Shown piece by piece: positions 1 through 64,000 of a stretch of 64,000 nucleotides of DNA; position 1 is the stretch's first letter, and each line of letters starts with the position of its first letter. The notes beneath the pieces were generated by a model. That model ran no database searches. It saw nothing but the letters and a program-made list of their open reading frames with translations, and had not been told where the DNA came from. Location of the stretch: assembly GCA_964563165.1 (NCBI GenBank), contig CAZLWA010000097.1, positions 71,893 to 135,892 of the forward strand. Direction: 5' to 3'. The stretch comes from an uncultured Bacteroidota bacterium. Lineage in GTDB: Bacteria; CLD3; SB21. The position numbers and the translations under genes are program-made.

Positions 1-393
1 TACTTCGATATGCGCTAGTTTTTCGATGGCGCACGCGGCGCCCCAATTGGCATTCATCGAACCCAAATAATCCATGCGGTCCGTGAATGGTACGATTTGC
101 TGGTACGTGCGGTTCTCGGAAATCTTCTCGAACGTACGATGCAAAAAACCCAGATCCGGATCGCATTTTTTTACCACCTCGCCTTCCATCGTCATTATCA
201 GACGCAAAACTCCGTGGGTACTGGGATGCTGCGGACCGACGTTGAGAAGATATTCCTCCGTCTTCTCGTCATCCGGCCGGCCGCGCAAGATTTGTTTTTT
301 GCGCAGCGGCATCTGATCGATCAACGGAATGTCCGCCCGGAATTGTTCGGACTTCAGGTGGGCGGAAGGAGTATGTGATTTTTCGTTGGTCAT
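1..393 (-). CDS. nuoD: NADH-quinone oxidoreductase subunit D (49 kDa subunit), N-terminal 131 codons; the 3' end lies beyond the window start
   Basis: The reverse-strand translation from the ATG at 391-393 reads [18 protein letters not shown]...[17 protein letters not shown]. The GPQHP(S/A)xHGVLRL motif is the NuoD/Nqo4 signature. It lies immediately downstream of nuoC in the same orientation. Confidence 0.85.
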
Positions 394-409
394 GATGATG
401 GTTGTGGTC

Positions 410-871
410 TCAGAAATCCGGTTTCTTTACAAAGAATCCGGGACGCGAGTAATCTTTGCGCAATCCATGGCCGATAAAATCAGGCGGAGTCAGGATACGC
501 CGTTGATCGGGATGCCCTTCAAAATTCACACCCATCAAGTCAAATACTTCGCGCTCCGTCCAGTTGGCCGCCGCCCAATAGCGCGTCAGCGACGGAATGG
601 ATGGATTTTGGCGGTCCAATTTCACTTTAACAAGCAGATAATGTTTGTGACGATAGGAATAGAAACCGTAGATCATGTGGATCTGATTCTCACCGGGATG
701 ATCCGAAGCGGTCAGAAGATCGAGAACGTCGATTTTTAATGCAGAGGCAGTCCGGATAAATTCAACAAAGGGAATGAAATCTTCCTTGGCAACGACCAAA
801 TTCTTTTCAAATTCCGTTTCCGTTCGAGGAAATTTTTCCTTAACCAGTTCACCAACCGTCAGAAATGTCAT
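410..871 (-). CDS. nuoC: NADH-quinone oxidoreductase subunit C (30 kDa subunit)
   Basis: The 153 aa ORF has a typical NuoC length and sequence (…[19 protein letters not shown]…[24 protein letters not shown]…). It sits between nuoB and nuoD. Confidence 0.85.
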
Positions 872-900
872 ATCCTGTTTCAGTCCTATTGTGTAATTCC

Positions 901-1434
901 CTATGCCTCATCCACGGTCGTAGGTTTTTTCCTAAGAACGCCTTCTTTCTCAATTTTCTTTTGCAGCTGCATAATGCCGTCGATCAGCGTTTCGGGGCGC
1001 GGCGGACAGCCGGGCAAATACACGTCCACCGGAATGATCTGGTCAACGCCCTTCATCACCGTGTAGGAGTCGTAATAGAACGGGCCGCCGCCGATCGCAC
1101 AGGAACCCATCGCAATCACGTATTTCGGTTCCGGCATTTGATCGTAAAGCAGTTTCACGCGCGGCGCCATTTTTTCCGTAACGGTTCCCGCCACGATCAT
1201 CAAATCCGCCTGCCGCGGCGAAGCACGCATCACTTCCGCGCCAAACCTCGACACGTCGAATTTTGACATCATCGTCGCCATCATTTCTATCGCACAGCAG
1301 GCTAATCCGAATCCCAGCGGCCACAGCGAATTCTTAGTGCCCCAGCTGAAGAATTTATCGATCGAAGTGATAATAATCTCGCCTCCGGGAAATTTTTCTA
1401 TTTTCGGGAAAAGGTCTTCATTGATCACTCCCAT
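901..1434 (-). CDS. nuoB: NADH-quinone oxidoreductase subunit B (20 kDa, Fe-S)
   Basis: Motifs [12 protein letters not shown] and PGCPPRPE are present. The track ORF extends to 1524, but the likely start is the internal Met (MGVINEDLF…) at 1434. That start removes the overlap with nuoA. Confidence 0.85.
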
Positions 1435-1784
1435 TCGAGAGCTCCTTTCTTCCAAGCATAAAACAAGCCGATACCCAGAACGGCAGAAAAAAATGTTATT
1501 TCCACGAACGCTACGGCCGGCCAATGATCAAAAACTTTAACGAGCGGAATGAAAAACACCACTTCCACATCGAAGATGACAAACAACAGCGCAAAAAGAT
1601 AGTAACGAATATTGAATTGGAAATAGGAATCCGCCTGAGCCGGCGATTCCCCGCATTCGTACGGCGTCAGTTTCGCTTTCGACGGCCTGCTCGGACGCAG
1701 CGCCCACGAAGTGACCATGCCGCTGAGCACCATCCCGATGCCTCCGGCAATAAAAACCAAAACGTACAGATAATTTTCAGCCAT
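1425..1784 (-). CDS. nuoA: NADH-quinone oxidoreductase subunit A
   Basis: 119 aa with 3 predicted TM helices; it is the first gene of the nuoABCD order on the minus strand. Confidence 0.8.
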
Positions 1785-1862
1785 GTGGAATTTTAATTGA
1801 GAAAACCGTAAACAGACTTTTGAATATAGAAATTAAAATATTCCGATGCAAGAACGGATACG

Positions 1863-2627
1863 TTAAAAATGCTTTGACAGCCCGACCCGGATTTCATAAT
1901 CACGGGCTCCTGCCGCCCATAGATTCGGAATGACGTCGACGTGAAACCCGTAAGTATGATTTTTTTGGTTCTCTTTGTACACGCGGGCCGTATTGATCGC
2001 GCTCAAAATGTGATTGATAAAGATCCCGTAATACAGATACTGTGCGTAGCGTTCATGCTGGCGGCTGGAAATCCTCATGCGTTCGTATTGATTCTGATGC
2101 GACGCTCCGTCCCACCTCCAATACGTGTTCTGCGTTTCGGCATACAGGTTTTCCGTACCCGTCAGCCGCCGCTGCGTTTCGTTATAACTGTAAATGTCGG
2201 AAAATTTTCCAACGTTGATGTAGTACCGGGACGGCTTGGGTGCACGGACATCCACGCCCGCATACTGCGCCGCCAGAGAGCGTGCGTCGCTCTCTACCCA
2301 CCGGCTGTAACTGTGAAAATAAAAATGTCCTGCCCACATCAGGAACTCGGCGCCAAAAAAATATTTTCCCGACCCCCAGGTGTCGAATTTCCCGCCGTTG
2401 AGATACCATTCGCCCAGGCCGGGAACGATCAGTGAAAACAAAACCGCCTTTTTTTTGGACTTGGCAGACACCGGATCTGAAATTTGAAATACGGTCAGTC
2501 CGGCTCCGGCACCTGGAGACAAGGTCTGATCAAAATGAAATTTCGTCTTTTCAAATTTTTTCGGGTGATCCGCCGCCTGAGCCATAGCGGAAACCAGGAA
2601 TAAAACGACCAACGCCCTACGCAACAT
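1863..2627 (-). CDS. hypothetical secreted protein (signal peptide; possible DUF5683-like SLIVPGLG motif)
   Basis: The N-terminus MLRRALVVLFLVSAMAQA is a signal peptide. I recognise no catalytic motif. It is aromatic-rich. Confidence 0.45.
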   Translation of the reverse strand: MLRRALVVLFLVSAMAQAADHPKKFEKTKFHFDQTLSPGAGAGLTVFQISDPVSAKSKKKAVLFSLIVPGLGEWYLNGGKFDTWGSGKYFFGAEFLMWAGHFYFHSYSRWVESDARSLAAQYAGVDVRAPKPSRYYINVGKFSDIYSYNETQRRLTGTENLYAETQNTYWRWDGASHQNQYERMRISSRQHERYAQYLYYGIFINHILSAINTARVYKENQKNHTYGFHVDVIPNLWAAGARDYEIRVGLSKHF

Positions 2628-2682
2628 GAAGACTTCCTTCTAAGTTATAACGCGGCATGCGCGAAATCCTGAAAAAAGACGA

Positions 2683-4113
2683 TCACCCTTCGGTTTCGTT
2701 CCTCGGAAACAGCAGCATGCATCGTGTGCCGTGATGCTCATCCGACACAATACGGATATCGCCGTGATTTTCCTCAACCAATTTTTTTACGATCGCCAAG
2801 CCCAGGCCCGATCCGCGTTCTTTCGTCGTGAAGAACGGGTCGAAAATTTTTTCTTTGATATTTTCTTCAATGCCGGGACCGTTGTCCTCGATGACCAGTT
2901 CTACCCGGTCGTTTCGCCCCTGCGTCGCGACGGCGATCTTTCCGTTACCGTTCAGCGACTGAATGGAGTTTTCGATCAAATTGACCAGGATCTGCCGCAA
3001 ATGGCCGGGGTCGACATAGGTCTGCTTCACGAGAATCGTCGTTTTAAATTCAATGCCTTTCTGCTCGATATCCTGGCTAAAAATCACGCGCACTTCGTCG
3101 ATCAATTTTTCTATGTTGCACATTTCCGGCTGCGGATTCTGCGGCCGCGCAAATTCCAGGAAATCGGTGAGAATTTTCTTCATGACGTCCACTTCGCGGA
3201 TAATTTTCTGAACGTAGTTTTTTTTGTTATCCGTTTCGCTCAGTTCCTTCTTCAATAAATGTGAAAAGATCTCTACTCCGCCCAGCGGATTCCTGAGTTC
3301 GTGCGCCACGCCCGCCAGCATGGTCTTCAAATACTGATCGCGTTTCAAAATATTCTTCCGCATTTTTTCCATGGTCTCACCGAGAAATCCGACTTCATCG
3401 CGGCTTTGGATCTGAATTTCCGTATCGAGCTTTCCCTCGCCGATCTTTTCCGCTTCTACCATCAGTTGCTTGACGGGATTGCTTATCGAGCGCGAAAAGT
3501 AAAATCCGATGAGGATCGAGATAATGACCCCGACCAGCCCTACGGTAAACAAGTGCCATTCGATGCGTTTGATCAGATACAAAAAGGTCGCGCTGCCGTC
3601 CACGGCAATGATGCCGCGCACTTCGTTATTGACGGTGAGCGGAACAAAAGCGGTCTTGTATAATTTGCCGTCATAGGTTTCAAACAACATCGAATGCGAA
3701 GGCAGCCCTTTGAGCGTCCGTTCAAATTCATATTGGTTGAATTTCATGAACGGATATTCATAATTGATTTTCACTCCGTCCTGGGTGTCCAGTAAACTGC
3801 TGCCGCGCAGGTCCATGATAAAAATACGCTCGACGTCCGTCGCATCGCGCAATTCCACCAGTTTTTTCTTGAAACGCCTGTACGTGCGGCGGTTCTCGTC
3901 GCCGGGCGTGAGTTTGGATACCAGTTCCGTATTCACCTGTAAACTGGCGGCCTGCGCCACCGCGAGCAGTTTTTTTCCGAGCTCTTCATCCAAACTGCTT
4001 TCGGTGTACCAATAGTGCAAAAACCCGCTGACGCTGAATATCGCCAGACAAAATACGCTGAATATCAGAATTAATTTATTTTGAATCTTCGAATGGATAC
4101 GGCGAAATTTCAT
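2683..4113 (-). CDS. sensor histidine kinase (two TM helices, periplasmic sensor, HAMP, HisKA, HATPase_c); no adjacent response regulator
   Basis: It has the H-box HELRNPLGGV and the G2 box GSGLGLAIV, plus an N-terminal TM segment and a second TM around residue 190. Confidence 0.8.
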   Translation of the reverse strand: MKFRRIHSKIQNKLILIFSVFCLAIFSVSGFLHYWYTESSLDEELGKKLLAVAQAASLQVNTELVSKLTPGDENRRTYRRFKKKLVELRDATDVERIFIMDLRGSSLLDTQDGVKINYEYPFMKFNQYEFERTLKGLPSHSMLFETYDGKLYKTAFVPLTVNNEVRGIIAVDGSATFLYLIKRIEWHLFTVGLVGVIISILIGFYFSRSISNPVKQLMVEAEKIGEGKLDTEIQIQSRDEVGFLGETMEKMRKNILKRDQYLKTMLAGVAHELRNPLGGVEIFSHLLKKELSETDNKKNYVQKIIREVDVMKKILTDFLEFARPQNPQPEMCNIEKLIDEVRVIFSQDIEQKGIEFKTTILVKQTYVDPGHLRQILVNLIENSIQSLNGNGKIAVATQGRNDRVELVIEDNGPGIEENIKEKIFDPFFTTKERGSGLGLAIVKKLVEENHGDIRIVSDEHHGTRCMLLFPRNETEG

Positions 4114-4200
4114 AAGGCACTCTTCATGGATTCGCTAATATTAGTAGCCCAGAATTAATTTACGAACAATTTGGTCACTATACAAAAGGAATCTAACCCC

Positions 4201-5094
4201 TTATTTCCTCGGATGAAATGTCCTGTGAACCTCTTTCAGATATTCACGGTCGATATGGGTGTATATTTGCGTCGTCGAAATATCCGAATGGCCCAGCAAT
4301 TCCTGCACCACGCGCAGGTCCGCGCCGCCTTCCAGCAAATGCGTCGCAAATGAATGACGAAACGTATGCGGTGTCACTTCCTTTTTGATACCGGCCGACT
4401 CGGTATATTTCTTCAAGATTTTCCAAAAACCCATGCGGCTCATTTTCTTTCCGCGGGAATTGAGAAATAATACGTCGTCTGACTTTTGATTGCCAATGAG
4501 ATGCGGACGGACTTTTTCCTGATACAATACGATCCAATTCATTGCGATCTCTCCGACCGGCACGAGCCGTTCCTTGGATCCTTTTCCGAAAACCCGGATG
4601 AACCCGGCGTCGGAATGAAATGCAATTTGCTTGATCGAAAGCAATTCCGAAATGCGCAGCCCGCATGCATAAAGCAATTCCAGCATCGCGCGATCGCGCA
4701 CGCCGAGATGTTCCAGCGTATCCGGCTGCTCCAAAACCCTTTCCACTTCGGCGATCTCCAAAACCGAAGGCAAGGTCTTCGCCAATTTCGGCAGATCCAC
4801 GTTTTCCGCAGGATCTTCTTCGAGAAGCTCTTCGTTCATCAGATACTTATGGAACGAACGGATCGCCGAAAGATTCCTCGAAATACTCTTGGCCGTTAGA
4901 CCCAGACCGCTCAATAGTTGGATCAGCGCGGAAATATCTTTGTGGGTGATCTGTTTGGGATCGGTGTATTTTTTTTCCGTTTTCAGGAATGTGAGATAAC
5001 GGCGGAGATCATTGCGGTAGGAATCAATAGTATTGGGAGACAGATTTTCTTCGATCGAAAGGTAGTCTAAAAAATTTTCAAGGAGATGCTGCAC
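4201..5094 (-). CDS. xerD: tyrosine site-specific recombinase XerD/XerC family
   Basis: It carries the C-terminal catalytic signature [36 protein letters not shown] and an N-terminal core-binding domain. The length, 297 aa, is typical for XerD. Confidence 0.8.
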
Positions 5095-5118
5095 AAATGG
5101 CCGATCGATTCGATGAGT

Positions 5119-5814
5119 TCACATCTTTTGAAACACAAAATAGAATTTTCGGGTCAAAAGCCCCCGAAGAAATCCCGGAAGCTTCAGCGTAATGGTCTTC
5201 TTCGCAAAAACGCTTAGAAGGAAATTAATTCCAAAACCGGCTGAACTGTGCATTTCGATCTTACATTCAAACCCAGCATGGCGCAGCGCCTGCAGCAAAG
5301 ACCGGTATGTAAAAAATCTATAATGATACCCCTCCGCCCGAATCGGCCGGCCAAACATCATTGGTAACCTATGCCAAATAGAATAGGGATTCGGAGTACT
5401 CAGGACCAAATACCCGTTGGGCTTGAGTATTCTGTATGTTTCTCTTAGAAATAATTCGGCTTTGGGAATATGCTCGATCACTTCCAGCATGAATGCGCCG
5501 TCATACTTCCCGTCCCCGACCTGAGCCAATGGTTCATTGAGGTCCGCAACAAATCCGTTAAAACCGGATTCCTCCAGCCACTTGATGTTGTCGCTGTTGA
5601 TATCGACGCACGTAACGTCATAGCCAAGTTCACGCAGTAATCTTGAAAACTCTCCTCTTCCCGAACCGAATTCAGCAACGCGTTTTTGAGAGGGCCGTAA
5701 AACCCGCAGCATTTTCAACGCATAGCGATATTGCGGACGATCAAAGTTTTCACCCCGCAATTCTCTTTCCATCTCCAGGACCCGGTCGGAAACCGAGACA
5801 TGTTCCGTAACCAA
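5119..5814 (-). CDS. class I SAM-dependent methyltransferase
   Basis: Motif I is VAEFGSGRGEF, with post-I acidic D and a LVLSTPNP-type motif. Confidence 0.65.
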   Translation of the reverse strand: MVTEHVSVSDRVLEMERELRGENFDRPQYRYALKMLRVLRPSQKRVAEFGSGRGEFSRLLRELGYDVTCVDINSDNIKWLEESGFNGFVADLNEPLAQVGDGKYDGAFMLEVIEHIPKAELFLRETYRILKPNGYLVLSTPNPYSIWHRLPMMFGRPIRAEGYHYRFFTYRSLLQALRHAGFECKIEMHSSAGFGINFLLSVFAKKTITLKLPGFLRGLLTRKFYFVFQKM

Positions 5815-5841
5815 TACTGCTCCTTGTGATTCAGTGTATGA

Positions 5842-6954
5842 TTAACTGACGGCGGCCTTGTCGTCAATATAGGAGGATTCAAAGCCGTACGCCTGCAATT
5901 CCGCCAACGCTTCATTTAAGAGTACCACGCGCTCGCGGTACGAAAGAAAAGCGCTTTTGAAACCGTTAATGATGATATTGCAGACATCATCCAGCGTCAG
6001 GTCAAACGTCTTGGCTGCCAGATAAATTTCTTTCGTGACCGAGGTAGCCGACATCAGGCGGTTGTCGGTATTGATCGTTACGCGTAAACCGTAATCGTAG
6101 TAGATCCGCAAAGGATGCGACGCAAAATCTTTCACGGCTTTGGTCTGGACATTGCTCGATAGACAAATCTCCAGCGGAATGCGGTGGTCGTTGACATAAT
6201 TCAGCAGATCGCCGTCTTCGATCAGACGCGTGCCGTGCCCGATGCGGTGCGCGCCGCAATCGTGAATGGCCTGCTTGATGCTGTCCGGGCCGTAGGCTTC
6301 CCCGGCGTGCGCCGTGGTGTTGACGTTATTTTTCAAGATCAACGCGAAAGCTTCCTGATGATCTTTCGCGGGATAACTGTCTTCCTGCCCGGCCAGGTCG
6401 AATGCCATGACTTTCTTGTTTTTGTAGGCTACCGTTAATTCCGCGAGGCGCAGGGACGTTTCCGGGTTGATATTACGCATGCCGCAAATGATAATGCCGG
6501 TTTTGATCTTATAATTGGCTTCCGCGCGCGTGAGTCCGCGAACAACCGCATCCAAAATTTCCGTGATACGCATACCTTTATTGATATGCAGGATCGGGGA
6601 AAACCGCACCTCCAAATAGCGCACGTTTTCTTTAGCGGCATCCTCCGCCAATTCGTACGCAATGCGCTCAATGGCCGGCGTTTCCTGCATCACCGAGAGC
6701 GTCACGGCAAACCCTTTTAGATAATCCACAAGATTTTTTGCTTTATCCCCGACTTCCAAATGTTCGCGCAGCCGGTCGTGATCATCGAACGGTAGTTTCA
6801 CATTTTGTTCTTTGGCCAGTTCCAGCAGCGTTTGGACCCGGCAGCTTCCGTCCAGATGACAATGCAATTCCGTTTTCGGAAGTTTGTGAATCAGTTCTTC
6901 CGTCACGGCGATGGTGTTCAATTGATTTTTTGAATTATCTTTTTTTGTTGCCAT
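5842..6954 (-). CDS. add: adenosine deaminase family protein
   Basis: It has the LPKTELHCHLDGS metal-binding motif, HAGE and a TINTDN(R) C-terminal motif. These are characteristic of adenosine/adenine deaminases. Confidence 0.7.
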   Translation of the reverse strand: MATKKDNSKNQLNTIAVTEELIHKLPKTELHCHLDGSCRVQTLLELAKEQNVKLPFDDHDRLREHLEVGDKAKNLVDYLKGFAVTLSVMQETPAIERIAYELAEDAAKENVRYLEVRFSPILHINKGMRITEILDAVVRGLTRAEANYKIKTGIIICGMRNINPETSLRLAELTVAYKNKKVMAFDLAGQEDSYPAKDHQEAFALILKNNVNTTAHAGEAYGPDSIKQAIHDCGAHRIGHGTRLIEDGDLLNYVNDHRIPLEICLSSNVQTKAVKDFASHPLRIYYDYGLRVTINTDNRLMSATSVTKEIYLAAKTFDLTLDDVCNIIINGFKSAFLSYRERVVLLNEALAELQAYGFESSYIDDKAAVS

Positions 6955-6999
6955 AGGGGTTGTTTCCTTTTCTTCTCCGGCAGGGGAGAAAATTCTTTT

Positions 7000-8217
7000 T
7001 TAGCGGGCCCGCATGGATTCCACGACGAGCCGCGCCGCATCGGAAAGTTCGTTCGCCACTTTCATCGGAATCCCTGAATGACGCAGGATCTCTTTCGCCT
7101 CTTCGGCGTTGGTTCCTTTTAACCGCACAATGAGCGGCACGCGTATTTTTACGTTTTTCGCCGCCTGTACGACGCCGGTGGCAATGCGGTCGCAGCGAAC
7201 GATCCCGCCGAATATATTGATCAAAATGGCTTTGACATTCGGGTCTGACAAAATAATTTTGAATCCATTTTCCACGGTCTGAGGATTGGCTCCGCCGCCC
7301 ACGTCCAAAAAATTGGCCGGTTCCGCGCCGGCCAACTTGATAATATCCATCGTGGCCATGGCCAATCCCGCACCGTTGACCATACAGCCCACGTTGCCGT
7401 CTAATTTCACGTAGTTCAAATTATATTTTGCCGCTTCCACTTCGAGGGGATCCTCTTCGTCTTTGTCGCGCAGGGCGGCTAAATCCGGATGACGGTACAG
7501 CGAATTATCATCCAAATTAATTTTCGCATCCAGTGCCACTACACGTTTGTCCTTGGTAATAGCCAGCGGATTGATTTCAAATAACGACGCGTCCGTGCCG
7601 ACAAAGGCGTCCCAAAGTGCGGCGGTAAATTTTACGAAGTTCTTTTGAATATCGCCATCCAGTCCCAAAGCGAACGCCAACCGCGCTGCTTGAAACGCGC
7701 GAAACCCTACTGCCGGATCCACATATTCCTTGATAATTTTTTCCGGGTGCTCTGCGGCAACTTTTTCAATCTCGACGCCGCCTTCGGTCGAAGCCATGAT
7801 CACGTACTGCGATCTCGTCCGATCCAGGACAACCCCCACATATAATTCGCGTTCGATCTCCAATCCTTCCGCGACCAAAATTTTCTTAATGACTTTTCCG
7901 TTAGGTCCGGTTTGATGCGTCACCAAGACGTTTTTCAGCATTTTTTCGGCGTATTCCCGGACTTTTTCAATGTCCGTCGTGAATTTTACACCGCCGTGCA
8001 GAATGACTTCATTTCGCTCTTTATGATGATAAATAGTGCCTTTCCCGCGTCCTCCGGCATGAATTTGCGCCTTGACAACCCACGCGTTGAAGCCTTGGGC
8101 TTTCAGGGCTTTCGCCGCTTCAACCGCTTCAGTCACCGTGGACGCCGCAATGCCTTCCTGAATGGGCACACCGAATTTTTTCAAAATTTCCTTGCCTTGA
8201 TATTCATGAATATTCAT
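7000..8217 (-). CDS. sucC: succinate--CoA ligase (ADP-forming) beta subunit
   Basis: It starts MNIHEYQGKEILKKFGVP… and has an ATP-grasp N-terminal part. The track ORF has a spurious 16-codon extension, and the likely ATG is at 8215-8217. No sucD is adjacent. Confidence 0.85.
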   Translation of the reverse strand: MNIHEYQGKEILKKFGVPIQEGIAASTVTEAVEAAKALKAQGFNAWVVKAQIHAGGRGKGTIYHHKERNEVILHGGVKFTTDIEKVREYAEKMLKNVLVTHQTGPNGKVIKKILVAEGLEIERELYVGVVLDRTRSQYVIMASTEGGVEIEKVAAEHPEKIIKEYVDPAVGFRAFQAARLAFALGLDGDIQKNFVKFTAALWDAFVGTDASLFEINPLAITKDKRVVALDAKINLDDNSLYRHPDLAALRDKDEEDPLEVEAAKYNLNYVKLDGNVGCMVNGAGLAMATMDIIKLAGAEPANFLDVGGGANPQTVENGFKIILSDPNVKAILINIFGGIVRCDRIATGVVQAAKNVKIRVPLIVRLKGTNAEEAKEILRHSGIPMKVANELSDAARLVVESMRAR

Positions 8218-8433
8218 GCTCGACATCCTCCGCCAGGTGAAACGATCATCATGACCTTTTCGCACGTTCCCAAAAATTTGAAGAATATAACATAAACATA
8301 CGGATTATCAAAATCTTTTTTTACAGTTACCGGATTCACTGTGCGCGTCCGCGCGCATCGGAGGATTCTATGGCAGAACTTAACCAATTTCTTCTCTTGC
8401 ACGTGGTTTTAGTTTTGCGTAATATTCCCCTCG

Positions 8434-9696
8434 TTGAATCACATTGGAGTTATGATCATGGCGCAAAGAATCCAACGGCTTTTAGCCATTGTGGAAATCG
8501 GTAAAATCCTCAACTCGACGCTGCATCTCGATAGAATTCTTGAGATCATCTTAGACACCGCATTAGAGCAATTGAAGGCCCACCGTGGCACGGTCTATTT
8601 AATTGACTACGAGAAGAAAGAACTCTGGTCAAAAGTTCTCAAGGCAGGGACGTTAGTGGAGATACGTCTTCCCATCGGAAAAGGAATCGCCGGGTTTGTT
8701 GCGAAAACAGGAAACAAAATTGTTCTAAAAGACGCGTATCAGGACGCCCGGTTTAATCCGGAAGTGGACCGGGAAACGGGTTATCACACCAAGACCATGC
8801 TCTGCACTCCGATGAACGATCGTAACCAAAAAAGAATCGGGGTATTTCAAATCATCAATAAGAAAAAAGGCTTTTTTAATCAGGACGATATTAAATTCCT
8901 CGATTTGCTTTCTGTGCACGCCAGTATCGCCATCGAAAACGCGCGGCTGTACCAAGAGACCATAGAGATGGAAAGACTGCAAAAAGAACTGGAAGTCGCG
9001 GCCACCATCCAAAAAATGATTCTGCCGAAGGAGATCCCGCAGCCGGAAGGATTTGAAATTACCGGGCTCAACGTTCCAAGTAAACAGGTGGGCGGCGATT
9101 ATTACGATGTGATCGATCTGCCGTTTGGAGAGATCGCGCTGGTGATCGCGGATGTATCGGGCAAAAGCGTTTCGGGCGCTTTGCTGGTTTCCACGCTGCA
9201 AGCTTCCCTGCGCGCATATCTGGAAGGCAGCTTTGAGCTGACCAATCTGGTTGGTAAATTAAACCGGATCATCCTGAACGATTCGACGGCAGAAAAATTT
9301 ATTACATTTTTTATCGCCATTCTCGATCCGCGATCCCGTATTTTAAAAACCGTGAATGCCGGCCACAACGCTCCGCTCCTGGTGCGTAACGGACAGCTCA
9401 TGAAGCTGAGCCAGGGAGGAGTGCCCTTGGGATGCGTCGAATTTGACCGGTACCAAAGCGAACAATATCAGCTGCAGCCGGAGGATCTTCTGGTCATGTT
9501 TACGGACGGAATTACCGAAGCCACCAATCTCAAAGATAAATTGTATGACGACGCACGCCTGGAGAAGCTCGTATTGGCCAATGCCCATCGATCTGCCTCT
9601 GAATTGAAAGATGTCGTCTACGAAGATGTGAAAAATTTTGTGGGCAAGGCAGAACAGTCGGATGACATCACCATGTTGGTTTTGAAAGCGAAATAG
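8434..9696 (+). CDS. GAF-domain PP2C-family (SpoIIE/RsbU-type) Ser/Thr phosphatase
   Basis: An N-terminal GAF domain (…GKGIAGFVAKTGNKIVLKDAYQDARFNPEVD…) is followed by a PP2C domain with GGDYYDV and ADVSGKSVSGALL motifs. The start could be 8434, 8452 or 8458. Confidence 0.75.
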   Translation: MNHIGVMIMAQRIQRLLAIVEIGKILNSTLHLDRILEIILDTALEQLKAHRGTVYLIDYEKKELWSKVLKAGTLVEIRLPIGKGIAGFVAKTGNKIVLKDAYQDARFNPEVDRETGYHTKTMLCTPMNDRNQKRIGVFQIINKKKGFFNQDDIKFLDLLSVHASIAIENARLYQETIEMERLQKELEVAATIQKMILPKEIPQPEGFEITGLNVPSKQVGGDYYDVIDLPFGEIALVIADVSGKSVSGALLVSTLQASLRAYLEGSFELTNLVGKLNRIILNDSTAEKFITFFIAILDPRSRILKTVNAGHNAPLLVRNGQLMKLSQGGVPLGCVEFDRYQSEQYQLQPEDLLVMFTDGITEATNLKDKLYDDARLEKLVLANAHRSASELKDVVYEDVKNFVGKAEQSDDITMLVLKAK

Positions 9697-9806
9697 GCGG
9701 AAAAAACAGGATTTGTTAATGAAAAATGGGTTGCTTTTGATGAACAAATATGCTATTATGCGGTCGGTTCTATTTATCTCAATCACTTTGCAAAGAGAAG
9801 GTCACT

Positions 9807-10886
9807 ATGGTTGCTGAAAGAATTACATTCGTTGATCGGGATCCCATATCTCTGATTGACGAAATGAAACTAAAAGTTGTCGAATATTTCCAGACGAACG
9901 GAAAGTCTCAGAACGCGAATGCCGGAATGATTTTCAAAACCTTCGCCATTTTGACTCTGACGTTCGGCTCGTACGGTCTTATTCTTACGAATTATTTTTC
10001 TCCGTGGGTCATGCTTCTCCTCGCTATTCTTTTCGGCATCGGCATGGCGGGTATCGGGTTTTCGATATCGCATGACGCCTTGCACGGCGCCTATTCATCG
10101 AATTCTACGATCAATCGTATCATCGGTTTCTCTTTCGAACTGCTCGGCGCGAGCGGCTATATGTGGAAACTCACGCACAACGTCATTCATCACACGTACA
10201 CCAATATTCAAGGCATTGACGAGGACCTGGAAGTATCGCCGCTGCTGCGGTTATCTCCGAAATCCGAACACAAATGGTTTCACCGGTACCAGCACTTTTA
10301 TGCCTTGTTGGCTTACAGTTTTGCCACTATTTTTTGGGTGTTTGTTAAGGATTACAAATATTTCTTGCAGCGCGATATCGGACCTTATAAGGATAAAAAA
10401 CACCCGACCTCCGAAGTGGTCATACTCATGATATCAAAAATCGTTTATTACACCTATGCGATCATTATTCCTCTTCTTGTTTTAAACATCACGTGGTGGC
10501 AATTTGCAATTGGCTTTTTAGCAATGCACCTTACGGCAGGAATGATCCTGGGAATTATATTTCAATTGGCGCACGTCGTGGAAGGCACGGAATACCCGAC
10601 CCCGGACTCCGCAGGCGTGATCGACAAAGGATGGATTATTCATGAAATGGAAACGACGTCCGATTTCGCGCGCAATAACAAACTTCTGTCCTGGTACATC
10701 GGCGGCCTCAATTTTCAGATCGAGCATCATCTGTTCCCTAAGGTCTGCAGCGTACACTATCCCGCCATTAGCCGTATCGTTCAGGAAGTTGCCGAAAAAC
10801 ATTCCGTGCGTTACAACCACCATGAGACATTGAGTGAAGCCATTCGCTCGCATTTTAAGATGCTGAGACAATACGCCCGCGGATAA
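9807..10886 (+). CDS. membrane fatty-acid desaturase (three His-box di-iron enzyme)
   Basis: His boxes HDALH, HNVIHH and QIEHHLFP are present with multiple TM helices. The start MVAERITF at 9807 is preceded by an AGAGAAGG ribosome-binding site. Confidence 0.75.
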   Translation: MVAERITFVDRDPISLIDEMKLKVVEYFQTNGKSQNANAGMIFKTFAILTLTFGSYGLILTNYFSPWVMLLLAILFGIGMAGIGFSISHDALHGAYSSNSTINRIIGFSFELLGASGYMWKLTHNVIHHTYTNIQGIDEDLEVSPLLRLSPKSEHKWFHRYQHFYALLAYSFATIFWVFVKDYKYFLQRDIGPYKDKKHPTSEVVILMISKIVYYTYAIIIPLLVLNITWWQFAIGFLAMHLTAGMILGIIFQLAHVVEGTEYPTPDSAGVIDKGWIIHEMETTSDFARNNKLLSWYIGGLNFQIEHHLFPKVCSVHYPAISRIVQEVAEKHSVRYNHHETLSEAIRSHFKMLRQYARG

Positions 10887-10981
10887 GTACGGTTTATTCT
10901 TGATTATATTTATGACCCTCATGCCTGAACGGATGAGGGTTTTTTTATGAATGGAAACGGCAGCGATTATGCAACGGGCTC

Positions 10982-11695
10982 TTACATCTTCTTTTTTATC
11001 TGTTTTTTCTCGATGAGATGACGCTGGGGCCTGACGGTGATCTCCGAAATAATCGTTCCTTCCGGCTGCAGCAAAATAGTTTCGATCAGCCGGGCAATCG
11101 TGTCCGCAGTAAGATAGCTTTCCGGATCCTCATGCTCTTTGAAGTTCGACCGGTCGTAAAAACTCGTTTTTGTGATATCCGGATTGATCGTCACGACCTT
11201 GACACCGCTTTTGCGCACTTCATCAAACAGCGAATTACCGAAATGCCTCAAACCCGCTTTCGTTGCGGCATAAGCGCAGCCGAATACACTCGTCTTCAGC
11301 GCGGCGACCGAAGAGACCGTGATTACAAAACCTTTGCTCCTTTTCAATTCGCGTAGTAATAATTTGGTCAGAACCAGCGGCGCCAGCAAATTCGTCTGCA
11401 CCATGCGTTCTATCTGCGCTACCGGAATTTCCTCATGCGGAGCGAAATACCCCACGCCTGCATTATTGATCAACACGTGAACGGCGCTTTCAGTTTCCAG
11501 AATATCTTTGACGACGCGTTCCAATTGACGGAGGTCTGTGACGTCGCATACCACCGGTAGAAAATTCCTGGCGCTGAATTTTGATTTTGAGAAATCGCGC
11601 GCAAGACCGTAGACTTTGTAATTGAGCTCGATCAATTTCCGGGCTGCGCTCAAACCGATACCGGAGGAAGCGCCGGTGACAATGGCTGTTTTCAT
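10982..11695 (-). CDS. short-chain dehydrogenase/reductase (SDR) family oxidoreductase
   Basis: It has TGASSGIG at the N-terminus of the true start (MKTAIVTGASSGIG, ATG at 11693-11695) and the catalytic YAATK motif. The track ORF has a 49-codon upstream extension. Confidence 0.75.
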   Translation of the reverse strand: MKTAIVTGASSGIGLSAARKLIELNYKVYGLARDFSKSKFSARNFLPVVCDVTDLRQLERVVKDILETESAVHVLINNAGVGYFAPHEEIPVAQIERMVQTNLLAPLVLTKLLLRELKRSKGFVITVSSVAALKTSVFGCAYAATKAGLRHFGNSLFDEVRKSGVKVVTINPDITKTSFYDRSNFKEHEDPESYLTADTIARLIETILLQPEGTIISEITVRPQRHLIEKKQIKKKM

Positions 11696-11729
11696 ATTGG
11701 AACCTCTGACTGTGAAAAGACTCAATGAT

Positions 11730-12758
11730 TTACATGAAGATTTTTTGTTCCGGAAGATACTCCGATAATAACCCGGACACAAATGCCAGGGCTTCCCGTC
11801 TCTCCTGCTCGCCGTAAGACACCGAATGGCCGTTAACCTCAAACGGATAGTGCAGAAGGTCCGAATCGTTTCGCTGCTTCTTCATCTTCCGCAAATACTC
11901 CGCATTCATGCGGAACACACCCGCGCTGACATCGTAAATTTTCGCGGGCTGAATTCGGCTGAACGTTTCTCGAATGCACTTCTCATAAGAGGCTTGCCAG
12001 CCGGGCGACAAAAGAATCGGATCGAAGCACAAGCGAACTTTCCACCCGTCTTCCGTCGCCTGCCGCACCGCTTCCAACCTCCTCAGAAATGAAGGCGCGC
12101 CGTTTTCCTGAGTTGAAGCGATTGCTCCAGGCGACAGCGTCCATGCCAGTACAACATTTTCGGCCGGTTTCATACGCTGAATCGCTTTATAATTGCCGCT
12201 TTTGGTACGAATTTCAACGGTTAATTCCTCTTTATCCCGCGCAAAATCGATCCACGCCGCGCTGTACGGCACGATATTTTCGAAAGCCAATAGATCCGTG
12301 TCGTAAGAAATAGCCAGATATACCGGGTGGCTCTGCAGTTTTTTTGAAACCGCGTCAAAAAAGTCATCCCCGTTGACGAAGACGACGACATTTGCCGACG
12401 GATACATACCCTGCAAATAACAATATGAGCAATTATAAACGCAATTTAATATCAATGAATTATAATAGAAATGCTTATGCCCCATCCGCTGACTGAAATC
12501 CGATCCTTCGTATAGGAAATGATCTTTCTTTACGGCGAGAATTAATTTCATCGAATGCTTCTGCAATTGAAAATCCTGATTCGGACGATTGAAAATATTT
12601 TTGTAATGACCGACGGGTATGCATTCGGCGTGCGGAAATTTGGCCAGTATGCGTTGCGCGGCAGGATAGCGCAGCGCGGCCTCTTCAAAATAGACATGTG
12701 AAAAATGATTATTGAATAAGGATTTGCCGGATACGGTCGAAGGCATGCTTGTTGTCAC
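11730..12758 (-). CDS. spore photoproduct lyase (SplB)-like radical SAM DNA repair enzyme
   Basis: The ORF is 342 aa. The cluster motif C-VYN-C-S-Y-C-Y matches the SPL C91-x3-C95-x-Y97-C98-Y99 arrangement. Confidence 0.6.
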   Translation of the reverse strand: MTTSMPSTVSGKSLFNNHFSHVYFEEAALRYPAAQRILAKFPHAECIPVGHYKNIFNRPNQDFQLQKHSMKLILAVKKDHFLYEGSDFSQRMGHKHFYYNSLILNCVYNCSYCYLQGMYPSANVVVFVNGDDFFDAVSKKLQSHPVYLAISYDTDLLAFENIVPYSAAWIDFARDKEELTVEIRTKSGNYKAIQRMKPAENVVLAWTLSPGAIASTQENGAPSFLRRLEAVRQATEDGWKVRLCFDPILLSPGWQASYEKCIRETFSRIQPAKIYDVSAGVFRMNAEYLRKMKKQRNDSDLLHYPFEVNGHSVSYGEQERREALAFVSGLLSEYLPEQKIFM

Positions 12759-13611
12759 TTTTAGTTTGAATGTCGATCGTTAAGAAAGTCCTTAACACGG
12801 CCAGCTCGCTTTGATTTCTCACTTTGTAGCTTTTGGACCAGTCCTGCAGTTGACGGAATTGCGTTTCCGTTAATCGCAGCCGCGTGCGAATGCTTGCGAG
12901 TAATTCAACTTCACTTTCAGAAAAAATGAGAGCCGGCAAAGGACTCACCTCCTGAAGGTGCCGAATACATTTCTCAATGTACGGCAGATTCTTTTCCACC
13001 AGCCCGCTGATGAATTCTTTTGAAATGTGGGATAGTTCGAGAAAATCGGAAATGATTTTCAAACACACTATCCGATGCGGCCCAAGGAACATCGCCGCCG
13101 CCTGAAAAAAACCGGAAGCCTCCATGTCCACCAAATCCAAATTCATTCCTGAAATATTCTCCGTAACCACCGGCCGGTCAAAGGTCACTAAAGAGGACTC
13201 GGGAAATTCGATTTTCCGGATCGGATCCGGAAAAAATTCCCGCCCGCTTGCGTGGTCGGTAACCTTGTTTATAACGCACACGTCACCGATCTTTCTTTGT
13301 GCATTCGCACTTCCGCAAATACCGAAATTAATGACCGCCGCGTGCTCGGACCTGTTATTCAATACGCATGTCGTCGCGACCGCGGACCTGATTTTCCCCA
13401 TTCCGCTGACGATCAAAGTAATTTCGGCGTTGCGAAACAGATCAAATTGAGTTGAGGATGGATCTTTTTTTAAATCAAATAAAGAGATCAACGGTTTGGC
13501 TTCGCAGTGCAGGGCCGTGACGATATCAATCAAAGGAATTTCAACTTTCTTTTTTTTTTTCGCATAATTCCAAAAGAACACCTCCGGTAGATTTGGGATG
13601 AACAAACGCAA
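12709..13611 (-). CDS. PNP/UDP-fold nucleosidase (MTA/SAH or 5'-deoxyadenosine nucleosidase / futalosine hydrolase family) with a ~90 aa C-terminal extension
   Basis: It has the MTAN-type motif LVDMEASGFFQAAAMF…ISDF and an N-terminal ALHCEAK region. The 5' 70 nt of the track ORF overlap the preceding VOC gene, so the true start is probably internal (e.g. TTG near 13533). The stop overlaps the SplB-like gene start by 50 nt. Confidence 0.5.
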   Translation of the reverse strand: MRLFIPNLPEVFFWNYAKKKKKVEIPLIDIVTALHCEAKPLISLFDLKKDPSSTQFDLFRNAEITLIVSGMGKIRSAVATTCVLNNRSEHAAVINFGICGSANAQRKIGDVCVINKVTDHASGREFFPDPIRKIEFPESSLVTFDRPVVTENISGMNLDLVDMEASGFFQAAAMFLGPHRIVCLKIISDFLELSHISKEFISGLVEKNLPYIEKCIRHLQEVSPLPALIFSESEVELLASIRTRLRLTETQFRQLQDWSKSYKVRNQSELAVLRTFLTIDIQTKSDNKHAFDRIRQILIQ

Positions 13612-13966
13612 TTTTAGAACCGTGCGCGCCGTTCTTAGGAAAACTGTCGATCAACTGAAAGCCTTTCTGCTTAAGGTCGGTCAATTTGGATTCGATATCC
13701 GTCACTTCAATCGCGATATGCGCGATGCCTCCTTTACCGCCGTGGCCGGCGATAAACTTGGCGATCGGGCTCGCCGGGTCCGTCGCTGCGAGTAATTCGA
13801 TCTTCGATTCACCGATCTGAAAAAACGCCGTTTCAACTTTTTGATCTGCAATGATCTCACGGCCCTGATACGTAAACCCCATCGCCCGGTAAATTTCAAT
13901 TGCCGATTCCAAATTGGTCACGGCAATACCAATGTGATCAATTTTATTAAGCTTCATGCTTCTCAT
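13541..13966 (-). CDS. mce: VOC/glyoxalase-fold methylmalonyl-CoA epimerase-like protein
   Basis: It starts MKLNKIDHIGIAVTNLESAIEIY… and has …GGIAHIAIEV…, a typical epimerase of about 135 aa. The C-terminal EKKKES is encoded by an A11 homopolymer. Confidence 0.65.
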   Translation of the reverse strand: MRSMKLNKIDHIGIAVTNLESAIEIYRAMGFTYQGREIIADQKVETAFFQIGESKIELLAATDPASPIAKFIAGHGGKGGIAHIAIEVTDIESKLTDLKQKGFQLIDSFPKNGAHGSKIAFVHPKSTGGVLLELCEKKKES

Positions 13967-14843
13967 TATTAGATTGTACGGCCGCTTTCAACGTATTTTT
14001 TAGCAGCATCGCAATCGTCATGGGACCTACACCGCCCGGTACCGGGGTGATCGCGGAGGCGACCTCTTTCGCGGAATCAAAATGCACATCGCCGACCAGC
14101 CGCGTTCCGGACTTCGTAGTGGGATCGTCGATACGATTGATCCCTACGTCTATAACGACCGCGCCTTTTTTGAGCATAGCGCCCGTGAGCATCTCCGGTT
14201 TCCCCGCCGCAGCGATCACGATGTCGGCTTGTTTTGTAAAATAGGCCATATCCGGCGTTCCGGTGTGACAAACCGTTACGGTCGCATTAGCGCCCTTGGA
14301 TTTTTGTATCAGCATGTTGGCAAGCGGTTTGCCGACAATATTGCTGCGCCCCACGATCACCGTGTGTTTTCCATCCGTATCGATCCCGCTGCGAGTCAAT
14401 AATTCCTGAATGCCGGCAGGCGTGCACGGAAGAAAGATCGGATCGCCCATGGCCATTTTACCAACGTTGTACGGGTGAAAACAATCCACATCTTTGTGCG
14501 GCGCGATCGCGTTGATAACGGCGCTTTCGCGAATGTGCTTCGGCAAGGGCAGCTGAACCAAAATGCCGGAAACCTTTTTATCGTCGTTCAATTGCCGAAT
14601 GAGATCAAGCAATTTTGTTTCCTCGGTCTCGGCCGGTAAATGAATGGTTTCGTGATCCATACCCGCTTCCACACACGCTTTGCCTTTATTTCGCACATAG
14701 ACCTGGGATGCAGGATTCTCGCCGACCAATACGGCCGTGAGCTTCGGAATGATATTCCTTTTTTTCAGCGCCTCTACTTCCTGTTTGATTTCCAACTTGA
14801 TTTCCTCGGCAATTTTTTTTCCGTCAATGATCACTGCGCTCAA
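13947..14843 (-). CDS. folD: bifunctional methylenetetrahydrofolate dehydrogenase / methenyltetrahydrofolate cyclohydrolase
   Basis: It starts MSAVIIDGKKIAEEIK… and has …LVGENPASQVYVRNK…. The ORF is 298 aa. Confidence 0.9.
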   Translation of the reverse strand: MSAVIIDGKKIAEEIKLEIKQEVEALKKRNIIPKLTAVLVGENPASQVYVRNKGKACVEAGMDHETIHLPAETEETKLLDLIRQLNDDKKVSGILVQLPLPKHIRESAVINAIAPHKDVDCFHPYNVGKMAMGDPIFLPCTPAGIQELLTRSGIDTDGKHTVIVGRSNIVGKPLANMLIQKSKGANATVTVCHTGTPDMAYFTKQADIVIAAAGKPEMLTGAMLKKGAVVIDVGINRIDDPTTKSGTRLVGDVHFDSAKEVASAITPVPGGVGPMTIAMLLKNTLKAAVQSNNEKHEA

Positions 14844-14859
14844 ACCGATGGCTCCTTGG

Positions 14860-15654
14860 TTACGTGTGGTCTATTCTGATTCTTTCGATATGCGTCGCTT
14901 TCCCGGTTTCCGTATCGACTGTAAAAAACGCCCCGTGCAATTTCAGCTCACCCTGCGACGGCTCGAATTTAAAATACGTTTGTAAAATGAATTTACTGAT
15001 TGCCGCTTCTTTTTGCATTCCGATCACGCCGTCGTGCGGACCCGTCATGCCGACGTCCGTAATAAATGCGGTGCCTTCCCGCGTAATGTGCTCATCGGCC
15101 GTCTGCACGTGGGTATGCGTGCCGAGGATCGCGCTGACTTTACCGTCTACGTAATGTTTGAACGCGATCTTTTCCGCCGTCGCTTCCGCATGAAAATCCA
15201 CGATGATCACATTCGTCTGACGTTTCAAGACCTCGATCTCGCGCTCGCCCGTACGAAACGGACATTCAAGATCATACATATACGTTCGTCCCTGCAAATT
15301 CAGGACCCCTACTTTAACACCGCCGGGCAATTTGAAAATAGCGGAACCTTTGCCGGGATTGCCGACCGGGTAATTATGCGGACGCAGTAAATAATTCTGA
15401 ATTTTCGGACTTTCGGCATAAAAAGTTTTTTTCCGGTCCCAAATGTGATTACCGCTGGTGATGACGTGCACCCCGAGCGTGAACAATTCCTCACACATGG
15501 TCTCGGTGATCCCTTTGCCTTCCAGCACATTTTCCCCGTTAGCCACGACAAAATCTGCCCGCCGGTCCTTGATGAGATTCGGCAGCAGCGCTCTGACGAG
15601 ATCCATTCCCGGCTTGCCGAAAATATCGGCAATGTGTAAACATCGTATTTCCAT
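14860..15654 (-). CDS. ymdB: YmdB-like calcineurin-type metallophosphoesterase (TIGR00282 family)
   Basis: It starts MEIRCLHIADIFGKPG… and has …VVANGEN…SGNHIWD…. The track ORF begins 23 codons upstream at 15723, but the MEIR start at 15654 matches the family. Confidence 0.75.
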   Translation of the reverse strand: MEIRCLHIADIFGKPGMDLVRALLPNLIKDRRADFVVANGENVLEGKGITETMCEELFTLGVHVITSGNHIWDRKKTFYAESPKIQNYLLRPHNYPVGNPGKGSAIFKLPGGVKVGVLNLQGRTYMYDLECPFRTGEREIEVLKRQTNVIIVDFHAEATAEKIAFKHYVDGKVSAILGTHTHVQTADEHITREGTAFITDVGMTGPHDGVIGMQKEAAISKFILQTYFKFEPSQGELKLHGAFFTVDTETGKATHIERIRIDHT

Positions 15655-15720
15655 TGAACTCCGTTTTTCAGATAATGTACAAAAACCGAACACATAAACA
15701 AGAATTGAAAGACATTGCAT

Positions 15721-15803
15721 CATTTGGTCATTTAGTCATTCGGTCATTTTGTGATTGAAATTCGAAAATGACAAAATGACTTAATGGTCAAATGACTAAA
15801 TAA
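15721..15803. promoter_or_regulatory. ~85-bp imperfect palindrome built from four GTCATTT / AAATGAC half-sites per arm, between the ubiD-like stop and the ymdB-like start
   Basis: ATTTGGTCATTTAGTCATTCGGTCATTTTGTGATT-gaaattcg-AAAATGACAAAATGACTTAATGGTCAAATGACTAAAT. The arms match at about 30 of 38 positions. Confidence 0.5.
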
Positions 15804-17631
15804 TGCCATGCAGGCTTTTCCCGGGCGCAGCCAGAGCGTCGACACGCTTCGTGATTTCCGGATCTTCCTCCAACGGCGGCGCGTGATGCGGTTTCATGCG
15901 CGCATCGATCACGAGCGGTCCCCGGCAGCCCCAGTGCTTATCGTAAACGAACGGGTCGACGCCGCTGATATCCGCCGCCGGATTAGAGCGCGTGAATGCG
16001 ACCCATAAAAAGTTATTCAGCGTTTTTGCCGCAAATTCACTGTCATCCGTTAATACGATAAGCGGAAACGCTTCAAAATATTTTTTATCCGAAAAAAACT
16101 GACAAAATAATTCCCGGCCTTTTTCGCCTTTGATCTTATCCCGGTACGCCGGCGCACCGACCGTCAGCACTCCGGGCATTACGATTTTGGGATGATGAAA
16201 TCCGTCCGGCATGGAAAGTTCCCGGGGCAGACTCGTACCGAGCTCCCGGCGAACGCCTCCCGCCGCCGCGATCACGACCTTCGAACCCTCATTTAAACCG
16301 GCGCCTGAATAGTCAAGCGTATCGATCGTCGTGCGGGTCTCAAAATGCAGATCCGTTTCCCAATTTACGCGCTGAAGCGCATGAATTAAGAATTCCTGAA
16401 TGTTATGAATATTCAGATCCGGATCATCTTCCTTCGCAATGATGAACAGGTATTTCGCCAGGGAAATCTGACCCTGCCCTAAGAGTGCATGAGCGATCGT
16501 CAATATTTCCTGCGGCCGTCTCTCGCCGTAAGGTACGTAACGCTCGCTTCCGATTGCCAGCAGCAGCGGGTGCACGCCCGCCGCGTCCACCGCATGAACG
16601 GCATGGAGCCCGGGAATGAGAGTCGGGATCACCGGTCCGGCAATTTCATGCACGAGTTCACCGAACGTTGTGTCTTCCTGCGGCGGCCTCCCAACCACGG
16701 TGAACGGCCAAATCGCATCGCGGCGATGAAAAATCTTTTCTATTTTCATTACGGGAAATTCATGCGTTAAACTGTAATATCCCAGATGATCCCCGAACGG
16801 GCCTTCCGGCAGCATGGTGTGCGGATCAACCGTTCCGATCATACAAAAATCCGCATCGCAGGCGAGCACGTAGCCTTCCGAATTTTTCACATAGCGAAAC
16901 CTTCTTCCGCCGAGCGCGCCGGCAAATGCAAGTTCTGAAAGACCTTCCGGTAAAGGCATCACGGCGGCCACCGCCAGAGCGGGCGCACCCCCCACGAAGA
17001 CGCTGACCTTCAATTTTTCGCCGCGTCGAATGGCTGCGTGATGATGAACGCCGATCCCACGATGAATTTGATAATGTAAACCGGCTTGTTCATTAGGTGC
17101 ATACTTGCCGCCGGAAATCTGGATCCGGTACATGCCGAGATTCGACATGGTCCTGCCTGGAAAATCCGGATGTTCGGTGTAGACCTGGGGCAGCGTGATA
17201 AAAGCGCCGCCGTCTTTAGGCCAGCATTGGATCTGCGGAAGTTGGTCGGCGCGGCATTGATGCGCAAACACAGCTCCCGACAACCTTCTCATCGGGAGTA
17301 GATTCAGCACACTCAGCGACAACGAAGAATAACGAAGCGGTTTCTTAAGTAAAAGCGAGGGATCAATTTTTAGTTCGACCAGTTTCTTTACGGCTTCGAG
17401 CGTATCGCGAAAAATAAATCGCGTCCGCTCCATCGTTCCGAATATATTGGACGCGCACGGAAAGGGCGTTCCCTTCACGTTCATATACCACAGCGCCGGT
17501 CCTCTGGCTTGGTATACCCTGCGTTGGATCTCTGCCATTTCCAGAAACGGATCCACTTCCTCCGTGATGCGGACGAGATGGCCGTTTCTTTCAAGATCGA
17601 GCAAACACGCGCGCAAGTTTTTATATGCCAT
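15796..17631 (-). CDS. UbiD-family (prenylated-FMN dependent) decarboxylase; longer than typical (611 aa vs ~490)
   Basis: The N-terminus MAYKNLRACLLDLERNGHLVRITEEVDPFLEMAEI is typical of UbiD and the C-terminal region is family-like. There is an internal insertion of roughly 100 aa. Confidence 0.75.
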   Translation of the reverse strand: MAYKNLRACLLDLERNGHLVRITEEVDPFLEMAEIQRRVYQARGPALWYMNVKGTPFPCASNIFGTMERTRFIFRDTLEAVKKLVELKIDPSLLLKKPLRYSSLSLSVLNLLPMRRLSGAVFAHQCRADQLPQIQCWPKDGGAFITLPQVYTEHPDFPGRTMSNLGMYRIQISGGKYAPNEQAGLHYQIHRGIGVHHHAAIRRGEKLKVSVFVGGAPALAVAAVMPLPEGLSELAFAGALGGRRFRYVKNSEGYVLACDADFCMIGTVDPHTMLPEGPFGDHLGYYSLTHEFPVMKIEKIFHRRDAIWPFTVVGRPPQEDTTFGELVHEIAGPVIPTLIPGLHAVHAVDAAGVHPLLLAIGSERYVPYGERRPQEILTIAHALLGQGQISLAKYLFIIAKEDDPDLNIHNIQEFLIHALQRVNWETDLHFETRTTIDTLDYSGAGLNEGSKVVIAAAGGVRRELGTSLPRELSMPDGFHHPKIVMPGVLTVGAPAYRDKIKGEKGRELFCQFFSDKKYFEAFPLIVLTDDSEFAAKTLNNFLWVAFTRSNPAADISGVDPFVYDKHWGCRGPLVIDARMKPHHAPPLEEDPEITKRVDALAAPGKSLHGII

Positions 17632-17768
17632 GGTAAATATCCTGTAACGTCAGCCATGTTAATAAAATTCATTGATAAATAAAATAGACAAATCGCACGA
17701 CGACATTTTAGTTGTTTATGGTTTCCGCGTTGAGTATTCTCCTTCACAACGCTTTGATCGGTGTAAAA

Positions 17769-19163
17769 ATGGAAAATCACTCTCTCGTCTGGCTCCGCCG
17801 CGACCTGCGGCTCGCGGATAACACCGCCCTGAACAATGCTATGCAGGAAAGCAATAAAGTGTCACTCATTTTTATTTTCGATGTCCATATTGTTAACGGA
17901 CTTCCTAAAAATGACCGGCGGATCTCGTTCATCTGGGAATCGCTCGAAGATATGAATGTTCAATTAGCTAAGAAAGGCGCGGATCCGATCGCCATAATAT
18001 TTGGAAAGCCGGAAGAGATCATACCTCAAATTCTACTGAGGACTTCCTTTACGGCCCTCTATCTCAATCATGACTATGAGCCCTATGCCATCGGTCGTGA
18101 TTCGATAATTGAGAAGTTCTGCCGTCGGAATCACATCTCCTTTCACGCATTTAAAGATCAGGTCATGTTTGACACATCCGAGATCATCAAAGACGATGGA
18201 ACCCCGTATAGAGTTTTCACTGCGTATAAGAACAAATGGCTGTTGGAATTAGAAAAATCCCCGCCGGATGCAGCTGCTACAAAAGCTTTCGTCTGGAAAA
18301 AAGTAGTACGTTTAAAAATTAATGACAAATCAGTTAACTCCCTGACCGATTTGGGATTTGATTCGCAAACAAATATTCTTACGGGTGGAGAAACGTCGGC
18401 TTTAAGAACGTGGAAAGCGTTCCAAAATAATTCTCTCGCCGGCTATTATAGAGTTCGCGATCTGCCGGCATTGAACCGAACTTCGCACCTATCCCCTTAT
18501 TTGCGGTTTGGCAATATTTCGATTCGCAGGCTGGTCCGTTATTTGGCGCCGCAAAAATCCGCCGGTGCGAGGGTTTTCTTGTCCGAGCTGATCTGGCGTG
18601 AATTTTTTATGATGATTCTTTTCCACTTCCGGCATGTTGTGACCGGTAACTTCAATTCTCAATATGACGGTATTCCATGGATAAATAACAAGCGCTGGTT
18701 TCGGGCATGGTGCACGGGCAGGACGGGATTTCCAATCGTGGACGCGGGCATGCGCGAACTCAATTCCACCGGTTACATGCATAACCGCGTGCGAATGATC
18801 GTCGCTTCATTTTTGGTTAAACATTTGCATGTGGACTGGCGATGGGGAGAAAAATATTTTGCCAAAAACCTGCTCGATTTTGAGTTGTCCAGCAACAATG
18901 GTAATTGGCAATGGGCGGCGGGAACCGGCGTGGATGCCGCTCCCTATTTTAGGATCTTCAATCCGCTGACCCAAAGTAAAAAATTCGATCCGGATGGAAT
19001 TTACATAAAAAAATGGATCCCGGAATTGCGCGGCCTCTCATCGAAAGAGATTCACGATCCGATGGATGCCGTGAGATCTGAATATCCAACGGCGATGATC
19101 GACCTGGGCAAAGAAAGACAAATTTGTTTGCAGCTCTACAGTACAATAAAAAAGCCCCGCTGA
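17769..19163 (+). CDS. phrB: deoxyribodipyrimidine (CPD) photolyase, class I
   Basis: It starts MENHSLVWLRRDLRLADNTAL and has the FAD-binding domain motifs WREFF, NNGNWQWAAG and YFRIFNP. The track ORF starts 19 codons earlier at 17712. Confidence 0.85.
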   Translation: MENHSLVWLRRDLRLADNTALNNAMQESNKVSLIFIFDVHIVNGLPKNDRRISFIWESLEDMNVQLAKKGADPIAIIFGKPEEIIPQILLRTSFTALYLNHDYEPYAIGRDSIIEKFCRRNHISFHAFKDQVMFDTSEIIKDDGTPYRVFTAYKNKWLLELEKSPPDAAATKAFVWKKVVRLKINDKSVNSLTDLGFDSQTNILTGGETSALRTWKAFQNNSLAGYYRVRDLPALNRTSHLSPYLRFGNISIRRLVRYLAPQKSAGARVFLSELIWREFFMMILFHFRHVVTGNFNSQYDGIPWINNKRWFRAWCTGRTGFPIVDAGMRELNSTGYMHNRVRMIVASFLVKHLHVDWRWGEKYFAKNLLDFELSSNNGNWQWAAGTGVDAAPYFRIFNPLTQSKKFDPDGIYIKKWIPELRGLSSKEIHDPMDAVRSEYPTAMIDLGKERQICLQLYSTIKKPR

Positions 19164-19230
19164 ATAACGGGACTCTTGAAAGAATCATGTGAAAGTTCAC
19201 ATTCAATTAAATTCATTGTTGATGAAAACC
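19164..19230. terminator. candidate bidirectional hairpin (ATGTGAA-ag-TTCACAT) between convergent genes
   Basis: It is a 7-bp perfect stem with a 2-nt loop between the photolyase stop and the convergent gene stop. It has a weak T-tract. Confidence 0.3.
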
Positions 19231-20097
19231 TTAGAAATTATAAAGTAACCCGACGGCGATCACTTCTTTGAACTGGATCTTCGACTTGCCATTCGAATTT
19301 TTCACGTTGTGATCTTTGATCAGCTGCGTGCTGACGCTCGAACTGACGATCTTGTTGACTTTCAGAAGCAACAGATTCTCCCAATTGACGACTACGTGTT
19401 TGAGGTCGTCGTAGGAATCAAACAAATTCAATTTCGTCTGAAAATCCACGCCTTCCATAAGTTTGGTTTTGTAGCCGCTGTTGATCTGCCATCCGAACTG
19501 CATCAGCGTCTTCTTTCCGGCCTTCACGCCGAAAGCTCCGTGCGCCGATAACGAATCATCGGTGACGATCGTCGCTTTGCCGGTTATTGGCGAGATGAGT
19601 GCGAAGAAGTGGTCATTGGGCCTGTATTCCGCGCCAAGGGAGAGCGTCAAATAACCCGGCGCCATGAATTTGGATATGAGTGTTTTTGGCGAAGTGTTGA
19701 AATCATAGCCCTTCGCAAATTGAGTGCGGAAGTCCAGAAGCCCGCTGTATCCCCAGGCACCAACCAGCGAACGGCCATACTTTGACGTGAAAATCAACTT
19801 ATCATCGCTTTTCCGTACGGAATTTTTTCCCTGCTTAACGATTCCGTAACCCAGGTCCAACGTATTGTCCCACGCAACGTTATCTTTTTTCATATTTGCA
19901 AACAAGCTCACTAGTCCGTTAGTCGCCAGCGAGTTATCCCCGCCCGCTGCCCAATTTTTCAGGCTCACCTGGCTGAGATTCAAACCGATCGCGCCTCCGG
20001 TTTTCCACGTGGTGTCTTTTTTGGCTTCCTGGCCGGTCTCCTGGGAAAAAGCGACAGATGTAAAGAACAGCAGGCTGAGAATTGATCTCATTTTCAT
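19231..20097 (-). CDS. hypothetical secreted / outer-membrane beta-barrel-like protein
   Basis: It has a signal peptide MKMRSILSLLFFTSVAFSQ, alternating hydrophobic beta-strand patterns and a C-terminal aromatic residue (…LLYNF). Confidence 0.4.
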   Translation of the reverse strand: MKMRSILSLLFFTSVAFSQETGQEAKKDTTWKTGGAIGLNLSQVSLKNWAAGGDNSLATNGLVSLFANMKKDNVAWDNTLDLGYGIVKQGKNSVRKSDDKLIFTSKYGRSLVGAWGYSGLLDFRTQFAKGYDFNTSPKTLISKFMAPGYLTLSLGAEYRPNDHFFALISPITGKATIVTDDSLSAHGAFGVKAGKKTLMQFGWQINSGYKTKLMEGVDFQTKLNLFDSYDDLKHVVVNWENLLLLKVNKIVSSSVSTQLIKDHNVKNSNGKSKIQFKEVIAVGLLYNF

Positions 20098-20133
20098 ACT
20101 TCAACTCCTGTATAGTTTTGTGGTTTCGTTGGC

Positions 20134-20436
20134 TTAATCAACTTTGGTGTACGATCCTATATGTGATTCGAATTCCATAAGCGGCTCCATCCGTTCGTCT
20201 ATGGCCTTGTATTCGTCCAGCCGTTGTTTTCTAAACTGATCGTAAGCTTCTTTGGAGGCCCATCTGTCCACACTGATATACTGGCCGCTGTCCTGAATAT
20301 CAGTCAAGAGTTCGGTGCCGAGATAACCCTGGCCGTTCTTAAAAAACATCGCCCATTCACCGGACGGGCCGTACGCTTTTTCAAAATCCTTTTCACTGCC
20401 CTCCTTTACCGTGAATTTCCAAATAATGATGTACAT
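20134..20436 (-). CDS. antibiotic-biosynthesis-monooxygenase (ABM/Dabb) domain protein
   Basis: It is about 100 aa with the ferredoxin-like ABM pattern (MYIIIWKFTVKEG…FEKAYGPSGEWAMFF…). Confidence 0.5.
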   Translation of the reverse strand: MYIIIWKFTVKEGSEKDFEKAYGPSGEWAMFFKNGQGYLGTELLTDIQDSGQYISVDRWASKEAYDQFRKQRLDEYKAIDERMEPLMEFESHIGSYTKVD

Positions 20437-20472
20437 GAATTCGTTCTCCGATCGTAGATGGTTGATTATCTC

Positions 20473-21894
20473 TTAGTACAATGGTCTGTTTGCTGAAATC
20501 CGCTCTGCGAGATATCCCGTTACAAATCCGGCGACCGCAAAGATGAGTCCGAACACAATATATTCCAAACCGTTTTCCTTAATTGACTTGGAAATTGAAA
20601 CCGTGATCCAATGATGAGAACTATTGAAGTAAAAAAAAACAGTGCCCAAAAAGCCCGAGAGACTCGACCAATAAACCGCACGAACGGGAATGGCGCCGCC
20701 TATCGTGGACAGGACGGGAATGGCCACGGTCGTGCTTAATATTCCCGACGAAAGATAGAAAATATCCCAGAGAGAATCAACATTCAACGCTACAAAAAAC
20801 GTAATGGCCAAAACGCACGCGTTCGAGACTTTAGATTGGAAAAGATTCTTGATCTTCAGTACATCGCGGCCGATATTCAAGCTGACGATATTCGTACAGG
20901 TATCGATCGTGCTCATCGCTGCCGTCAATAAGCCCAAACCTAAAAAACCGACCAACACGGGATTCTGATAAGGAGCAATGATGGCGGAAATAATTTTTTC
21001 CGCGTTGTGGCCGATAAGTTCCGCCGATCCGGCAACCTGCGGCGGAAAAAGATTTAATGCACTCACGGCGATGGCTGCGGGCACGATACCGACAAACAAA
21101 AATGAATTGATTAAGCCGATGCCTGCGGCTTTGCGGGCCTCTTTCGCATCCCTTGCCGCCTGAATACGCAGCCACAAATCTGCTTCGCTGAGCCAGCCCG
21201 GAAAATACGCGCAGGCCGTGATCACGATCAGAACGATCAGTTGTGTATCAGGCACCATCGAATGAGCTTTGGCGGGCTTTAATGATAACCATTCAATGTT
21301 TCCTACCCGATCCACCGCCATCAGCGAAACGGCCAGCAAATACGCCGCGACAAAAACAAATTGAAATTTATCCGTCTTAACCACCGCCGAAAACCCGCCC
21401 CACGTCGAATAAATACCGATGGTAAGCGTGATCAGGAACATGATCGTCTTTTTATCGATCCCAAGCGGCGCCTCCAATAGATTACCCGCCACATAAACCT
21501 CCGCGCCCGCCCAAATAAGAAATACGACGATCTGCGCGACACTGATCACGAGCGAGGCCCGATTTCCAAATCGCTGGCGCACCATTTCCGGCTGACTGAA
21601 TGCCGGCATCTTGTGGTATCGCGTCGATAAGAAATAAATCCCGCTCAAACCGGCCATCCACGGCACGGTCATTAGAAGGAATCCTGAAAAACCATACCAA
21701 TAAAATACCTGAATGGCGTACACGCACGACCAGGAGATAGACATGAATCCTGCCGACAAAGAAAACCCTGCCGACCAGCCGGTTAAAGATTTTCCCGCCG
21801 TCCAGAAATCCTCACCCGTTTTGGCGCCGCGGCTGCTGAATCCGAGGTAAATGAGATAGGACAGAAATAGTATGAAAATGATCCAAGTAATCAT
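20473..21894 (-). CDS. sodium:solute symporter (SSS) family transporter
   Basis: It is 473 aa with about 13 TM helices and an N-terminal GAKTGEDFWTAGKSL region, characteristic of SSS transporters. Confidence 0.75.
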   Translation of the reverse strand: MITWIIFILFLSYLIYLGFSSRGAKTGEDFWTAGKSLTGWSAGFSLSAGFMSISWSCVYAIQVFYWYGFSGFLLMTVPWMAGLSGIYFLSTRYHKMPAFSQPEMVRQRFGNRASLVISVAQIVVFLIWAGAEVYVAGNLLEAPLGIDKKTIMFLITLTIGIYSTWGGFSAVVKTDKFQFVFVAAYLLAVSLMAVDRVGNIEWLSLKPAKAHSMVPDTQLIVLIVITACAYFPGWLSEADLWLRIQAARDAKEARKAAGIGLINSFLFVGIVPAAIAVSALNLFPPQVAGSAELIGHNAEKIISAIIAPYQNPVLVGFLGLGLLTAAMSTIDTCTNIVSLNIGRDVLKIKNLFQSKVSNACVLAITFFVALNVDSLWDIFYLSSGILSTTVAIPVLSTIGGAIPVRAVYWSSLSGFLGTVFFYFNSSHHWITVSISKSIKENGLEYIVFGLIFAVAGFVTGYLAERISANRPLY

Positions 21895-21900
21895 TTTTAG

Positions 21901-21935
21901 TTATCAGTTATCAGTTGTCAGTTGTCAGTTGTCAG
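21901..21935. repeat. tandem heptamer repeat (TTATCAG x2, TTGTCAG x3) abutting the transporter start codon
   Basis: Read directly: ttatcag ttatcag ttgtcag ttgtcag ttgtcag. It lies 7 nt upstream of the ATG (21892-21894, minus strand). Confidence 0.8.
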
Positions 21936-22007
21936 TTATTAACTATCAATTGTACTGACGCGATTTGAATTCTTAGGATGGAAATGCAAGGCAGGACAAG
22001 CTTTAAA

Positions 22008-24149
22008 TTACTCGAATTTGTATTCGACTTTGGTCGTGATTTCCGGGCGTACGCGTACGGTGATCTCGTAAAATTTTGAGAAATTGGGGTGCGTGAACCG
22101 GATCTTGTGAAAACCCGGCTGAATTTCAATGACGCCGGGCGTTTGGCCATCGTCGCGCAAAACCGTATTGATGTAAATTTGTGCACCGGGCGGGTTGGTC
22201 GTACATTCCAGAAATCCGTTCGGATTTAAGAAAACAACCGTCGTTTGCGTCGTATCGTTTTTATCAACCTTGACCGACTTTATTTTCTTCTCCTTCTTAT
22301 TAACTGCTTTGATTTTATGTATGCTCGCCAGAAGCCTGGGAATATACACCGGCGCAGTTCCTGCCAGTGTTTCGCTGTCGTCCAGATAAACTTCGGCTCC
22401 CGTCGGATTGGATTTGACCAGCAGGACTCCGTACATCGGCTTCAAGGAGTCCGATAACTCAATGGTTGAATCCGCTTTGATGAAAAGTTTTCTCTCCACA
22501 TCTTCATATCCGTCCAGGTGCACGATGACATTTTGCTCGCCGACTTCGACGCTGTACTTGTTGGATTTGGAATTACGATACATCTTTTTTCCGCCGACGA
22601 TCAATGACACGGTTTCCGGGAAGGCTTTTTCAAGGGAAACCGTTCCGCGTAATTTCTCAAGAAATGCATCTATTTGGTTCAACCGGTATTTCCGGAGCGA
22701 AACGTTCTTCTTGGTGGTCACATGATCTTCTTTGGAAAATAACAACGTGTAATTTCCTCCCGGAAAAGGAAAATTCTCTATCGGCGTATAACCGATAAAT
22801 CTTCCGGAACTCGTTTCCACTTTCGCCATTTTGGGTACCGACGTAATCGTGAAATACGACGTATCGATGCCCGGCCGGATTTCCACAGGAGACAATTTGA
22901 GGTTGGCGTTCACTTCTTTGCCTTCACCCGTCGCAAAAATCAAGTCCGTCTCATACGTATCATAAAATTCGCGTTTAATGACGAGTCTATGTTCACCGCT
23001 GCCGATGCTGTCGATCCTCAAGATATTTCCGGCGGCAGCTATTTCGGTGCCGTCAATCGTGACCGTTGCATCCGGCACATTGATGGTCACCAGCAGCGAC
23101 GCGGGTTTTTTACCCGATTTCGATAAACTGCTTGAAGTCGAGCGGCCAAATGTGACCATCACAATGAGAAGTGCGGTGGCAATAAATGAATAAATAGACA
23201 GGCCAACCAGGAGCTGTTTGTAATCCAGGACCTCAAGGGCTTTTCGGATAACCGTATCGGTAAGATTCTCATTCTTGGCTTTGTCCGCGGCGGGAGCAGG
23301 CTGGGTCATGGTCAGCGTGAGTTCAACCCGGCGAATGTCCTGTGCCAAAAAATCCACCGTGCGGTAGCGTTCATCGGCATTACGGCGCAGCGCGCGCGAA
23401 ATGATAGTGTCAAAAACGGGTGGCACCAGCGGATTCACGACGCTGACCGGCGTTGGGTTTTCGTTGACGACCTTGTACATAACTTCCGTTAAATTGGCGC
23501 CCGTGAAGGCCTTGCGCTGAGTCAGTAATTCATAGAATACGGCGCCAAGTGAAAAGATATCCGCGCGATGATCGACCGGTCTTCCGGTGATCTGCTCCGG
23601 CGACATATATCCCGGCGTACCGAGAATCGTTCCGACCACAGTGTTAGTCGAGGTGGTCACTTTCGCAATTCCGAAATCCATGATCTTGGCGCTGCCGTCG
23701 TTCGTCACAATGACATTCGCAGGCTTGATATCGCGGTGAATCACGCCATTTTTGTGTGCGTAGCTCAAGCCGTCGCAAATGTGGAGCATGATCTCGATCA
23801 TACGATTGACCGGCAGCTCCGGTTCGTTTTCGATGATCTGTTCCAGCGTTTTTCCTTCGACGTATTCCATCGCGATGTATGTGGTGTCGCCGTCCTCTTC
23901 CACATCAAATATGGTGACAATATTGGGATGCGACAGCTTGCCGGCAAATTGCGCCTCGTGAAGAAACCGTTCACGAAATTCTTTAATTCTTTCCTCGGGT
24001 ACTTCCCCTTGCAGCTGCAGCGTTTTGATCGCAACGACGCGGTCGATCTTTTCATCCAGCGCTTTATACACGATCCCCATCGCGCCCTGGCCGAGCACGC
24101 TGACGATCTTAAACCGGCCGAGTCTCTCAATTTTAGAATCGTTGGGCAT
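22008..24149 (-). CDS. Hanks-type Ser/Thr protein kinase with a TM segment and C-terminal PEGA-like repeats
   Basis: Kinase motifs are GQGAMGIVYKA, VAIK, HRDIKPANV, DFGIAK and GTPGYMSPE. A TM helix lies around residue 310. The C-terminal repeats are of the type SNPTGAEVYLD… and TNPPGAQIYIN…. Confidence 0.8.
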   Translation of the reverse strand: MPNDSKIERLGRFKIVSVLGQGAMGIVYKALDEKIDRVVAIKTLQLQGEVPEERIKEFRERFLHEAQFAGKLSHPNIVTIFDVEEDGDTTYIAMEYVEGKTLEQIIENEPELPVNRMIEIMLHICDGLSYAHKNGVIHRDIKPANVIVTNDGSAKIMDFGIAKVTTSTNTVVGTILGTPGYMSPEQITGRPVDHRADIFSLGAVFYELLTQRKAFTGANLTEVMYKVVNENPTPVSVVNPLVPPVFDTIISRALRRNADERYRTVDFLAQDIRRVELTLTMTQPAPAADKAKNENLTDTVIRKALEVLDYKQLLVGLSIYSFIATALLIVMVTFGRSTSSSLSKSGKKPASLLVTINVPDATVTIDGTEIAAAGNILRIDSIGSGEHRLVIKREFYDTYETDLIFATGEGKEVNANLKLSPVEIRPGIDTSYFTITSVPKMAKVETSSGRFIGYTPIENFPFPGGNYTLLFSKEDHVTTKKNVSLRKYRLNQIDAFLEKLRGTVSLEKAFPETVSLIVGGKKMYRNSKSNKYSVEVGEQNVIVHLDGYEDVERKLFIKADSTIELSDSLKPMYGVLLVKSNPTGAEVYLDDSETLAGTAPVYIPRLLASIHKIKAVNKKEKKIKSVKVDKNDTTQTTVVFLNPNGFLECTTNPPGAQIYINTVLRDDGQTPGVIEIQPGFHKIRFTHPNFSKFYEITVRVRPEITTKVEYKFE

Positions 24150-24531
24150 TACGTTGTATAAGTTTATTATTATGAAAGGAAAATCATATAAAGATAAAAT
24201 TTATATTCCACGATGGCAAGACAAAAACCAAGGTTTTGAAAAAATCAAATTGCTGGAAATCTTCCTGATGCGCGGTTGACATTTGATTTTCTTATGAATA
24301 ACTTCCGGTAAAGAAAAGAGGTGATGGTATGAATGAGGTCAAAAGCTTGACGGCAAACAAAATTTCTTAAGAAACTCAATGAATGTCATAAGTGATTCGG
24401 AAGGCATGAATTTGAAAAATATTTTGCAATGCTTGAATCATTTTTCAAACCATTTGTTGTACAAATAAAGAAGTTGGAAGACCCGGGGCCTACCATTTAA
24501 CCGGGCCGCCACGATTTCCAGTTCAACGCTA

Positions 24532-25179
24532 CTATTTCGTATTTTTCGTCAAATATTCTGTGACCAACTTCCTATACGCTTGCCATTTTTCATCTTTCAA
24601 AGTATACTTGAAGTGCCGGTATATCGGAATCAAAGGACGCCCGAGTTTGTTTGAACTTTTTGGAAATGGGACTTTGTGTTTTGCGCTGTAAATATTTTTC
24701 GCTGAGCCTGGTTTGACGCCGTCTTTTAGCAGAACCTTCACAATAATTTCAGCCGTAGCTATAACCGGAATGTTTTTGTCAAAATTTGCGTCCAGTTCCA
24801 TTTTAAGATAGGGTATCCATACTTTTGCCGCCTTCGTCCAGTCTTTTTCATGTTCGCCTGTCTCTTTCTCGAAATAGTTTTGACAGACGTTTTGAACGTA
24901 AATATCTTTCATTGAAAGGCCGATGAGATTGAGATTATCTTCAATGCCTTTAAAATACCGATCATCCCCCGGCTTATTCGGATCCAAATCAAAAACAAAA
25001 CTGAATGTTTTTCCTTCCTTATTCGAGGGATCGGCTCCGAGAACAATAGCGCGAACGCTCTCGGGAGAAATGCAGAAGGGACTGGGCGGAGCGACATCAT
25101 ACTTCCCAGTAATTTTCAGTTTTTCACTAAGCTGTTTGTAAATTGCTTTGATGTCCGCGTTTTCAAGTTTTTTTAACAT
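24532..25179 (-). CDS. hypothetical protein in a low-GC islet (weak UDG-superfamily-like GxDP / H..P motifs, unverified)
   Basis: The 215 aa ORF has visibly AT-rich coding sequence compared with its neighbours. It is flanked by 380 bp and 480 bp non-coding regions. I am not certain of any domain match. Confidence 0.4.
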   Translation of the reverse strand: MLKKLENADIKAIYKQLSEKLKITGKYDVAPPSPFCISPESVRAIVLGADPSNKEGKTFSFVFDLDPNKPGDDRYFKGIEDNLNLIGLSMKDIYVQNVCQNYFEKETGEHEKDWTKAAKVWIPYLKMELDANFDKNIPVIATAEIIVKVLLKDGVKPGSAKNIYSAKHKVPFPKSSNKLGRPLIPIYRHFKYTLKDEKWQAYRKLVTEYLTKNTK

Positions 25180-25657
25180 AATTCACCTCTATGTTATTTT
25201 TTGTTTTTCCATATTGAGATGCTCTAAAAGGCTCTTAAGATATTTTGACTTGGTGAGGAAGGGATGGCCATCTGTCTCTATTAATCGCTGTTTTTATGGT
25301 TTTACGATCCAACGCAAAATTGAAAATACAGGCGGGAATGGGAATCCCCCGCGACTTTTGTCCTAAGTTGGATGAGAATCCTTCCCCCTTTAATAAAGGG
25401 GGGTGGCAATTCCGGGGGGATTAAATTCGCGGGTGAAATTACAGGTCACCCCTACGGGGTTCTGAATTTTTTATTTTACATTCAGCTACACACAGTTCGC
25501 CCCTACGGGGCTTACTTGCGGAAAGGGTGAGATTCTCAGCCAGAACTCCAGCGTAATGAATAATGAGCAATGAATAATGAGTAATAGAAAGATCTACCCG
25601 ATCAACGTCCATTAATCATTACTCATTATTAATTATTCATTATGAAGCGGAGAGGGT

Positions 25658-25744
25658 GGGATTCGAACCCACGGTAGATTTGCACCCACACCGGTTTTCG
25701 AGACCGGCTCCTTCAACCACTCGGACACCTCTCCCACAACTTAA
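25658..25744 (-). tRNA. tRNA-Ser (anticodon CGA), class II with a long variable arm
   Basis: The minus strand reads GGAGAGGTGTCCGAGTGGTTGAAGGAGCCGGTCTCGAAAACCGGTGTGGGTGCAAATCTACCGTGGGTTCGAATCCCACCCTCTCCG. The anticodon stem is CCGGT/ACCGG, the loop is CTCGAAA, and the T-arm is GTGGG-TTCGAAT-CCCAC. Confidence 0.85.
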
Positions 25745-25810
25745 AATTTGCTGGCTCCTTTGCGCCATAGGCGCATCAGCCTCAGCCAGAGGCTGACGGG
25801 TCCGGCTGAA

Positions 25811-25830
25811 AACCACTCGGACACCTCTCC
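25811..25830 (-). repeat. exact 20-nt duplicate of the tRNA-Ser 5' end (GGAGAGGTGTCCGAGTGGTT) followed by two hairpins; not a functional tRNA
   Basis: AACCACTCGGACACCTCTCC occurs at 25725-25744 and again at 25811-25830. Downstream (minus-strand sense) are the hairpins TCAGCCTC-TGGC-GAGGCTGA and TGCGCC-TATG-GCGCA. Confidence 0.7.
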
Positions 25831-25872
25831 TAATAAGCCCGCAAGGATAAGAAATTAATCTCTTTTCTGCAA

Positions 25873-27357
25873 TTATTTTTTCAATATCTCTTCTCCGCAA
25901 TTGACAACCGCTTTGATCAACATATCGAAATCCTCATACCGGCTGCGATGATTGACGATCGCGACGCGTAATACGAATTTGCCGTTGAGTGTCGTACCGG
26001 ACGGAACAGCGATCCCGCTCTCCTGCACGCGAATCAGGATCTCCTCATTAATTTTATTTAGTTCGTCTTCATTCAATCCATCTGAGAGATACCGGAAACA
26101 AACCACATTGAGCGGGACGGGCCCCGCCAGCTCTAAGTTGGGATGCTGCTTGATCCGGTCTGCGAGATATTTCGCCTGATCTACATTTTGCCGAATGAGA
26201 TCCGTAAACGCGTTCATGCCGTAGGCCTTGATCGTCATCCAGGCCTTGAGCGCTTTGAAACCACGCGTGAGTTCGATGCCGCGCTCCGCAAAAGGCAGTC
26301 CTCCGGCAATGACACCGCGTGATGTTTCAGCGATGTAACTGGCGCCGCTGGCAAATGTTTTGCGATGCTGCTCCCCGTCGCGTATGAGCACGCAGGCAAT
26401 TTCATAAGGAAGATACATCCATTTATGAAGGTCAAATGCGATCGAATCGGCTTTTTCAATTCCGGCAACCAGCGGCTTCAACTCCGGAACTATTCTCGCA
26501 AGCGCTCCAAAGGCTCCGTCAACGTGAAACCATAATTTTTCGTCATAACACAAACGCGCCAGAGATTCCAAATCATCTATCGCGCCCGTATTGACCGTGC
26601 CGGCATTGCCGATCACGCAAAACGGCTGAAGTCCACTGCGCCGGTCTTCGCTGATGGAAATACGCAAAGCCTGTAAATCTATCCGGTATTCTCCGTCCAC
26701 GGGAATGCGATGAAAAGAATTTCGTCCAAGCCCCAAAAGTTCTGCCGCCGATTCCGCCCAGCGATGCGTTTCGGTTGAACCGTACAAAATGAGTTTCCGG
26801 TGTTTTTCGTTTTGCAATCCTTCGTCACGTATATTGAACCCGGCTTTTGCATTTCGCGCAACAACCAGCGCTGTAATATTGGCCATGGTTCCTCCGCTGA
26901 CAAGAAGGCCGCTTGTTTCTTCGGGCATACCCATCAGTTCCGACATCCATGCCAACACCTGATGTTCGACAAGCACCGGAGCCTGATTGAATCCGGCCAA
27001 GTGGGGATTCAATCCGGAGGCCAACATATCGGCCATCATCGCCAACGGAATACCGGTTCCCTGCACCCAGCCCCAAAATCGCGGATGAATATTGCCGTTG
27101 GGATATGGCAAAATACTTTCTAAAAATTCCCGATAAACGGACTCCCCGCCTTCTCCTTCGGCGGGCAGCGGCTTATTGAAATTCTTTTTCACTTTATCCG
27201 GCATCGGCTGCCAAGCCGGCTTATTTCGAATGGATGAAAGATGGTTCAGCATGTCATCCAACATGGTGTGTCCAAGTTTTCGAAAAGCGTCCCAATCCGC
27301 AGGATCAAGCGTCCGTTCTGGTTGGGCCCTGTCAATAATAGATTCACCGGATTTCAT
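25873..27357 (-). CDS. pyridoxal-phosphate-dependent amino-acid decarboxylase, group II (DDC/GAD/HDC family)
   Basis: It has the PLP-lysine motif AFDLHKWMYLPYE and …SGGTMANITALVVAR…. The ORF is 494 aa. Confidence 0.75.
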   Translation of the reverse strand: MKSGESIIDRAQPERTLDPADWDAFRKLGHTMLDDMLNHLSSIRNKPAWQPMPDKVKKNFNKPLPAEGEGGESVYREFLESILPYPNGNIHPRFWGWVQGTGIPLAMMADMLASGLNPHLAGFNQAPVLVEHQVLAWMSELMGMPEETSGLLVSGGTMANITALVVARNAKAGFNIRDEGLQNEKHRKLILYGSTETHRWAESAAELLGLGRNSFHRIPVDGEYRIDLQALRISISEDRRSGLQPFCVIGNAGTVNTGAIDDLESLARLCYDEKLWFHVDGAFGALARIVPELKPLVAGIEKADSIAFDLHKWMYLPYEIACVLIRDGEQHRKTFASGASYIAETSRGVIAGGLPFAERGIELTRGFKALKAWMTIKAYGMNAFTDLIRQNVDQAKYLADRIKQHPNLELAGPVPLNVVCFRYLSDGLNEDELNKINEEILIRVQESGIAVPSGTTLNGKFVLRVAIVNHRSRYEDFDMLIKAVVNCGEEILKK

Positions 27358-27562
27358 TTTATGTCACCTTTCACTATGCCGCTCCGCATTTATTTTAATT
27401 TCTCAAGATATTATCAAAGAGGATAAATTTCCACCCGTTTCTTCCTTAGGCCTTAAACCCTGACTGTGAACGAATCTCAGACCCCTCCCTTTCTCCCTCC
27501 CCTTGGTAAGGGGAGGGACGGGGTGGGGTTCTGAATTTCTACTCGTTTCTTGCGTGACGTTA

Positions 27563-27595
27563 GAACCCTGAAGGTTCTCAGAACCTTCAGGGTTC
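27563..27595. repeat. 33-nt near-perfect palindrome (16-bp stem) in the divergent intergenic region
   Basis: GAACCCTGAAGGTTCT-C-AGAACCTTCAGGGTTC. A second strong hairpin CCCTCCCCTT-ggt-AAGGGGAGGG lies at about 27495-27517. Confidence 0.7.
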
Positions 27596-27701
27596 AATTC
27601 TGCCATGATAATATATTGAATTTTGCGCTCGTTTTACCTAAAATATGAGTAAATGATCCGTAATAACCAGACGCCATGTCCCATTTTAACCTCTACTCCT
27701 A

Positions 27702-29813
27702 ATGCCGATCAAAAATGACACGTTGGTTTCTGCCCTTCATGAGGTAGCTCATAATTTATGGTGGACGTGGAATCAAAAAGCCCAGTTCATTTTTAAAGAA
27801 CTCGCCACGCAAACATGGGAAGATTCCAATCACAATGCCGTCGCTGTTTTAAATGCGGTGACGCAATCCGAATTGCAGGCACGCATGCGGGAATCTGTTT
27901 TCGGAAAAAGAGTTCAGGAAATGCTGCAGGGTTTTCATGATTATATGCACCGTGAGAAGACCTGGGGCAGTGTCAATATGACGGAATTCAAAGATCATCC
28001 TATTGCCTACTTCAGCCCTGAATTTGCTTTGCACGAATGCCTGCCGATCTATTCCGGCGGCCTCGGCATTTTAGCCGGCGATCATATTAAATCCGCCAGC
28101 GACCTGGGTATTCCGATGGTCGGCATAGGGCTTTTTTATCGCCAGGGATATTTCCACCAAACGCTGGCCATGGACGGAATGCAGCATGAAGGTTATGACA
28201 ACAATGAACCTTCCAATTTACCGCTCCAACTTCTTTCGGACAAGAGCGGGAAACCGATCGTCACTTTTGTTGAAATCGGACACAGCATCGTCAAAATCTA
28301 TACCTGGAAACTTAACCTCGGCCGTATCACACTGTACTTGCTTGACAGCAATCATCCGGATAATGAGGAACACTATCGTGAACTGACTGCGCGCACTTAC
28401 GGCGGCGATATCACGACCCGGATATGCCAGGAAATTGTGATGGGCATCGGCGGCGTACGTCTGCTCAAAACGATCGGCATTGAACCCGCAGTCTATCATA
28501 TGAATGAAGGCCACAGTGCTTTCCTGGCGCTGGAATTGGCGCGTGAAAAACTGCTCGAGGGTAAATCGCTGGATGAAGCATTTGCCTGGGTCAAAGATCA
28601 TTGCGTATTTTCCACGCATACACCCGTTCCGGCGGGGCACGATCGCTTCTCCAAGGATCTGATGCTGTTCACCCTGTCGAATTACAGCGCCGTCATCGGC
28701 ATCTCCATTGACAAGATCATGGAACTCGGCCGCGTCCATGCGCAGGATGAAAAAGAGACCTTTTGCATGACGGTACTGGCTCTCAAGATGTCCAGAGCCG
28801 CCAACGCGGTCAGCGCGTTGCATAAGGACGTCACTCATAAAATGTGGCAATCGCTTTATCCGGACAAGCCCGTAGACCAGGTTCCGATCACCCACATTAC
28901 CAACGGCGTTCACATTTTAGGGTGGATGAACTATCCCACGCGAAAATTCTGGCAAAAATTTCTCGGCGACGACTGGGAATACCACATCATGCAGGGCGAT
29001 TTTTGGGGTAAAGTTTCCGATCCGAATTTCATACCGGATGAAGAGATCTGGGCCCTGCGTTATAATTTGCGGAGACTGCTCATTGAGTTTACCCGCATGC
29101 GGCTGCGGGAGCAGCAGCGCCGTGCCGGCAGCGACGGCATGCACTTGTTTGACTCGTTTTTATCGCCCGACGTGTTGACGATCGGATTTTCAAGACGGTT
29201 TGCGACCTACAAACGCGCCTCGCTTATTTTTTCGAACCTGGAAAAATCCATGGCGATGTTCAATGATCCCGACCGTCCGATTCAAATTATCTTTGCGGGA
29301 AAAGCGCATCCCAAAGACGATTACGGAAAAACGCTGATCAAACGCATCGTCGAATTAAGCAAACACCCTCAGCTATTCGGAAAAGTTGCCTTTATAGAAA
29401 ATTACGATATTAATGTAGCCCGTTATTTGATCTCCGGCTGCGATGTGTGGCTCAATAATCCGCGGCGCCCGCTCGAAGCCAGCGGAACGAGCGGACAGAA
29501 AATAGGCATTCACGGCGGATTGAATTTGAGCATTCTCGACGGCTGGTGGCGTGAAGGGTACGACGGCACGAACGGCTTTGCCATTGGCAAAGACGAGAAT
29601 CCGGACAACGAAGCCGAACAAGACCGGATCGACGAAGAAAATTTGTACCGCGCTTTGCAAAGTGAAGTGATCCCTGTATTTTATAACCGTGACGAAAACG
29701 ATATTCCCCGCCTCTGGATTCAAAAGATCCGGCGCGCGATGCAGACGCTTATTCCGCAATTCAACACCGACCGTATGGTGGCGGAATACGCGTTGAAAAT
29801 GTATAAGAAATAA
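27702..29813 (+). CDS. glgP: alpha-glucan (glycogen/maltodextrin) phosphorylase, GT35, short ~700 aa type with DUF3417-like N-terminus
   Basis: It has an N-terminal LWWTWN region and a phosphorylase core with a conserved PLP-site region (…FAGKAHPKD…). The ORF is 703 aa. Confidence 0.8.
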   Translation: MPIKNDTLVSALHEVAHNLWWTWNQKAQFIFKELATQTWEDSNHNAVAVLNAVTQSELQARMRESVFGKRVQEMLQGFHDYMHREKTWGSVNMTEFKDHPIAYFSPEFALHECLPIYSGGLGILAGDHIKSASDLGIPMVGIGLFYRQGYFHQTLAMDGMQHEGYDNNEPSNLPLQLLSDKSGKPIVTFVEIGHSIVKIYTWKLNLGRITLYLLDSNHPDNEEHYRELTARTYGGDITTRICQEIVMGIGGVRLLKTIGIEPAVYHMNEGHSAFLALELAREKLLEGKSLDEAFAWVKDHCVFSTHTPVPAGHDRFSKDLMLFTLSNYSAVIGISIDKIMELGRVHAQDEKETFCMTVLALKMSRAANAVSALHKDVTHKMWQSLYPDKPVDQVPITHITNGVHILGWMNYPTRKFWQKFLGDDWEYHIMQGDFWGKVSDPNFIPDEEIWALRYNLRRLLIEFTRMRLREQQRRAGSDGMHLFDSFLSPDVLTIGFSRRFATYKRASLIFSNLEKSMAMFNDPDRPIQIIFAGKAHPKDDYGKTLIKRIVELSKHPQLFGKVAFIENYDINVARYLISGCDVWLNNPRRPLEASGTSGQKIGIHGGLNLSILDGWWREGYDGTNGFAIGKDENPDNEAEQDRIDEENLYRALQSEVIPVFYNRDENDIPRLWIQKIRRAMQTLIPQFNTDRMVAEYALKMYKK

Positions 29814-29880
29814 TTACAAATTACGAATTAAGAATTACGACAAGCAAGTCGTAATTCGTAATTTGGCATTCGTAATTTAG
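29812..29880. repeat. AT-rich inverted-repeat element, family member 1 (AATTACAAATTACGAATTAAGAATTACGAC…GTCGTAATTCGTAATT)
   Basis: It has a perfect 10-bp stem GAATTACGAC/GTCGTAATTC plus additional ATTCGTAATT copies. It lies between the glgP stop and the ogt start, and shares a core of about 25 nt with the elements at 48301 and 61239. Confidence 0.75.
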
Positions 29881-29885
29881 GATTT

Positions 29886-30404
29886 ATGTCGGAACAAATC
29901 ATTTACAAATTAGTGAATACGCCTGTCGGAGAAATGGTTGCCGGTGCAACCGATCGGGGTCTCTGTTTATTGGAATTTCACCGTCCTGCGCGATGGAACG
30001 AAATGAAAAACAAGATTTCCGAAATTTATAAAGCTGAACTTATCGAAGGAACTGACGCGTTCATCGGGCGGGCGGAGAAGGAACTGCATGAATATTTTGA
30101 CAGAAAACGCAAGAAATTCAGCGTTCCTCTGGACGTTCGCGGAACGGATTTCGAAATTAAAGTTTGGAAACAATTGTCGAAAATCCGGTACGGTGAATTG
30201 ACAAGCTATAGCCGCATTGCCAAAGATATTGACAATCCTAAAGCGGTTCGCGCGGTAGGCGGCGCCAACGGCAGCAACCATATTGCGATTATCATTCCAT
30301 GTCATCGCGTGATCGGAGGTAACGGAAGTCTGACAGGCTATGGCGGCGGAATCGACAAGAAAACATTTTTACTCGCCTTGGAACGTGGAAATGGGTTTCT
30401 CTAA
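29886..30404 (+). CDS. ogt: methylated-DNA--protein-cysteine methyltransferase
   Basis: The active site IPCHRVIG is present, with …YGGG…K…LL afterwards. Confidence 0.85.
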   Translation: MSEQIIYKLVNTPVGEMVAGATDRGLCLLEFHRPARWNEMKNKISEIYKAELIEGTDAFIGRAEKELHEYFDRKRKKFSVPLDVRGTDFEIKVWKQLSKIRYGELTSYSRIAKDIDNPKAVRAVGGANGSNHIAIIIPCHRVIGGNGSLTGYGGGIDKKTFLLALERGNGFL

Positions 30405-30874
30405 AGCGTCTTCAGGACTTCAATGAACCTGTCTGCATGAACGTCCGCATCAAATTCATTGTGAACTACTTCCAGAATTTTCCCTTCCGGAGAAATGATA
30501 AACGTAACCCGCTTGTTACTTAAAAGTCCGCCTAATCTCTGAACTCCGAATTTTCCGCTCAGTGATTTATCGCCGTCATGAATGAGAGAAAAAGGCAGGT
30601 CATATTTTTCTGAAAAAGCATTGTGCTTTTCGTCCGGGTCCAGACTGATGCCAAAAACCGATCCGCCCAAAGCGCGGATCTCTTTATGGCGGTCTCGAAA
30701 GTGGCAGGCCTGGGACGTGCAAATCCGCGTAAAATCTTTCGGATAAAAATATAAGGCGAAGGCTTTGTGAGTCGAAAAATCTTTTAAATTATATTCCCTG
30801 CCTATGGAATCGTCAAACTCCAAATCCGAGATCATATCGCCTGTTTTAAGCATACATTTCCTCCTTGATAACAT
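30401..30874 (-). CDS. bcp: thiol peroxidase, Bcp-type peroxiredoxin (AhpC/TSA family)
   Basis: It has the FTRICTSQACHF peroxidatic/resolving Cys region and a thioredoxin fold. The ORF is 157 aa. Confidence 0.7.
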   Translation of the reverse strand: MLSRRKCMLKTGDMISDLEFDDSIGREYNLKDFSTHKAFALYFYPKDFTRICTSQACHFRDRHKEIRALGGSVFGISLDPDEKHNAFSEKYDLPFSLIHDGDKSLSGKFGVQRLGGLLSNKRVTFIISPEGKILEVVHNEFDADVHADRFIEVLKTL

Positions 30875-32192
30875 ATTCTTGATTTGATTCTATCTTCTCA
30901 ACGGCAAGATAAGCGCTTTTTACGGCGCTTTCAATAGTTGAAGGCAATCCTGTGTCGGTCCAGTCCCCGATTACAAAAAAATTCGCGATCGGCTGAGCCT
31001 GCCGTAAGGCAACCGAGGAAAAGGTCGCGCTCAGTTCCTTGATAATCTGAAAATGGCAGATCGAATTTTTATCGAATGATTGAAATAAAGATCCTAATTC
31101 CTGCGCAGCCAGACGCACCATTTCTGTTCTCGATAAGCCAAGCATGTTCTCCGCATTGCTGACGGTTAATCCTATACAGCGGTTTGATTTTTTGAATATC
31201 CACTGAATCGTCGTTCCGATGCATCCCACAAAATCCTCTTTAAAAAGTTCATCCACATCCCGGTTGAGCCAAAGATAGATCGAAACGATAGGCCCCGCGG
31301 TAAATCGGGCTGCGGAACCGAAATATTCGTTGAACATATTTTCAGTCAACATATGCTTAAGCACACCCGGCGTAACGGCCGATATATACACGCCGGCTTC
31401 CAGGCATTCTCCATTTTTCAAATAGACTCCCGTGACTACATCTTTTTCGATGCGAAGGCCTTCTACCTCCGCATGTAAGCGTATATTCCCGCCGTTGTTC
31501 TTGATCCATGACCGGGCAGGTTCGACGAATAATTCAGAAAGGCTGACGCGGGGTATGATAATCTTTGAAAAGTCTCTCCCCAGTAAGAACATTTGCCTGA
31601 TAGCCTTAAGAAACATTTTCGCCGAAGCCGTTTTCATGTTTTCGTTCATAACTGCTAAACAAACGGGATTCCAGAAATATTTCTTCAGACCGGCGCTTTG
31701 ATGCAGGCTGTCTAACCAGGCATCCACCGCGCCGGATACGCCGGCATCACTATTTCTCATTCTCAGACCGGCGTACAGCAGCCTGAGCCGGTCTGACAAA
31801 ATTAAACTTCTAAACCGCAAAACGCCGAATATCAGATGAAACGGGGAAACCAATTTTGGAAACGTCAGCGGATACAATTTTTTACCGGGCTCCCTGAACG
31901 GTATCTCGATCCGGTCTTCAATTTTAAGCTTAGCCGTCTGTCCGAGAAAATGGAGCCACCGCAACGTATAGGTATAGCAGCCCATTAAAATGTGCTGGCC
32001 GTTATCAATGACGAAATCCGTTTTCCGGTCCGCAAAAGAATACGTCCGCCCTCCGAGACGGCTGTTCTGTTCCAGCAGAGTAACGGTGTGGCCTTTATCC
32101 GCAAGCACCGTGGCCGCAGCCAGGCCGGCAACGCCTCCGCCGATAATAATTATGGTTTTGCGATCACGGTCGTCCATAGCGTCTTCCTTCAA
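30846..32192 (-). CDS. hpnE: FAD-dependent amine-oxidase-family desaturase, hydroxysqualene dehydroxylase (HpnE)-like
   Basis: It has the Rossmann motif IIIIGGGVAGLAAATVLADKGHTVTLLEQNSRLGGR. At 448 aa it is shorter than CrtI. It overlaps the preceding hpnD-like gene by 29 nt. Confidence 0.6.
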   Translation of the reverse strand: MKEDAMDDRDRKTIIIIGGGVAGLAAATVLADKGHTVTLLEQNSRLGGRTYSFADRKTDFVIDNGQHILMGCYTYTLRWLHFLGQTAKLKIEDRIEIPFREPGKKLYPLTFPKLVSPFHLIFGVLRFRSLILSDRLRLLYAGLRMRNSDAGVSGAVDAWLDSLHQSAGLKKYFWNPVCLAVMNENMKTASAKMFLKAIRQMFLLGRDFSKIIIPRVSLSELFVEPARSWIKNNGGNIRLHAEVEGLRIEKDVVTGVYLKNGECLEAGVYISAVTPGVLKHMLTENMFNEYFGSAARFTAGPIVSIYLWLNRDVDELFKEDFVGCIGTTIQWIFKKSNRCIGLTVSNAENMLGLSRTEMVRLAAQELGSLFQSFDKNSICHFQIIKELSATFSSVALRQAQPIANFFVIGDWTDTGLPSTIESAVKSAYLAVEKIESNQEYVIKEEMYA

Positions 32193-33009
32193 ACCAGGTT
32201 TTGATCACCACGTTGGCTTTCCGGGGTATGGGGATAGAAATTTTTTTTTCCGGCAGCCGGTCCAAATTTTTTTCGATCTTCAGGAGCAACTCGTAATAAA
32301 TATTCTGCATCGCTCGCGCGGGAAAAAGCGCCTGTGACCGTTCCTGTTGGTACCGCTCATTGGCCGCGTCGTAGTAGTCATGAGCCCTCCGGCACTGCAG
32401 CCTCATCAAACTCAAATAGGCGCCCGAATGAGCGGATAAATCGAGCTCAGAGCAAGCAAACAACTTCATTTCATCCGAAGGTAAATAGATCCGGTTCCTT
32501 CTGAGATCCGATGACACATCCCGGATGATATTCGTCAGTTGCATGGCAATACCTGCATCTACGGCATAAGCTTCGGCACCTGAACCGCCTTTGCCCAAAA
32601 TACGGATCGTCATTAAACCTACCGTGGAAGCGACTTTATAGCAATATGTGTATAATTCCTCAAACGTTTGGTAGCGCTTCTTTCGAAGATCCATTTCGAT
32701 CCCGCCGATCAACTCGAAGAATAGTTCAAATGGGATCGTAAATTTTCTGGCGACTGCCATGACCTGATTCAAGAACGGATAATCCGAATGACCTTCCACT
32801 GCCAGGCGGGATTCATCACTCCAATGCTGCAAAAACTGAAGAGAATTGAATGACGGATCCTCGGCCAATTGATCCGCGATGTCATCGGTGTAGCGGCAGA
32901 ATGCATAGACCGTCATGAGCGCTTTTCGTTTTTCTCTCGGCAGCACGAGCATAGGATAGTAAAAACTGCTCCGTGAGCGGCGGACGTAATTGGCGATGGA
33001 AATTTGCAT
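32164..33009 (-). CDS. hpnD: squalene/phytoene synthase family, presqualene-diphosphate synthase (HpnD)-like
   Basis: It has the Asp-rich motifs YAFCRYTDDIAD and a second D-rich box. It is the second of two tandem synthase paralogues. Confidence 0.6.
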   Translation of the reverse strand: MQISIANYVRRSRSSFYYPMLVLPREKRKALMTVYAFCRYTDDIADQLAEDPSFNSLQFLQHWSDESRLAVEGHSDYPFLNQVMAVARKFTIPFELFFELIGGIEMDLRKKRYQTFEELYTYCYKVASTVGLMTIRILGKGGSGAEAYAVDAGIAMQLTNIIRDVSSDLRRNRIYLPSDEMKLFACSELDLSAHSGAYLSLMRLQCRRAHDYYDAANERYQQERSQALFPARAMQNIYYELLLKIEKNLDRLPEKKISIPIPRKANVVIKTWFEGRRYGRP

Positions 33010-33024
33010 GAGGCTATCAGTTCT

Positions 33025-33927
33025 TTAGAATCTTTTGAACAACAACTTTCCCAGCACTATCATTTTGTCCCAACGCGTGAGGGTCGGACGAAAATTCAAC
33101 ACGTCGTAATCATTGTTTTCAATTTTCTCCAATATTCTCATTCCGCTGAGCCAAATCAAAGTTATTTCAAGGCGTTCGCGAAATCTGAGAAACGGCAATA
33201 AGATTTTGCCCTCGTTGAATAAATTCCGTGTACGGTTAATCTGAAATTTCATAAGCCGCCGGAACTGTTCATTGACGACCGGCGTCCCCCAATCGGATAT
33301 GGCATAGCCGCAAGTTTCCAGATCCTCGAGCGGAAGATACAACCGGCCGCTTTTCTGGTCCACAAAAACATCCTGCCAATGATTCGCTAACTGCAGGGCG
33401 GTGCATATGCGATCCGAAGCCGGCATCATGAGCCGCATCTCAGGGTGATGCGCATATCCGAGAATGTGCAACACCAGCCGGCCCACAGGATTTGCGGAAT
33501 AACGGCAATAGTCAAGCAATTCCTCAAACGTGCGATACCGCTGCTTGAAAAGGTCCACTTTGAAAGCGTTTAGAATATTGTCAAAAATTTCCTTTGGGAG
33601 CATCAATTCCTCGACCGAATGCTGCAAGGCAATGAAAATCGGATCCTCGGAGCGTCCCTCGCAGCACGCATCCAGTTTCGATTGCCATTGAGCCAGCCAT
33701 TCCAGCCGCCTGCTTATTTCAACCGATTTGTTATCCGTAAAATCATCTGCGGTGCGCATAAAGGCGTACGCCGCATGAAAATGCTTTCGCTTGTTTTTAG
33801 GAATAAAAAACGAAGCGACGGGAAAATTTTCGTAGTGATATCTCGCGAGTTGCTCGCAATAGGCATACGCTTCACTGACCTGAAGGGAAGTGTGGAATGT
33901 GCGTGGAAGATGTTTTTCCGCAATCAT
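33025..33927 (-). CDS. hpnC: squalene/phytoene synthase family, hydroxysqualene synthase (HpnC)-like
   Basis: It has the Asp-rich motif YAFMRTADDFTDN. It is the first of the tandem pair. Confidence 0.6.
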   Translation of the reverse strand: MIAEKHLPRTFHTSLQVSEAYAYCEQLARYHYENFPVASFFIPKNKRKHFHAAYAFMRTADDFTDNKSVEISRRLEWLAQWQSKLDACCEGRSEDPIFIALQHSVEELMLPKEIFDNILNAFKVDLFKQRYRTFEELLDYCRYSANPVGRLVLHILGYAHHPEMRLMMPASDRICTALQLANHWQDVFVDQKSGRLYLPLEDLETCGYAISDWGTPVVNEQFRRLMKFQINRTRNLFNEGKILLPFLRFRERLEITLIWLSGMRILEKIENNDYDVLNFRPTLTRWDKMIVLGKLLFKRF

Positions 33928-34412
33928 TTCTTTGTTGCAATCAGAAAAGTCAAACTCAGAGCTATAACTAGATTAACGGATACCGCCGCCGAATAGCGGC
34001 GATGCAGCCGATCGAATTCTTCTCTTTCGGGCCTCGTGTCTGCGTCACGCGGAATGTCAAAATTTTGTATGGCGGCGCGCAACGAGTCCATACGCGGTGT
34101 GATCATCTCGATGTAATAAAATAACGCCGCCGTCATGACGAGAGCCAGGCCCAGGCGGGCCAGACTTCCCTTATCTTTTTGAAAAACATATAACATCATC
34201 AATGAACCGGACAGCATGATTGCGGCGGCCCATTCGAGTTGGTTCATACGTTTAAGAATAATTCCGTTAAGTAATCCGGCCTGCGTTTTTGAGTCGAGAA
34301 CGTGAAAAATCGGTGCGGCCACGCCGAAGCCGAACAACAGTAACATACCCAGCCACACGCCGCACGACAATTGTGCGAGCCAACTAAAAATAGTTATGCG
34401 ATTGATGCTCAT
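33924..34412 (-). CDS. hypothetical integral membrane protein (4 TM), translationally coupled (ATGA overlap) to the hpnC-like gene
   Basis: Four hydrophobic helices; I recognise no motif. Confidence 0.4.
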   Translation of the reverse strand: MSINRITIFSWLAQLSCGVWLGMLLLFGFGVAAPIFHVLDSKTQAGLLNGIILKRMNQLEWAAAIMLSGSLMMLYVFQKDKGSLARLGLALVMTAALFYYIEMITPRMDSLRAAIQNFDIPRDADTRPEREEFDRLHRRYSAAVSVNLVIALSLTFLIATKK

Positions 34413-34552
34413 GCCCGTTCTCTTCGACGCTGATGATTATGATAGCTTATGAGAAGCGCTGAAATATTTTGTTCACGCAAATCTTGTAATCGGTATTTCT
34501 CAGCGTCCGTTGATTCTTCGCGCCCTTTGCGGCCTTTGCGGCTAGAAGGATT

Positions 34553-35683
34553 TCACGAAAACCGGCTGACCTGGAACGGCTGCATAAGCGGTGAAATCGA
34601 CTTATCCAAAATAAAATCCGCCATGAGTTTTGCCGTAATAGGCGTAAGTAGAATTCCGTTTCGATAATGACCGGTGGCGATGGTCAGATTGCTGAAGGGC
34701 GTTTCCCCCATCAGCGGATAGTGATCGGGGCTCACCGGACGCAGACCTACCCACGAGTCTAACTTTGTAAAATACACGGAATTGGGTATGATCTCCTGAA
34801 GACGCTGAATAAAACCGTCGATCACCTCGGCTGAAATACTTTTATCAAAACCGGCTTCTTCGGTCGTCGAACCGACGAGCAGCCGTCCGTCATTTTTCGG
34901 CACATAATAAAATTCATTGATGTAACCCGGATGACGAATGAAGGTGTTATTGGGCATTTGCAGCGCTACGATTTGACCGCGGACCGGCTTCACCGGAGGC
35001 AGCACTTCTTTCAAACTCGGAAACTGCGAGGACCAGGCACCCGTGCACAAAACATAATGGGCGGAAGACACCTCTTCATTACGGCACTTCACATGGGCGA
35101 CGGCGTCATTACGAATTTCAAAATCCTCCACTTCGTGATTTTCCAGAATCACGACATCGAGTTTTTTGCACGCTTCCGTCAGGGCGCGCGTTAATTTTCG
35201 ATTGTCAACTTGGTGATTATCCGGCAAATGTATGGCCGATAAGCCCTCAGCCAGAGCGGGTTCGTGGATGCTTGCCTCGTCTTCATTCCAATAATGTGCG
35301 CGCAGTCCAAGGCTTGCAAACCACGCCGTCAGTTTTTCCGGAGACTCTTTGGAAGGAATTAATGTAAGAATTCCTTCCGTACGGTATTCGCAGTTAATTT
35401 TACTCACCCATTCTATGCGGCGAATGTATTCTTCAAACATGATCTGACTTTCCAGACAGAGATTAAAAAATAACCTCTGCCGTTCTTGTGCTTTCCGGTC
35501 CGCGGTCGGACTCATGAGAAGCTGCGGCTCGAGCATGCCGACCGAAGCCGAGGAAGCCTCCTGTCCCGTTACGCCTTTATCTATCACCGCCACGCGCAGC
35601 TTTTCGCGGCGTAATTTCAATTCGCATGCTACCGACAGTCCGATGACGCCCGCACCGATCACCGTAATATCAAATGATTTCAC
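34553..35683 (-). CDS. FAD-dependent oxidoreductase, DAO family (glycine oxidase ThiO / D-amino-acid oxidase-like)
   Basis: It starts MKSFDITVIGAGVIGLSVACEL… and has a C-terminal …GHYRNGILL motif. Confidence 0.65.
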   Translation of the reverse strand: MKSFDITVIGAGVIGLSVACELKLRREKLRVAVIDKGVTGQEASSASVGMLEPQLLMSPTADRKAQERQRLFFNLCLESQIMFEEYIRRIEWVSKINCEYRTEGILTLIPSKESPEKLTAWFASLGLRAHYWNEDEASIHEPALAEGLSAIHLPDNHQVDNRKLTRALTEACKKLDVVILENHEVEDFEIRNDAVAHVKCRNEEVSSAHYVLCTGAWSSQFPSLKEVLPPVKPVRGQIVALQMPNNTFIRHPGYINEFYYVPKNDGRLLVGSTTEEAGFDKSISAEVIDGFIQRLQEIIPNSVYFTKLDSWVGLRPVSPDHYPLMGETPFSNLTIATGHYRNGILLTPITAKLMADFILDKSISPLMQPFQVSRFS

Positions 35684-36001
35684 GCATTCTCCTGACGTTT
35701 CAAGGATTCCAATATATTGAGAGATGTTTTGAAAATCAATAAAAGATAGTGCCGATGCGGTCGTTTCCGCGAATTCCGGATGGTCATTGGCGGTGTGAGG
35801 GCTGAAAGCCCCGGCGTGCCGAAGGAAGCCTTGTATGAATCGCTTGAAGGCCGGAATCCCTCAAATTATTTCTTGATAATAAAAAACGATTCGTATATAT
35901 TCATTTTCGCCCTTTAACAGGTCGCTAATCCCCAATCCGTGCAAATTCGGCGTCAAAATTTTCGATAAGACTTTCAGAAAATCCAACTCACCGGAGCGTG
36001 C

Positions 36002-38122
36002 GTGCCGATACAAAAACTTGGAAGATACGAAGTGGCAGAAGTTCTGGGCCAGGGCGCCATGGGCATCGTGTATAAAGGCATTGACCCGAAGATCGGACGC
36101 ACGGTAGCGCTCAAAACGCTCAAGACCACGGGAGAAATTCCTGCCGATCAGCTCTCCGAATTCAAACGCCGCTTTTCACAGGAAGCTCAATCCGCCGGAC
36201 GTCTCGCGCATCCTAATATTGTAACGATCTACGATGTCGGTGAAGAAGAAGGTCTCGCCTACATTGCCATGGAATTCATTAAAGGCAAGGCGCTCGACGA
36301 ATACATCGCTGAGAAGCATGCGTTCACGATCGACCAGATTGTGAGTATCATGACGCAGATTTGCGAAGGACTGGGCTACGCGCACAAGAACGGTGTCATT
36401 CATCGCGATATTAAACCGGCAAATATCGTTCTCACCGACGATAAGGTTGCCAAGATTACCGATTTCGGCATTGCAAAGATTACTTCCATGAGCGCCACGC
36501 AAAGCGGTGTGGTCGTCGGCACTCCCAGCTATATGTCACCGGAGCAAATTACGGGTAAAGGCGTGGACAACCGCTCGGATATTTTTTCGATCGGTGCGGT
36601 ATTTTATGAATTGCTGACTCACGAAAAAGCGTTTCCAGGCGACAATATCACGACCGTCATGTACCGTGTCGTGCACGAAAACCCCGCGCCGGTCACCAGC
36701 ATCAATATGGCGGTTCCGACGCAATTCACTCCCATACTGCTCAAAGCCATGGCAAAAAACCCTGCCGACCGTTACCCCGATGCGGAGACCATGTCAAAAG
36801 ATATTCAAAATTATAAGGCCTTCACGGCGATGCAATCGGGGGCCACACAGGTATTTCGCCCCGATTCGGCCGGAACGGTCATGATGACCGGCGCTGCGGA
36901 TGTTGGTGCAGTAACATCGGGCGGCATGCTGCAATCTGCGGTGAAAAACAAAAAGCTCCTGATACTTTCAGGCACAGCAGTGGCGGCGTTAATCGTTCTC
37001 TTATTTCTCGTTTTTGGAAATAAAGCGCCCTCGAATTCCGCGTCGCTCGAATTGAGTTTGAATATCTTTGACGGTACGGTGCGCGTCGATTCAGCGGATT
37101 TCAATATTGATAATGGAAAGCTGTTTATTCCCAAATTGGAAGCATCCGAACACTCCGTCAATATCAAGCACGAGGGCTACGAAGAATTCAAGACGAAACT
37201 CCTGTTCGCCGAAAACGAACAGAAAACATTCAATGTGGAAATGAAATTACTCCCTGTGCAGTTCCCTGCGGGTGTGGACACCGGCTTCATCACGGTCAAT
37301 GCGAAACCCGCAGTCGTAAAGGTTCTCACCAACGCCGGGGCTTTTATTTGTTACTCACCGGTGAACAAGCTGCCTTTTCCTGTTGGAAAGCGCACACTGG
37401 TTTTTTCGAGAGAGAATTATGTCAGTAAGGTGCTGGATATCGACCTGAGAAAGAAAAGAGAATTGAAACTTACACCTTCGCTCGATGCCAAGAAGGGACT
37501 TATTTCATTGGCCGATGTCAATCCGAAAAAAGTTCAAGTATTTGTGGATAATAATTTGCTCAAACCTGAAAAAGACGGCGTCACGTACACTCTGCAGATC
37601 GGAAAGCAGAAAATTCTACTGAAACAAGACGGTTTCAAGCCTCTCGAAAAGGAAATTACGGTTTCTGAAAAAGATGTTCTAAAGATCGACGCCAGCCTCG
37701 AACAGTTGTACGGCAAGCTTGCCATCACATCCAATCCGGACGGCGCCGATGTATTCATTGACGGCAGCAACGTAGGAAAGACTCCGCTCACTCTCGAATC
37801 CGTTGCAGCCGGTGTGCGCGACATTAAAGTTCAAAAAGGGGCGATGACGTCCATTAAAAAAATTACGGTGGCCGAGGGTAAAGAAAACTCCGCGGATTTT
37901 AAATTGCAGGCGCTAGTCGGGTACTTGAAATTTCTCATCAATCCGTGGGCAAAGATTTATATCGACGGCCGTGAATACGGCGCTTCGCCGCCGCTCGATA
38001 ACCTGGAATTGAAACCCGGAACGTATAAGATCAAGATGGAAAATCCTGCGTTCAAAGCGGTGACCAGGACAGTCACCATTACGGCCGGCGCGAGCGCAAC
38101 GCTGCAGTATGATTTCAAATAA
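36002..38122 (+). CDS. Hanks-type Ser/Thr protein kinase with a TM segment and C-terminal PEGA-like repeats (paralogue of 22008-24149)
   Basis: It has GQGAMGIVYKG, HRDIKPANIV, DFGIAK and GTPSYMSPE. A TM lies around residue 320. The C-terminal repeats are ITSNPDGADVFIDG… and INPWAKIYIDG…. Its N-terminal 300 aa are alignable by eye to the other kinase. Confidence 0.8.
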   Translation: MPIQKLGRYEVAEVLGQGAMGIVYKGIDPKIGRTVALKTLKTTGEIPADQLSEFKRRFSQEAQSAGRLAHPNIVTIYDVGEEEGLAYIAMEFIKGKALDEYIAEKHAFTIDQIVSIMTQICEGLGYAHKNGVIHRDIKPANIVLTDDKVAKITDFGIAKITSMSATQSGVVVGTPSYMSPEQITGKGVDNRSDIFSIGAVFYELLTHEKAFPGDNITTVMYRVVHENPAPVTSINMAVPTQFTPILLKAMAKNPADRYPDAETMSKDIQNYKAFTAMQSGATQVFRPDSAGTVMMTGAADVGAVTSGGMLQSAVKNKKLLILSGTAVAALIVLLFLVFGNKAPSNSASLELSLNIFDGTVRVDSADFNIDNGKLFIPKLEASEHSVNIKHEGYEEFKTKLLFAENEQKTFNVEMKLLPVQFPAGVDTGFITVNAKPAVVKVLTNAGAFICYSPVNKLPFPVGKRTLVFSRENYVSKVLDIDLRKKRELKLTPSLDAKKGLISLADVNPKKVQVFVDNNLLKPEKDGVTYTLQIGKQKILLKQDGFKPLEKEITVSEKDVLKIDASLEQLYGKLAITSNPDGADVFIDGSNVGKTPLTLESVAAGVRDIKVQKGAMTSIKKITVAEGKENSADFKLQALVGYLKFLINPWAKIYIDGREYGASPPLDNLELKPGTYKIKMENPAFKAVTRTVTITAGASATLQYDFK

Positions 38123-38137
38123 CTCAAAGGCAACGGT

Positions 38138-38836
38138 ATGAATAAGGGGTATATTATACTTTTTGTGCTTGTATGGACTTTAGCCGCGGGTTGCGGCACC
38201 GCATCCAAACAGGCGGTATCAAAAACCGAAAGGAAAGAAGATTCCGAAGCCTTGCTCAATCTAGGACTGGAAGCCTACAAAGCACGCAATTATGAAAATG
38301 CAAAGAATTTGTTGTTCAAAGCGTCCGGACAAAATCTCTCGGGCGATCAATTGATCTCCGCGCACAAGCATTTGGCCTTCATTCACGCTCTGCAGAAAAA
38401 TACCGGAGCCGCTACGAAAGAATTTCTAAAGGCCTTTTATCTGGACAAGGATTTCCAACTCGATAATTCGGAAACCGGCAATCCCCTATGGATGCCTTCC
38501 TTCATCGAGGCTGCGAAACAGTTCACGCAGACTCACGCCGCCGGCTCTGAGCTTTATTCGGAAGGAACGAACGCGTTTGAGAAGAGAAATTACAACGCCG
38601 CGCTTGCCTCGCTGGAAGCCGCCGTCAAGAAAGAGGATTTAAGCCGGGACAAAAAAGCGGCCGCTTACAAATTCATCGCGTTTATTTATTCCATTCAAAA
38701 AAAACCGGCCTATGCCAAAGCCGCGTTCCGAAAAGCTTTTAGATTGAATAACTCTTTTGAATTAGATAAATCGGAATACGGCAATCCTGCCTGGACGCCG
38801 CTATACGATGAAGTTAAGAAAGAATTTAAAAAATAA
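38138..38836 (+). CDS. lipoprotein with two internal ~90 aa TPR-like repeats
   Basis: The lipobox is LAAGC. Each repeat ends in the motif GNP(L/A)W(M/T)P. It lies 15 nt after the kinase stop. Confidence 0.6.
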   Translation: MNKGYIILFVLVWTLAAGCGTASKQAVSKTERKEDSEALLNLGLEAYKARNYENAKNLLFKASGQNLSGDQLISAHKHLAFIHALQKNTGAATKEFLKAFYLDKDFQLDNSETGNPLWMPSFIEAAKQFTQTHAAGSELYSEGTNAFEKRNYNAALASLEAAVKKEDLSRDKKAAAYKFIAFIYSIQKKPAYAKAAFRKAFRLNNSFELDKSEYGNPAWTPLYDEVKKEFKK

Positions 38837-38851
38837 TTCCCTGGAGAACCC

Positions 38852-40777
38852 GTGGCTTCTTTAGTTTTGGTCGACAAGGACAATACCGGTCAGCGTTTCA
38901 TCGTTGAAAAAAACGAAATGACGATCGGCCGCAAACCCGAAAACGATTTTCTTATTTCCAATGTGATGATATCCGGCAAGCACGCGAAAGTAACGAAAAA
39001 TAAAAGTCAATTTTTCATCACCGATCTCAACAGCACCAATGGCACGTTTGTTAACGGCACACGTATCGTGGCACAGACGGAAATCAAGCATAAGGACCGG
39101 ATAAACTTGGGCGCCGTCAACCTGATTTTTCTTGAAGACGACAGCGCCACCATTGAATTCGATAAACTTCAGGGACCGCCGAAAGAAACGCCGTTGATGA
39201 AGCCCGAAGACACAAGCTACGCGACGCAAGTGAATTCGGAAAAATTGGCAGCCATGGTGCAATCGCTGAAGACCATCGTTCTGAGCGGCGCGGCGGACCG
39301 AAACGCGCTCACAAATCAATTCACGGAATTGGAGCACTCCTTTCAGCTGCTCAACAATCAATTGAAAGAATCGGAGAAGTTTCAGCAGAAACTCAACGTG
39401 CTTTACGAAGTCGGTAAAATAATTAACCACATTCTCGACCAGGACGAATTATTAAAGACCATTCTAGATCTGGCGCTGAAAGTAATGAAGGCCGATTGCG
39501 GCTTTATCATGCTTTACAACGATAAGAACGAACTGGAAGCAAAGATTTCCCGCAAGATCGAGGCGGATGAAATCGGCACGTCTTCGGCGACATTCAGCAC
39601 GACGATTTCCAAGCGGGTCGCTGAAACGGCTGAGAGTATCTTGACGTCGGACGCTCAGAATGACGACCGCTTTCAAAGCGGTGCAAGCATTATCTCCCAT
39701 CACATTCGCTCCGTGATCTGCACGCCCATGAAAAATAAGGACCAGAAGATCATTGGCGTGATTTACGTCGGATCCAATGTGATGTCCAACGTGTTCTCCA
39801 AGAGCGACGTGGAATTGCTGGAAGCCTTTTCGAATCACGCGGCCATCTCGATCGAGAACGCCAAGTTGTACGAAGAACGGCGCCGTAAGGAACATCTGAA
39901 GAGCGCGCTGGAACGTTACGTATCCAAGCAAATTGCCGAAGCGATCATTGACAAAGACGGATCCGGCGAAGTTCGCTTTCAGCCGGAAAAAAAACAAGTC
40001 ACGCTCGTTTTCACCGACGTTCGCGGGTTTACAACCCTGGCCGAGGGAATGAGTCCTGAAGATATGGTTGAAATCCTGAACCGGTACTTCACGGAAATGA
40101 TCAAGATCATTTTCAAGTACGGCGGGACCTTGGACAAATTCATCGGCGATGCCATCATGGCGATGTTTGGGGCGCCCGCTTCAACCGGACAGGACGCGCC
40201 GAACGCCGTCATGGCGGCGCTGGAGATGCAGAAGGAACTCATCGTTTTTAATGAAGAACAGAGAAAGTTGAAAAAACCGGCAATAAAAATCGGCATCGGA
40301 ATCAATACGGGTACGGTGGTCGTTGGCAATATCGGATCCGATCAGCGTATGGAATATACGGCCATCGGTGATACGGTGAATTTGGCGTCGCGCCTGGAGG
40401 GAGCCAATAAAGAATACAGTACCAATATCATGATCAGTGAATGGACACTCGAAGCGGTCAGCCGCATTGTGATTACGCGTGAATTGGATCTAATACGCGT
40501 CAAAGGCAAGGAAAAACCTGTTAAAGTATTCGAAGTCCTGGGATCTGCCTCGGACGGCATATCCTCAGATATGAAGAAAACCACCGAGTTATTCAGCCAG
40601 GGTTTAGCCGCTTATCGAAAGCAGAAATGGGATGAGGCGATCGGCCACTTCAATGCCGCCCTGGAAGTCAAGCCGGATGACGGGCCGTCGAAAGTCTATG
40701 TCGAACGCTCCGAAGTATTCAAAAAGAACCCGCCGGCGGGAAAGTGGGACGGCGTATTCACGATGCTCACAAAATAA
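38852..40777 (+). CDS. FHA - coiled-coil - GAF - class III adenylyl cyclase - C-terminal TPR multidomain protein (GTG start)
   Basis: The FHA domain includes …TIGRKPENDFLISNVMISGKHAKV…TDLNSTNGTFVNG. The GAF domain includes LYEVGKIINHILDQDELL…. The cyclase domain has VTLVFTDVRGFT, …LDKFIGDAIMAMFG and …IGDTVNLASRLE. Lys in LDKFIGD occupies the adenine-specifying position. It lies 15 nt after the lipoprotein stop. Confidence 0.8.
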   Translation: MASLVLVDKDNTGQRFIVEKNEMTIGRKPENDFLISNVMISGKHAKVTKNKSQFFITDLNSTNGTFVNGTRIVAQTEIKHKDRINLGAVNLIFLEDDSATIEFDKLQGPPKETPLMKPEDTSYATQVNSEKLAAMVQSLKTIVLSGAADRNALTNQFTELEHSFQLLNNQLKESEKFQQKLNVLYEVGKIINHILDQDELLKTILDLALKVMKADCGFIMLYNDKNELEAKISRKIEADEIGTSSATFSTTISKRVAETAESILTSDAQNDDRFQSGASIISHHIRSVICTPMKNKDQKIIGVIYVGSNVMSNVFSKSDVELLEAFSNHAAISIENAKLYEERRRKEHLKSALERYVSKQIAEAIIDKDGSGEVRFQPEKKQVTLVFTDVRGFTTLAEGMSPEDMVEILNRYFTEMIKIIFKYGGTLDKFIGDAIMAMFGAPASTGQDAPNAVMAALEMQKELIVFNEEQRKLKKPAIKIGIGINTGTVVVGNIGSDQRMEYTAIGDTVNLASRLEGANKEYSTNIMISEWTLEAVSRIVITRELDLIRVKGKEKPVKVFEVLGSASDGISSDMKKTTELFSQGLAAYRKQKWDEAIGHFNAALEVKPDDGPSKVYVERSEVFKKNPPAGKWDGVFTMLTK

Positions 40778-40885
40778 CCTTACCCATTTCCGGATTCCTC
40801 TTTTTTCGTCTATTGATTCTTGCTTCCAAATCCACTATTTTCCGGACACACTCACTCTTTGCTTTCTCACTTTTTTGAAAGCCAT

Positions 40886-42106
40886 CCGATGAATCTGGAT
40901 GATCTCATTTATGATTGGAATCAGGAAGCCAATCGCGCGCATAAGCCTCCGCAGGCTTTTGAGCTGAATGACGAAACCCTGCGAGACGGACTGCAATCGC
41001 CTTCCGTCAACACGCCGACGCTTCCTCAAAAAATTGAGATATTGCATGCCATGGAACAATTGGGTATTCACGCCGCGGATATCGGATTGCCCGGAGCGGG
41101 CCCGCACGTACTTGAACACGTCGTTGCTTTGGCCAAAGAAATTGTTCAAAATAAATTCAAAATACAGCCGAACTGCGCCGCCCGCACGTTGAAAGCAGAT
41201 ATCGATCCGGTCATCGAAGCGTCTCAAAAAGCGGGCATTTCCATCCAGGTCTGCACTTTCATCGGCTCGAGCCCGATTCGTCAATACGCCGAAGGATGGA
41301 CGATAGATCAACTGCTCGCATTTACCGAAAGCGCCGTGTCGCACGCGGTAAAAAATAACCTGGACGTGATGTACGTGACCGAAGACACTACCCGCGCCCA
41401 TCCCGACGATATTCGCAGACTGTATCTTACGGCGATCCGGGCTGGAGCAAAGCGGGTCTGCCTTGCGGATACCGTGGGCAACGCCACGCCGGAAGGCGTG
41501 CGCCGCCTTGTTGATTACATGAAAGAAGTTGTGACGGAAAGCGGCGAAGCCGTCAAGATAGACTGGCACGGGCACAACGACCGCGGTCTCGCCGTTGCCA
41601 ACGCGATCGCGGCTTTACAGGCGGGTGCACACCGTATTCATGGCACCGGCATCGGCATCGGCGAGCGCATCGGAAATGTGCAGATGGATCAATTGATGGT
41701 CAATTTGAAACTCAAAGGGTGGATCGACAATGACCTGACGATGCTGCCCGTTTACTGCAAGAAAATTTCTGACTACACGGGCATTGCCATCCCGTGGAAT
41801 TATCCGATCTTCGGGCGCGATGCCTTTCGCACCGGCACGGGCGTTCACGCTTCCGCCATTTTGAAATCTTTGAACAAAGGAGACATGGATTTGGTAGACC
41901 GCGTGTATTCCAGCGTGCCTGCAAGCATGTTCGGGCTCGAACAAGTAGTGGAGATCGGTCCGCTCAGCGGCGAATCCAATGTCATCTATTGGCTCAAAAA
42001 GCGCAAGATCGAACCGCGCGATGAATTGGTAAAAAAGATCTTCGAGGCCGCTAAAAAATCAACGACGGTACTCTCCGACGAGCAAGTCTTCAGTTTGTGT
42101 AAATAA
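40886..42106 (+). CDS. 2-isopropylmalate / homocitrate / citramalate synthase family protein (HMGL-like TIM barrel), short form
   Basis: It has ETLRDGLQSP (compare TLRDGEQ) and HGHNDRGLAVANAIAALQAGA (the HxH…N metal site). The track ORF starts upstream, but MNLDDL at about 40886 is the likely start. Confidence 0.55.
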   Translation, partial: PMNLDDLIYDWNQEANRAHKPPQAFELNDETLRDGLQSPSVNTPTLPQKIEILHAMEQLGIHAADIGLPGAGPHVLEHVVALAKEIVQNKFKIQPNCAARTLKADIDPVIEASQKAGISIQVCTFIGSSPIRQYAEGWTIDQLLAFTESAVSHAVKNNLDVMYVTEDTTRAHPDDIRRLYLTAIRAGAKRVCLADTVGNATPEGVRRLVDYMKEVVTESGEAVKIDWHGHNDRGLAVANAIAALQAGAHRIHGTGIGIGERIGNVQMDQLMVNLKLKGWIDNDLTMLPVYCKKISDYTGIAIPWNYPIFGRDAFRTGTGVHASAILKSLNKGDMDLVDRVYSSVPASMFGLEQVVEIGPLSGESNVIYWLKKRKIEPRDELVKKIFEAAKKSTTVLSDEQVFSLCK

Positions 42107-42115
42107 AGGAACGGC

Positions 42116-43774
42116 ATGAAACTGCTTATGGCGCTGCTGGTTGTCGGATTCCTTAGTACAGACGAATCGGCTCATTCTCAAGACAAAAAGTACTGGATCT
42201 TTTTTCGCGATAAAGAAATTGACAAACCTTCCGAATTAAATCTTTCCAAAAGAACCCTCCAGCGCCGTTTGAAAGCAACGTCACCGGTCTCGGACGATTA
42301 CGACATTCCGGTCTCTCGTTCCTACATCGAGAAGATCCGCGCGATGAATGTTTCCGTGCACCATCAATCACGATGGCTCAATGCGGTGAGCGTGAACATG
42401 AACGATGAGCAGAGATCAGCGGTCATGCAATTGCCATTTGTGAAAGCGGTTAGGACGGTTGCGCGGGCGTTGAAAAATAAAACAGCAAAAATAAGCCGCG
42501 CCGTAAATCGTGGTTCATCCGTGGCCGTTCCGGATTACGGGTTCTCTCTTGTTCAAAACAAGATGATCAATACGGTTGCCGCGCATCAAATGGGGTACAG
42601 CGGCGTAGGTGTTGTCATCGGTATGATGGATACCGGATTTAATCTGGATCACAAAGCCCTTCGCTATATTCACGTCTCGGGTCAGTACGATTTTGTCGAT
42701 CAGGACACCATTGTTTCAGAAGGAATTCCGGGCGATAAACAGCGTCACAGTCACGGCACGCAGGTACTATCGGCGATAGCCGCCTATGATAATGGAAATT
42801 CTATCGGAACGGCTTTCGGGGCGTCGTATCTGTTAGCGCGCACCGAAAACGACGACGGCATAGGACAAAAGGCGGAAGAAGATCAATGGATAGCGGGATT
42901 GGAATGGCTTGAACAACAAGGCGCGGATATCGTCAGCAGCTCGATCAGTTTTTTCGACGATTTCCAAAATGCGTCCGACAATTATCATCTTTCCGATCTC
43001 GACGGTTCTACCGCACTCACAACCATTGCGACTGCCATCGCGTTTGACAAGGGCGTTCTCGTTCTCAATTCCGCCGGCAATATGGGTGACCGCGGGCCTA
43101 AATATTTAGGTACCCCTTCGGACGGAAAAAAAATGATCGCCGTGGGCGCCGTTTACAGCGACAGCACGGTCACCGACTTCAGCTCCCGCGGGCCCACAGC
43201 CGACGGCAGAAAAAAACCGGACCTTGCGGCCCTGGGTTCCAGCGTTGCCGTCGTGGATGCGGGTGATACCTCGGCGTATTCTTTCGAAGCCGGCACGTCG
43301 TTGTCTGCGCCGCTGGTTGCCGGACTGGCGGCATTGGTCCTGGAAGCTCATCCGGCATGGTCTGCGAGACAACTGTATAATGCAATCCGGAAAACTTCCA
43401 GCCGGGGTTCGCATCCGGATAACCTCATCGGGTACGGCATTCCTGACGCCGTCAAGGCCATTAATTATCTTTCATACAACCATTCAAATATTCAAATCCA
43501 GGATATCAGCAATTTTCCAAACCCGGGCAGCGAAACAATCTCTATTCAATTCAGATCGCTTTTGACAGCCGCATTTTCAATTCAAATCTACAACGCACTC
43601 GGACAATTAGTTGCGACCCTTGCAAAAAATGAACCGGCAGTAATAAATCAGACCATACGTAAAGTTTGGAGCGGAAGGAATGATCAGGGTATGAAGGTAA
43701 GTTCAGGAGTCTATTTCTATCAGATCACGATGGCCGGAGAGTCTATCACACAGAAAATTCTATTGGTGAAGTGA
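42116..43774 (+). CDS. subtilisin-like serine peptidase (S8) with a type IX secretion system C-terminal sorting domain
   Basis: It has a signal peptide. The catalytic motifs are D (MMDTGFNLDH), H (HGTQV) and S (GTSLSAPLVAG). The C-terminal ~80 aa (…NFPNPGSETISIQF…SGVYFYQITMAGESITQKILLVK) resemble a Por/T9SS CTD. Confidence 0.8.
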   Translation: MKLLMALLVVGFLSTDESAHSQDKKYWIFFRDKEIDKPSELNLSKRTLQRRLKATSPVSDDYDIPVSRSYIEKIRAMNVSVHHQSRWLNAVSVNMNDEQRSAVMQLPFVKAVRTVARALKNKTAKISRAVNRGSSVAVPDYGFSLVQNKMINTVAAHQMGYSGVGVVIGMMDTGFNLDHKALRYIHVSGQYDFVDQDTIVSEGIPGDKQRHSHGTQVLSAIAAYDNGNSIGTAFGASYLLARTENDDGIGQKAEEDQWIAGLEWLEQQGADIVSSSISFFDDFQNASDNYHLSDLDGSTALTTIATAIAFDKGVLVLNSAGNMGDRGPKYLGTPSDGKKMIAVGAVYSDSTVTDFSSRGPTADGRKKPDLAALGSSVAVVDAGDTSAYSFEAGTSLSAPLVAGLAALVLEAHPAWSARQLYNAIRKTSSRGSHPDNLIGYGIPDAVKAINYLSYNHSNIQIQDISNFPNPGSETISIQFRSLLTAAFSIQIYNALGQLVATLAKNEPAVINQTIRKVWSGRNDQGMKVSSGVYFYQITMAGESITQKILLVK

Positions 43775-43810
43775 ACCCTGCTTCCCCTTGAAGGGAATCG
43801 GGAAGAAACA

Positions 43811-44947
43811 TTACTTCATCTTCGCAATACAGTTTTTCAGCGTTTCCAGTATCACAGGAATATCTTCTTCTTTCGACGATCTTCCTAATGTTAGTCGAAT
43901 GGCGCCTCCCCGGACCCCGTCTTCCAACTTCATCGCCGTCAGCACATGTGAAGAAGATACCGCGCCGGACGTGCAGGCAGAACCTGTCGAAACCGCAATG
44001 CCGCCGAGATCGAGCAGCATTAATATTTCATCGCCCATGAGCCCTTTAAAAGAAATATTCAAATGCCCCGGCAAACGATTCTCCGGATGACCGTTTAATA
44101 CAGCAATGGAAATTTCCCGACGGATCGCCTGCCAAAGTTTTTCGTGCAGTGTGCGGAGCCGTTTCATCTCCGGTTCCAGACTCTCGCGGCACAATTCCGC
44201 CGCTTTGCCGAAACCAACAATACCGGCGACGTTCTCCGTTCCGGCACGCTGTCCCCTTTCCTGCGAACCGCCATAAATCTGCGGATGTAATTTCACGCCC
44301 CGGCGCACGAACAAAGCGCCAACCCCCTTCGGTCCGTAAATCTTATGAGCAGACGTCGAAACCAGATCAACGGACATGGCGTTCACATCCATAGGAATTT
44401 TTCCAAAACTCTGCACGGCATCCGTATGAAATAGAATGCCCCGCTGCCGGGCTATGGCGCCAATTTCATTTATAGGATTAATCGTTCCAACCTCGTTGTT
44501 GGCATGAATGATCGAGATCAATGCGGTATCCGGCCGGATCGCTTTTTCAATCGTCTCAGGATGAATCATTCCGTAGGGATCGCATTCGACTGCGGTTACG
44601 CTGAATCCATTTTCTTGCAGTACGTCAAACGAATGAAGAACAGCATGATGCTCTGTCCCGCTTGTGATGACGTGCTTTCCGCGTCCATTCGGCGCATGGA
44701 CGGCGCCGAAAATGGCCAAATTGTCCGCTTCCGTCCCTCCGGCTGTAAAAACAATTTCTCCCGCACTCGCATGTAGGACGCTGGCAATTTTTTCACGCGC
44801 CTCTTCCAAAGCGACCTTTGCCGTCCTGCCGAATCCGTGAATACTGGACGGATTTCCGAAGTCCTCGCTTAAAAAAGGAAGCATCGCATCCAGGACGCGT
44901 TTATCAACGGGCGTGGTTGCACTGTGATCTAGATAAAGCCTTTTCAT
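43811..44947 (-). CDS. cysteine desulfurase (NifS/IscS, class V aminotransferase)
   Basis: It starts MKRLYLDHSATTPVDKRVLDAM and has the PLP-lysine motif SAHKIYGPKGVGALF and an active-site Cys in …GSACTSG…. Confidence 0.8.
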   Translation of the reverse strand: MKRLYLDHSATTPVDKRVLDAMLPFLSEDFGNPSSIHGFGRTAKVALEEAREKIASVLHASAGEIVFTAGGTEADNLAIFGAVHAPNGRGKHVITSGTEHHAVLHSFDVLQENGFSVTAVECDPYGMIHPETIEKAIRPDTALISIIHANNEVGTINPINEIGAIARQRGILFHTDAVQSFGKIPMDVNAMSVDLVSTSAHKIYGPKGVGALFVRRGVKLHPQIYGGSQERGQRAGTENVAGIVGFGKAAELCRESLEPEMKRLRTLHEKLWQAIRREISIAVLNGHPENRLPGHLNISFKGLMGDEILMLLDLGGIAVSTGSACTSGAVSSSHVLTAMKLEDGVRGGAIRLTLGRSSKEEDIPVILETLKNCIAKMK

Positions 44948-45033
44948 ATGTTGCTGTAATGGTGATGAAGCTCGTCAAAGGGCATATTTTTACCGCGGCT
45001 AAAATAGTCAAATTTACATGGGATGTCAACAAT

Positions 45034-46170
45034 TCAATGTGTGTAAAGTCTCGGCACGCGGGCATTGATCATGCAGGTGATTTCATACGGAATCGTTCCG
45101 ATCTTTTCAGCTACTTCCGTCGCGGTAATCTCTTCCTGTCCCATTTTTCCGATCAACACTACTTCATCGCCGATCTCGACCTTATCGTCGCCGGTATTGA
45201 CCATCAATTGATCCATACACACGGCGCCGACAACCGGATAGCGTTTCCCCCGGATCAGAACTTCTCCTTTATTGGTGAGCAACCGTGAATAACCGTCGCC
45301 GTAACCGATAGGCACTGTAATGATGTTGGAGTCTCTCGCGGTGTAATATTTTAAACCATAGCTGATGCCCGTATTGGCAGGAACGCGCTTGATGAAAACA
45401 ACTTTCGATTTCAGGGACATTGCCGGCTTCAATTGCAGTGATTTTGAAACATGAGCCGATGGATAAATTCCATATAAGGAGATCCCCGGCCTGACCATGT
45501 CAAACGTAGCCTGATGAATGTCTGAGATCGCACCGCTATTGGCAATATGTTTCAATGGGATTTCAATGCCGCTTTTCTTCAGTTCGGAAACGATCGCGTC
45601 AAATCTTTCCAGCTGCGTATGCGTGAATGCCTTGTCGCCTTCGTCGGCCGTTGCAAAGTGTGAATATAGACCCACAATCTCGATATGTTTCATTAGTGCC
45701 ACGCGTTTAACGAATTCGACGGCGAACTTGTGCGTCACCCCGATCCGCTCCATGCCGGTATCTATTTTCAGATGAACGCGTGCTTTTTGATTGGTTAATT
45801 CGTCGTTAATATGCCTGGCGAGTTCCAAAGAGGAAATAGTGATTTCGAGATCGTTTTGAGTAAATTTTTTCAACTGATATCCGAGAATGCCGCCCATCAC
45901 GAGTATCGGCGCCTCGATGTCATTTTGCCTTAAGAAAATGCCTTCTTCCAAAAACCCCACACCGATATATTCGACGCCGTTCTTAACAACCGTCTGTGTC
46001 ACCTCCAAAATGCCGTGTCCGTAAGCATTGGCCTTAACGATCGCCATGATCTTCTTGTGGGCGATCTTCGAACGGATTTGCTGAATATTGTAAGCGATGG
46101 CGGACAGGTCAATGACGGCGTGCGTGGGTCGAATTTCCTTTAATATTTGAAAAAGACCGGTACTGTCCAT
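45034..46170 (-). CDS. alr: alanine racemase
   Basis: It has the PLP-lysine motif AIVKANAYGHG, an N-terminal TIM barrel and a C-terminal beta domain. The ORF is 378 aa. Confidence 0.85.
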   Translation of the reverse strand: MDSTGLFQILKEIRPTHAVIDLSAIAYNIQQIRSKIAHKKIMAIVKANAYGHGILEVTQTVVKNGVEYIGVGFLEEGIFLRQNDIEAPILVMGGILGYQLKKFTQNDLEITISSLELARHINDELTNQKARVHLKIDTGMERIGVTHKFAVEFVKRVALMKHIEIVGLYSHFATADEGDKAFTHTQLERFDAIVSELKKSGIEIPLKHIANSGAISDIHQATFDMVRPGISLYGIYPSAHVSKSLQLKPAMSLKSKVVFIKRVPANTGISYGLKYYTARDSNIITVPIGYGDGYSRLLTNKGEVLIRGKRYPVVGAVCMDQLMVNTGDDKVEIGDEVVLIGKMGQEEITATEVAEKIGTIPYEITCMINARVPRLYTH

Positions 46171-46261
46171 TTTTAAGCTGTGTTAGCCACAGAGATCACA
46201 GAGACAAATTAAGGACAGAAAACCTCTGTGTCTCTGTGACTCCGTGTTAAAGGAAGATTGT

Positions 46262-47083
46262 TTAAATTTGCCTGATAATTTCCGAGATCAATTTCTGAAA
46301 GTCATCTTTAACCCGATTTGCCGTTACGGTCACTTCTTCGTGGCTCAGCGGCGTTGAACTGATCCCCGTTCCTAAATTGGTTATGCAGCTGATGCCCAGC
46401 ACGCGCATGCCCTGATGCTTTGCAACAATGACTTCCGGAACCGTAGACATTCCTACGGCATCGGCCCCCATTCTTTGAAACATTTTCACTTCGGCGCGGG
46501 TTTCGTACGTCGGACCGGAACCGGCGCAATAAACGCCCCGCTGGGTTCTGATCCCGTATTCGAGCGCGGTGTTTTCCGCCAATCGGATATATTCGCGGTC
46601 GTAATCGCTTTCCATATCGGGAAAACGCGGACCGAACGATTCATCGTTAACGCCCTGGAGCGGGTTGGCAAACAAATGGTTGATATGGCTTGTGATGATC
46701 ATCAGGTCGCCGGGAGCAAAATTCGTATTGACCCCGCCGGCTGCGTTGGTCACGATCAGCGATCGGACGCCGAGCACATGCATCAGTCTCACCACATACG
46801 TGACCTCCTGCATGGAGTAGCCTTCGTAGTAATGCACACGGCCTTTCACGGCAAGAACATCTTTACCGTGCAATTTTCCAAAAACCAATGTTCCTTCATG
46901 TCCTTCCACGGTGGACTTGGCGTAATGAGGAATTTCGGATGTCGGAATTTCCGTACGGCTTTCCAACGTTCCGGCAAACGATCCCAAGCCGGATCCGAGA
47001 ATAATTCCGATCGAAGGCTTTGCAGGCGTTTTTTTCCGGATCCATTCAAGCGATTCTTTGGCGTTTTCTTCTAAGGCGGACAT
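46262..47083 (-). CDS. purine nucleoside phosphorylase (trimeric PNP/MTAP family)
   Basis: It has …IGIILGSGLG… and …VTNAAGG… motifs. The ORF is 273 aa. Confidence 0.8.
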   Translation of the reverse strand: MSALEENAKESLEWIRKKTPAKPSIGIILGSGLGSFAGTLESRTEIPTSEIPHYAKSTVEGHEGTLVFGKLHGKDVLAVKGRVHYYEGYSMQEVTYVVRLMHVLGVRSLIVTNAAGGVNTNFAPGDLMIITSHINHLFANPLQGVNDESFGPRFPDMESDYDREYIRLAENTALEYGIRTQRGVYCAGSGPTYETRAEVKMFQRMGADAVGMSTVPEVIVAKHQGMRVLGISCITNLGTGISSTPLSHEEVTVTANRVKDDFQKLISEIIRQI

Positions 47084-47095
47084 CCGTCAAATCAA

Positions 47096-48289
47096 TTAAG
47101 TGAACAACTTGATCACATCAAAAATCAGTTTCGGCCTGGCTTTCAAAGCCGCTTTGAATATACGCATCAGGCTGCGCTCGGGCATCGGGATCTTGAGAAC
47201 TTCTTTTGCCAATTTATTCAATTGCTCGTCGGTAAAGTCGAACACCGCTTCTTTGATCCTGTAAAACCGTTCGTGATCTTTGCCGATCGATTTACCCCAC
47301 TCTTTATCGTATTCCGACAGCCGCGCCGCAGAAAAATTCTTATCCTGTACGGCTCCCGCCGCAACTTTTCCAGCGACCATACCGGCATACATTCCCGACA
47401 CGATGCCGCCGCCGGAGATCGGATTCACCTGATGCGCCGCATCACCGACGAGCATATATCCTTCGCCCGAAATCTGCTTCCGCGTAAGCGCGCACGGTAC
47501 CCCACCGCAAAGGGTAGATAGAACGGGTTTTCCGGAAAAACGCTCCTCAACAAAATCCTTGAGATAGCTCAGCGCCGAACGTTTGCCCGCATATTCGCCC
47601 GAGATGCCGATGCCGACATTCGCCGTACGATTACCTTTCGGAAAAATCCAAAGATAGCCTCCCGGAACTTTCTTGTTAGAAAACACAAATTCACACGTAT
47701 CCTGATCCACGTTCAGGTCCGCAATGGTAAATTGTGCGCACGCCTCCATATCCCGCATTTTCGTAAACGTATTCTGCCCCGCCCAGCGGCCCACGCGCGT
47801 CTCGACGCCGTCGGCGCCGATCACGATCCCCGAGCGCACTTCAACGTTATCGCCCATGTGTTTCATCTTCACGCCGAGAACTTTTCCATTGTCATCTTTG
47901 ATCAAATCCGTCACGTAAGCTTTGGTGACCACTTCCGCACCGTCTTTTGCGGCAAGGTTGGCAAGTTCATAATCGAATACTTTTCGGTCGAGGCAATAAC
48001 CGCAATCACCCCAGCGCGCATCGACCGGCGATCCGTCGGGAGCAACCAATCGAAATCCCGTGATCGTCGCGGCGATCCATGACGCAGGAATATTTTGACC
48101 GAGAATGCGATGCAATCCCTTCGCTCCTACGCCCTCCGCACATCGCACCGGTACGCCTACTTCACGGTCCTTTTCCAGCAACAGGACTTTCGCACCGTTT
48201 TGAGCCGCGAATTTGGCCGCCGTACTACCCGCCGGCCCTGCACCTACGATTATTATGTCATAGTAATCTTTTTTGATCATGGTCACCAA
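47096..48289 (-). CDS. geranylgeranyl reductase family FAD-dependent oxidoreductase
   Basis: It starts YDIIIVGAGPAGSTAAKFAAQNGAKVLLLEKDREVGVPVRCAEGVG, the GGR-family N-terminus. The ORF is 397 aa. Confidence 0.7.
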   Translation of the reverse strand: MVTMIKKDYYDIIIVGAGPAGSTAAKFAAQNGAKVLLLEKDREVGVPVRCAEGVGAKGLHRILGQNIPASWIAATITGFRLVAPDGSPVDARWGDCGYCLDRKVFDYELANLAAKDGAEVVTKAYVTDLIKDDNGKVLGVKMKHMGDNVEVRSGIVIGADGVETRVGRWAGQNTFTKMRDMEACAQFTIADLNVDQDTCEFVFSNKKVPGGYLWIFPKGNRTANVGIGISGEYAGKRSALSYLKDFVEERFSGKPVLSTLCGGVPCALTRKQISGEGYMLVGDAAHQVNPISGGGIVSGMYAGMVAGKVAAGAVQDKNFSAARLSEYDKEWGKSIGKDHERFYRIKEAVFDFTDEQLNKLAKEVLKIPMPERSLMRIFKAALKARPKLIFDVIKLFT

Positions 48290-48300
48290 GTAAATTGGCG

Positions 48301-48370
48301 AATTACAAATTACGAATTAGGAATTAAGAATGATCCCTAAAATTCGTAATTCTTAATTCGTAATTCTTAA
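48301..48370. repeat. AT-rich inverted-repeat element, family member 2
   Basis: AATTACAAATTACGAATTAGGAATTAAGAAT…ATTCGTAATTCTTAATTCGTAATTCTTAATT. It lies between the recR stop and the upstream gene start. Confidence 0.75.
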
Positions 48371-48976
48371 TTAGATAGTTACTCTTCCTTCCATCGCCCG
48401 GGTCAGTGTGGTCATATCGGCGAATTCCAGATCGCTTCCGATCGGGATGCCCCGCGCTATTCTGGAGATCTTCATGCCGTGGAGTTTTTCGGCGATATAC
48501 ATGACCGTGGCGTCGCCAGGAACATTGGGATTGATTGCAAAAATGACTTCTTTTACGTCCTTATTTATCCTCTCGATCAACTCCCGGATTTTCAGATCTT
48601 CCGGGCCGACTCCTTCGAGCGGATTCAAAAGTCCGCCAAGCACATGATACACACCGCGAAACTGGTCAATACGCTCGAGCGCAAGCACATCGTTAGCTTC
48701 TTCCACAACGCAAATCGTCTGATGATCACGCTTGGAATTAGTGCAAATAATACAAGGATCGCCCTCCGTAACATTAAAGCATATCGAGCAGCGTCTGATT
48801 CTTTCCATCAAATTAACCAGCGCTTTGGAAAGGGTCAATACGTCTTCTTTTGGCTGCTTCAATAGGTGGAATGCCAATCTCTGAGCGGTTTTACGGCCGA
48901 TGCTCGGAAGCTTCGACAGTTCATTGATCAGCTGTTCTAACGATTCAGATGTATATTGCATAATTTCCAGCCACAC
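48371..48976 (-). CDS. recR: recombination protein RecR
   Basis: It has an N-terminal HhH, the C4 zinc finger CSICFNV…CIIC, and a Toprim domain. The ORF is 201 aa. Confidence 0.9.
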   Translation of the reverse strand: MWLEIMQYTSESLEQLINELSKLPSIGRKTAQRLAFHLLKQPKEDVLTLSKALVNLMERIRRCSICFNVTEGDPCIICTNSKRDHQTICVVEEANDVLALERIDQFRGVYHVLGGLLNPLEGVGPEDLKIRELIERINKDVKEVIFAINPNVPGDATVMYIAEKLHGMKISRIARGIPIGSDLEFADMTTLTRAMEGRVTI

Positions 48977-49031
48977 TGTCCCTAAGAGACTAACAAACTC
49001 TCGAGTCTTCGTGTCTTAGCGGTAAATATTT

Positions 49032-50801
49032 TCAATTCTTAAATGACACATCCACCAACTCCGCATCAAATAATTCAATCACCTTTTTCAAAGGGTTTTG
49101 TTCCTGCAGCTGGCGGACGTATTTGAATAATTCCGCTGCGTCTCCGTTCCCGTTTTTTTCCTGAACTCCGGCATCCACGGTCGGATACCGGTCGAATAGA
49201 TCTTCATCCGTTTTTTCAGACGCGGCACTGACCTGCTGGTTGGCGGCAATAGGCCTATCCAAATCGCATTGGATGCGAAACCGTTGACCAACGGCCTCCT
49301 TCAAAACGCCTGCAAGATAGTCTTTTTCTTTGTGAATAATCTCCGCATGAAAGTCGTTCATCTCCGAATTGATAAATCCGACGTGCACCGCGTCCGTTTT
49401 GACCGACACGGGAACGGAATGCTCCAAGATCGAACCGACGCGGCGCTTATCCGTTTTCACGCGCTCCACGATGACATTCCACTGCGCCTGGACCTGTTGC
49501 AGTGTAACTTCAGTTTTGGTCGTTGGAATTGATTTCCCGCCGGATTGAAGAAGAGACGGGACCGGCGCGGGATCGGTAACGGCAATATTTTGAGGTGGCG
49601 AATGTACTTCTACTGAATTAAGTTTTTTTTTTACGGCATCGGCCGGGGCGCCGGTGCCGGCCGTTTGGCCTATGGACTCGATGGTATCGATCAAGTCGGA
49701 AATCGCTACGGTATTTTCCATCTGAATCAATTTCATCAGCAGCAGTTCAAAAATAAATTTCTGTTTGATGCTCCATTTGATCCGTTGAATCGTCTCAGAA
49801 ACCAGATTCATCATACGCAGTAAGTCGGGTTCGGTGAAGTTCACGCACGTTTGCGCATACTGCGCCTGATAACTTTCGAACACCTCCGTCAGCGCCTTCG
49901 CGCCGCAGGCTTTCGCCATCAGCAGATTCCGAACATGCCCGAGAAATCCGTTCAGAAATTCCGTGATGTCCCAGCCGGCGTCCAAAACTTTTTCCGAAAA
50001 CGTAAACCCGTCGGCGATATTCTTTTTTTTGATGATCTCGGTAAGTTCGAAGTGCACATGTAAATTAATAATACCGAGCGATTGACGCACATCCGCAATC
50101 TTCACTTTCATTCCGCAAAATGAAACCACCTGATCCAGCAGCGTCAGCGCATCGCGCAATCCGCCATCCGACATCTGGGCAATGGCAAAAAGCGATTCTT
50201 CGTCCATTTCTATTTTTTCGACGTCACAAATGACCTTCAGGCGTCCGACGATTTTTTCAATCGGGACGCGCTTAAAATCGAAACGCTGACACCGCGACAA
50301 GATGGTCGGTAGGATCTTGTGCGGCTCGGTCGTGGCAAAAATAAAAATCACCTGCGGGGGCGGTTCTTCCAGCGTTTTCAAAAGAGCATTGAACGCATCC
50401 TTGGTGATCATATGAAATTCGTCGATGATGTAGATTTTGTATCCTCCGCGAACGGGCATGTAGCGCACGTTATCCCGGAGACTGCGAATTTCATCGATAC
50501 CGCGATTCGAAGCGCCGTCGATTTCCAGAACATCCAAACTGCGCCCGCCTGTAATTTCCGTACAGTTCACACATTCGTTGCAGGGCGTGATCGTCGGCCC
50601 GCCTTTCTCGCAGTTGATGGCTTTGGCGAAAATTCTCGCCGACGTCGTTTTTCCGACGCCGCGCGGACCGGAAAAAATATACGCATGCGCGATACGCTTT
50701 GATTCGATCGCGTTTTTTAGCGTCGTCGTGATGTGTTCCTGGCCGATCACATCATCGAAGACCATCGGACGATATTTGCGCGCAATAACTAGGTAAGACA
50801 T
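49032..50801 (-). CDS. dnaX: DNA polymerase III subunit tau/gamma
   Basis: It has the Walker A motif GPRGVGKTT, the zinc module CNECVNC and SRC-type motifs. It is 589 aa. An A10 run lies at codons ~389-392. Confidence 0.9.
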   Translation of the reverse strand: MSYLVIARKYRPMVFDDVIGQEHITTTLKNAIESKRIAHAYIFSGPRGVGKTTSARIFAKAINCEKGGPTITPCNECVNCTEITGGRSLDVLEIDGASNRGIDEIRSLRDNVRYMPVRGGYKIYIIDEFHMITKDAFNALLKTLEEPPPQVIFIFATTEPHKILPTILSRCQRFDFKRVPIEKIVGRLKVICDVEKIEMDEESLFAIAQMSDGGLRDALTLLDQVVSFCGMKVKIADVRQSLGIINLHVHFELTEIIKKKNIADGFTFSEKVLDAGWDITEFLNGFLGHVRNLLMAKACGAKALTEVFESYQAQYAQTCVNFTEPDLLRMMNLVSETIQRIKWSIKQKFIFELLLMKLIQMENTVAISDLIDTIESIGQTAGTGAPADAVKKKLNSVEVHSPPQNIAVTDPAPVPSLLQSGGKSIPTTKTEVTLQQVQAQWNVIVERVKTDKRRVGSILEHSVPVSVKTDAVHVGFINSEMNDFHAEIIHKEKDYLAGVLKEAVGQRFRIQCDLDRPIAANQQVSAASEKTDEDLFDRYPTVDAGVQEKNGNGDAAELFKYVRQLQEQNPLKKVIELFDAELVDVSFKN

Positions 50802-50849
50802 GACTTAAGCAATGAGACTTTCGTGTTTTTTGCCGGACCTATAAAAAAA

Positions 50850-50946
50850 GCCCAAGCTTGTTACGGCACATCCAAGGATACGCCTACCGTTGCTTCCTTC
50901 CGGACCTGGCGGGGTTCAGCTGCCTCAAATTGCGTAAGGCTCGGGC
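50850..50946 (-). ncRNA. ffs: signal recognition particle RNA (small bacterial 4.5S type)
   Basis: The minus strand carries the conserved domain IV motif CCAGGTCCGGAAGGAAGCAACGG. The 5' GCCCGAGC pairs with the 3' GCTTGGGC, followed by a T7 tract. Its position immediately upstream of dnaX is the common ffs-dnaX arrangement. Confidence 0.8.
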
Positions 50947-51067
50947 ATCTAGAAAATTTACTCCAGCGTACATTTTGTTGCAGCCAAAGTAATGAATCTG
51001 CCTTATTTTGTCAAGGTTTTATATGGGTGGGAAATCGAGGATTTAGTTGTTAGCGGATAACATCTAT

Positions 51068-52342
51068 TCAATTCTTATGAGGATCTCTATATCTCACGGT
51101 TCCCGTAAGGATCGGAATGGCGATGCTGACGAGTACTGTGAAGACAAACATACCCATTGCCCAGATGCCGAGACCGACGCATAATTCGACCCACGTCGGG
51201 GAATATTCGACGATCTTTCCCCACGGTCCGGGAATGAATCCTGGAACGATCAAACCCATCCCCTTTTCAATCCAGATACTGACAAAGAGTATCCCGCACG
51301 CGGGGAGCAGCCACTTACGATTGTTTCGAAGCGGGTGAAGAGTCAGAATTCCCGTCGCGATGAGATTCATCGAAATCGCCGTCCATATCCAGGGCTTCAA
51401 TCGGTCAAACCCCTCCAGTCCGAAAAACAGATACACGGCACTTTCACTGTGATGCGTGGGTTTGTAAAATTCTTTAAAGAGCTCAGAACCGAGCATAATC
51501 AGATTGATTTGCGCGGCGACGGTTACGATCAGGGCAATCTTGCCGATGGTTACATTTTCAACCCAATAGGCCGTGAATCTCCTGACTACGGAGAGCACAA
51601 TGATAATCAGCGCAGGACCCGCAGAAAATGCCGACGCCAAAAATCGCGGACCCAGTAACGACGAGTTCCAAAAAGGCCTCGCCGGTAAACCCGCGTATAA
51701 AAACGCCGTAACAAGGTGAATACAGAAAGCCCAAAAGACGGAAATGATCACGCCCGGTACGTACACCTTAGGATTAGGATGCTTGCCCTGGTAATGGCAC
51801 ATCAGAATATAAAACGGAATTGTCAGATTGAGAAACAAATATCCGTTAAGAACAAGGACGTCCCAGGTGAGCATGGAGCTGGGCCAGTTCAATAGTCCGA
51901 TGCCGGGAATCAAATGCCATGCGCGGGCCGGACCGCCTAAGTCAACTGTCACGAACGCCAGACACATGCACAACGCGCCCACCGCGACTCCTTCACCGAT
52001 CAATACTGCTTTTGAAAAATCCAGGTCCTTCAGAATATAGGTTGGCAATACGAGCATCACGGCAGCCGCCGCAACGCCTACGAGAAAAGTGAAATTGGAA
52101 ATGTAAAATCCCCAACTCACACGATCGTTCATACCGGTCACGCCTAAACCCTCACGCAGCTGAACGGAGTAGGCGTATACGCCAACCAGCATCACAAAAG
52201 TAAGCGTGCCCATCCAAACGTGATAAGCTAGGCCTCCGCGCGTAATGCTGTTGAAAGCATCTTTAATAAACGATAAGACGATCGTTGGCCTTATGTCGTC
52301 CGTGATTTTTCCGGCCGTGTGCGGCGATTCGGTGTGTTCCAT
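51068..52342 (-). CDS. NrfD/PsrC-family polytopic membrane quinol-interacting subunit
   Basis: It is 424 aa with about 10 TM helices. It lies 3 nt downstream of the Fe-S subunit gene. Confidence 0.75.
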   Translation of the reverse strand: MEHTESPHTAGKITDDIRPTIVLSFIKDAFNSITRGGLAYHVWMGTLTFVMLVGVYAYSVQLREGLGVTGMNDRVSWGFYISNFTFLVGVAAAAVMLVLPTYILKDLDFSKAVLIGEGVAVGALCMCLAFVTVDLGGPARAWHLIPGIGLLNWPSSMLTWDVLVLNGYLFLNLTIPFYILMCHYQGKHPNPKVYVPGVIISVFWAFCIHLVTAFLYAGLPARPFWNSSLLGPRFLASAFSAGPALIIIVLSVVRRFTAYWVENVTIGKIALIVTVAAQINLIMLGSELFKEFYKPTHHSESAVYLFFGLEGFDRLKPWIWTAISMNLIATGILTLHPLRNNRKWLLPACGILFVSIWIEKGMGLIVPGFIPGPWGKIVEYSPTWVELCVGLGIWAMGMFVFTVLVSIAIPILTGTVRYRDPHKN

Positions 52343-52345
52343 AAA

Positions 52346-53296
52346 CTAATCCATAAAGTACCAAAATTTGGGCTCTGTCCCGAGATCGTCCTTGAGCCGG
52401 AATACTTTCTTATTGGCCAGCACCCAACGAATTTCGCTATCGGGATCAAGTAAATTACCAAAAATACGCGCTCCCGTGGGACACGCTTCGACGCAGGCAG
52501 GATTCTTTCCTTCGCGCGTGCGCTGAATGCAGAATGTGCATTTTTCCATTACGCCCTTTTTGCGCAGCCGGTTGCCAAGATAGTGCTGGCTGTGATTGAT
52601 CTCATTTTCCGGAATAACAGGATCCGCCCAATTGAATCGCCGTGCATCGTACGGGCAAGCAGCCTCACAATAGCGGCATCCGATGCACCAATTGTAATCC
52701 ACGACGACGATACCGTCCTGTTCTTTCCAGGTTGCCTGCACGGGACACACATCCACACAAGGTGGATTTTCGCAGTGCATACATTGCGTTCCAATATAAA
52801 AATGCCCGTCCTGCGGTACTTCATGATAAAAATCATCGGGCGCGTGTTCAAAATTAAGCTGACCCTTCTTATGTTCATGGACGGTAATGTATTGCATCCC
52901 TGACTCGCGGTCCTGATTATTTTCACGGATACAACCGCGGATACACTCGAGGTAACCCCGGCACTTGGAAATATTAAATGCATACCCGTACAGCACACCC
53001 GGAATCGGACCTTTCGCAGAGATGTTTACATGCTGCCCCGTGTTTATTTCATACATTTTCTCGAGCCGGCGAACCGTTTCTTCTTTTTCTTTCTCACTCA
53101 TCACACGGAAATTACCCTGAAAATAATCATCCCAATCGAGCTGAGCCTTCTCTCTTTCTTCAGCAGGAGCGAAAGGATTGCAAGCCGTTTGCAGCAAACC
53201 CATGCCGGTCAATAAGCCGGCGGCCAGCCCTTTCAGGGCGTCCCGGCGATTCACGTCTTTACTGAATTCGTGATCGGCGGTCGTTTCTGTATTCAT
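52346..53296 (-). CDS. Tat-exported 4Fe-4S ferredoxin-type subunit (NrfC/PsrB/ActB-like)
   Basis: The twin-arginine signal is NRRDALKGLAAGLLTGMGLL. There are four CxxCxxCxxxCP-type clusters (e.g. CMHCENPPCVDVCP, CIGCRYCEAACP, CTFC…CVEACP). The track ORF extends 66 codons further, to 53494, and that extension would bury the Tat signal. The likely start is MNTETT. Confidence 0.7.
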   Translation of the reverse strand: MNTETTADHEFSKDVNRRDALKGLAAGLLTGMGLLQTACNPFAPAEEREKAQLDWDDYFQGNFRVMSEKEKEETVRRLEKMYEINTGQHVNISAKGPIPGVLYGYAFNISKCRGYLECIRGCIRENNQDRESGMQYITVHEHKKGQLNFEHAPDDFYHEVPQDGHFYIGTQCMHCENPPCVDVCPVQATWKEQDGIVVVDYNWCIGCRYCEAACPYDARRFNWADPVIPENEINHSQHYLGNRLRKKGVMEKCTFCIQRTREGKNPACVEACPTGARIFGNLLDPDSEIRWVLANKKVFRLKDDLGTEPKFWYFMD

Positions 53297-53535
53297 AGGC
53301 AGTAGCGCGGGTGATTCGGAATACTGACTCCACAACAAAACATGATGAAGGCTCGGGATTTGCTTTAGATAATTCATCTCATCATCGCGTTTGAGCCAAT
53401 CGCCTAAGACATTTTCGGCAAGCAATTCCTGAATGCCCTTCTTTCGCAAATCGTCTCGGGAGTTGTTGCAGTTGTTACCGTTGTCGTTGTTCATCTCTTT
53501 TGATACCCTATTGGAACAGGTGTGATCAATTTTCC

Positions 53536-54177
53536 TTATTTGTTGCTAATTAGTCTTTTCATTGTAAGACTCGGCTGCACCGGCCAACGTTTATCCCAGA
53601 GGGGTTGATGCGGGTTGTGGCACTCAATGCACAACTTGACGACGCGCGGCGGAGCCCAGCCTCCGACCCGTTTACCGTGAGCCCCGCCCTTCCAGTCCGA
53701 AAATTGCTTGAAATGACATTGCTGACACAATTGGTAACTATGATCAAGAGTAATTTCATTTCCTGTTATGGATCGCAATGTATTTAAGTTTGATTCATCA
53801 TGACAGACGACGCAGCTCAATATAGTTTCGGGTGCGTGCTGAAGGTGTATATCCCAGTGGGCCTTACGTCCGGCTGGATCAGTTGACTTCATTTCTCTGA
53901 GCGGCTTGCTGTGACAATTGATGCAGGGAAATTTCATCAGTTGAGTCAATTGGTCTGTTCGAGAAATAACGGAGAGCACACTCGACATTCCCAAAACCTG
54001 CACCAGCCTGGCTCCGTCAACCGAAGCATGAAGATGTGCATAGACCGTTGAGTCCATTTTAGTTATTATTTCAAGCCTGTCCAGCAAGCTTTCGTGCTCA
54101 ATTTTTTTTCGGCATGCGGCCAGGCTGACGAGAACCAGCGCACAGACTATTCCTTTGGTTTTGACGAAGTTCAGCAT
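53536..54177 (-). CDS. tetraheme c-type cytochrome, lipoprotein
   Basis: It has four CxxCH motifs (CINCH, CVVCH, CQQCH, CIECH) and the lipobox LAAC. Confidence 0.7.
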   Translation of the reverse strand: MLNFVKTKGIVCALVLVSLAACRKKIEHESLLDRLEIITKMDSTVYAHLHASVDGARLVQVLGMSSVLSVISRTDQLTQLMKFPCINCHSKPLREMKSTDPAGRKAHWDIHLQHAPETILSCVVCHDESNLNTLRSITGNEITLDHSYQLCQQCHFKQFSDWKGGAHGKRVGGWAPPRVVKLCIECHNPHQPLWDKRWPVQPSLTMKRLISNK

Positions 54178-54211
54178 ATTATTTTAGAATGTTTCAGCCG
54201 AAAAATCCAAA

Positions 54212-54913
54212 TCATTGCAAATTGGATGAAGGCCTTGTCCAATCGGATTCTTCTTGAACAACGGCGTGGCATTGACGGCAATTGATCCGGTCGGGATGAG
54301 GTGTTCGAATTTCCTTAACCGATCCCGGCCCGCCGTGACAAGCAAGACAATTCTCCCGCATCTGCACTATATGCGGTATCTGCGGCGGGCTTCCGGACAT
54401 GGCCGAACGATTGATTCTCGGCGGATCCAGCGTTTTCCAATTGGTCTGTTTAAATAGTTCCTTAGTGCGAATGGGCACATGGCACTGACGGCAGCTCAGG
54501 AATTCCGGGTGAGGTGTGACGGGCGCGTACGCATTGAACTTGGGAACGAACCCTCCGTGTTCATGGCATTGCAAGCAGGTCTTACCGCCAAAACTTTTTT
54601 CATCCGCTACCTCATGCGGAATCACAGGCGGCGCCCCATCAAACGCGCGGCGTTGATAAAAGATTGCGAGTGTGCGTGAGCCTTGTTCCTTCACCGATTC
54701 CAAATAAGACAATGCCTGCGCTGCCCGCCGAAACACGCCGGATTCCTGAGGCAAAACCGGAGCACCGGTAACGCTGGTCTGACGCACGCTTGCTTCTCTC
54801 TTCGCGTGCAACACACTTTGGCCAATCACGTAAATCGTCGCGGCCATCAGGATCACACTCAACGTGATGAAGATGACACGGTTTTCGGGAATCAGGAGCT
54901 TTCTGAAATTCAT
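54212..54913 (-). CDS. membrane-anchored tetraheme c-type cytochrome (NapC/NirT/NrfH-like)
   Basis: It has an N-terminal TM helix and four CxxCH motifs (CLQCH, CRQCH, CLACH, CRQCH). It overlaps the napA stop by 4 nt. Confidence 0.65.
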   Translation of the reverse strand: MNFRKLLIPENRVIFITLSVILMAATIYVIGQSVLHAKREASVRQTSVTGAPVLPQESGVFRRAAQALSYLESVKEQGSRTLAIFYQRRAFDGAPPVIPHEVADEKSFGGKTCLQCHEHGGFVPKFNAYAPVTPHPEFLSCRQCHVPIRTKELFKQTNWKTLDPPRINRSAMSGSPPQIPHIVQMRENCLACHGGPGSVKEIRTPHPDRINCRQCHAVVQEESDWTRPSSNLQ

Positions 54914-57219
54914 GCTTTTTCCACTTTAACCGCGCACTTCTTATAATCGGGTTGTTTAGAGATCGGACAAAACGCATCTAAAGTCAACTCGTTGATCAGA
55001 AAAGCTTCATCAAAGAATGGCACGAAGACCATTCCCTGCGCAGGCACTCCCCGCTCATTGATTGATGCTTTCATTACGATCATTCCCCGGCGCGACGTGA
55101 GGCGAACCTTTTCACCGTTGCGGATACCTAATTTCGCAGCGTCGTTCGGATTCAGTTCCACGTAGGATGAGGGCACTGCCTGATGCAGGACGGGGATTCT
55201 CTGTGTCATTGAACCGCTATGCCAATGTTCAAGAACGCGTCCCGTATTGAGCCAGAAAGGATACTCGCCATCGGGTTCCTCCGGCGGATGTTCGTACGGC
55301 CGAATCCAAATCCACGCCTTTCCGTCGGGTTTACCGTAAAAATCATACGAATCACCTTGAGCCGCCGGATCGTACAAAGCATTGTACCGCCATTTTGTTT
55401 CCTTTCCGTTAGGACACGGCCACAACACACCCGGACTGGCTTTCAGTGCGTCATACGTCGCCATTTCATGTTTAGGTCCTTCGTGGAACTTGCGATATTC
55501 GTTCCAAATTTCTTGAACATAATTATTCTTGTCCCAAGGAAATAAATTTTGATAGCCTAGTCGTCGTGCCACTTCAATCATCGCCCAGGCGTCCGCGATG
55601 CATTCACCGGGAGGCTGCAGCATTTGCTCAAAATGCTGTGTGCGACGCTCGGAATTGCCGAACATCCCTTCACGTTCAATCCACATCGCGCTTGGTAAAA
55701 TCACGTCGGCAATGTCGGTCGTCGGAGTCGGATAGACATCGGATACAACGATAAAGCGATCTTCCTTTTTTGCTGCGTCTCGATAACGTTTGAGTTTCGG
55801 CATAGTAACCATGGGATTAGTTACCTGAATCCACATGAATCGAATTTCTCCGCGGTCAAGCGCGCGGAACATTTCAACGGTGTGATAGGTTGGTTTTGAG
55901 GGAATTTTCTCGACCGGAACTTTCCAGATTTCTGCTGCAATCTTGCGGTCGTGTTCATCCGTTACCACTCCGTGAGGCAATCGGTTGGTGAAGCAACCCA
56001 CCTCGCGCGCGGTCCCGCAGGCGCTGGGTTGCCCTGTAAGCGAAAACGGACTGTTACCCGGAGAGGAGATTTTACCAAGAAGCAGATGAATATTATACAC
56101 CAGATTCTGAATCCAGGTTCCGCGGGTATGCTGATTCATTCCCATACACCAGAAACTCATTACTTTTTTGTTGGGATCCCCGTAAAGAGACGCCATGAAC
56201 TTGATGTCCTTCGAAGAAACACCGGAAATTTTCTCAACGGCTTCCGGCTTATAATCTTCTAAGAATTTCTTGTATTCTTCAAACGTCGCTTCTTTGGCTT
56301 GATCTTCAAAAGTAAATTTATCATCCAACCCGTACCCGATATCGGTTTTACCGCGTTTGAATACCGTGTGCTTCTCTATAAAGTTCTTGTTGATCCATCC
56401 GTTGCGAATGATTTCGTAACAAATGGAATTGGCGACGGCGAGATCGGTTTGCGGATTGAAAATGATCGAACGGTCGGCGGCCATGCTGGTGCGCGTAGTG
56501 CGCGTCGCAAAATCAATTATTTTGACGTCGCGGCGCAGCCGTTGGTCAAGTAATCTTGAAAACAAAACCGGGTGCATTTCCGCCATATTATTGCCCCACA
56601 GGAAAAAGACATCGGCGTAATCCATGTCATCATAGCAACCCATAGGTTCGTCCAATCCAAAAGTCGTCATAAATCCGGTTACCGCACTCGCCATGCAAAG
56701 GCGCGCATTGGATTCCAGATTATTAGTGCCGATTCCGCCCTTTAAGAATTTCGAAGCCACATAGCCGTCCGGAATCGTCCATTGGCCCGAACCGTAAATG
56801 GCGACGGCATCTTTACCATGCTGATCTATGGTCTCTTTCATTTTTTGAGCAATGAGGTCCAGTGCTTCTTCCATGGTCGTTTCAACCATCCTGCCGTTTT
56901 TACGCACCATTGGTTTCGTCAGGCGGTCCTTGCCGTATAACGCCATCACGGAATGGTAGCCTTTGACGCAACAAAGCCCGCGATTGACGGGGCTGGATAA
57001 ATCGCCTTGAACGGCAACCGCCCGCCCCTTAGAGAGCCCGATCAAGAGCCCGCAGCCCGTTCCGCAAAAACGGCAAGGTGATTTTTTCCACGTAATCGCC
57101 TCGTCCGGCAGCATGTTTTCCAGGCGGCTTTCCGAAAAAATAATGCCGGGAAAGAGAGAAGCGGCCGCGCTCATTGCAGTAAATGCAACCATGTCCTTTA
57201 GTGCTTTACGACGATTCAT
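54910..57219 (-). CDS. napA: periplasmic nitrate reductase catalytic subunit (molybdopterin, Tat substrate)
   Basis: The Tat signal is MNRRKALKDMVAF. The N-terminal [4Fe-4S] motif is SPCRFCGTGCGLLIG…GDLSSPVNRGLCCVKGYH, the NapA signature. At 769 aa it is in the size range of monomeric NapA. Confidence 0.85.
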   Translation of the reverse strand: MNRRKALKDMVAFTAMSAAASLFPGIIFSESRLENMLPDEAITWKKSPCRFCGTGCGLLIGLSKGRAVAVQGDLSSPVNRGLCCVKGYHSVMALYGKDRLTKPMVRKNGRMVETTMEEALDLIAQKMKETIDQHGKDAVAIYGSGQWTIPDGYVASKFLKGGIGTNNLESNARLCMASAVTGFMTTFGLDEPMGCYDDMDYADVFFLWGNNMAEMHPVLFSRLLDQRLRRDVKIIDFATRTTRTSMAADRSIIFNPQTDLAVANSICYEIIRNGWINKNFIEKHTVFKRGKTDIGYGLDDKFTFEDQAKEATFEEYKKFLEDYKPEAVEKISGVSSKDIKFMASLYGDPNKKVMSFWCMGMNQHTRGTWIQNLVYNIHLLLGKISSPGNSPFSLTGQPSACGTAREVGCFTNRLPHGVVTDEHDRKIAAEIWKVPVEKIPSKPTYHTVEMFRALDRGEIRFMWIQVTNPMVTMPKLKRYRDAAKKEDRFIVVSDVYPTPTTDIADVILPSAMWIEREGMFGNSERRTQHFEQMLQPPGECIADAWAMIEVARRLGYQNLFPWDKNNYVQEIWNEYRKFHEGPKHEMATYDALKASPGVLWPCPNGKETKWRYNALYDPAAQGDSYDFYGKPDGKAWIWIRPYEHPPEEPDGEYPFWLNTGRVLEHWHSGSMTQRIPVLHQAVPSSYVELNPNDAAKLGIRNGEKVRLTSRRGMIVMKASINERGVPAQGMVFVPFFDEAFLINELTLDAFCPISKQPDYKKCAVKVEKA

Positions 57220-57476
57220 GTTGAAACTCCAGTTGTTTCCGGCATCGGATCTTCTTCGTAACCCGACACCAGCGCCAAGAATTTAAGTTCGTTCACGGAC
57301 TGTAAGAGTTGTTCTAATTCCTCTTCGGACTCTTGGTTCGGCGTATCGGTGACCAAGATCAGGAGATATTGATTTTGAGACGGAATGACCTCACAGCCGG
57401 GAATATTGCCAAGAACCCGACTCAACTCACTCCGCTTTCCGTCCGTAGGATAAGCAAGATAGCTCTTGATTGGCAT
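57216..57476 (-). CDS. napD: NapD-like chaperone for NapA
   Basis: It is 86 aa with …IPGCEV… and an acidic C-terminal half. It overlaps the napA start (ATGA). Confidence 0.6.
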   Translation of the reverse strand: MPIKSYLAYPTDGKRSELSRVLGNIPGCEVIPSQNQYLLILVTDTPNQESEEELEQLLQSVNELKFLALVSGYEEDPMPETTGVST

Positions 57477-57510
57477 GAATTACGTAATGATTGACCTGAT
57501 ATGATGAAAT

Positions 57511-57525
57511 TTGGAAAAATTCCAA
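57511..57525. promoter_or_regulatory. palindrome TTGGA-AAAAT-TCCAA (FNR/CRP-family-like dyad) about 40 bp upstream of the napD start; second palindrome CATGAC-AAAA-GTCATG at 57566-57581
   Basis: Read directly; both lie in the 267 bp region upstream of the nap operon. Confidence 0.3.
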
Positions 57526-57686
57526 AGACTTGTAGAATAAGTTAAGAAATTAGCTTTCGCAAAACCATGACAAAAGTCATGTTATTTTGAATTTTTTAAC
57601 TTTTGAATGATTGAAATGCAGAAAGCTCAGAAACAGAGGTTAGATGGCTCGATCTTATCTTGCCAAAAGCTGATTCCATGCCTAAT

Positions 57687-57720
57687 GAAAAAAACCGGCG
57701 TCGATTTCTCAACGCCGGTT
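57687..57720 (-). terminator. rho-independent terminator downstream of the YbjN-like gene
   Basis: On the minus strand, AACCGGCGT-TGAGAAATCGA-ACGCCGGTT is followed by T7. It lies 24 nt after the stop. Confidence 0.55.
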
Positions 57721-57743
57721 CCTTTGTCATGCCAAGGCAATGC

Positions 57744-58307
57744 TTAGATCAAGCCCTTATTCATTGCTTCACGCGCCGTCATGCCGCCGGCCATTGCCAC
57801 TATCTGATTGTCATAATGATCGGCAATTCTTGCTACGGACTTGAGCGAGGCCGCTAATTCATTTTCATCCAGATGCGCGCCCGCCAAAGAATGGCCGAAT
57901 ACAATGGTTCCGTCATAGGTAATTCCAAACGCGCCGAAATGCAGTTTCGCATTTTCCCTCAATAAGAATTTCAATAATTCGTCATTCAAGCGTGCGTCTT
58001 GAACGACATACGCAAACGATTCCACAACGACATCGTCGCCGTGCCACGGGCGAAGAACCGTCTGTACGACTGTTGAACCTTCAAAGGTCAGGAAACGGCC
58101 ATCCTGCTTTTGGTAATTCTTCTTGTAAAGTTTCTTGATGAAGGCCTCGACTTTGATTTCAACGCTCTTCATCAATTGCGCATGGTTCATTTTGGGCGCT
58201 TTCTTGGCGGATTTCCTCGGGGCTGTCTTTTTTGCTTTCGGCTTTGCCTTTTTGCCTGCCTTTTTAGCCGCCGGCCGTTTCGCTTTTCTATTTTTTTTCT
58301 TTGCCAT
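57744..58307 (-). CDS. YbjN-like domain protein with a 39 aa lysine/alanine-rich histone-H1-like N-terminal tail
   Basis: The tail MAKKKNRKAKRPAAKKAGKKAKPKAKKTAPRKSAKKAPK has 20 K/R in 39 residues. The remaining ~145 aa resemble YbjN / T3SS-chaperone-like proteins. Confidence 0.5.
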   Translation of the reverse strand: MAKKKNRKAKRPAAKKAGKKAKPKAKKTAPRKSAKKAPKMNHAQLMKSVEIKVEAFIKKLYKKNYQKQDGRFLTFEGSTVVQTVLRPWHGDDVVVESFAYVVQDARLNDELLKFLLRENAKLHFGAFGITYDGTIVFGHSLAGAHLDENELAASLKSVARIADHYDNQIVAMAGGMTAREAMNKGLI

Positions 58308-58468
58308 AAGTCCTCCTCTAATTTGAATATGCTGAAAACTGAATTAAGTTGAGTTCATCAAGTGATTTTACAGGCGATTGGGAATTTAAACCGGCAATAA
58401 AATCCTAAAATAAACAGTAAAAGTCAAGTACACAATGGATTTGTTCACCCGTTTTCACCAAAGCCGCG

Positions 58469-59407
58469 TCAGTCCGGCGTCAAGTGAGACCATACGTGCT
58501 TTACGTTTCGGATGAAACCTGAAAATTTCGTTCGTTTCACCGCACTTTTCTTGAATCGCCTGCGAAATTCATCTTCGGTCATTTCATTTAGATCTTCAAG
58601 CACAGGACTTATGTTCTCCGGGCGAGGATGAAACTCATTCACCGGCGTTGCTTGCGAAAATTTTTCATTCCACGGGCATACGTCCTGGCAGACATCACAT
58701 CCGTAGATCCAATTCTCCAGTACCGTATTTTTTGCAAGTTTCTCACCGCGGTACTCGATGGTTAAATAGGAAATACATTTGTTGGAATCCACGACATACG
58801 GCTCCGTGATCGCATCCGTCGGACAGGCTTCGATGCACAGGCTGCACGTGCCGCAATAATCCTCGATCGGCGTATCGTATTCCAATGCAGTATCCAGAAT
58901 GACCTCTCCCAGAAAAACCCATGAGCCCATTTCGCGCGTGATGACATTGGTATGCTTCCCCTGCCAGCCGATGCCCGCCTGTACGGCCCAATATTTATCC
59001 ATCATCGGCGACGTGTCCACGCAGCATTTTCCATGGATCCCCGGATCCATCAATTGGATCTCACTGAGTAACCGATGCAATTTATTCTTCATCACCTCAT
59101 GATAATCGTCGCCCCAGGCGTAACGGGAAATCTTTCCCTTGTTGGCGTCATTCGAAATTTCCTGAGGGGCATAATAATTCAATGCAACGGCAATGACCGA
59201 CTCCGCACCGGGAAATAACTCACGCGGGTCAATGCGTTTTTCAAAATAGTTTTCCATCCAGTTCATGGTCCCATGGAAACCCATGTTCAGCCAATTCTCG
59301 AGTAATGAAGCGGACCTCACTTTATCTGCTTTCGCGATACCGACTCTTTCAAAGCCGATTTCTAATGCTTTCGATTTGATATAACTGGTCAGGATGTGTT
59401 TGTCCAT
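58469..59407 (-). CDS. queG: epoxyqueuosine reductase (tRNA queuosine biosynthesis)
   Basis: It has the 4Fe-4S motifs CGTCSLCIEACPTDAI and CDVCQDVCPWN, and the N-terminus MDKHILTSYIK…. Confidence 0.85.
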   Translation of the reverse strand: MDKHILTSYIKSKALEIGFERVGIAKADKVRSASLLENWLNMGFHGTMNWMENYFEKRIDPRELFPGAESVIAVALNYYAPQEISNDANKGKISRYAWGDDYHEVMKNKLHRLLSEIQLMDPGIHGKCCVDTSPMMDKYWAVQAGIGWQGKHTNVITREMGSWVFLGEVILDTALEYDTPIEDYCGTCSLCIEACPTDAITEPYVVDSNKCISYLTIEYRGEKLAKNTVLENWIYGCDVCQDVCPWNEKFSQATPVNEFHPRPENISPVLEDLNEMTEDEFRRRFKKSAVKRTKFSGFIRNVKHVWSHLTPD

Positions 59408-59491
59408 GACGTGAATCTATTCTAATCGTATGAGTCGAATGACCTTGACAAAGTAGGCGGCGTTATCTATATTGCCACGTCTAAAATTGTT

Positions 59492-59566
59492 CGGGGTGTA
59501 GCGCAGCCCGGTTAGCGCGCCTGTTTTGGGAGCAGGATGTCAGGAGTTCAAATCCCCTCACCCCGA
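59492..59566 (+). tRNA. tRNA-Pro (anticodon TGG)
   Basis: The sequence is CGGGGTG-TA-GCGC-AGCCCGGTTA-GCGC-G-CCTGT-TTTGGGA-GCAGG-ATGTC-AGGAG-TTCAAAT-CCCCT-CACCCCG-A. The T-stem has one mismatch. Confidence 0.8.
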
Positions 59567-59569
59567 CAC

Positions 59570-59599
59570 AGCCTCGTGAACAATCACGAGGCTTTTTTA
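59570..59599 (+). terminator. rho-independent terminator after tRNA-Pro
   Basis: AGCCTCGTGAACAATCACGAGGCT is followed by TTTTTT. Confidence 0.6.
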
Positions 59600-59625
59600 T
59601 TGAGATAGCAACCACCTTAACACAT

Positions 59626-59745
59626 AGCGCGTGGCGCCTCTGGCGCCAATGTCAGGAGTTCTGCGCCGAAGGTGCATCCGCCTTAGGCGGAAAATCCCCT
59701 CACCCCGACTTAGCCTCGTGAGAAATCACGAGGCTTTTTTATTGC
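59626..59745 (+). other. degenerate duplicate of the tRNA-Pro 3' half plus a second copy of the terminator (pseudo-tRNA)
   Basis: …TAGCGCG…ATGTCAGGAGTTC-[31-nt insert]-AAATCCCCTCACCCCGA is followed by AGCCTCGTGAGAAATCACGAGGCTTTTTT. It has no acceptor 5' strand. Confidence 0.65.
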
Positions 59746-59748
59746 AAG

Positions 59749-61104
59749 TTATTCGACCTGTTTCAAGGTTTTTAAAATAATCTCCGCCGCTTCGTCAATT
59801 TCCTTCGCAGAAATGTTGAGAGCCGGGCGCAACCGGATCGTTTTTTCTCCGCATTTAAGTATCAGCAACCCGTTCTCAGCCGCCTTCTTCACCATCTTGT
59901 CCCGAATCGATACCGAAGGCAAATCCCACGCACACATGAGGCCTGAGCCGCGGACATTCTCGACACTCGGAAATTCGTTTTGAATTTCATTCAACTTTTT
60001 TAATAAATAGCCGCCTTGAATCCGTGAGTTCTCAACCAATTTTTCATCATCAATGATCTTCAAATACCAGGTCGCGCGGTACATGTCCGCTAAATTACCG
60101 CCCCATGTAGAATTGATGCGTCCGGCCTGGGCAAAAACATTTTCTTTCACTTCATCAATGCGCTTTCCGGCAAGTACACCGCAAACCTGCATTTTCTTCC
60201 CAAAGGCCAACAGATCGGGCTTTACTCCGATTTTCTGATGAGCCCAAAAGGACCCGATAAGTCCAACGCCCGTTTGCACTTCATCATAAATAAATAACAT
60301 ATTGCTCTCATCGCAAATTTTTCTCAATGCCTGATGAAATTCGCTCCGAAAATGATTGTCTCCGCCTTCCGCCTGTATCGGCTCGAGAATCAAGCAGGCG
60401 ATTTGATCTTTATGCCGGGCTATCTGCTCACGGATAAAATGAAGCGATTCCTCTTCCCGTTTTTTAACGTCGGCTAAGCTTTTTTCATCCAGCGGGAATT
60501 TGATCTTCGGATTCGGCGCTTTGATCCAGTTGAATTTCGGGAAGTACTGTACTTTGTGACGATAGTACGTATTGGTCATCGTCAGCGTATATCCCGACCT
60601 CCCGTGAAACGCCTCATCGAAATAGATCACTTTCATGGAATTCACATAATTGTCTTCTTCCTCCGCCGATTTGAATCCGGACGGAAATTGTTTTCGAACT
60701 TTCCAGTCGAACGCCGTCTTGAGCGCATTTTCCACGGCCAACGCGCCGCCGGACACCAAAAACAAATGCGGAAGATATTCCGGAATCCCGACCCTTCCGA
60801 ATGTTTCAACAAACTCCGCCATCGCAATGGTATAAACGTCCGAATTCGCGGGATTGTTGGTTGCCGCTTCGACCAAGCCGTCTTTGAATTCCTGGGATTG
60901 CATGCGGGGATGATTCATGCCTATCGGGGCCGAACCGAAAAAAGAATAGAAATCCAAATACGTTTTACCGGTTTTCGCATCCACAATACGGGAACCGACG
61001 CTTTTTTTCGTGTCCAATACGAAATCAAATCCGTCCGCCAGCATGTGCTTTCGCAGCGTGCTGTGAACCTGCCCGGGACTAATATGAATATTCAACATGG
61101 TCAT
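59749..61104 (-). CDS. class III PLP-dependent aminotransferase (L-lysine 6-aminotransferase-like)
   Basis: The ORF is 451 aa with a class III fold (…FDEAFHGRSGYTL…, …DEVQTGVG…). Its family placement relative to LAT is an inference. Confidence 0.6.
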   Translation of the reverse strand: MTMLNIHISPGQVHSTLRKHMLADGFDFVLDTKKSVGSRIVDAKTGKTYLDFYSFFGSAPIGMNHPRMQSQEFKDGLVEAATNNPANSDVYTIAMAEFVETFGRVGIPEYLPHLFLVSGGALAVENALKTAFDWKVRKQFPSGFKSAEEEDNYVNSMKVIYFDEAFHGRSGYTLTMTNTYYRHKVQYFPKFNWIKAPNPKIKFPLDEKSLADVKKREEESLHFIREQIARHKDQIACLILEPIQAEGGDNHFRSEFHQALRKICDESNMLFIYDEVQTGVGLIGSFWAHQKIGVKPDLLAFGKKMQVCGVLAGKRIDEVKENVFAQAGRINSTWGGNLADMYRATWYLKIIDDEKLVENSRIQGGYLLKKLNEIQNEFPSVENVRGSGLMCAWDLPSVSIRDKMVKKAAENGLLILKCGEKTIRLRPALNISAKEIDEAAEIILKTLKQVE

Positions 61105-61238
61105 TCTCCTCTGGTTTTTAAATGATAGGACATTTAATCAAAAGGAGACGGTCACACGCGCCATTCGGGCTTAAGCAGACTGAGGCGGATGCTCATGAGG
61201 GCTATTGTAGAAGATACGTTCATTTTTGCAGCCTAATT

Positions 61239-61328
61239 CAATTACAAATCAATAATTAAGAATTAAAAATTCAAATTACCATTTCCGTTGCAAACTATTT
61301 AATAATTCTCAATTCTCAATTCTTAATT
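61239..61328. repeat. AT-rich inverted-repeat element, family member 3 (larger loop)
   Basis: AATTACAAATCAATAATTAAGAATTA…AATAATTCTCAATTCTCAATTCTTAATT. It lies between the aldehyde dehydrogenase stop and the aminotransferase start. Confidence 0.65.
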
Positions 61329-61332
61329 GTTT

Positions 61333-62829
61333 CTAGTAGTTGTCTATCTGTGCGCGTTGCAGTTTGTCGCTGTAATCGATATAAACCGTTTTAAGTTCAC
61401 TGAAAAATTCATAGACCGTCCAGCCGCCTTCACGATGACCGTTACCGGTTTCTTTCACGCCTCCAAACGGCAGGTGCGCCTCGGCGCCGATCGTCGGCGC
61501 ATTGATATACGTGATGCCCGCTTTAATATCGCGGATCGCTTTAAACGAGTCATTAATATTTTTCGTATACAGCGAAGATGAGAGACCGTAAACGGTTCCG
61601 TTGAGAACGCGGATCGCCTCATCAATATCTTTGACCTTGATAACGGACAGCACGGGGCCAAAAATTTCCTCCTGCTCAATACGCATGCCCTGCTTCACGC
61701 CGGTAAAAATCGTAGGCTTGTAGAACCAGCCCTTTTTAAGATCTCCGTCGGTCGCCCGCTCGCCGCCGCACATCAATTTGGCGCCCTCAGATTTGCCGAT
61801 CTGAACGTATTCATGGTCCGTATTCAATTGACCTTCATTAACGCAAGGCCCGACATCAACGCCGGCATCCAGGCCGAAACCAAGTTTCAATTTTTCAACA
61901 CGCTTGACGAGCATGTCGACAAATTTGTCGTGAATAGGTTCATGCAGGATCAATCGGCTGGTCGCGGTGCAGCGCTGACCGGTCGTTCCAAATGCGCCCC
62001 ACAGAACGCCGTCGAGCGCCAATTCCAAATTAGCATCGGCCATCACGATCTGTGCGTTTTTTCCGCCGAGTTCCAGAGACACGCGTTTCAATGTCTTTCC
62101 GCATTCCGCCGCGATCGTCTTACCTACTCCCGAGGACCCCGTGAAGCTGATCAAATGGACATCGGGATGATTTACGATTCTCATACCCACGCTTCCGCCG
62201 CCGCCATGGACTATATTCGCCACGCCTGCCGGCACTCCCGCATCCGCCAAGATCTCTATCAAGCTCGTTGCCGTTCGCGGCGTATCCGATGCGGGTTTAA
62301 AGACAACACAATTACCGCAGGCTAATGCGGGAAATATCTTCCAAGTGGGAATGGCCATCGGAAAATTCCACGGCGTTACAATACCGGCAATTCCAATAGG
62401 CGTACGAATGGCCATTGCAAATTTGTTGGGCAATTCCGAAGGCACGGTATGGCTGAAAAGCCTTCGCGTTTCACTGCCCGCATAATAGGCAGTGTCAATT
62501 CCTTCCTGTACGTCACCGCGCGTTTCGGCGATGACTTTTCCCATTTCGCGGGTCATTTCACGCGCCAGTTCTTCCTTGCGCGCCACCATGAGATCACCGA
62601 CCTTGCGCAGAATGTCGCCGCGTTTGGGAGCCGGCATCAGCCGCCATTCATCAAACGCATTGGAGGCTGCCGCAACGGCTTTGTCAACATCTTCTGGCCC
62701 GGATTTCGGAAACGTGCCAAGCACTTCTTCCCAATTAGCCGGATTACGATTCTCAAAAGTTTGACCGCCGATCGCATCTTGCCATTTTCCGTCAATATAA
62801 TTTTGAAACTTCTGAGCCATAACACTCAA
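61333..62829 (-). CDS. NAD(P)-dependent aldehyde dehydrogenase (candidate aminoadipate-semialdehyde / piperideine-6-carboxylate dehydrogenase, by context)
   Basis: It has the ALDH catalytic Cys region GQRCTATSR and the Glu motif LELGGKN. The ORF is 498 aa. Confidence 0.8.
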   Translation of the reverse strand: MSVMAQKFQNYIDGKWQDAIGGQTFENRNPANWEEVLGTFPKSGPEDVDKAVAAASNAFDEWRLMPAPKRGDILRKVGDLMVARKEELAREMTREMGKVIAETRGDVQEGIDTAYYAGSETRRLFSHTVPSELPNKFAMAIRTPIGIAGIVTPWNFPMAIPTWKIFPALACGNCVVFKPASDTPRTATSLIEILADAGVPAGVANIVHGGGGSVGMRIVNHPDVHLISFTGSSGVGKTIAAECGKTLKRVSLELGGKNAQIVMADANLELALDGVLWGAFGTTGQRCTATSRLILHEPIHDKFVDMLVKRVEKLKLGFGLDAGVDVGPCVNEGQLNTDHEYVQIGKSEGAKLMCGGERATDGDLKKGWFYKPTIFTGVKQGMRIEQEEIFGPVLSVIKVKDIDEAIRVLNGTVYGLSSSLYTKNINDSFKAIRDIKAGITYINAPTIGAEAHLPFGGVKETGNGHREGGWTVYEFFSELKTVYIDYSDKLQRAQIDNY

Positions 62830-62969
62830 TCTCCTGTCATTAGATTTTTCTTATCGCACGGCGTGCGAAAACAAATGCCCTTAGGGCAATAACAAATCGT
62901 AAGCGATTTCGGAATGATTTTTGTCAGCATGTGAGCCGCCGATAGAGGAAAGAAATCATGCCGACAAAA

Positions 62970-63161
62970 CTATAGATTTCTCTCAATTCGATTTCTGAAA
63001 CTGTCGCTCCCCATCGCTTTTTTCGCAACGACTCCGAAAAGTCCTATGACCAAACCTATGACTATTCCAAAAATGCTGAAACTGAATATGCTTTTCGCCA
63101 AAACAATCAACCCTAGAATCATCCACAGCCAGTATAATTTAATTGTCCACAGAAGAATCAT
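62970..63161 (-). CDS. small hypothetical membrane protein (2 TM, 63 aa)
   Basis: Two hydrophobic helices; no other support. Confidence 0.3.
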   Translation of the reverse strand: MILLWTIKLYWLWMILGLIVLAKSIFSFSIFGIVIGLVIGLFGVVAKKAMGSDSFRNRIERNL

Positions 63162-63190
63162 AAAAGTTTCCTTTCTAAAAAAGTGTTAAC

Positions 63191-63898
63191 TCACTGTTTT
63201 CCCGACCAGCTGTGCTCCAAAACAAACATGTTCTGAACGAGTGCGTAAAAATACGTTCGTTGATGAACGTCCCCTCCCTCATCCGTCGGATATTCCATTT
63301 CATCCACGCGCACTTTGTAGGACTCTTTATCGTTTGAGCGCATCAGAGAAATATTATAGGACGATTGCAATCCGCCTTTGGTGTCCAAAGAAAACAAGAC
63401 CGAAATTTTTTGCGATTCGCCGCCTGATAACTTGCTGATTCGGCAATATTTTTTTAACTGTACATCTTTAAGTATGGAATACACTTCCAGAGCTCCGTCA
63501 TTATCCACGTCAAGAACCTTCACTTCGAAAATACTGCCGCCGAGGCACCGGTTCAAAATCTCACAGCGCCATTGGTCTTCTTCCGAATAATACAACAATA
63601 CATAGTTGATTTGCCCGTCAATATTTCCGGCCACAATGAATTCGAACTGTCCGTTATGCATCAGATCCGCCGAAAATCCGCGATCGGTGCTGAAATGACA
63701 TTGATCGATCGGTTTATCGATCACGCCGGGGAAGTAAATTTGTGCGTCGCGAAAGGCGTCCTCAAGATATTTTCGCTCGTTCAGCGGCGACCCGGGTTGC
63801 CCCGGATTTCCGTCACTCACTTTGATTTCTGCAGCTGAAAGAGGCCAAACGAACGCGAAAGCGCCGATCCAAAAAAACTTCAAAATTGCTTCAATCAA
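63191..63898 (-). CDS. hypothetical secreted protein
   Basis: Signal peptide MIEAILKFFWIGAFAFVWPLSAAE; I recognise no motif. Confidence 0.45.
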   Translation of the reverse strand: MIEAILKFFWIGAFAFVWPLSAAEIKVSDGNPGQPGSPLNERKYLEDAFRDAQIYFPGVIDKPIDQCHFSTDRGFSADLMHNGQFEFIVAGNIDGQINYVLLYYSEEDQWRCEILNRCLGGSIFEVKVLDVDNDGALEVYSILKDVQLKKYCRISKLSGGESQKISVLFSLDTKGGLQSSYNISLMRSNDKESYKVRVDEMEYPTDEGGDVHQRTYFYALVQNMFVLEHSWSGKQ

Positions 63899-63915
63899 AA
63901 CTTTTTACCTTTTAA

Positions 63916-64000
63916 TTAATACGCGGCCAGTTCGCGCATCAGGTTAAGCATTTTATCTTTGTTTGGCAGAAAATGAGCTTCCAGCGGAGGGCTGTAAGGC
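63916..64000 (-). CDS. C-terminal 27 codons of an unidentified protein (…PYSPPLEAHFLPNKDKMLNLMRELAAY*), 5' part beyond the window end
   Basis: It is an open frame running off the window end. The stop TAA is at 63916-63918. Confidence 0.3.
   Translation of the reverse strand, partial: PYSPPLEAHFLPNKDKMLNLMRELAAY

Follow-up and report, generated by a model that had tools for sequence, protein, structure and literature searches.

Several described systems pair a radical SAM enzyme with a nucleoside-cleaving enzyme or a reductase. The aminofutalosine synthase MqnE carries out an adenosyl-radical addition and is followed by MqnB, a PNP_UDP_1-family futalosine hydrolase whose substrate is an adenosylated pathway intermediate and not a by-product. 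In AprD4/AprD3-type systems, a radical SAM dehydratase makes a carbonyl and a dedicated NAD(P)H reductase (NADPH in the case of AprD3) then acts on it. The 5'-deoxyadenosine that forms in cells is normally handled by the housekeeping MTA/SAH nucleosidase (MTAN; MtnN/Pfs, EC 3.2.2.9). MTAN-family enzymes accept this nucleoside, an inhibitor of radical SAM enzymes (PMC8102628, PMC6079011). Adenosyl-radical addition by the adenosylhopane synthase HpnH is followed by HpnG, an adenine-removing PNP homologue of the PNP_UDP_1 family, and ribosylhopane is later reduced to the tetrol (PMC13459092). The substrate of the radical SAM lyase QueL (PDB 6P78) is a free modified nucleobase that the nucleoside hydrolase QueK has first released (bioRxiv 10.1101/2023.12.05.570228). 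Lastly, the spore photoproduct lyase (SPL) SplB (EC 4.1.99.14; PDB 4FHC/4FHD; TIGR04070) repairs 5-thyminyl-5,6-dihydrothymine in DNA. Its H-atom donor is a fourth cysteine, either Cys140/141 or the one at the Clostridium Cys77 position (PMC3467042).

The locus reported here lies on the minus strand of the window, by which we mean the whole 64,000-nt stretch of DNA analysed. A first-pass annotation had described two overlapping open reading frames, 12709..13611 (300 aa, TTG start) and 11730..12758 (342 aa, GTG start), and both were recovered at these positions. For the upstream gene, a nucleosidase that we call NUC, the most likely start is TTG 13533 (12709..13533; 274 aa), because homologues of 270-290 aa begin at the same site; start context was also taken into account. 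Two alternative starts lie upstream, GTG 13581, which the deposited annotation uses to give a 290-aa protein, and TTG 13611 of the 300-aa frame. The radical SAM gene more likely starts at ATG 12746 (11730..12746; 338 aa, the same as database protein P0001) than at GTG 12758; residue numbers below are those of the 342-aa frame. The two genes do overlap, as first described, but given the ATG start the overlap probably spans 38 nt (12709..12746) and not 50. A short-chain dehydrogenase/reductase (SDR) gene that the first-pass annotation did not mention (10982..11695; 237 aa) lies 34 nt downstream of the radical SAM gene, as the third gene of the module.

NUC has the fold of an MTAN-type nucleosidase, with 56.5 bits against PNP_UDP_1 (PF01048; threshold 25.1). 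Its invariant residues E11, D136-M137-E138, K159 and D163 correspond to Glu12, Met173/Glu174, Arg193 and Asp197 of E. coli MTAN; with all four hydrolase residues (Glu12, Glu174, Asp197 and Arg193 equivalents) present, the proposal of an N-ribosyl hydrolase with an intact catalytic Glu and Asp held up. On sequence comparison, the residues that bind a free 2',3'-diol and adenine are also kept, which points to a free adenine ribonucleoside as the substrate. The best NCBIfam match is to futalosine hydrolase (TIGR03664, 49.6 bits), above MTAN at 39 bits, and every equivalog score falls below its cut-off: 124.7 for TIGR03664, 39.1 vs 169 for PRK05584 and 29.8 vs 73.8 for TIGR01704 (both MTA/SAH nucleosidase), and 23 vs 187.1 for the hopanoid-associated phosphorylase HpnG (TIGR03468).

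Unlike MtnN/Pfs, NUC carries an additional helical domain at its C terminus. The two-part architecture had been recognized at first reading, with sizes of about 200 and 90 aa that we revise to a catalytic core of about 170 residues (13024..13533, roughly residues 1-170 of the 274-aa form) and, from secondary structure, an extension of about 100 (12709..13023). This domain comprises five to six helices, is basic (median pI of the last 65 aa, 9.9) and bears the motif LRLTxTQxHQL...YKxR...K.K.E.KK.F..IR. It has no sequence match in Pfam or the PDB, nor any recognizable resemblance to a known DNA-binding domain. Searching 1.84 billion representative proteins with a profile of the domain returned 621 matches, of which the best 150 were all C-terminal in NUC-sized proteins or fragments; the domain thus appears, from these best 150 of 621 matches, to be private to the NUC family. 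A further difference from MtnN/Pfs is that a few lineages are catalytically dead: catalytic residues are lost in three (L031, L040 and L084), and in all three NUC, or at least its C-terminal domain, still adjoins the radical SAM gene. Retention of the partner after catalytic loss fits an auxiliary catalytic role combined with a structural one.

By sequence and by full-length fold, the radical SAM protein is a member of the SPL superfamily. The SPL-type cluster motif that had been read from the sequence is present (C106-VYN-C110-S-Y112-C113-Y114-LQ; 12417..12443) and aligns column by column with C90-MGH-C94-H-Y96-C97-Y98-LQ of Geobacillus SPL; among 18 aligned family members, C106, C110, Y112 and C113 are invariant and Y114 nearly so. 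The protein scores 51.1 bits against the Pfam SPL family (PF20903; gathering score 27), and its predicted structure matches SPL over the full length, beta-hairpin included. The SPL assignment therefore stood at the level of the superfamily, on the Pfam and fold matches, and failed at the level of SplB orthology: identity to SPL is 17%, and the SplB equivalog TIGR04070 gives 64.9 bits, far under its curated cut-off of 400. The position of the H-atom donor Cys140, located with phmmer against the C140S and C140A mutants (chains 4fhg and 4fhe), is occupied by Tyr152 (codon 12303..12305), invariant in the 18 members. No other conserved cysteine takes its place: position 76 varies among Ser, Ala and Pro, and a cysteine present three residues beyond it in many Firmicute members is absent from the clade of the window. 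Residues invariant in the family also include Y52, R58, Q61, Q66, Y98, Y99, D155, E160, W169, R184, E218, R242, D246 and Y315, which together with Tyr152 may line the substrate pocket. Among the lesion-binding residues compared, Arg193 is replaced by A205, Glu268 by G280 and Lys309 by a residue other than lysine, and only Arg273 is kept, as R283; the hairpin is three residues shorter than that of SPL and lacks the tip residue Tyr305. Together, these features indicate a relative of spore photoproduct lyase and not the spore DNA-repair enzyme, although many database records name family members after it. The family forms a distinct orthologous group whose hosts include the non-sporulating Fusobacterium and Leptospira as well as Clostridia. 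Its members have a median pI of 8.5 and share an N-terminal peptide, S-L-F/W-N..FSH, that is disordered in the structural model.

The third protein is a classical SDR, with an adh_short domain (PF00106, 147 bits) and the TGxxxGIG and S...YxxxK motifs, seen in the translation as VTGASSGIG and YAATK. It reaches no specific NCBIfam equivalog, and among solved structures it is closest to clavaldehyde dehydrogenase 2jah, an aldehyde reductase. In 48 of 81 genome loci, the gene immediately downstream of the radical SAM gene encodes an SDR of 37-69% identity.

Across these 81 loci, NUC and the radical SAM gene are adjacent in 74, spanning at least ten phyla, an association that also sets the family apart from SplB. 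The pair occurs in Bacillota, Bacteroidota-like lineages, Balneolales, Opitutales, Lentisphaeria and Latescibacterota, and likewise in Gemmatimonadota, Zixibacteria, Bdellovibrionota, Leptospira and Burkholderiales, with 45-57% identity across phyla and many anaerobic hosts. For the SPL-fold branch as a whole we found 2,037 protein clusters, together with no fewer than 544 stretches matching it in genomes of species representatives. The overlap could be measured in 50-odd loci, and in most of these it has the geometry seen in the window: the NUC stop typically lies 1-7 nt ahead of the FSH codon, with the start of the radical SAM gene 29-38 nt inside NUC. Throughout the F. nucleatum complex the two proteins form a single 623-aa chain, in which the S-L-F/W-N..FSH peptide serves as the in-frame linker. 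Conservation of the pair, set beforehand as one of the points on which the proposal would depend, is thus borne out by adjacency, geometry and natural fusion. We also considered whether programmed frameshifting might produce such a fusion from the separate genes; the common -1 mechanism cannot apply, because across the 38-nt overlap the radical SAM gene is read in the +1 frame with respect to NUC.

Clustering all open reading frames of the 81 loci revealed no fourth conserved gene, and we regard a three-gene operon forming one functional unit as the best explanation of the NUC, radical SAM and SDR genes. The CPD photolyase that had been noted 5 kb from the pair does not belong to the conserved neighbourhood. 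No mqn genes adjoin the module in a conserved manner; a UbiD-family gene found 2 kb from the module in the window is not conserved with it. Other neighbours are lineage-specific, namely an MCE-NUC synteny, MiaB in Opitutales, and, in Caldicoprobacter-type loci, DUF4380 and an EndoQ-like gene, the latter upstream in five of them; in Fusobacterium, a UDG-family gene is found close by. Anti-phage defense was considered and set aside: the sole PADLOC match was a weak, partial one between NUC and the candidate model PDC-M60C (25.7 bits), neither the radical SAM protein nor the SDR matched a defense model, and the homologues in phage collections come from two unverified, bacterial-looking fecal contigs with the same operon. 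We found no annotation or published description of the three-gene module in the sources covered, which took in the subscription literature in part.

As the leading, if tentative, account of the module, we propose that the radical SAM protein and NUC form an obligate complex in which NUC would hydrolyse the 5'-deoxyadenosine released by its partner, the SDR reducing a carbonyl. The SPL-fold enzyme would bind a [4Fe-4S] cluster and SAM to generate the 5'-deoxyadenosyl radical, and would proceed by SPL-like chemistry, with H-abstraction followed by bond scission and Tyr152, in place of cysteine, as the likely H-donor. Its primary substrate is probably nucleobase- or nucleoside-like and not spore photoproduct. 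A radical SAM lyase working with a nucleoside hydrolase would recall QueL and QueK, although no structural similarity to QueL was found outside the radical SAM core. NUC, co-translated through the conserved overlap, would be a stoichiometric partner docking via its C-terminal helical domain, predicted to touch the radical SAM protein close to the N-terminus of the latter, and would split 5'-deoxyadenosine from the neighbouring active site into adenine and 5-deoxyribose, removing the product inhibitor at its source. The adjacency, the near-fixed overlap, the 623-aa fusion and the intact MTAN residues support this account, as do the family-private C-terminal domain, the retained dead NUCs and the conserved linker peptide. 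Dedicated disposal of 5'-deoxyadenosine is plausible in itself, but we know of no other radical SAM enzyme with a nucleosidase devoted to it, and need alone does not explain such tight coupling, because the housekeeping MTAN would normally suffice. The highly conserved SDR is also left without a defined role or substrate: it may be an NADPH-type enzyme that reduces the radical SAM product or the freed sugar, for which AprD4/AprD3 offers a possible precedent (AprD4 being among the generic radical SAM fold matches). Finally, the top family match of NUC acts on a pathway intermediate and not on a by-product.

In a close and more novel rival, which we consider possible though we lean against it, the 5'-deoxyadenosyl radical would be added to an unsaturated substrate and Tyr152 would quench the adduct radical. 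NUC would then strip the adenine and the SDR would turn the exposed ribosyl aldehyde into a polyol, leaving a C5 sugar or polyol side chain, much as in hopanoid side-chain and futalosine chemistry. Such a pathway gives all three genes a role, with an aldehyde reductase as the nearest solved relative of the SDR and a parallel in the reduction of ribosylhopane. Both adenosyl-radical-addition enzymes known to us, MqnE and HpnH, precede a dedicated PNP_UDP_1-family enzyme; futalosine hydrolase is the best family match of NUC, with HpnG also among the matches, and the overlap and fusion suit consecutive enzymes. Against it, no SPL-family member is known to adenosylate, all the equivalog scores fall far under their cut-offs, and no acceptor common to Clostridia, Fusobacterium, Leptospira, Opitutales and the source organism can be named. 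In two of the three lineages with a dead NUC (L040 and L084) the SDR is intact, so the housekeeping MTAN would have to substitute there. That the SPL-fold enzyme is specifically a 5'-deoxyadenosyl transferase and not a lyase, with NUC removing adenine and the SDR reducing the ribosyl aldehyde, we judge unlikely; in this case the radical could possibly add to the C5=C6 bond of a pyrimidine, either in a nucleoside or in nucleic acid.

A lyase acting on DNA or RNA, at a thymine-C5-methylene-type lesion or modification other than spore photoproduct, seems to us rather improbable. Here the basic C-terminal domain would aid nucleic-acid binding while NUC cleared 5'-deoxyadenosine. The full-length SPL architecture with its beta-hairpin is consistent with this, as are the basic pI values of the radical SAM protein and of the end of NUC, and thymine derivatives in DNA are the substrates of the other superfamily branches encountered in the literature (SPL, phage M6 gp53 and SOS-linked SplB-like proteins; PMC3467042, PMC8989533, PMC3765255). 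The EndoQ-like and UDG-family genes near some loci point the same way, yet such repair neighbours are confined to particular lineages. The replacement of Arg193 by Ala, Glu268 by Gly and Cys140 by Tyr, the loss of Lys309 and the shorter hairpin without Tyr305 argue against a lesion-binding site of the SPL kind, the C-terminal domain resembles no known DNA-binding domain, and it is hard to see what an SDR would do in DNA repair. No Cheo-type LexA box (GAAC-N4-GTTC) occurs within 300 nt upstream in 70 loci, which counts against this reading and led us to reject SOS regulation of the module.

We give still less credence to a salvage route in which NUC would act first, hydrolysing a 5'-substituted adenosine (MTA, SAH or 5'-deoxyadenosine), after which the radical SAM enzyme would cleave a bond in the freed 5-substituted ribose and the SDR would reduce a keto-sugar. 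Radical C-S scission, for example, would yield methanethiol or homocysteine and provide an oxygen-independent route of sulfur salvage. This too would employ all three genes, it accords with the retained diol- and adenine-binding residues, and a universal substrate would fit the cross-phylum identity and the many anaerobic hosts. But the neighbourhood lacks conserved met, mtn or lux genes, 13 Firmicute loci showed neither a SAM riboswitch nor any other riboswitch or leader upstream of NUC, sugar substrates are without precedent for the SPL fold, and dead NUC variants would block the first step. A genuine SplB in a non-sporulating host, as the cluster motif with both tyrosines, the Pfam match and the database names might suggest, is highly improbable in view of the TIGR04070 score, the low identity, the missing H-donor cysteine and lesion-binding residues, and the separate orthologous group with members in non-sporulating lineages.

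This branch of the SPL fold is widespread, and databases routinely mislabel its members 'spore photoproduct lyase' or 'DNA repair photolyase'. What marks the module as a multi-component system without a described function is the obligate pairing of the enzyme with an MTAN-fold protein, a pairing that takes the three forms of gene overlap, full fusion and retention of the partner after catalytic loss. The fused form occurs in the Fusobacterium nucleatum group, which is of medical importance, and this single chain is a ready biochemical construct that makes the question directly testable. If NUC clears its partner's 5'-deoxyadenosine, it would be the first disposal subunit for that by-product to be built into a radical SAM enzyme. 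If the module adenosylates its substrate, it would represent the third adenosyl-radical-addition pathway after futalosine and hopanoids, and should the SPL-fold enzyme prove to be the transferase, a previously unseen C-linked pentose or pentitol modification would be present in Fusobacterium nucleatum, Clostridia, Leptospira and many uncultured phyla. Either of the two leading readings would be new to radical SAM enzymology.

Two overlapping minus-strand open reading frames (ORFs) sit exactly where the first-pass annotation had placed a radical SAM enzyme resembling spore photoproduct lyase (SPL) coupled to a nucleosidase. In their longest frames, 12709..13611 matches PNP_UDP_1 (56.5 bits versus a gathering score of 25.1), bearing out the nucleosidase domain, and 11730..12758 matches Pfam SPL PF20903 (51.1 bits versus 27). 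The genes do overlap, by 38 nt rather than the 50 nt first proposed, when the radical SAM gene starts at ATG 12746, the start favored by homologues and by the deposited sequence, a 338-aa protein with 100% identity. The nucleosidase, NUC, belongs to a family of 270-290 aa whose first residue is that encoded by TTG 13533, just past the stop codon of the gene for methylmalonyl-CoA epimerase (13541-13966; TIGR03081, 151.6 bits) that lies upstream and abuts the NUC gene. An 11-A run at this junction (13549-13559), a slippage-prone homopolymer, falls within the N-terminal extension of NUC as annotated. A third minus-strand gene, not mentioned in the first-pass annotation, lies 34 nt downstream of the radical SAM gene and encodes a classical short-chain dehydrogenase/reductase (SDR; 10982..11695).

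This arrangement was compared across 81 loci, 80 from a genome scan and one found earlier. The pairing, whose conservation the first-pass annotation had named as a check, is conserved: NUC immediately precedes the radical SAM gene in 74 of the 81 (73 by a strict count; in L038 the copy is split). The SDR immediately follows the radical SAM gene in 48/81, and all three genes occur together in 47/81. Hosts span Bacillota, Bacteroidota-like lineages, Balneolales, Opitutales, Lentisphaeria, Latescibacterota, Gemmatimonadota, Zixibacteria, Bdellovibrionota, Leptospira and one Burkholderiales MAG; the loci closest to the window's come from "bacterium" MAGs and an uncultured Bacteroidota MAG. When all ORFs of the 81 loci were clustered, no fourth conserved gene emerged. 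The class I CPD-type photolyase upstream (17712-19163; PF00875 and PF03441), which had been drawn into the original picture, is a local neighbor only, like folD and the epimerase; neither it nor the upstream YmdB-like phosphoesterase (14860-15723) and 611-aa UbiD-family decarboxylase (15796-17631) is kept with the module in other genomes.

Epimerase-NUC adjacency occurs only in the window and its closest relatives (L002, L003, L006, L008, L063), a lineage-specific synteny; in this clade folD, the epimerase, NUC, radical SAM and SDR genes may form one transcription unit. Two DNA-repair-type neighbors are likewise lineage-specific: a UDG-superfamily gene two genes downstream of the SDR in Fusobacterium (L083 8714-9310), and an EndoQ-like gene (weak PHP_C and HhH matches) immediately upstream of NUC in Caldicoprobacter-type loci (L057, L058, L065, L074, L077). 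The window's ordinary chromosomal content includes two Ser/Thr protein kinases that end in PEGA domains (22008-24149, 36002-38122) and an FHA-GAF-adenylate/guanylate cyclase protein (38852-40777), and no sporulation genes.

NUC and the radical SAM enzyme are obligately coupled genetically and sometimes physically. Their junction is near-constant: NUC stops 1-7 nt ahead of the codons for a conserved FSH motif, and the sole start codon that the radical SAM gene could use falls 29-38 nt within NUC, with an unchanging relative frame. The short N-terminal peptide that the overlap encodes (S-L-F/W-N...FSH) shows protein-level conservation, and the structure model leaves it disordered. In Fusobacterium vincentii (NZ_CP084075.1, L083 5125-6996), the two proteins form a single 623-aa polypeptide, with an N-terminal part 35% identical to the window NUC, C-terminal domain included, a C-terminal part with 42% identity to the window's radical SAM protein, and the conserved N-terminal peptide as linker; the SDR gene follows. 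All of the best 120 matches listed are the same 623-aa protein, with F. nucleatum, animalis, polymorphum and watanabei among the named sources, showing that the fusion is real and stable. It is annotated "spore photoproduct lyase", and its 2.1-Mb replicon, labeled a plasmid, is evidently the chromosome. Four Leptospiraceae loci (L015, L016, L046, L075) have the radical SAM gene without an adjoining nucleosidase, and the gene before it encodes a lipoprotein-like alpha/beta hydrolase (PGAP1-like) instead; pathogenic Leptospira possess a nucleosidase homologue with the C-terminal domain (P0194), presumably encoded elsewhere in the genome.

NUC is a predicted catalytically competent adenine-nucleoside hydrolase. 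The helical extension noted in the first-pass annotation is present, spanning residues ~170-274 rather than beginning after ~200 aa. Its five or six helices are bundled, its end is basic, and it bears a conserved motif (LRLTxTQxHQL...YKxR); it has no sequence relative in Pfam or PDB. Its profile found 621 matches among 1.84 billion representative proteins, the best 150 of which are all C-terminal in NUC-sized proteins or fragments thereof. The catalytic residues are lost in a Spirochaetales MAG (L031 4085-4957), a Bdellovibrionales MAG (L040 701-1468) and a gut Clostridia contig (L084 4829-6969, MT835514.1; order SDR, 160-aa remnant, radical SAM), where little beyond the C-terminal domain remains. 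Since NUCs without these residues are still retained just ahead of the radical SAM gene, NUC must do more than catalyze. The simplest reading of the genetics, the structure models being of single chains, is that NUC would be a subunit of a complex kept together by its private C-terminal domain. L084 and L085 (MT835514.1, MT835770.1), human-faeces records titled "UNVERIFIED: Bacteriophage sp.", carry the bacterial three-gene module and, given their ordinary bacterial neighbors, look like bacterial contigs rather than phages.

The SPL-type cluster motif is indeed present (C106-VYN-C110-S-Y112-C113-Y114-LQ; 342-aa ORF numbering). Alignment with crystallized SPL shows that the cluster cysteines and both relay tyrosines are shared, that SAM-binding Lys174 and Ser195 correspond to K186 and T207, and that Arg273 is retained as R283. 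In contrast, the H-atom donor Cys140 is replaced by an invariant Tyr152, and the alternative position known from Clostridium has no conserved cysteine either. SPL grips dihydrothymine through Arg193, Glu268, hairpin Tyr305 and Lys309 (PMC3467042); here Arg193 becomes Ala, Glu268 becomes Gly, Lys309 is not conserved, and the hairpin is shorter by three residues, without Tyr305. The SplB equivalog model scores 64.9 bits against a cut-off of 400, and with H-donor and lesion-binding residues gone, a genuine SplB is very unlikely. The orthologous group is tight (2,037 clusters; 45-66% identity to the window protein among the best 120), and is a distinct SPL-fold family.

We inferred the module's chemistry by ranking four readings, by-product disposal first. 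Tentatively, the radical SAM enzyme would release 5'-deoxyadenosine, which NUC would hydrolyze, easing product inhibition, and the SDR, an NADPH-type reductase whose closest solved relative is an aldehyde reductase, would reduce a carbonyl product. MTAN-family enzymes accept 5'-deoxyadenosine, an inhibitor of radical SAM enzymes (PMC8102628, PMC6079011). This calls for no new chemistry and is compatible with dead nucleosidases, yet leaves unexplained why this is the only radical SAM enzyme known to have a private nucleosidase, and names no substrate for the SDR. Somewhat more doubtful is adenosylation followed by adenine removal and reduction, which gives each gene a role and matches the futalosine-hydrolase affinity of NUC. 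To our knowledge, the two established enzymes that add adenosyl radicals, HpnH and MqnE, each precede a dedicated PNP_UDP_1 enzyme, which for HpnH is HpnG (PMC13459092). This reading needs chemistry not known in the SPL family and an acceptor that cannot be named. A third reading is a lyase for a lesion or modification of nucleic acid, with an accessory that binds nucleic acid. The other SPL-superfamily branches found in the literature work on DNA thymine derivatives (PMC8989533, PMC3765255); the lost lesion-binding residues, a search for SOS boxes that found none and the poorly fitting SDR make this unlikely. Less likely again is a salvage route in which the nucleosidase acts first, on MTA or SAH, together with a radical C-S lyase.

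The module resembles, in part, SPL in fold and radical relay and the MTAN/radical SAM relationship, and HpnH/HpnG and MqnE/MqnB in gene logic. Its proteins fail membership tests for SplB, MtnN, MqnB, HpnG and QueL, and belong to SPL, PNP_UDP_1 and SDR only at broad superfamily level. The names given in databases are either generic or incorrect ("spore photoproduct lyase", "DNA repair photolyase", "phosphorylase", "hypothetical"), and no description was found in the literature searched, many subscription papers lying outside its reach. On these grounds, we regard the module as a new system of the SPL family, with a nucleosidase subunit dedicated to it.

Follow-up and report, generated by a model that had tools for sequence, protein, structure and literature searches.

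The stretch of DNA analysed here (the window, 64,000 nucleotides from an uncultured Bacteroidota bacterium) contains three AT-rich hairpin elements. They were found at the sites given by the initial annotation and, as it had stated, each of them lies between two genes of the same strand, immediately after a stop codon. Copy 1 (29812-29877, plus strand) consists of a 5' arm (29812-29841), a 6-nt loop and a 3' arm (29848-29877). The TAA stop codon of the alpha-glucan phosphorylase gene glgP (29811-29813) overlaps its first unit, and the ATG of ogt is located at 29886, with only 8 nt left between the element and this start codon. Copy 2 (48300-48372, minus strand; arms 48301-48331 and 48342-48372) has its minus-strand beginning inside the recR stop codon (48371-48373), which overlaps the last unit of the array, and the geranylgeranyl-reductase-like (GGR-like) gene starts 10-20 nt past its end on the minus strand. 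Copy 3 (61239-61331, minus strand) has arms at 61239-61265 and 61303-61329 that are separated by a 37-nt spacer; its end at 61331 is 1 nt away from the stop codon of an aldehyde dehydrogenase gene (61333-61335, minus strand), and the start of the following gene is about 135 nt away. In each of the five hairpins of the window the distance to the upstream stop codon amounts to 0-2 nt, and the genes flanking the elements are housekeeping genes that are syntenic in relatives.

The arms of the three copies are composed of head-to-tail 7-nt units of the form AATTANR. TRF reports a period of 7 for the six arms, with 3.6-5.1 copies per arm and 72-94% matches, and every arm holds at least three such units. 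Read by unit, the 5' arm of copy 1 is AATTACA, AATTACG, AATTAAG, AATTACG and AC, and its 3' arm is GT, CGTAATT, CGTAATT, TGGCATT and CGTAATT. The first arm of copy 2 reads AATTACA, AATTACG, AATTAGG, AATTAAG and AAT, and the other one is an exact repetition (2.3 copies) of the 14-nt double unit AATTCGTAATTCTT. Copy 3, with the units AATTAAG, AATTAAA and AATTGAG, is the most degenerate of the three. This tandem heptamer substructure was missed in the initial annotation, which had also described the stems as being of a 10-bp class; the arms are in fact 30, 31 and 27 nt long in copies 1, 2 and 3 and are 83%, 87% and 78% complementary, respectively.

The repetition of the core sequence is indeed far beyond chance: when as many as 3 mismatches are allowed, the core AATTACGAATTAAGAATTA has 14 matches, all of them within the three loci, while shuffled sequences are expected to give 0.03. 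The generic pattern AATTANNAATTANNAATTA (up to 2 mismatches) is found 25 times in the window versus 0.47 expected, and its matches are located in the three AATTANR loci and in a hairpin with another unit, TAATGAR (25616-25642). Copies 1 and 2 have 25 of 26 nt in common by manual count, AATTACAAATTACGAATTA[A/G]GAATTA, including an identical 19-nt end, and copy 3 agrees at 23 of 26. The near-identity over about 25 nt that had been claimed for the family is therefore real as a count, but since the arms are tandem 7-nt units it is largely the low-complexity identity of arrays built from the same unit. The loop sequences are unrelated, and lengths and unit variants differ from copy to copy. Exact 14-nt double-unit duplications are present at 48341-48372 and in a fourth copy outside the window (L127:4071-4102), which points to local slippage.

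The RNA folds predicted for the sense strands of copies 1, 2 and 3 have energies of -24.1, -24.8 and -21.6 kcal/mol with z-scores of -6.3, -6.0 and -3.6. The comparison of sense and antisense energies is inconsistent: in copy 3 the sense strand is favoured (the predicted antisense fold reaches only -10.1 kcal/mol), in copy 2 the antisense strand, and in copy 1 neither. Stem mismatches on the sense strand comprise 19 G.U and 14 A.C pairs (p = 0.49), and as there is no excess of G.U over A.C, selection at the RNA level is not demonstrated.

The three elements do not form the closed three-member family that had been proposed. A fourth hairpin, with the unit AATTAAR, lies 5 kb beyond the window (L127:4072-4167) and starts in a stop codon, and in the window itself there are two hairpins built from different units as well as a one-armed array. 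The first of these hairpins is a pair of inverted TAATGAA/TAATGAG arrays (25552-25644, minus strand; 37-nt arms, predicted fold -38.2 kcal/mol, z -7.35) that begins 2 nt past the 3' end of tRNA-Ser(cga) (25647-25734, minus strand). The second is made of the 8-nt unit GTCATTTN (15720-15795, minus strand; 31-nt arms, -27.3 kcal/mol, z -6.5) and abuts the stop codon of a UbiD-family gene (15796-15798, minus strand), whose TAG lies within the first unit. The one-armed array comprises six TAACTGA/CAACTGA heptamers (21899-21939, minus strand); it counts among the same class of repeats although it does not form a hairpin, and it stops 4 nt before the ATG of a sodium:solute symporter gene (21894-21892). 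Outside the window, the same genome carries a TAATCAG array that begins at the nuoD stop codon and a CTAACTA array between nuoK and nuoL. Together with GCCAGAA and the 8-mer, the units of this genome are AATTANR, TAATGAR, TAACTGA, TAATCAG and CTAACTA; in about 78 kb there are at least 8 different units of 7-8 nt at about 10 intergenic sites. All six array loci of the window are intergenic, with an intergenic share of the window of 9.6% (P about 8e-7), and the stop codon of the upstream gene is usually contained in the first unit of the array. The genome of the window is prone to heptamer arrays.

Comparison with relatives indicates how the elements change. A relative with 97% amino acid identity (JGI sample 3300069203), in which only 57% of the 4-fold sites are identical, has an AATTANG hairpin in exactly the same place. 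In its 5' arm, as in that of the window, the four AATTA cores are all intact, while the units differ at positions 6-7, which looks like a constraint on the core. Its predicted fold is weak (-14.9 kcal/mol, z -2.1), so the strength of the hairpin is not strictly maintained. In a relative with 81% identity and the same gene order, arrays are absent at three syntenic junctions, and the glgP-ogt spacer is 4 nt long (TAA-CAAT-ATG). Relatives differ through the gain or loss of arrays. More distant protein matches belong to Acidobacteriota, Ignavibacteria and Bacteroidota, and glgP orthologues from a metagenome scan have at most 57% identity among the matches listed.

Such presence and absence between relatives could be seen as a sign of mobility, and the initial annotation had considered small REP- or MITE-like elements. 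REP sequences are conserved units of 20-40 nt with a GTAG/CGTC tag that are mobilised by RAYT transposases in Enterobacteria and Pseudomonas. The elements described here resemble REP, BIME and REPIN sequences in being dispersed, extragenic and palindromic and in lying between cistrons or at the 3' ends of genes, and copies 1 and 2 share their 19-nt end, as would be expected of REP/REPIN- or MITE-like non-autonomous elements copied by a transposase in trans. This likeness of position and shape stands, but mobility is not supported. Comparison of the filled copy 1 site with the empty orthologous site of the 81% relative, a check that the initial annotation had suggested, revealed no target-site duplication. 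No GTAG/CTAC or CGTC/GACG is found at the ends of the three sequences, there is no conserved full-length sequence, and every copy, the fourth included, has its own unit number, unit variants, loop and length. Nor do terminal inverted repeats surround a conserved interior, as they would in a MITE; the interior is a tandem simple sequence repeat (SSR) with local 14-nt duplications. Among the 40 ORFs of the window scanned against Pfam no Y1 or DDE transposase was found, and the sole recombinase is a tyrosine recombinase of the XerC/D type (4201-5094). The 19-mer was rejected as a marker of a mobile element, because exactly this sequence is shared by unrelated Ignavibacteriales, Bacteroidia, Saprospiraceae and viral contigs. 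The missing target-site duplication, conserved loop and REP tag argue against a MITE or REP element, and we regard copying by a transposase as highly improbable.

Other identities were considered as well. At the gathering threshold Rfam has no match at the elements and yields only an SRP RNA and two tRNAs in the window. An integron attC site is an imperfect palindrome that follows a cassette ORF, carries RYYYAAC/GTTRRRY core sites and stands in an array near an integron integrase. This identity was rejected, as GTTRRRY cores are absent from the ends of the elements and the flanking genes are housekeeping and syntenic. The notion that an array supplies stop codons in three frames was also rejected: past copy 1, stop codons in the other frames come only after 40-70 nt, so three-frame stopping is not a design feature.

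Three tandem AATTAMG units were found in at least 120 genome loci of Cyanobacteria, Bacteroidota, Ignavibacteria, Acidobacteriota, Chloroflexia, Planctomycetota and others, and in at least 120 viral stretches; contigs of 55-65% GC are among the carriers. No period-7 hairpin occurs in 533 kb of unrelated contigs, reused from the metagenome glgP scan as a control. Genomes with the triple AATTAMG unit bear many other heptamer hairpins as well, and at one locus, which belongs to a Chloroflexia MAG (L083), at least 6 units are found in 7 kb. There, eight heptamer hairpins are placed between the cistrons of the S10/spc ribosomal operon. The stop codon of a long ORF lies within 30 nt of 31 of 49 periodic hairpins, mostly at -6 to +12 nt. 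Several hairpins of other genomes, at the loci L015, L059 and L107, occupy the whole space between convergent stop codons. Carriers of AATTACG hairpins that can be cultivated include Chitinophaga varians, C. vietnamensis and C. solisilvae (L015, L106 and L097) as well as a Nostoc. AATTAMG arrays are common in Nostocales, where most of those among the matches are single and lack an inverted partner, whereas the inverted-pair form dominates here.

The position of the hairpins directly downstream of genes and tRNAs is also that of Rho-independent terminators, and a shared protein-binding or terminator motif had been the other proposal of the initial annotation. One would argue that the elements are intrinsic or bidirectional terminators without a U-tract, or strong attenuators: the long AU-rich hairpin would arise in the nascent RNA, and the RNA:DNA hybrid of the 3' arm, weak and A/U-rich, would replace the U-tract. 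The predicted folds are very stable, the hairpin-type arrays of this genome follow a tRNA or separate genes with no functional relation, and the hairpin behind tRNA-Ser is offset by the same 2 nt as the canonical terminator behind tRNA-Pro (59570 versus a tRNA end at 59567). The hairpins that fill entire gaps between convergent stop codons fit this proposal too. However, intrinsic terminators have a G+C-rich stem, a short loop and a run of U, whereas the elements lack a G+C-rich stem and have arms of 21-37 nt with regular mismatches, and the initial annotation had correctly stated that a canonical U-tract is absent after the 3' arms. The terminator scan makes no call at the three elements, yet it calls hairpins with U-tracts at 19150-19177, 59570-59593 and 59712-59735, so the polymerase of this organism evidently uses textbook terminators. 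Additionally, copy 1 ends 8 nt before ogt, and the 4-nt gap in the 81% relative looks operon-like. The missing U-tract and the equivalent hairpins inside the ribosomal operon argue against terminators. Thus the elements are probably not for transcription termination, and we consider the terminator proposal unlikely.

The tandem heptamer substructure places the elements with the heptanucleotide SSRs (STRR/LSSR) and not with discrete mobile elements. Among the long simple repeats of many free-living bacteria, those with heptanucleotide units form the most abundant class. Their formation has been ascribed to polymerase slippage, at least as the work of Mrazek (2007) is cited in PMC4679880, where heptamers are named the most abundant long SSR class. 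The closest likeness is found in Xanthomonas, where GGGAATC heptamers form arrays of typically about 4 units whose function is unknown, and 70-75 convergent inverted pairs of these are able to form stem-loops (Rehm et al., 2015; PMC4692102). The repeats lie between co-oriented ORFs, are under-represented between divergent ones and are located at most 50 bp from a stop codon or overlap one; the same locus is usually retained in a sister species, while length and sequence vary (PMC4692102). The same survey includes (GGGGAYT)n of Nostoc (PMC4692102). The AATTANR elements likewise are convergent pairs of 7-nt arrays between co-oriented ORFs, at or overlapping a stop codon. They differ in the unit, which in Xanthomonas is G-rich and quadruplex-forming and here is AT-rich with a self-complementary AATT core, so that no G4 is possible, and in the host, which is neither a Xanthomonas nor a cyanobacterium.

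Two further groups of heptamers share some of these features. The STRR sequences in the strict sense, said to go back to Mazel et al. in 1990, reportedly comprise CCCCAGT, TTGGTCA and CAACAGT in heterocystous cyanobacteria; the units here are AATTANR, TAATGAR and TAACTGA. In the wider sense of STRR/LSSR the agreement is good, as the arrays of this genome belong to several tandem heptanucleotide families, are intergenic and dispersed, change rapidly between relatives and bear signs of slippage, to which STRR/LSSR hypervariability is also attributed. TAACTGA direct repeats have been described from Beggiatoaceae, cyanobacteria and a few Bacteroidetes (MacGregor, 2015; PMC4679880). These resemble our elements in being patchy, cross-phylum, intergenic heptamer arrays that occur even in ribosomal-protein operons and are lacking in neighbouring relatives. 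In contrast to the AATTANR elements, which are inverted pairs anchored at stop codons, they are direct repeats just upstream of start codons, and the one-armed array at 21899-21939 has exactly this motif and position (PMC4679880). Searching the literature for the repeat strings themselves returned no relevant paper, and the AATTANR unit was not found in the searchable literature.

Taken together, we hold with moderate confidence that the elements are heptanucleotide SSRs of the STRR/LSSR type: inverted tandem AATTANR arrays that probably arise by slippage and are transcribed as hairpins. Such arrays would originate and change in place through replication slippage in steps of 7 or 14 nt, the complementarity of the arms would possibly be maintained by intrastrand (quasi-palindrome) template switching, and the spread would not proceed through transposition of a discrete element. 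Co-transcription with the upstream gene would give a putative long AU-rich RNA hairpin starting at the stop codon, for which efficient intrinsic termination is not expected. It would most likely act as a stem-loop between cistrons or in the 3' UTR. REP elements, which are transcribed, are able to stabilise upstream mRNA. The hairpins could form a barrier to 3'-to-5' exonucleases, cause weak attenuation as with REP of E. coli, or have little effect, because a self-paired insert may be well tolerated.

Nevertheless, pure slippage does not explain why the arrays start exactly at stop codons, nor why the AATTA cores of the 5' arm remain intact despite near-saturated synonymous divergence, and that one particular heptamer recurs in different phyla is counted against the SSR reading, which does not account for it. 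One could suppose instead that the arrays are DNA or RNA binding sites for a protein that recognises AATTA at a 7-nt spacing; this might be a nucleoid-associated protein or, as was proposed for TAACTGA repeats, a post-transcriptional regulator. The four cores kept intact in the window and in the 97% relative, with changes at positions 6-7, and the occurrence of the AATTAMG unit in many phyla, GC-rich contigs included, are in line with this supposition, and binding by S1, Csp or CsrA was proposed for the TAACTGA arrays (MacGregor, 2015; PMC4679880). However, no candidate protein was identified, the arrays are missing from the same junctions in the 81% relative, and each array-prone genome bears many unrelated units, to which a general mutational propensity fits better than one binding specificity. 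We therefore judge such binding-site arrays to be quite unlikely.

A related and likewise rather improbable proposal is that hairpins with the AATTA core are a selected cis-element, anchored at stop codons across phyla and phages, which acts either through coupling or as an array read by a protein. In the coupling variant, the self-pairing insert would rejoin the stop codon and the next start codon at the base of the stem, and translational coupling would survive an insertion of 70-90 nt. This might apply at glgP-ogt, at recR and the GGR-like gene, and in the ribosomal operon of Chloroflexia. In the protein variant, the array would be read by a putative protein recognising AATTA at the 7-nt spacing. 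If true, either variant would explain the anchoring at stop codons and the conservation of the core across saturated synonymous divergence, and the protein variant might also bear on the unit length of seven.

Read as heptanucleotide SSRs, the elements have consequences both for annotation and for the understanding of this repeat class. Such hairpins should not be labelled terminators, MITEs or REPs by default, and they also break short-read assemblies. To our knowledge, after 35 years there is no accepted explanation for the unit length of seven, for the proximity to stop codons or for the patchy recurrence across phyla. To this problem the window contributes the AT-rich unit AATTANR, its inverted-pair form and an uncultured lineage, and the matches suggest that this unit ranges from cyanobacteria to Chloroflexia and is present in viral contigs as well.

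Three AATTANR-unit inverted repeats are present in the window on direct reading, where the initial annotation had placed them: copy 1 at 29812-29877 (plus strand), copy 2 at 48300-48372 and copy 3 at 61239-61331 (both minus strand). The core AATTACGAATTAAGAATTA with up to three mismatches gave 14 matches, confined to these three loci, against 0.03 expected, and AATTANNAATTANNAATTA with up to two mismatches gave 25 matches in the window against 0.47 expected. The arms of copies 1, 2 and 3 measure 30, 31 and 27 nt, are 83, 87 and 78% complementary and are spaced by 6, 10 and 37 nt, respectively; the sense-strand RNAs are predicted to fold at -24.1, -24.8 and -21.6 kcal/mol (z versus shuffles -6.3, -6.0 and -3.6). 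The claim that each copy lies between same-strand genes right after a stop codon holds for all three: the neighbours are co-oriented (alpha-glucan phosphorylase and ogt, plus strand, for copy 1; recR and a geranylgeranyl-reductase-like gene, minus strand, for copy 2; aldehyde dehydrogenase and class-III aminotransferase, minus strand, for copy 3), the hairpin starts 0-2 nt from the stop, and in copies 1 and 2 the TAA stop forms part of the outermost repeat unit. The final phosphorylase codons, AAG AAA TAA (29805-29813), are one base off the unit string AAGAATTAA, and this gene end may itself have seeded or anchored the copy 1 array. Between copy 3 and the aminotransferase start lies a 23-codon ORF (MNVSSTIALMSIRLSLLKPEWRV; 61105-61238, minus strand), absent from the gene calls of the Logan contig, which may be a leader peptide or chance.

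Every arm is built from a 7-nt tandem unit, AATTA plus two variable bases (ACG, AAG, ACA, AGG, AAA, GAG), and TRF reports period 7 with 3.6-5.1 copies in each. The near-identity over 25 nt noted earlier thus amounts to arrays of a single short unit matching one another; a 19-mer that copies 1 and 2 have in common is found in Ignavibacteriales, Bacteroidia, Saprospiraceae and viral contigs too. In copy 2 the right arm consists of 2.3 exact copies of a 14-nt double unit, a hallmark of local slippage.

The elements are also not a family of three. An unbiased scan of the window found five long inverted repeats (arms 21-37 nt), all made of tandem units: the three AATTANR elements, TAATGAR arrays at 25552-25644 that start 2 nt past tRNA-Ser (-38.2 kcal/mol), and an 8-nt-unit hairpin at 15720-15795 adjoining the UbiD stop (-27.3 kcal/mol). 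Another array, of six tandem TAACTGA/CAACTGA units (21899-21939, minus strand), has a single arm and ends 4 nt short of the ATG with which a sodium:solute symporter gene (20473-21894) starts. All six array loci are intergenic, though intergenic DNA makes up 9.6% of the window (P about 8e-7). Logan contigs of the same genome extend the series: about 5 kb beyond the right end of the window, a fourth hairpin, of AATTAAG/AATTAAA units (L127:4072-4167; -25.8 kcal/mol), once more starts within a stop codon, and about 9 kb past that end a perfect GCCAGAA x4.3 array occupies the extreme contig end (L127:1-30). Upstream of the window, in the nuo operon, are two single-arm arrays: TAATCAG x4.6 followed by AATTATC x3.9 (L129:1843-1917), whose first bases are the nuoD stop codon, and two AATTAAG-type units followed by CTAACTA x4.6 between nuoK and nuoL (L129:4485-4538). 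In total, about 78 kb of this genome carry about ten arrays of at least eight unit types. The Logan contigs of this genome end beside repeats: L127 does so at the GCCAGAA array and, at its other end, in the stretch separating two duplicated terminators (window 59680), and L001 around 25701, beside the tRNA-Ser hairpin. This suggests that short-read assemblies break at arrays and at other repeats.

Comparison with relatives, named by protein identity, indicates how long such arrays persist. The 97% relative, for which this figure is that of the phosphorylase protein and in which 4-fold sites of the phosphorylase gene are only 57% identical (a large synonymous divergence), carries a 70-nt AATTANG hairpin exactly at the position of copy 1. 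Both genomes retain all four AATTA cores of the 5' arm, with differences at the variable positions; in the relative, the 3' arm is eroded and a weak fold is predicted (-14.9 kcal/mol, z -2.1). The 81% relative has the gene order of the window with a glgP-ogt gap of 4 nt, no arrays at the UbiD/YmdB and kinase/symporter junctions, the latter lacking the TAACTGA array (L123:6942-6974), and ordinary A-tract/stem/U-tract terminators; arrays are absent from the 79% and 73% relatives too. Therefore, the arrays are lineage-specific, long-lived at their locus and internally turning over.

The same unit recurs far outside this lineage. At least 120 stretches of a species-representative genome collection contain the pattern AATTAMGAATTAMGAATTAMG, where our own arithmetic gives an expectation of about 2 for a random sequence of equal size; carriers among the matches listed include Nostocales and other cyanobacteria, Ignavibacteria, Acidobacteriota, Chloroflexia, Planctomycetota, Treponema and others, and within Bacteroidota Chitinophaga, Saprospiraceae and Bacteroidales. 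About a fifth of the matches listed have an inverted partner (at least 80%, within 150 nt). At least 120 stretches of IMG/VR contigs also carry it, which by that listing are viral and could be true phages, prophages or host contamination; some of the matches listed are in contigs with a GC content of 55-65% or in giant-virus MAGs (GVMAG entries). One of the IMG/VR contigs, L275, has three AATTACG hairpins after ORFs within 10 kb. Loci with AATTAMG also bear hairpins of many other heptamers; this is a property of the genome and not of one sequence. A long-ORF stop lies within 30 nt of 31 of 49 periodic hairpins, mostly at -6 to +12 nt, and eight are placed between two convergent stops. As a control, 533 kb of metagenome contigs unrelated to these loci yielded no period-7 hairpin.

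A role as transcription terminators could be argued from the placement of the hairpins downstream of genes and of a tRNA, from other genomes in which hairpins take up the space between convergent genes, and from the offset of the canonical terminator behind tRNA-Pro, which equals that of the hairpin behind tRNA-Ser. However, the U-tract is absent, as had been noted from the outset, the genome has textbook U-tract terminators (19150-19177, 59570-59593, 59712-59735), and only 8 nt separate copy 1 from the next start codon. Decisive in our weighing is a Chloroflexia MAG (DASVQO010000194.1; L083:253-6843), in which eight heptamer hairpins occupy S10/spc gaps between the ribosomal-protein cistrons L29/S17/L14 and L5/S8/L6/L18, with arms of 26-35 nt, 0-6 mismatches and at least six units (CAGTTAT, ATTTAGG, AATTCTT, GGAATTT, AGTGGTT, TTCGAAA). 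Thus efficient termination is unlikely, and the elements are not canonical terminators. The terminators at 59570-59593, beginning 2 nt past tRNA-Pro (59492-59567), and 59712-59735 (both plus strand) are near-identical, AGCCTCGTGA(ac/ga)AATCACGAGGC then TTTTTTATTG, 142 nt apart, and may be a duplicated terminator or the remnant of a second tRNA unit. The "loop" of several hairpins holds a short stem-loop of its own, richer in G+C (L127:4100-4140; L049:2862-2890, from the AATTAMG scans), such as ATGAGC-N12-GCTCAT with T-rich sequence behind it; a small terminator-like hairpin may have been there first, with the arrays growing away from it on either side.

Mobility, suggested as REP/MITE-like elements, found no support either: we saw no target-site duplication, the loops are unrelated between copies, the three copies have no REP tag, and the 40 window ORFs scanned include no transposase, the sole recombinase among them being a XerC/D-type tyrosine recombinase (4201-5094). 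Both the MITE and the REP readings were dropped. Selection at the RNA level was not demonstrable from sense-strand mismatches (G.U 19 versus A.C 14).

What stands of the initial interpretation is a repeated, hairpin-forming, extragenic motif; a three-member family, MITE, REP or canonical terminator it is not. The elements are heptanucleotide simple-sequence repeats, a known class. According to the summary in PMC4679880, Mrazek et al. (2007) reported that, among the long SSRs of SSR-rich bacteria, heptanucleotides are the most frequent, and put forward polymerase slippage as their origin. The GGGAATC repeats of Xanthomonas form 70-75 inverted pairs between aligned ORFs, overlap stop codons or lie within 50 bp of them, are transcribed, and are retained at their locus and variable between species (Rehm et al., 2015; PMC4692102); the architecture is the same as that of the AATTANR elements but the unit is different. 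The array at 21899-21939 matches exactly, in motif and placement, the TAACTGA arrays reported just upstream of start codons, also in ribosomal operons, with a patchy distribution across phyla (Beggiatoaceae, cyanobacteria and a few Bacteroidetes; MacGregor, 2015; PMC4679880). Our literature search on AATTACG-type strings found no paper.

Most likely, the arrays would arise and turn over by slippage plus palindrome template switching; this mechanism does not account for the anchoring at stop codons, for the conservation of the AATTA cores or for the fact that one unit recurs in different phyla and in viruses. The elements would probably be transcribed as a stop-codon-anchored stem-loop, whose influence on the stability or the 3' ends of the mRNA is likely modest at most. 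To the heptanucleotide class they add a new member, with the unit AATTANR, in inverted-pair form and from an uncultured lineage.

Follow-up and report, generated by a model that had tools for sequence, protein, structure and literature searches.

Three adjacent genes in the stretch of DNA analysed here (64,000 nucleotides, hereafter the window) encode a Hanks-type Ser/Thr kinase, a TssQ-family lipoprotein and an FHA-GAF class IIIb adenylyl cyclase (Table 1). We propose that they form one operon and act as an envelope-to-cAMP signalling unit, in which a signal from the envelope would reach the kinase and would be passed on, through phospho-threonine and its recognition by the FHA domain, to the synthesis of cAMP. 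Judged from sequence, this joint reading is given a probability of about 0.6. The relay of a membrane Ser/Thr phosphorylation signal to cAMP had been put forward in an earlier note on this DNA, and it is supported by our analysis: the domains, the key residues and the co-location of the genes were confirmed, and the relay itself is what we infer.

Table 1. Position of the features discussed in the text (coordinates of the window).
Feature	Position	Strand	Basis
hpnC, hpnD-like and hpnE squalene-synthesis genes	30846..33927	−	NCBIfam
Sigma-70-like promoter match, best	35873..35901	+	TTGATA-17-TATATT, 10/12 matches
Hanks-type Ser/Thr kinase, 706 aa	36002..38122	+	Pfam, hydropathy, orthologue alignment
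PW-PEGA domain, C-terminal in the kinase (NPWAKIYIDGREYGASPPLDNLELKPGTYKIKMEN...)	37910..38119	+	HMM built here, 129 bits
TssQ-family lipoprotein, 232 aa	38138..38836	+	Lipobox, two repeats, NCBIfam match
First TPR-like repeat module of the lipoprotein	38240-38521	+	
Second TPR-like repeat module of the lipoprotein	38534-38833	+	
FHA-GAF class IIIb adenylyl cyclase, 641 aa	38852..40777	+	Pfam, HMM, alignments, AF2
FHA segment	38855-39133	+	Residues 24-87, E 8e-20 (Pfam)
GAF segment	39362-39871	+	GAF_2 at 196-335, E 3e-18 (Pfam)
Cyclase domain	39968-40540	+	Guanylate_cyc at 379-557, E 1e-27 (Pfam)
TPR-like tail	40544-40774	+	Weak TPR_2 match at 580-610 (Pfam)
Terminator-like match, the only one on this strand	40883-40901	+	

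The packing of the three genes is operon-like. The spacers between the ORFs are of exactly 15 nt, as previously noted along with the ORF coordinates, and the GTG start codon of the cyclase gene is preceded by a Shine-Dalgarno-like GGAG sequence. The promoter-like site lies 5′ of the kinase gene, inside a divergent intergenic region of 318 nt; it was defined only as a match to the sigma-70 consensus, and the host may use other promoter types. No terminator-like site was found on the + strand between the three genes, the sole match being located 3′ of the cyclase stop codon.

Pfam searches confirmed the FHA, GAF, class III cyclase and C-terminal TPR domains that had been read in the third protein, in which an FHA domain is followed by a disordered linker and long helices, a GAF domain, a transducer helix, the cyclase domain and the TPR-like tail. 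Pseudomonas aeruginosa CyaB (PDB 3r5g) is the nearest to the catalytic domain (E 5e-45), and the Lys of the LDKFIGD motif (K429), taken in the earlier note to specify adenine, aligns with the equivalent Lys of CyaB. The second specificity residue is Thr, not Asp, and this Lys/Thr pair, also present in CyaB, assigns the domain to class IIIb. All six catalytic residues, namely D389 and D433 (metal), K429 and T503 (ATP) and N510 and R514 (transition state), are present and were invariant across 19 homologues 36-84% identical to the window protein, so the possible absence of the metal-binding Asp and the transition-state Asn/Arg on alignment, which had been raised beforehand, was not observed. This invariance argues for selection on enzymatic activity. 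The cassette formed by the cyclase domain and the TPR-like tail is 40-46% identical in proteins from Nostoc, Spirulina, Acidobacteriota, Bacteroidota and Ignavibacteria, and the FHA-GAF-cyclase architecture is common rather than rare.

Regarding the regulatory half of this protein, the FHA domain is nearest in sequence to OdhI/GarA and FhaB and also matches the FHA domain of DgcB (PDB 6hbz), and its phospho-Thr residues G26, R27, S41 and H44 (G-R and S-x-x-H) were invariant in the alignment with homologues. The GAF domain is nearest to PDE2A GAF-B (E 5e-15), with an NKFDE motif that is only partly kept. Between both domains, the AF2 model predicted disorder for linker residues 104-125 and long helices at 129-144 and 150-191, the latter being compatible with the coiled coil proposed for this region.

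The kinase domain (residues 9-258, Pkinase E 3e-56) has intact catalytic motifs, with VALK, HRDIKPAN, DFG and GTPSYMSPE all conserved in the alignment with orthologues. It is followed by a Thr/Ser-rich juxtamembrane segment (262-317), in which T282 (GATQVF) is invariant in orthologues, by one transmembrane helix at about 316-344 according to hydropathy, and by four stretches of PEGA repeats (E 2e-40) predicted to be periplasmic; the description of the protein as a Hanks kinase with PEGA-like extracytoplasmic repeats was thus borne out. The C-terminal domain, named here PW-PEGA, shares 34% identity (E 6e-18) with its counterpart at the C-terminus of a Usitatibacter cyclase-homology protein, and in 74/74 testable distant loci PW-PEGA is encoded directly 5′ of the lipoprotein gene. 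The paralogous PEGA kinase at 22008-24149, already pointed out in the earlier note, is encoded on the minus strand, a correction to that note, and gave no match to the PW-PEGA HMM.

The second gene encodes a protein with a lipoprotein signal peptide, identified by the lipobox LAAG/C (Cys19) after a hydrophobic N-terminus. Its two repeat modules share 40% identity over 91 aa (E 2e-20), and each is closed by a conserved F-x-L-x3-E-x-G-N-P-x-W-x-P loop, in agreement with the two internal repeats ending in GNPxWxP recognized before. The assignment as a lipoprotein was also correct, but its membership of the T6SS-linked NCBIfam family TssQ_fam (109 bits vs a cut-off of 65) had been missed, so the protein is not an orphan. 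Its fold is that of a generic TPR protein and therefore reveals nothing specific about its partner. A total of 29 close lipoprotein clusters were found.

The logic of the T6SS threonine phosphorylation pathway (PMC13584744) resembles that of the window in the roles involved, since P. aeruginosa TagQRST-PpkA-Fha1-PppA also combines a membrane Hanks kinase, a phospho-threonine-reading FHA protein and an envelope lipoprotein that works with the kinase. In a T6SS locus of Burkholderia arboris, which contains a Hanks kinase gene, the gene for a TssQ_fam lipoprotein is located directly 5′ of the FHA gene, a lipoprotein-then-FHA order that is also found in the window. These data, together with the TssQ_fam membership of the window lipoprotein, would be in line with the module being the type VI secretion threonine-phosphorylation pathway suggested by the TssQ name, but such an identity is scarcely credible: no T6SS core gene was found among the approximately 50 window ORFs scanned or among the genes that recur around the module in 28 long related loci, and no T6SS, TagR/S/T or PppA phosphatase genes are located near the window trio. 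Furthermore, the T6SS FHA protein bears a T6SS_FHA_C scaffold domain, whereas the window FHA domain lacks it and is fused instead to GAF and adenylyl cyclase domains, and the duplicated repeat of the window lipoprotein (the Burkholderia TssQ has a single one) and the PEGA repeats of the kinase also differ from the T6SS pathway.

In the envelope-to-cAMP mechanism that we propose, the kinase would cross the inner membrane once, and PW-PEGA and the TssQ-family lipoprotein would constitute the sensing half, a partnership suggested by the invariant adjacency of their genes. The signal-activated kinase would generate a phospho-threonine, likeliest on its own juxtamembrane segment at T282, on which the FHA domain of the soluble cyclase could dock. 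Docking would shift the dimeric arrangement of helix, GAF and transducer helix and alter class IIIb cAMP synthesis, and the GAF domain, of a type related to cNMP-binding GAF domains, may add a second small-molecule input. The coupling of kinase and cyclase is supported by WOR-3 and a second distant group, in both of which a kinase gene adjoins an FHA-GAF-cyclase gene. A physical contact between lipoprotein and PEGA, the site of phosphorylation, the sign of the regulation (stimulatory or inhibitory) and the kind of signal sensed are elements that we infer. By analogy, the switching of a nucleotide cyclase by an FHA domain has a precedent in the Bdellovibrio FHA-GGDEF protein DgcB, which is activated when the FHA domain binds a phosphopeptide, namely its own phosphorylated tail (PMC6733907), although DgcB makes c-di-GMP and the window cyclase is of the class IIIb adenylyl type.

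DgcB and GarA/OdhI are also the models for a different location of the phospho-site, in which the kinase would phosphorylate the cyclase in its disordered linker between FHA and GAF, and the FHA domain would bind this site in its own chain or in the other subunit, rearranging the dimer. Linker disorder in the AF2 model would allow it, a D-T-[SG]-[YF] motif occurs in the linker of 5/6 nearest homologues, and an ATQ motif like that of the kinase juxtamembrane segment occurs in the linker of the window protein and its nearest homologue; the proximity of the FHA domain to OdhI/GarA and its match to the tail-activated DgcB FHA (PMC6733907) point in the same direction. We regard this location as rather unlikely, given that homologues of 35-41% identity, which still adjoin kinases, either lack this linker or have a highly divergent one, that no N-terminal tail precedes the FHA domain, and that a conserved Thr is also available in the kinase juxtamembrane segment.

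The trio was intact in every close relative examined (L001-L005; cyclase identities of 73%, 65% and 59%), including L005, with different downstream genes, and so the co-location expected in relatives was observed. This window-type trio occurs in a single uncultured lineage only. Elsewhere, a PEGA kinase gene lies 128 nt downstream of an FHA-GAF-cyclase gene in WOR-3, and in two related distant loci, which have common flanking genes and represent one group, an NHL/beta-propeller kinase gene precedes the cyclase gene with a gap of 8 nt or an overlap of 4 nt. Adjacency of kinase and cyclase with another kinase sensor type is thus found in at least one further lineage. Only 4/47 FHA-GAF-cyclase genes of other phyla had a kinase within 10 kb, which is about the chance expectation in kinase-rich genomes and indicates that the adjacency is lineage-specific; these FHA domains can evidently use unlinked kinases. 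The adjacency might alternatively reflect inherited synteny with no functional coupling, in line with the lack of an adjacent kinase at most FHA-GAF-cyclase genes elsewhere and with the restriction of the window-type trio to one lineage. We consider this highly improbable in view of the 15-nt spacers, the maintenance of the trio when flanking genes differ, the adjacency with another sensor type, and the recurrence of the three functions with swapped domain fusions in 81 distant loci.

These 81 loci (a Usitatibacter MAG and 80 metagenome loci) contain a domain-permuted trio, designated type A, for which no description was found in the literature searched. Its genes encode, in this order, a fusion of cyclase-homology domain, transmembrane segment and PW-PEGA, a TssQ-like lipoprotein and a tail-anchored kinase; among testable loci, the kinase was present in 76/77, PW-PEGA in 74/74 and the cyclase-homology domain in 49/49. 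Single-repeat lipoprotein variants were found in this context too. Type A coincides with the window trio in the three functions, the lipoprotein family and the terminal PEGA subtype encoded 5′ of the lipoprotein gene. On the contrary, its periplasmic PEGA is fused to the cyclase-homology protein and not to the kinase, its gene order is cyclase-lipoprotein-kinase instead of kinase-lipoprotein-cyclase, and FHA and GAF domains are missing, so its kinase-cyclase link must work differently. The two specificity positions of its cyclase-homology domain are occupied by Leu/Ile and Asn, the adenine-specifying Lys being absent. These non-canonical residues, and the fact that T6SS Fha proteins are scaffolds and not enzymes in a matching lipoprotein-FHA-kinase context, would fit an FHA-cyclase whose main role is to scaffold or regulate the kinase pathway in a phospho-dependent manner, or GAF-sensed metabolites feeding back on the kinase, with cAMP secondary or absent. 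Such a role appears improbable for the window protein, whose six catalytic residues are invariant in the 19 homologues.

The hpn genes are divergent from the trio. HpnC (300 bits, cut-off 250) and HpnE (347 bits, cut-off 283) were assigned by NCBIfam, and the HpnD-like protein fell short of its cut-off (240 vs 279 bits). The hpnCDE genes were found upstream in 4/4 window-type loci and in 11/24 distant type A loci, flanking the module in two unrelated lineages, and were absent from 80/80 loci of a cyclase-based genome scan (L011-L090), all of them without the lipoprotein module. A functional link between hpnCDE and the module is only hypothesised. Two observations speak against the proposed signalling unit: there is no PP2C phosphatase gene in the putative operon, the nearest candidate being a GAF-SpoIIE protein 27 kb off, and the window ORFs scanned did not include a cAMP receptor.

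CyaB1 has a GAF domain upstream of the cyclase. Cyanobacterial CyaB1/CyaB2-type GAF cyclases resemble the window protein in this arrangement and in the C-terminal TPR, and the window protein differs from the CyaB/CyaB1/CyaB2 type in its single GAF domain, the lack of PAS, the N-terminal FHA domain and the location of its gene in a putative kinase operon. Synechocystis Cya1 and Anabaena CyaD are FHA-containing cyclases that are not known to have a GAF domain. Fusion of FHA to a nucleotide cyclase is common to the window protein, Cya1, CyaD, the Chlamydia ‘adenylate cyclase-like protein’ (PDB 3gqs) and DgcB; in the literature searched, none of the latter four was found with a cognate kinase and a lipoprotein in one operon. 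Hanks kinases with extracytoplasmic sensors also address FHA effectors in the mycobacterial and corynebacterial systems (PknB/PknG with GarA/OdhI, FhaA and FhaB), but the window effector would be an enzyme making a second messenger, the sensor is PEGA and not PASTA, and the window organism appears to be diderm. Altogether, the recurrence of the kinase-lipoprotein-cyclase trio, reshuffled, in many uncultured bacteria makes it look like a real signalling unit, and the kinase-lipoprotein-FHA-cyclase unit is apparently undescribed.

The three genes of the module were found exactly where the earlier note had placed them, all on the plus strand and separated by gaps of 15 nt, and a Pfam scan recovered every domain named there for the kinase and for the cyclase protein. 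The best promoter-like match on this strand lies inside the 318-nt divergent region 5′ of the kinase gene, no terminator-like sites were seen on the plus strand between the genes of the trio, and the GTG start of the cyclase gene is preceded by a GGAG sequence. No phosphatase gene is present within the operon. Across the window, a single Ser/Thr-phosphatase-like gene was observed, 27 kb from the trio; it encodes a protein with GAF and SpoIIE (PP2C-type) domains. The positions of the features described here, in a region with a GC content of approximately 48%, are collected in the table.

Features of the window and of the loci compared with it (window coordinates, except where an L number denotes a compared locus)
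Feature	Position	Strand	Remarks
HAMP-HisKA-HATPase sensor kinase	2683-4113	-	
XerC/D-type tyrosine recombinase	4201-5094	-	
GAF + SpoIIE phosphatase	8434-9696	+	
Paralogous PEGA kinase	22008-24149	-	flanked by a sodium:solute symporter gene and a 215-aa ORF without Pfam match
tRNA-Ser(CGA)	25647-25734	-	
hpnC, hpnD-like, hpnE	30846-33927	-	
Kinase of the trio	36002-38122	+	
PW-PEGA domain ending the kinase	37910-38119	+	
TssQ-family lipoprotein	38138-38836	+	
FHA-GAF-cyclase	38852-40777	+	
Cyclase C-terminal tail	40544-40774	+	~75 aa; TPR pair, then ...DGPSKVY.ER...PP.GKWDGVF.M..K
HMGL-like ORF	40820-42106	+	isopropylmalate/homocitrate synthase family; orthologues 405 aa
S8 subtilase	42116-43774	+	Por_Secre_tail at the C-terminus, a sorting domain of type IX secretion that hints at the FCB group; beside the trio in L001 and L003 too
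RecR, DnaX, SRP RNA (50847-50946)	48371-50946	-	8-10 kb 3′ of the trio; likewise in L001 and L003, there with YbaB
Respiratory-type cluster	51068-57219	-	molybdopterin oxidoreductase (769 aa), two multihaem cytochrome c7/NapB-like proteins, 4Fe-4S protein, NrfD-type membrane subunit
tRNA-Pro(TGG)	59492-59567	+	
Type A module	L010 8719-12170; L091-L170; L171 8825-11712; L172 8814-10618		widespread
hpnCDE at type A loci	L010 4857-7830; L096-L167		
DnaX-YbaB-RecR near a type A trio	L171 5282-7767		
Looser cluster, Pseudomonadota MAG	L016 6737-14911		
TssQ-family ORF in a T6SS locus, Burkholderia arboris	L174 8946-10846; L176		NZ_CP101525.1, ~2752000-2783000

The first gene of the trio encodes a protein of 706 aa with a Pkinase domain at residues 9-258 (Pfam E 3e-56), a single hydrophobic segment at residues 316-344 and four PEGA stretches (Pfam E 2e-40). 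The catalytic Lys and the HRD-x-K-x-x-N, DFG and GT-x-x-Y-x-x-PE motifs are kept, as VALK, HRDIKPAN, DFG and GTPSYMSPE, and together with the transmembrane helix and the extracytoplasmic domain they mark the protein as a predicted receptor-type Hanks Ser/Thr kinase. Residue T282, in a GATQVF motif with a hydrophobic residue at +3, lies in a Thr-rich juxtamembrane segment and is invariant across the orthologues and the paralogous kinase of the window. This paralogue is present as the earlier note had reported, on the minus strand, and it has indeed neither a lipoprotein nor an FHA partner. It shows 39% overall identity to the kinase of the trio, and its last PEGA domain is not of the PW subtype, the PW-PEGA model giving no match.

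The second gene encodes a protein of 232 aa with a signal peptide and a lipobox (MNKGYIILFVLVWTLAAG/C; LAAG/C), the Cys of which is invariant in 33 family members. Its two halves share 40% identity over 91 residues (E 2e-20), and both close with E-x-G-N-P-x-W-x-P. The NCBIfam model NF038027, named "TssQ family T6SS-associated lipoprotein", matched this protein in two stretches with 109.4 bits (cut-off 65), and relatives scored 84-202 bits against it. A family profile search of 1.84 billion representatives resulted in 663 cluster representatives at E <= 1e-10; single-repeat proteins of 130-180 aa were the majority among the best 150 of these 663 matches.

The third product, of 641 aa, contains FHA (residues 24-87, E 8e-20), GAF_2 (196-335, E 3e-18) and Guanylate_cyc (PF00211, 379-557, E 1e-27) domains and a weak TPR_2 match (580-610), and no hydrophobic segment was found in it. 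In an AF2 model of the protein (mean pLDDT 77), residues 3-94 form the FHA beta-sandwich and residues 104-125 a disordered linker, which leads into two long helices (129-144 and 150-191); the GAF domain comes next, its final long helix spanning 317-353, ahead of a short helix (359-367), the catalytic domain and a helical pair (572-603). The nearest match of the catalytic domain was Pseudomonas aeruginosa CyaB (PDB 3r5g, E 5e-45). In an alignment of 19 FHA-GAF-cyclases with 36-84% identity to the window protein, the metal-binding D389 and D433 and the transition-state residues N510 and R514, on which the note had made its reading depend, are invariant and align with their CyaB counterparts. The Lys of LDKFIGD (K429), likewise invariant, aligns with DKFVGD of CyaB, so that its assignment to the adenine-specifying position holds, and T503 in MEYTAIGD, the counterpart of MDYTIIG in CyaB, is at least 90% conserved. 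Thr instead of Asp at this second specificity position is a hallmark of class IIIb. The protein is thus, as judged from its residues, a class IIIb adenylyl cyclase with the specificity pair Lys/Thr rather than Lys/Asp. The possibility that it serves as a scaffold which makes no cAMP is less likely, the full set of catalytic residues being kept. A scan of window ORFs found no cAMP receptor.

Conservation extends to the regulatory domains. The FHA domain has the PF00498 fold and the G-R (G26, R27), S-x-x-H (S41, H44) and N-G residues, the first four being invariant in the 19 homologues, as are S61 and G64 of the STNG segment (T65 at least 90%), and it is predicted to bind phospho-threonine. For the GAF domain, the nearest solved relative is the cGMP-binding GAF-B of PDE2A (E 5e-15), with the GAF of an HD-GYP protein also matched. 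The NKFDE motif is partly kept, with N, F and D aligning and K and E substituted, and a cyclic nucleotide may be among the possible ligands. The protein search recovered the window protein itself together with close relatives; those with the TPR tail have 641-645 aa and at least 73% identity, and orthologues of 563-570 aa, at 57-67% identity, are devoid of it. The tail also forms a cassette with the catalytic domain in about 30 FHA-less proteins among the genome-scan matches listed (within L037-L089), from Acidobacteriota, Bacteroidota, Ignavibacteria, Bdellovibrionales and cyanobacteria; those from Nostoc have a CyaB1-like GAF-GAF-cyclase-tail architecture.

The grouping of the three genes as one unit, as proposed in the note, holds across the five loci of close relatives (L001-L005), where the order PEGA kinase, lipoprotein (232-243 aa) and cyclase is kept with cyclase identities of 73%, 65% and down to 59%. 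The trio is complete in L005 and the genes 3′ of it differ, which indicates that the conserved element is the trio itself. Farther away, a WOR-3 genome has a PEGA kinase gene 128 nt after the cyclase gene and no lipoprotein gene; two related loci with common flanking genes carry an NHL/beta-propeller-sensor kinase gene 5′ of the cyclase gene (8-nt gap and 4-nt overlap, respectively); and one locus is without a kinase. The FHA-GAF-cyclase architecture itself is common, with more than 6000 matches at E <= 1e-20, and is shared by most of the best 120. A genome scan with the cyclase alignment, restricted to one genome per species, yielded 80 listed loci (L011-L090). Among these listed matches, 47 are FHA-GAF-cyclase loci, chiefly from Acidobacteriota, Gemmatimonadota, Myxococcota and Desulfobacteraceae, and in only 4 of the 47 does a kinase domain occur at a distance of up to 10 kb. 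Universal kinase adjacency was therefore rejected for these proteins, and linkage to a kinase gene is a trait of particular lineages, not of the architecture. A looser cluster was observed in a Pseudomonadota MAG (L016), consisting of an FHA-GAF-cyclase (+), an fn3 protein (+), a 524-aa protein with PEGA and multiple TPR (-), a 450-aa protein with a weak TPR match (+) and a PEGA kinase (-), possibly representing a third way of combining these components.

Further evidence on the pairing of the products came from loci in which the same domains are permuted. In a Usitatibacter (Betaproteobacteria) MAG, three consecutive genes encode a cyclase-homology protein, a TssQ-like lipoprotein and a kinase whose C-terminal anchor is the only membrane element. 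The first of these proteins, of 424 aa, begins with the cyclase-homology domain (Pfam 22.6 bits, hhalign probability 92%), continues with a transmembrane helix and closes with a PEGA-like domain that is 34% identical (E 6e-18) to the window kinase's last PEGA. HMM analysis of this arrangement, here called type A, covered the Usitatibacter locus and 80 loci from a metagenome scan with the lipoprotein alignment, counting those of testable length. A kinase gene lies directly 3′ of the lipoprotein gene in 76 of 77 loci, the PW-PEGA domain is encoded directly 5′ of it in all 74, and a cyclase-homology domain is found farther 5′ in all 49. In addition, two single-repeat lipoproteins of other lineages are encoded directly 3′ of a cyclase-homology gene, with a kinase also present in one of the two. 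Of the catalytic residues, both Asp, the Asn and the Arg are still present in the cyclase-homology domain of type A, but Leu/Ile and Asn occupy the two substrate-specifying positions, and its product may therefore not be cAMP.

Thus, a kinase and a cyclase-type domain accompany the lipoprotein in nearly every locus of testable length, and the PW-PEGA coding sequence invariably comes immediately 5′ of the lipoprotein gene, with the domain fused either to the kinase (type B, as in the window) or to the cyclase-homology protein (type A). These regularities, taken together, are the strongest evidence for joint action of the three products and for PW-PEGA as the partner of the lipoprotein. Because PW-PEGA adjoins the lipoprotein gene whatever cytoplasmic enzyme is fused to it, a contact between the PEGA domain and the lipoprotein is predicted. 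That the adjacency of the trio genes is mere synteny is less likely.

The name of the lipoprotein family raised the question of a type VI secretion (T6SS) function. A search of plasmid and chromid records with a single-repeat member gave matches in Burkholderia arboris and B. stagnalis. In B. arboris, whose record is without annotation in PLSDB, the single-repeat TssQ-family ORF is directly 5′ of the gene for a T6SS FHA protein (FHA plus T6SS_FHA_C), with TssJ, TssK and TssM divergent from it, and the same locus encodes a 785-aa Ser/Thr kinase, TssA, TssC, TssG and ClpV. This layout ties the family to Hanks kinase/FHA signalling in T6SS loci too. Two ORFs of this locus have no Pfam match, one of 267 aa adjoining the kinase and one of 477 aa adjoining TssM. 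In P. aeruginosa and Agrobacterium, the Hanks kinase/FHA signalling of T6SS is known as the threonine phosphorylation pathway (PMC13584744). T6SS loci and the window are alike in having the lipoprotein gene followed by the FHA gene, plus a kinase, and type A loci share with the window the layout of PW-PEGA, lipoprotein, kinase and cyclase. The likeness to TagQRST-PpkA-Fha1-PppA is in logic only: the FHA protein of the window carries GAF and cyclase domains and not T6SS_FHA_C, and no PP2C or ABC-type TagS/T is encoded near the trio. Neither the window ORFs scanned nor the genes recurring beside 28 long type A loci included any T6SS gene. A role of the trio as a T6SS regulator is less likely, and we conclude that the TssQ family partners Ser/Thr kinases in general and is not to be seen as a T6SS component. 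As for the origin of the NF038027 name, two candidate sources were rejected: the TssQ of Bacteroidota is a different protein, a transmembrane helical component of T6SSiii (PMC10781749), and that of Proteus is merely the last tss gene.

Regarding the neighbourhood, the genes divergent from the kinase gene encode ThiO, a DUF4149 protein, HpnC, an HpnD-like protein and HpnE. The hpnCDE genes stand beside the module in all four window-type loci, being divergent in the lineage of the window, and of the 24 type A loci whose upstream sequence is long enough, 11 have them just 5′ of the trio, oriented like it and separated from it by an SDR gene. These 11 loci range from 49 to 66% in GC and from 69 to 97% in kinase-domain identity. 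On the other hand, hpnCDE is absent from all 80 listed loci of the cyclase-based scan, all of which are without the lipoprotein module. The link across two unrelated lineages suggests a squalene/hopanoid lipid connection or the inheritance of a larger block. A link to alanine racemase, seen in the type A locus L010, was not upheld more widely (2 of 26 loci). On the other side of the trio, the HMGL-like ORF probably starts at ATG 40889, not at TTG 40820, and therefore ~110 nt after the cyclase stop. Genes for DnaX, YbaB and RecR also occur ~1 kb 5′ of one type A trio (L171), with one pseudouridine-synthase gene between, and this proximity in L171 and in the window is probably a coincidence.

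The reading best supported by these sequence comparisons, to which we assign a probability of roughly 0.6, is a relay from the envelope to the cyclase. The PEGA ectodomain and the lipoprotein would sense an envelope signal, and the kinase would autophosphorylate, most plausibly within the Thr-rich juxtamembrane segment that holds the invariant T282. The FHA domain of the cyclase would then dock on the resulting phospho-threonine, and the helical linker, the GAF domain and the transducer helix would relay the change to the catalytic dimer, with GAF providing a second input. The main alternative places the phospho-site in the disordered linker of the cyclase itself, and the FHA domain would recognise it either in its own chain or in the other chain of the dimer. 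A conserved D-T-[SG]-[YF] motif in this linker speaks for it, as does its resemblance to Bdellovibrio DgcB, in which an FHA-bound phosphopeptide activates a nucleotide cyclase (PMC6733907); with T282 invariant in the kinases, we consider this alternative unlikely. Beyond the envelope-to-cyclase relay, a broader and somewhat unlikely proposal is that the TssQ-family lipoprotein and the Hanks kinase form an old modular envelope-sensing cassette with at least three outputs. These may be T6SS firing via Fha in Burkholderia, the membrane cyclase-homology protein of type A and the FHA-GAF adenylyl cyclase of the window, the readout being cAMP or, in type A, possibly another cyclic nucleotide. Since hpnC-hpnD-hpnE adjoin the module in two unrelated lineages, the signal sensed by such a cassette may be the state of hopanoid/squalene-derived envelope lipids or outer-membrane integrity.

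All parts of the system are from known families (Hanks kinase, PEGA, TssQ family, FHA, GAF and class IIIb cyclase), and FHA-cyclase fusions occur in cyanobacteria (Cya1, CyaD) and in the PDB (3gqs). In the literature searched, nothing relevant was found on a kinase/FHA-GAF-cyclase or PEGA-kinase system, nor a description of the operon unit of kinase, TssQ-family lipoprotein and cyclase or of the permuted type A trio, of which the metagenome collection has many examples, and full-text searches retrieved no bacterial direct kinase-to-cAMP relay via an FHA domain. The operon-level trio and its permuted form thus appear undescribed in that literature.

Hanks kinases and class III cyclases both abound in bacteria, yet to our knowledge very few have known inputs or partners; this locus represents a compact three-protein system open to testing. 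Its domain-swapped relatives constitute a natural experiment on the pairing of PW-PEGA with the lipoprotein, and the repeated linkage to hpnCDE is a possible route to what such envelope sensors detect. Furthermore, a family labelled as T6SS-associated by NCBI gains a broader role, that of a partner of Ser/Thr kinases.
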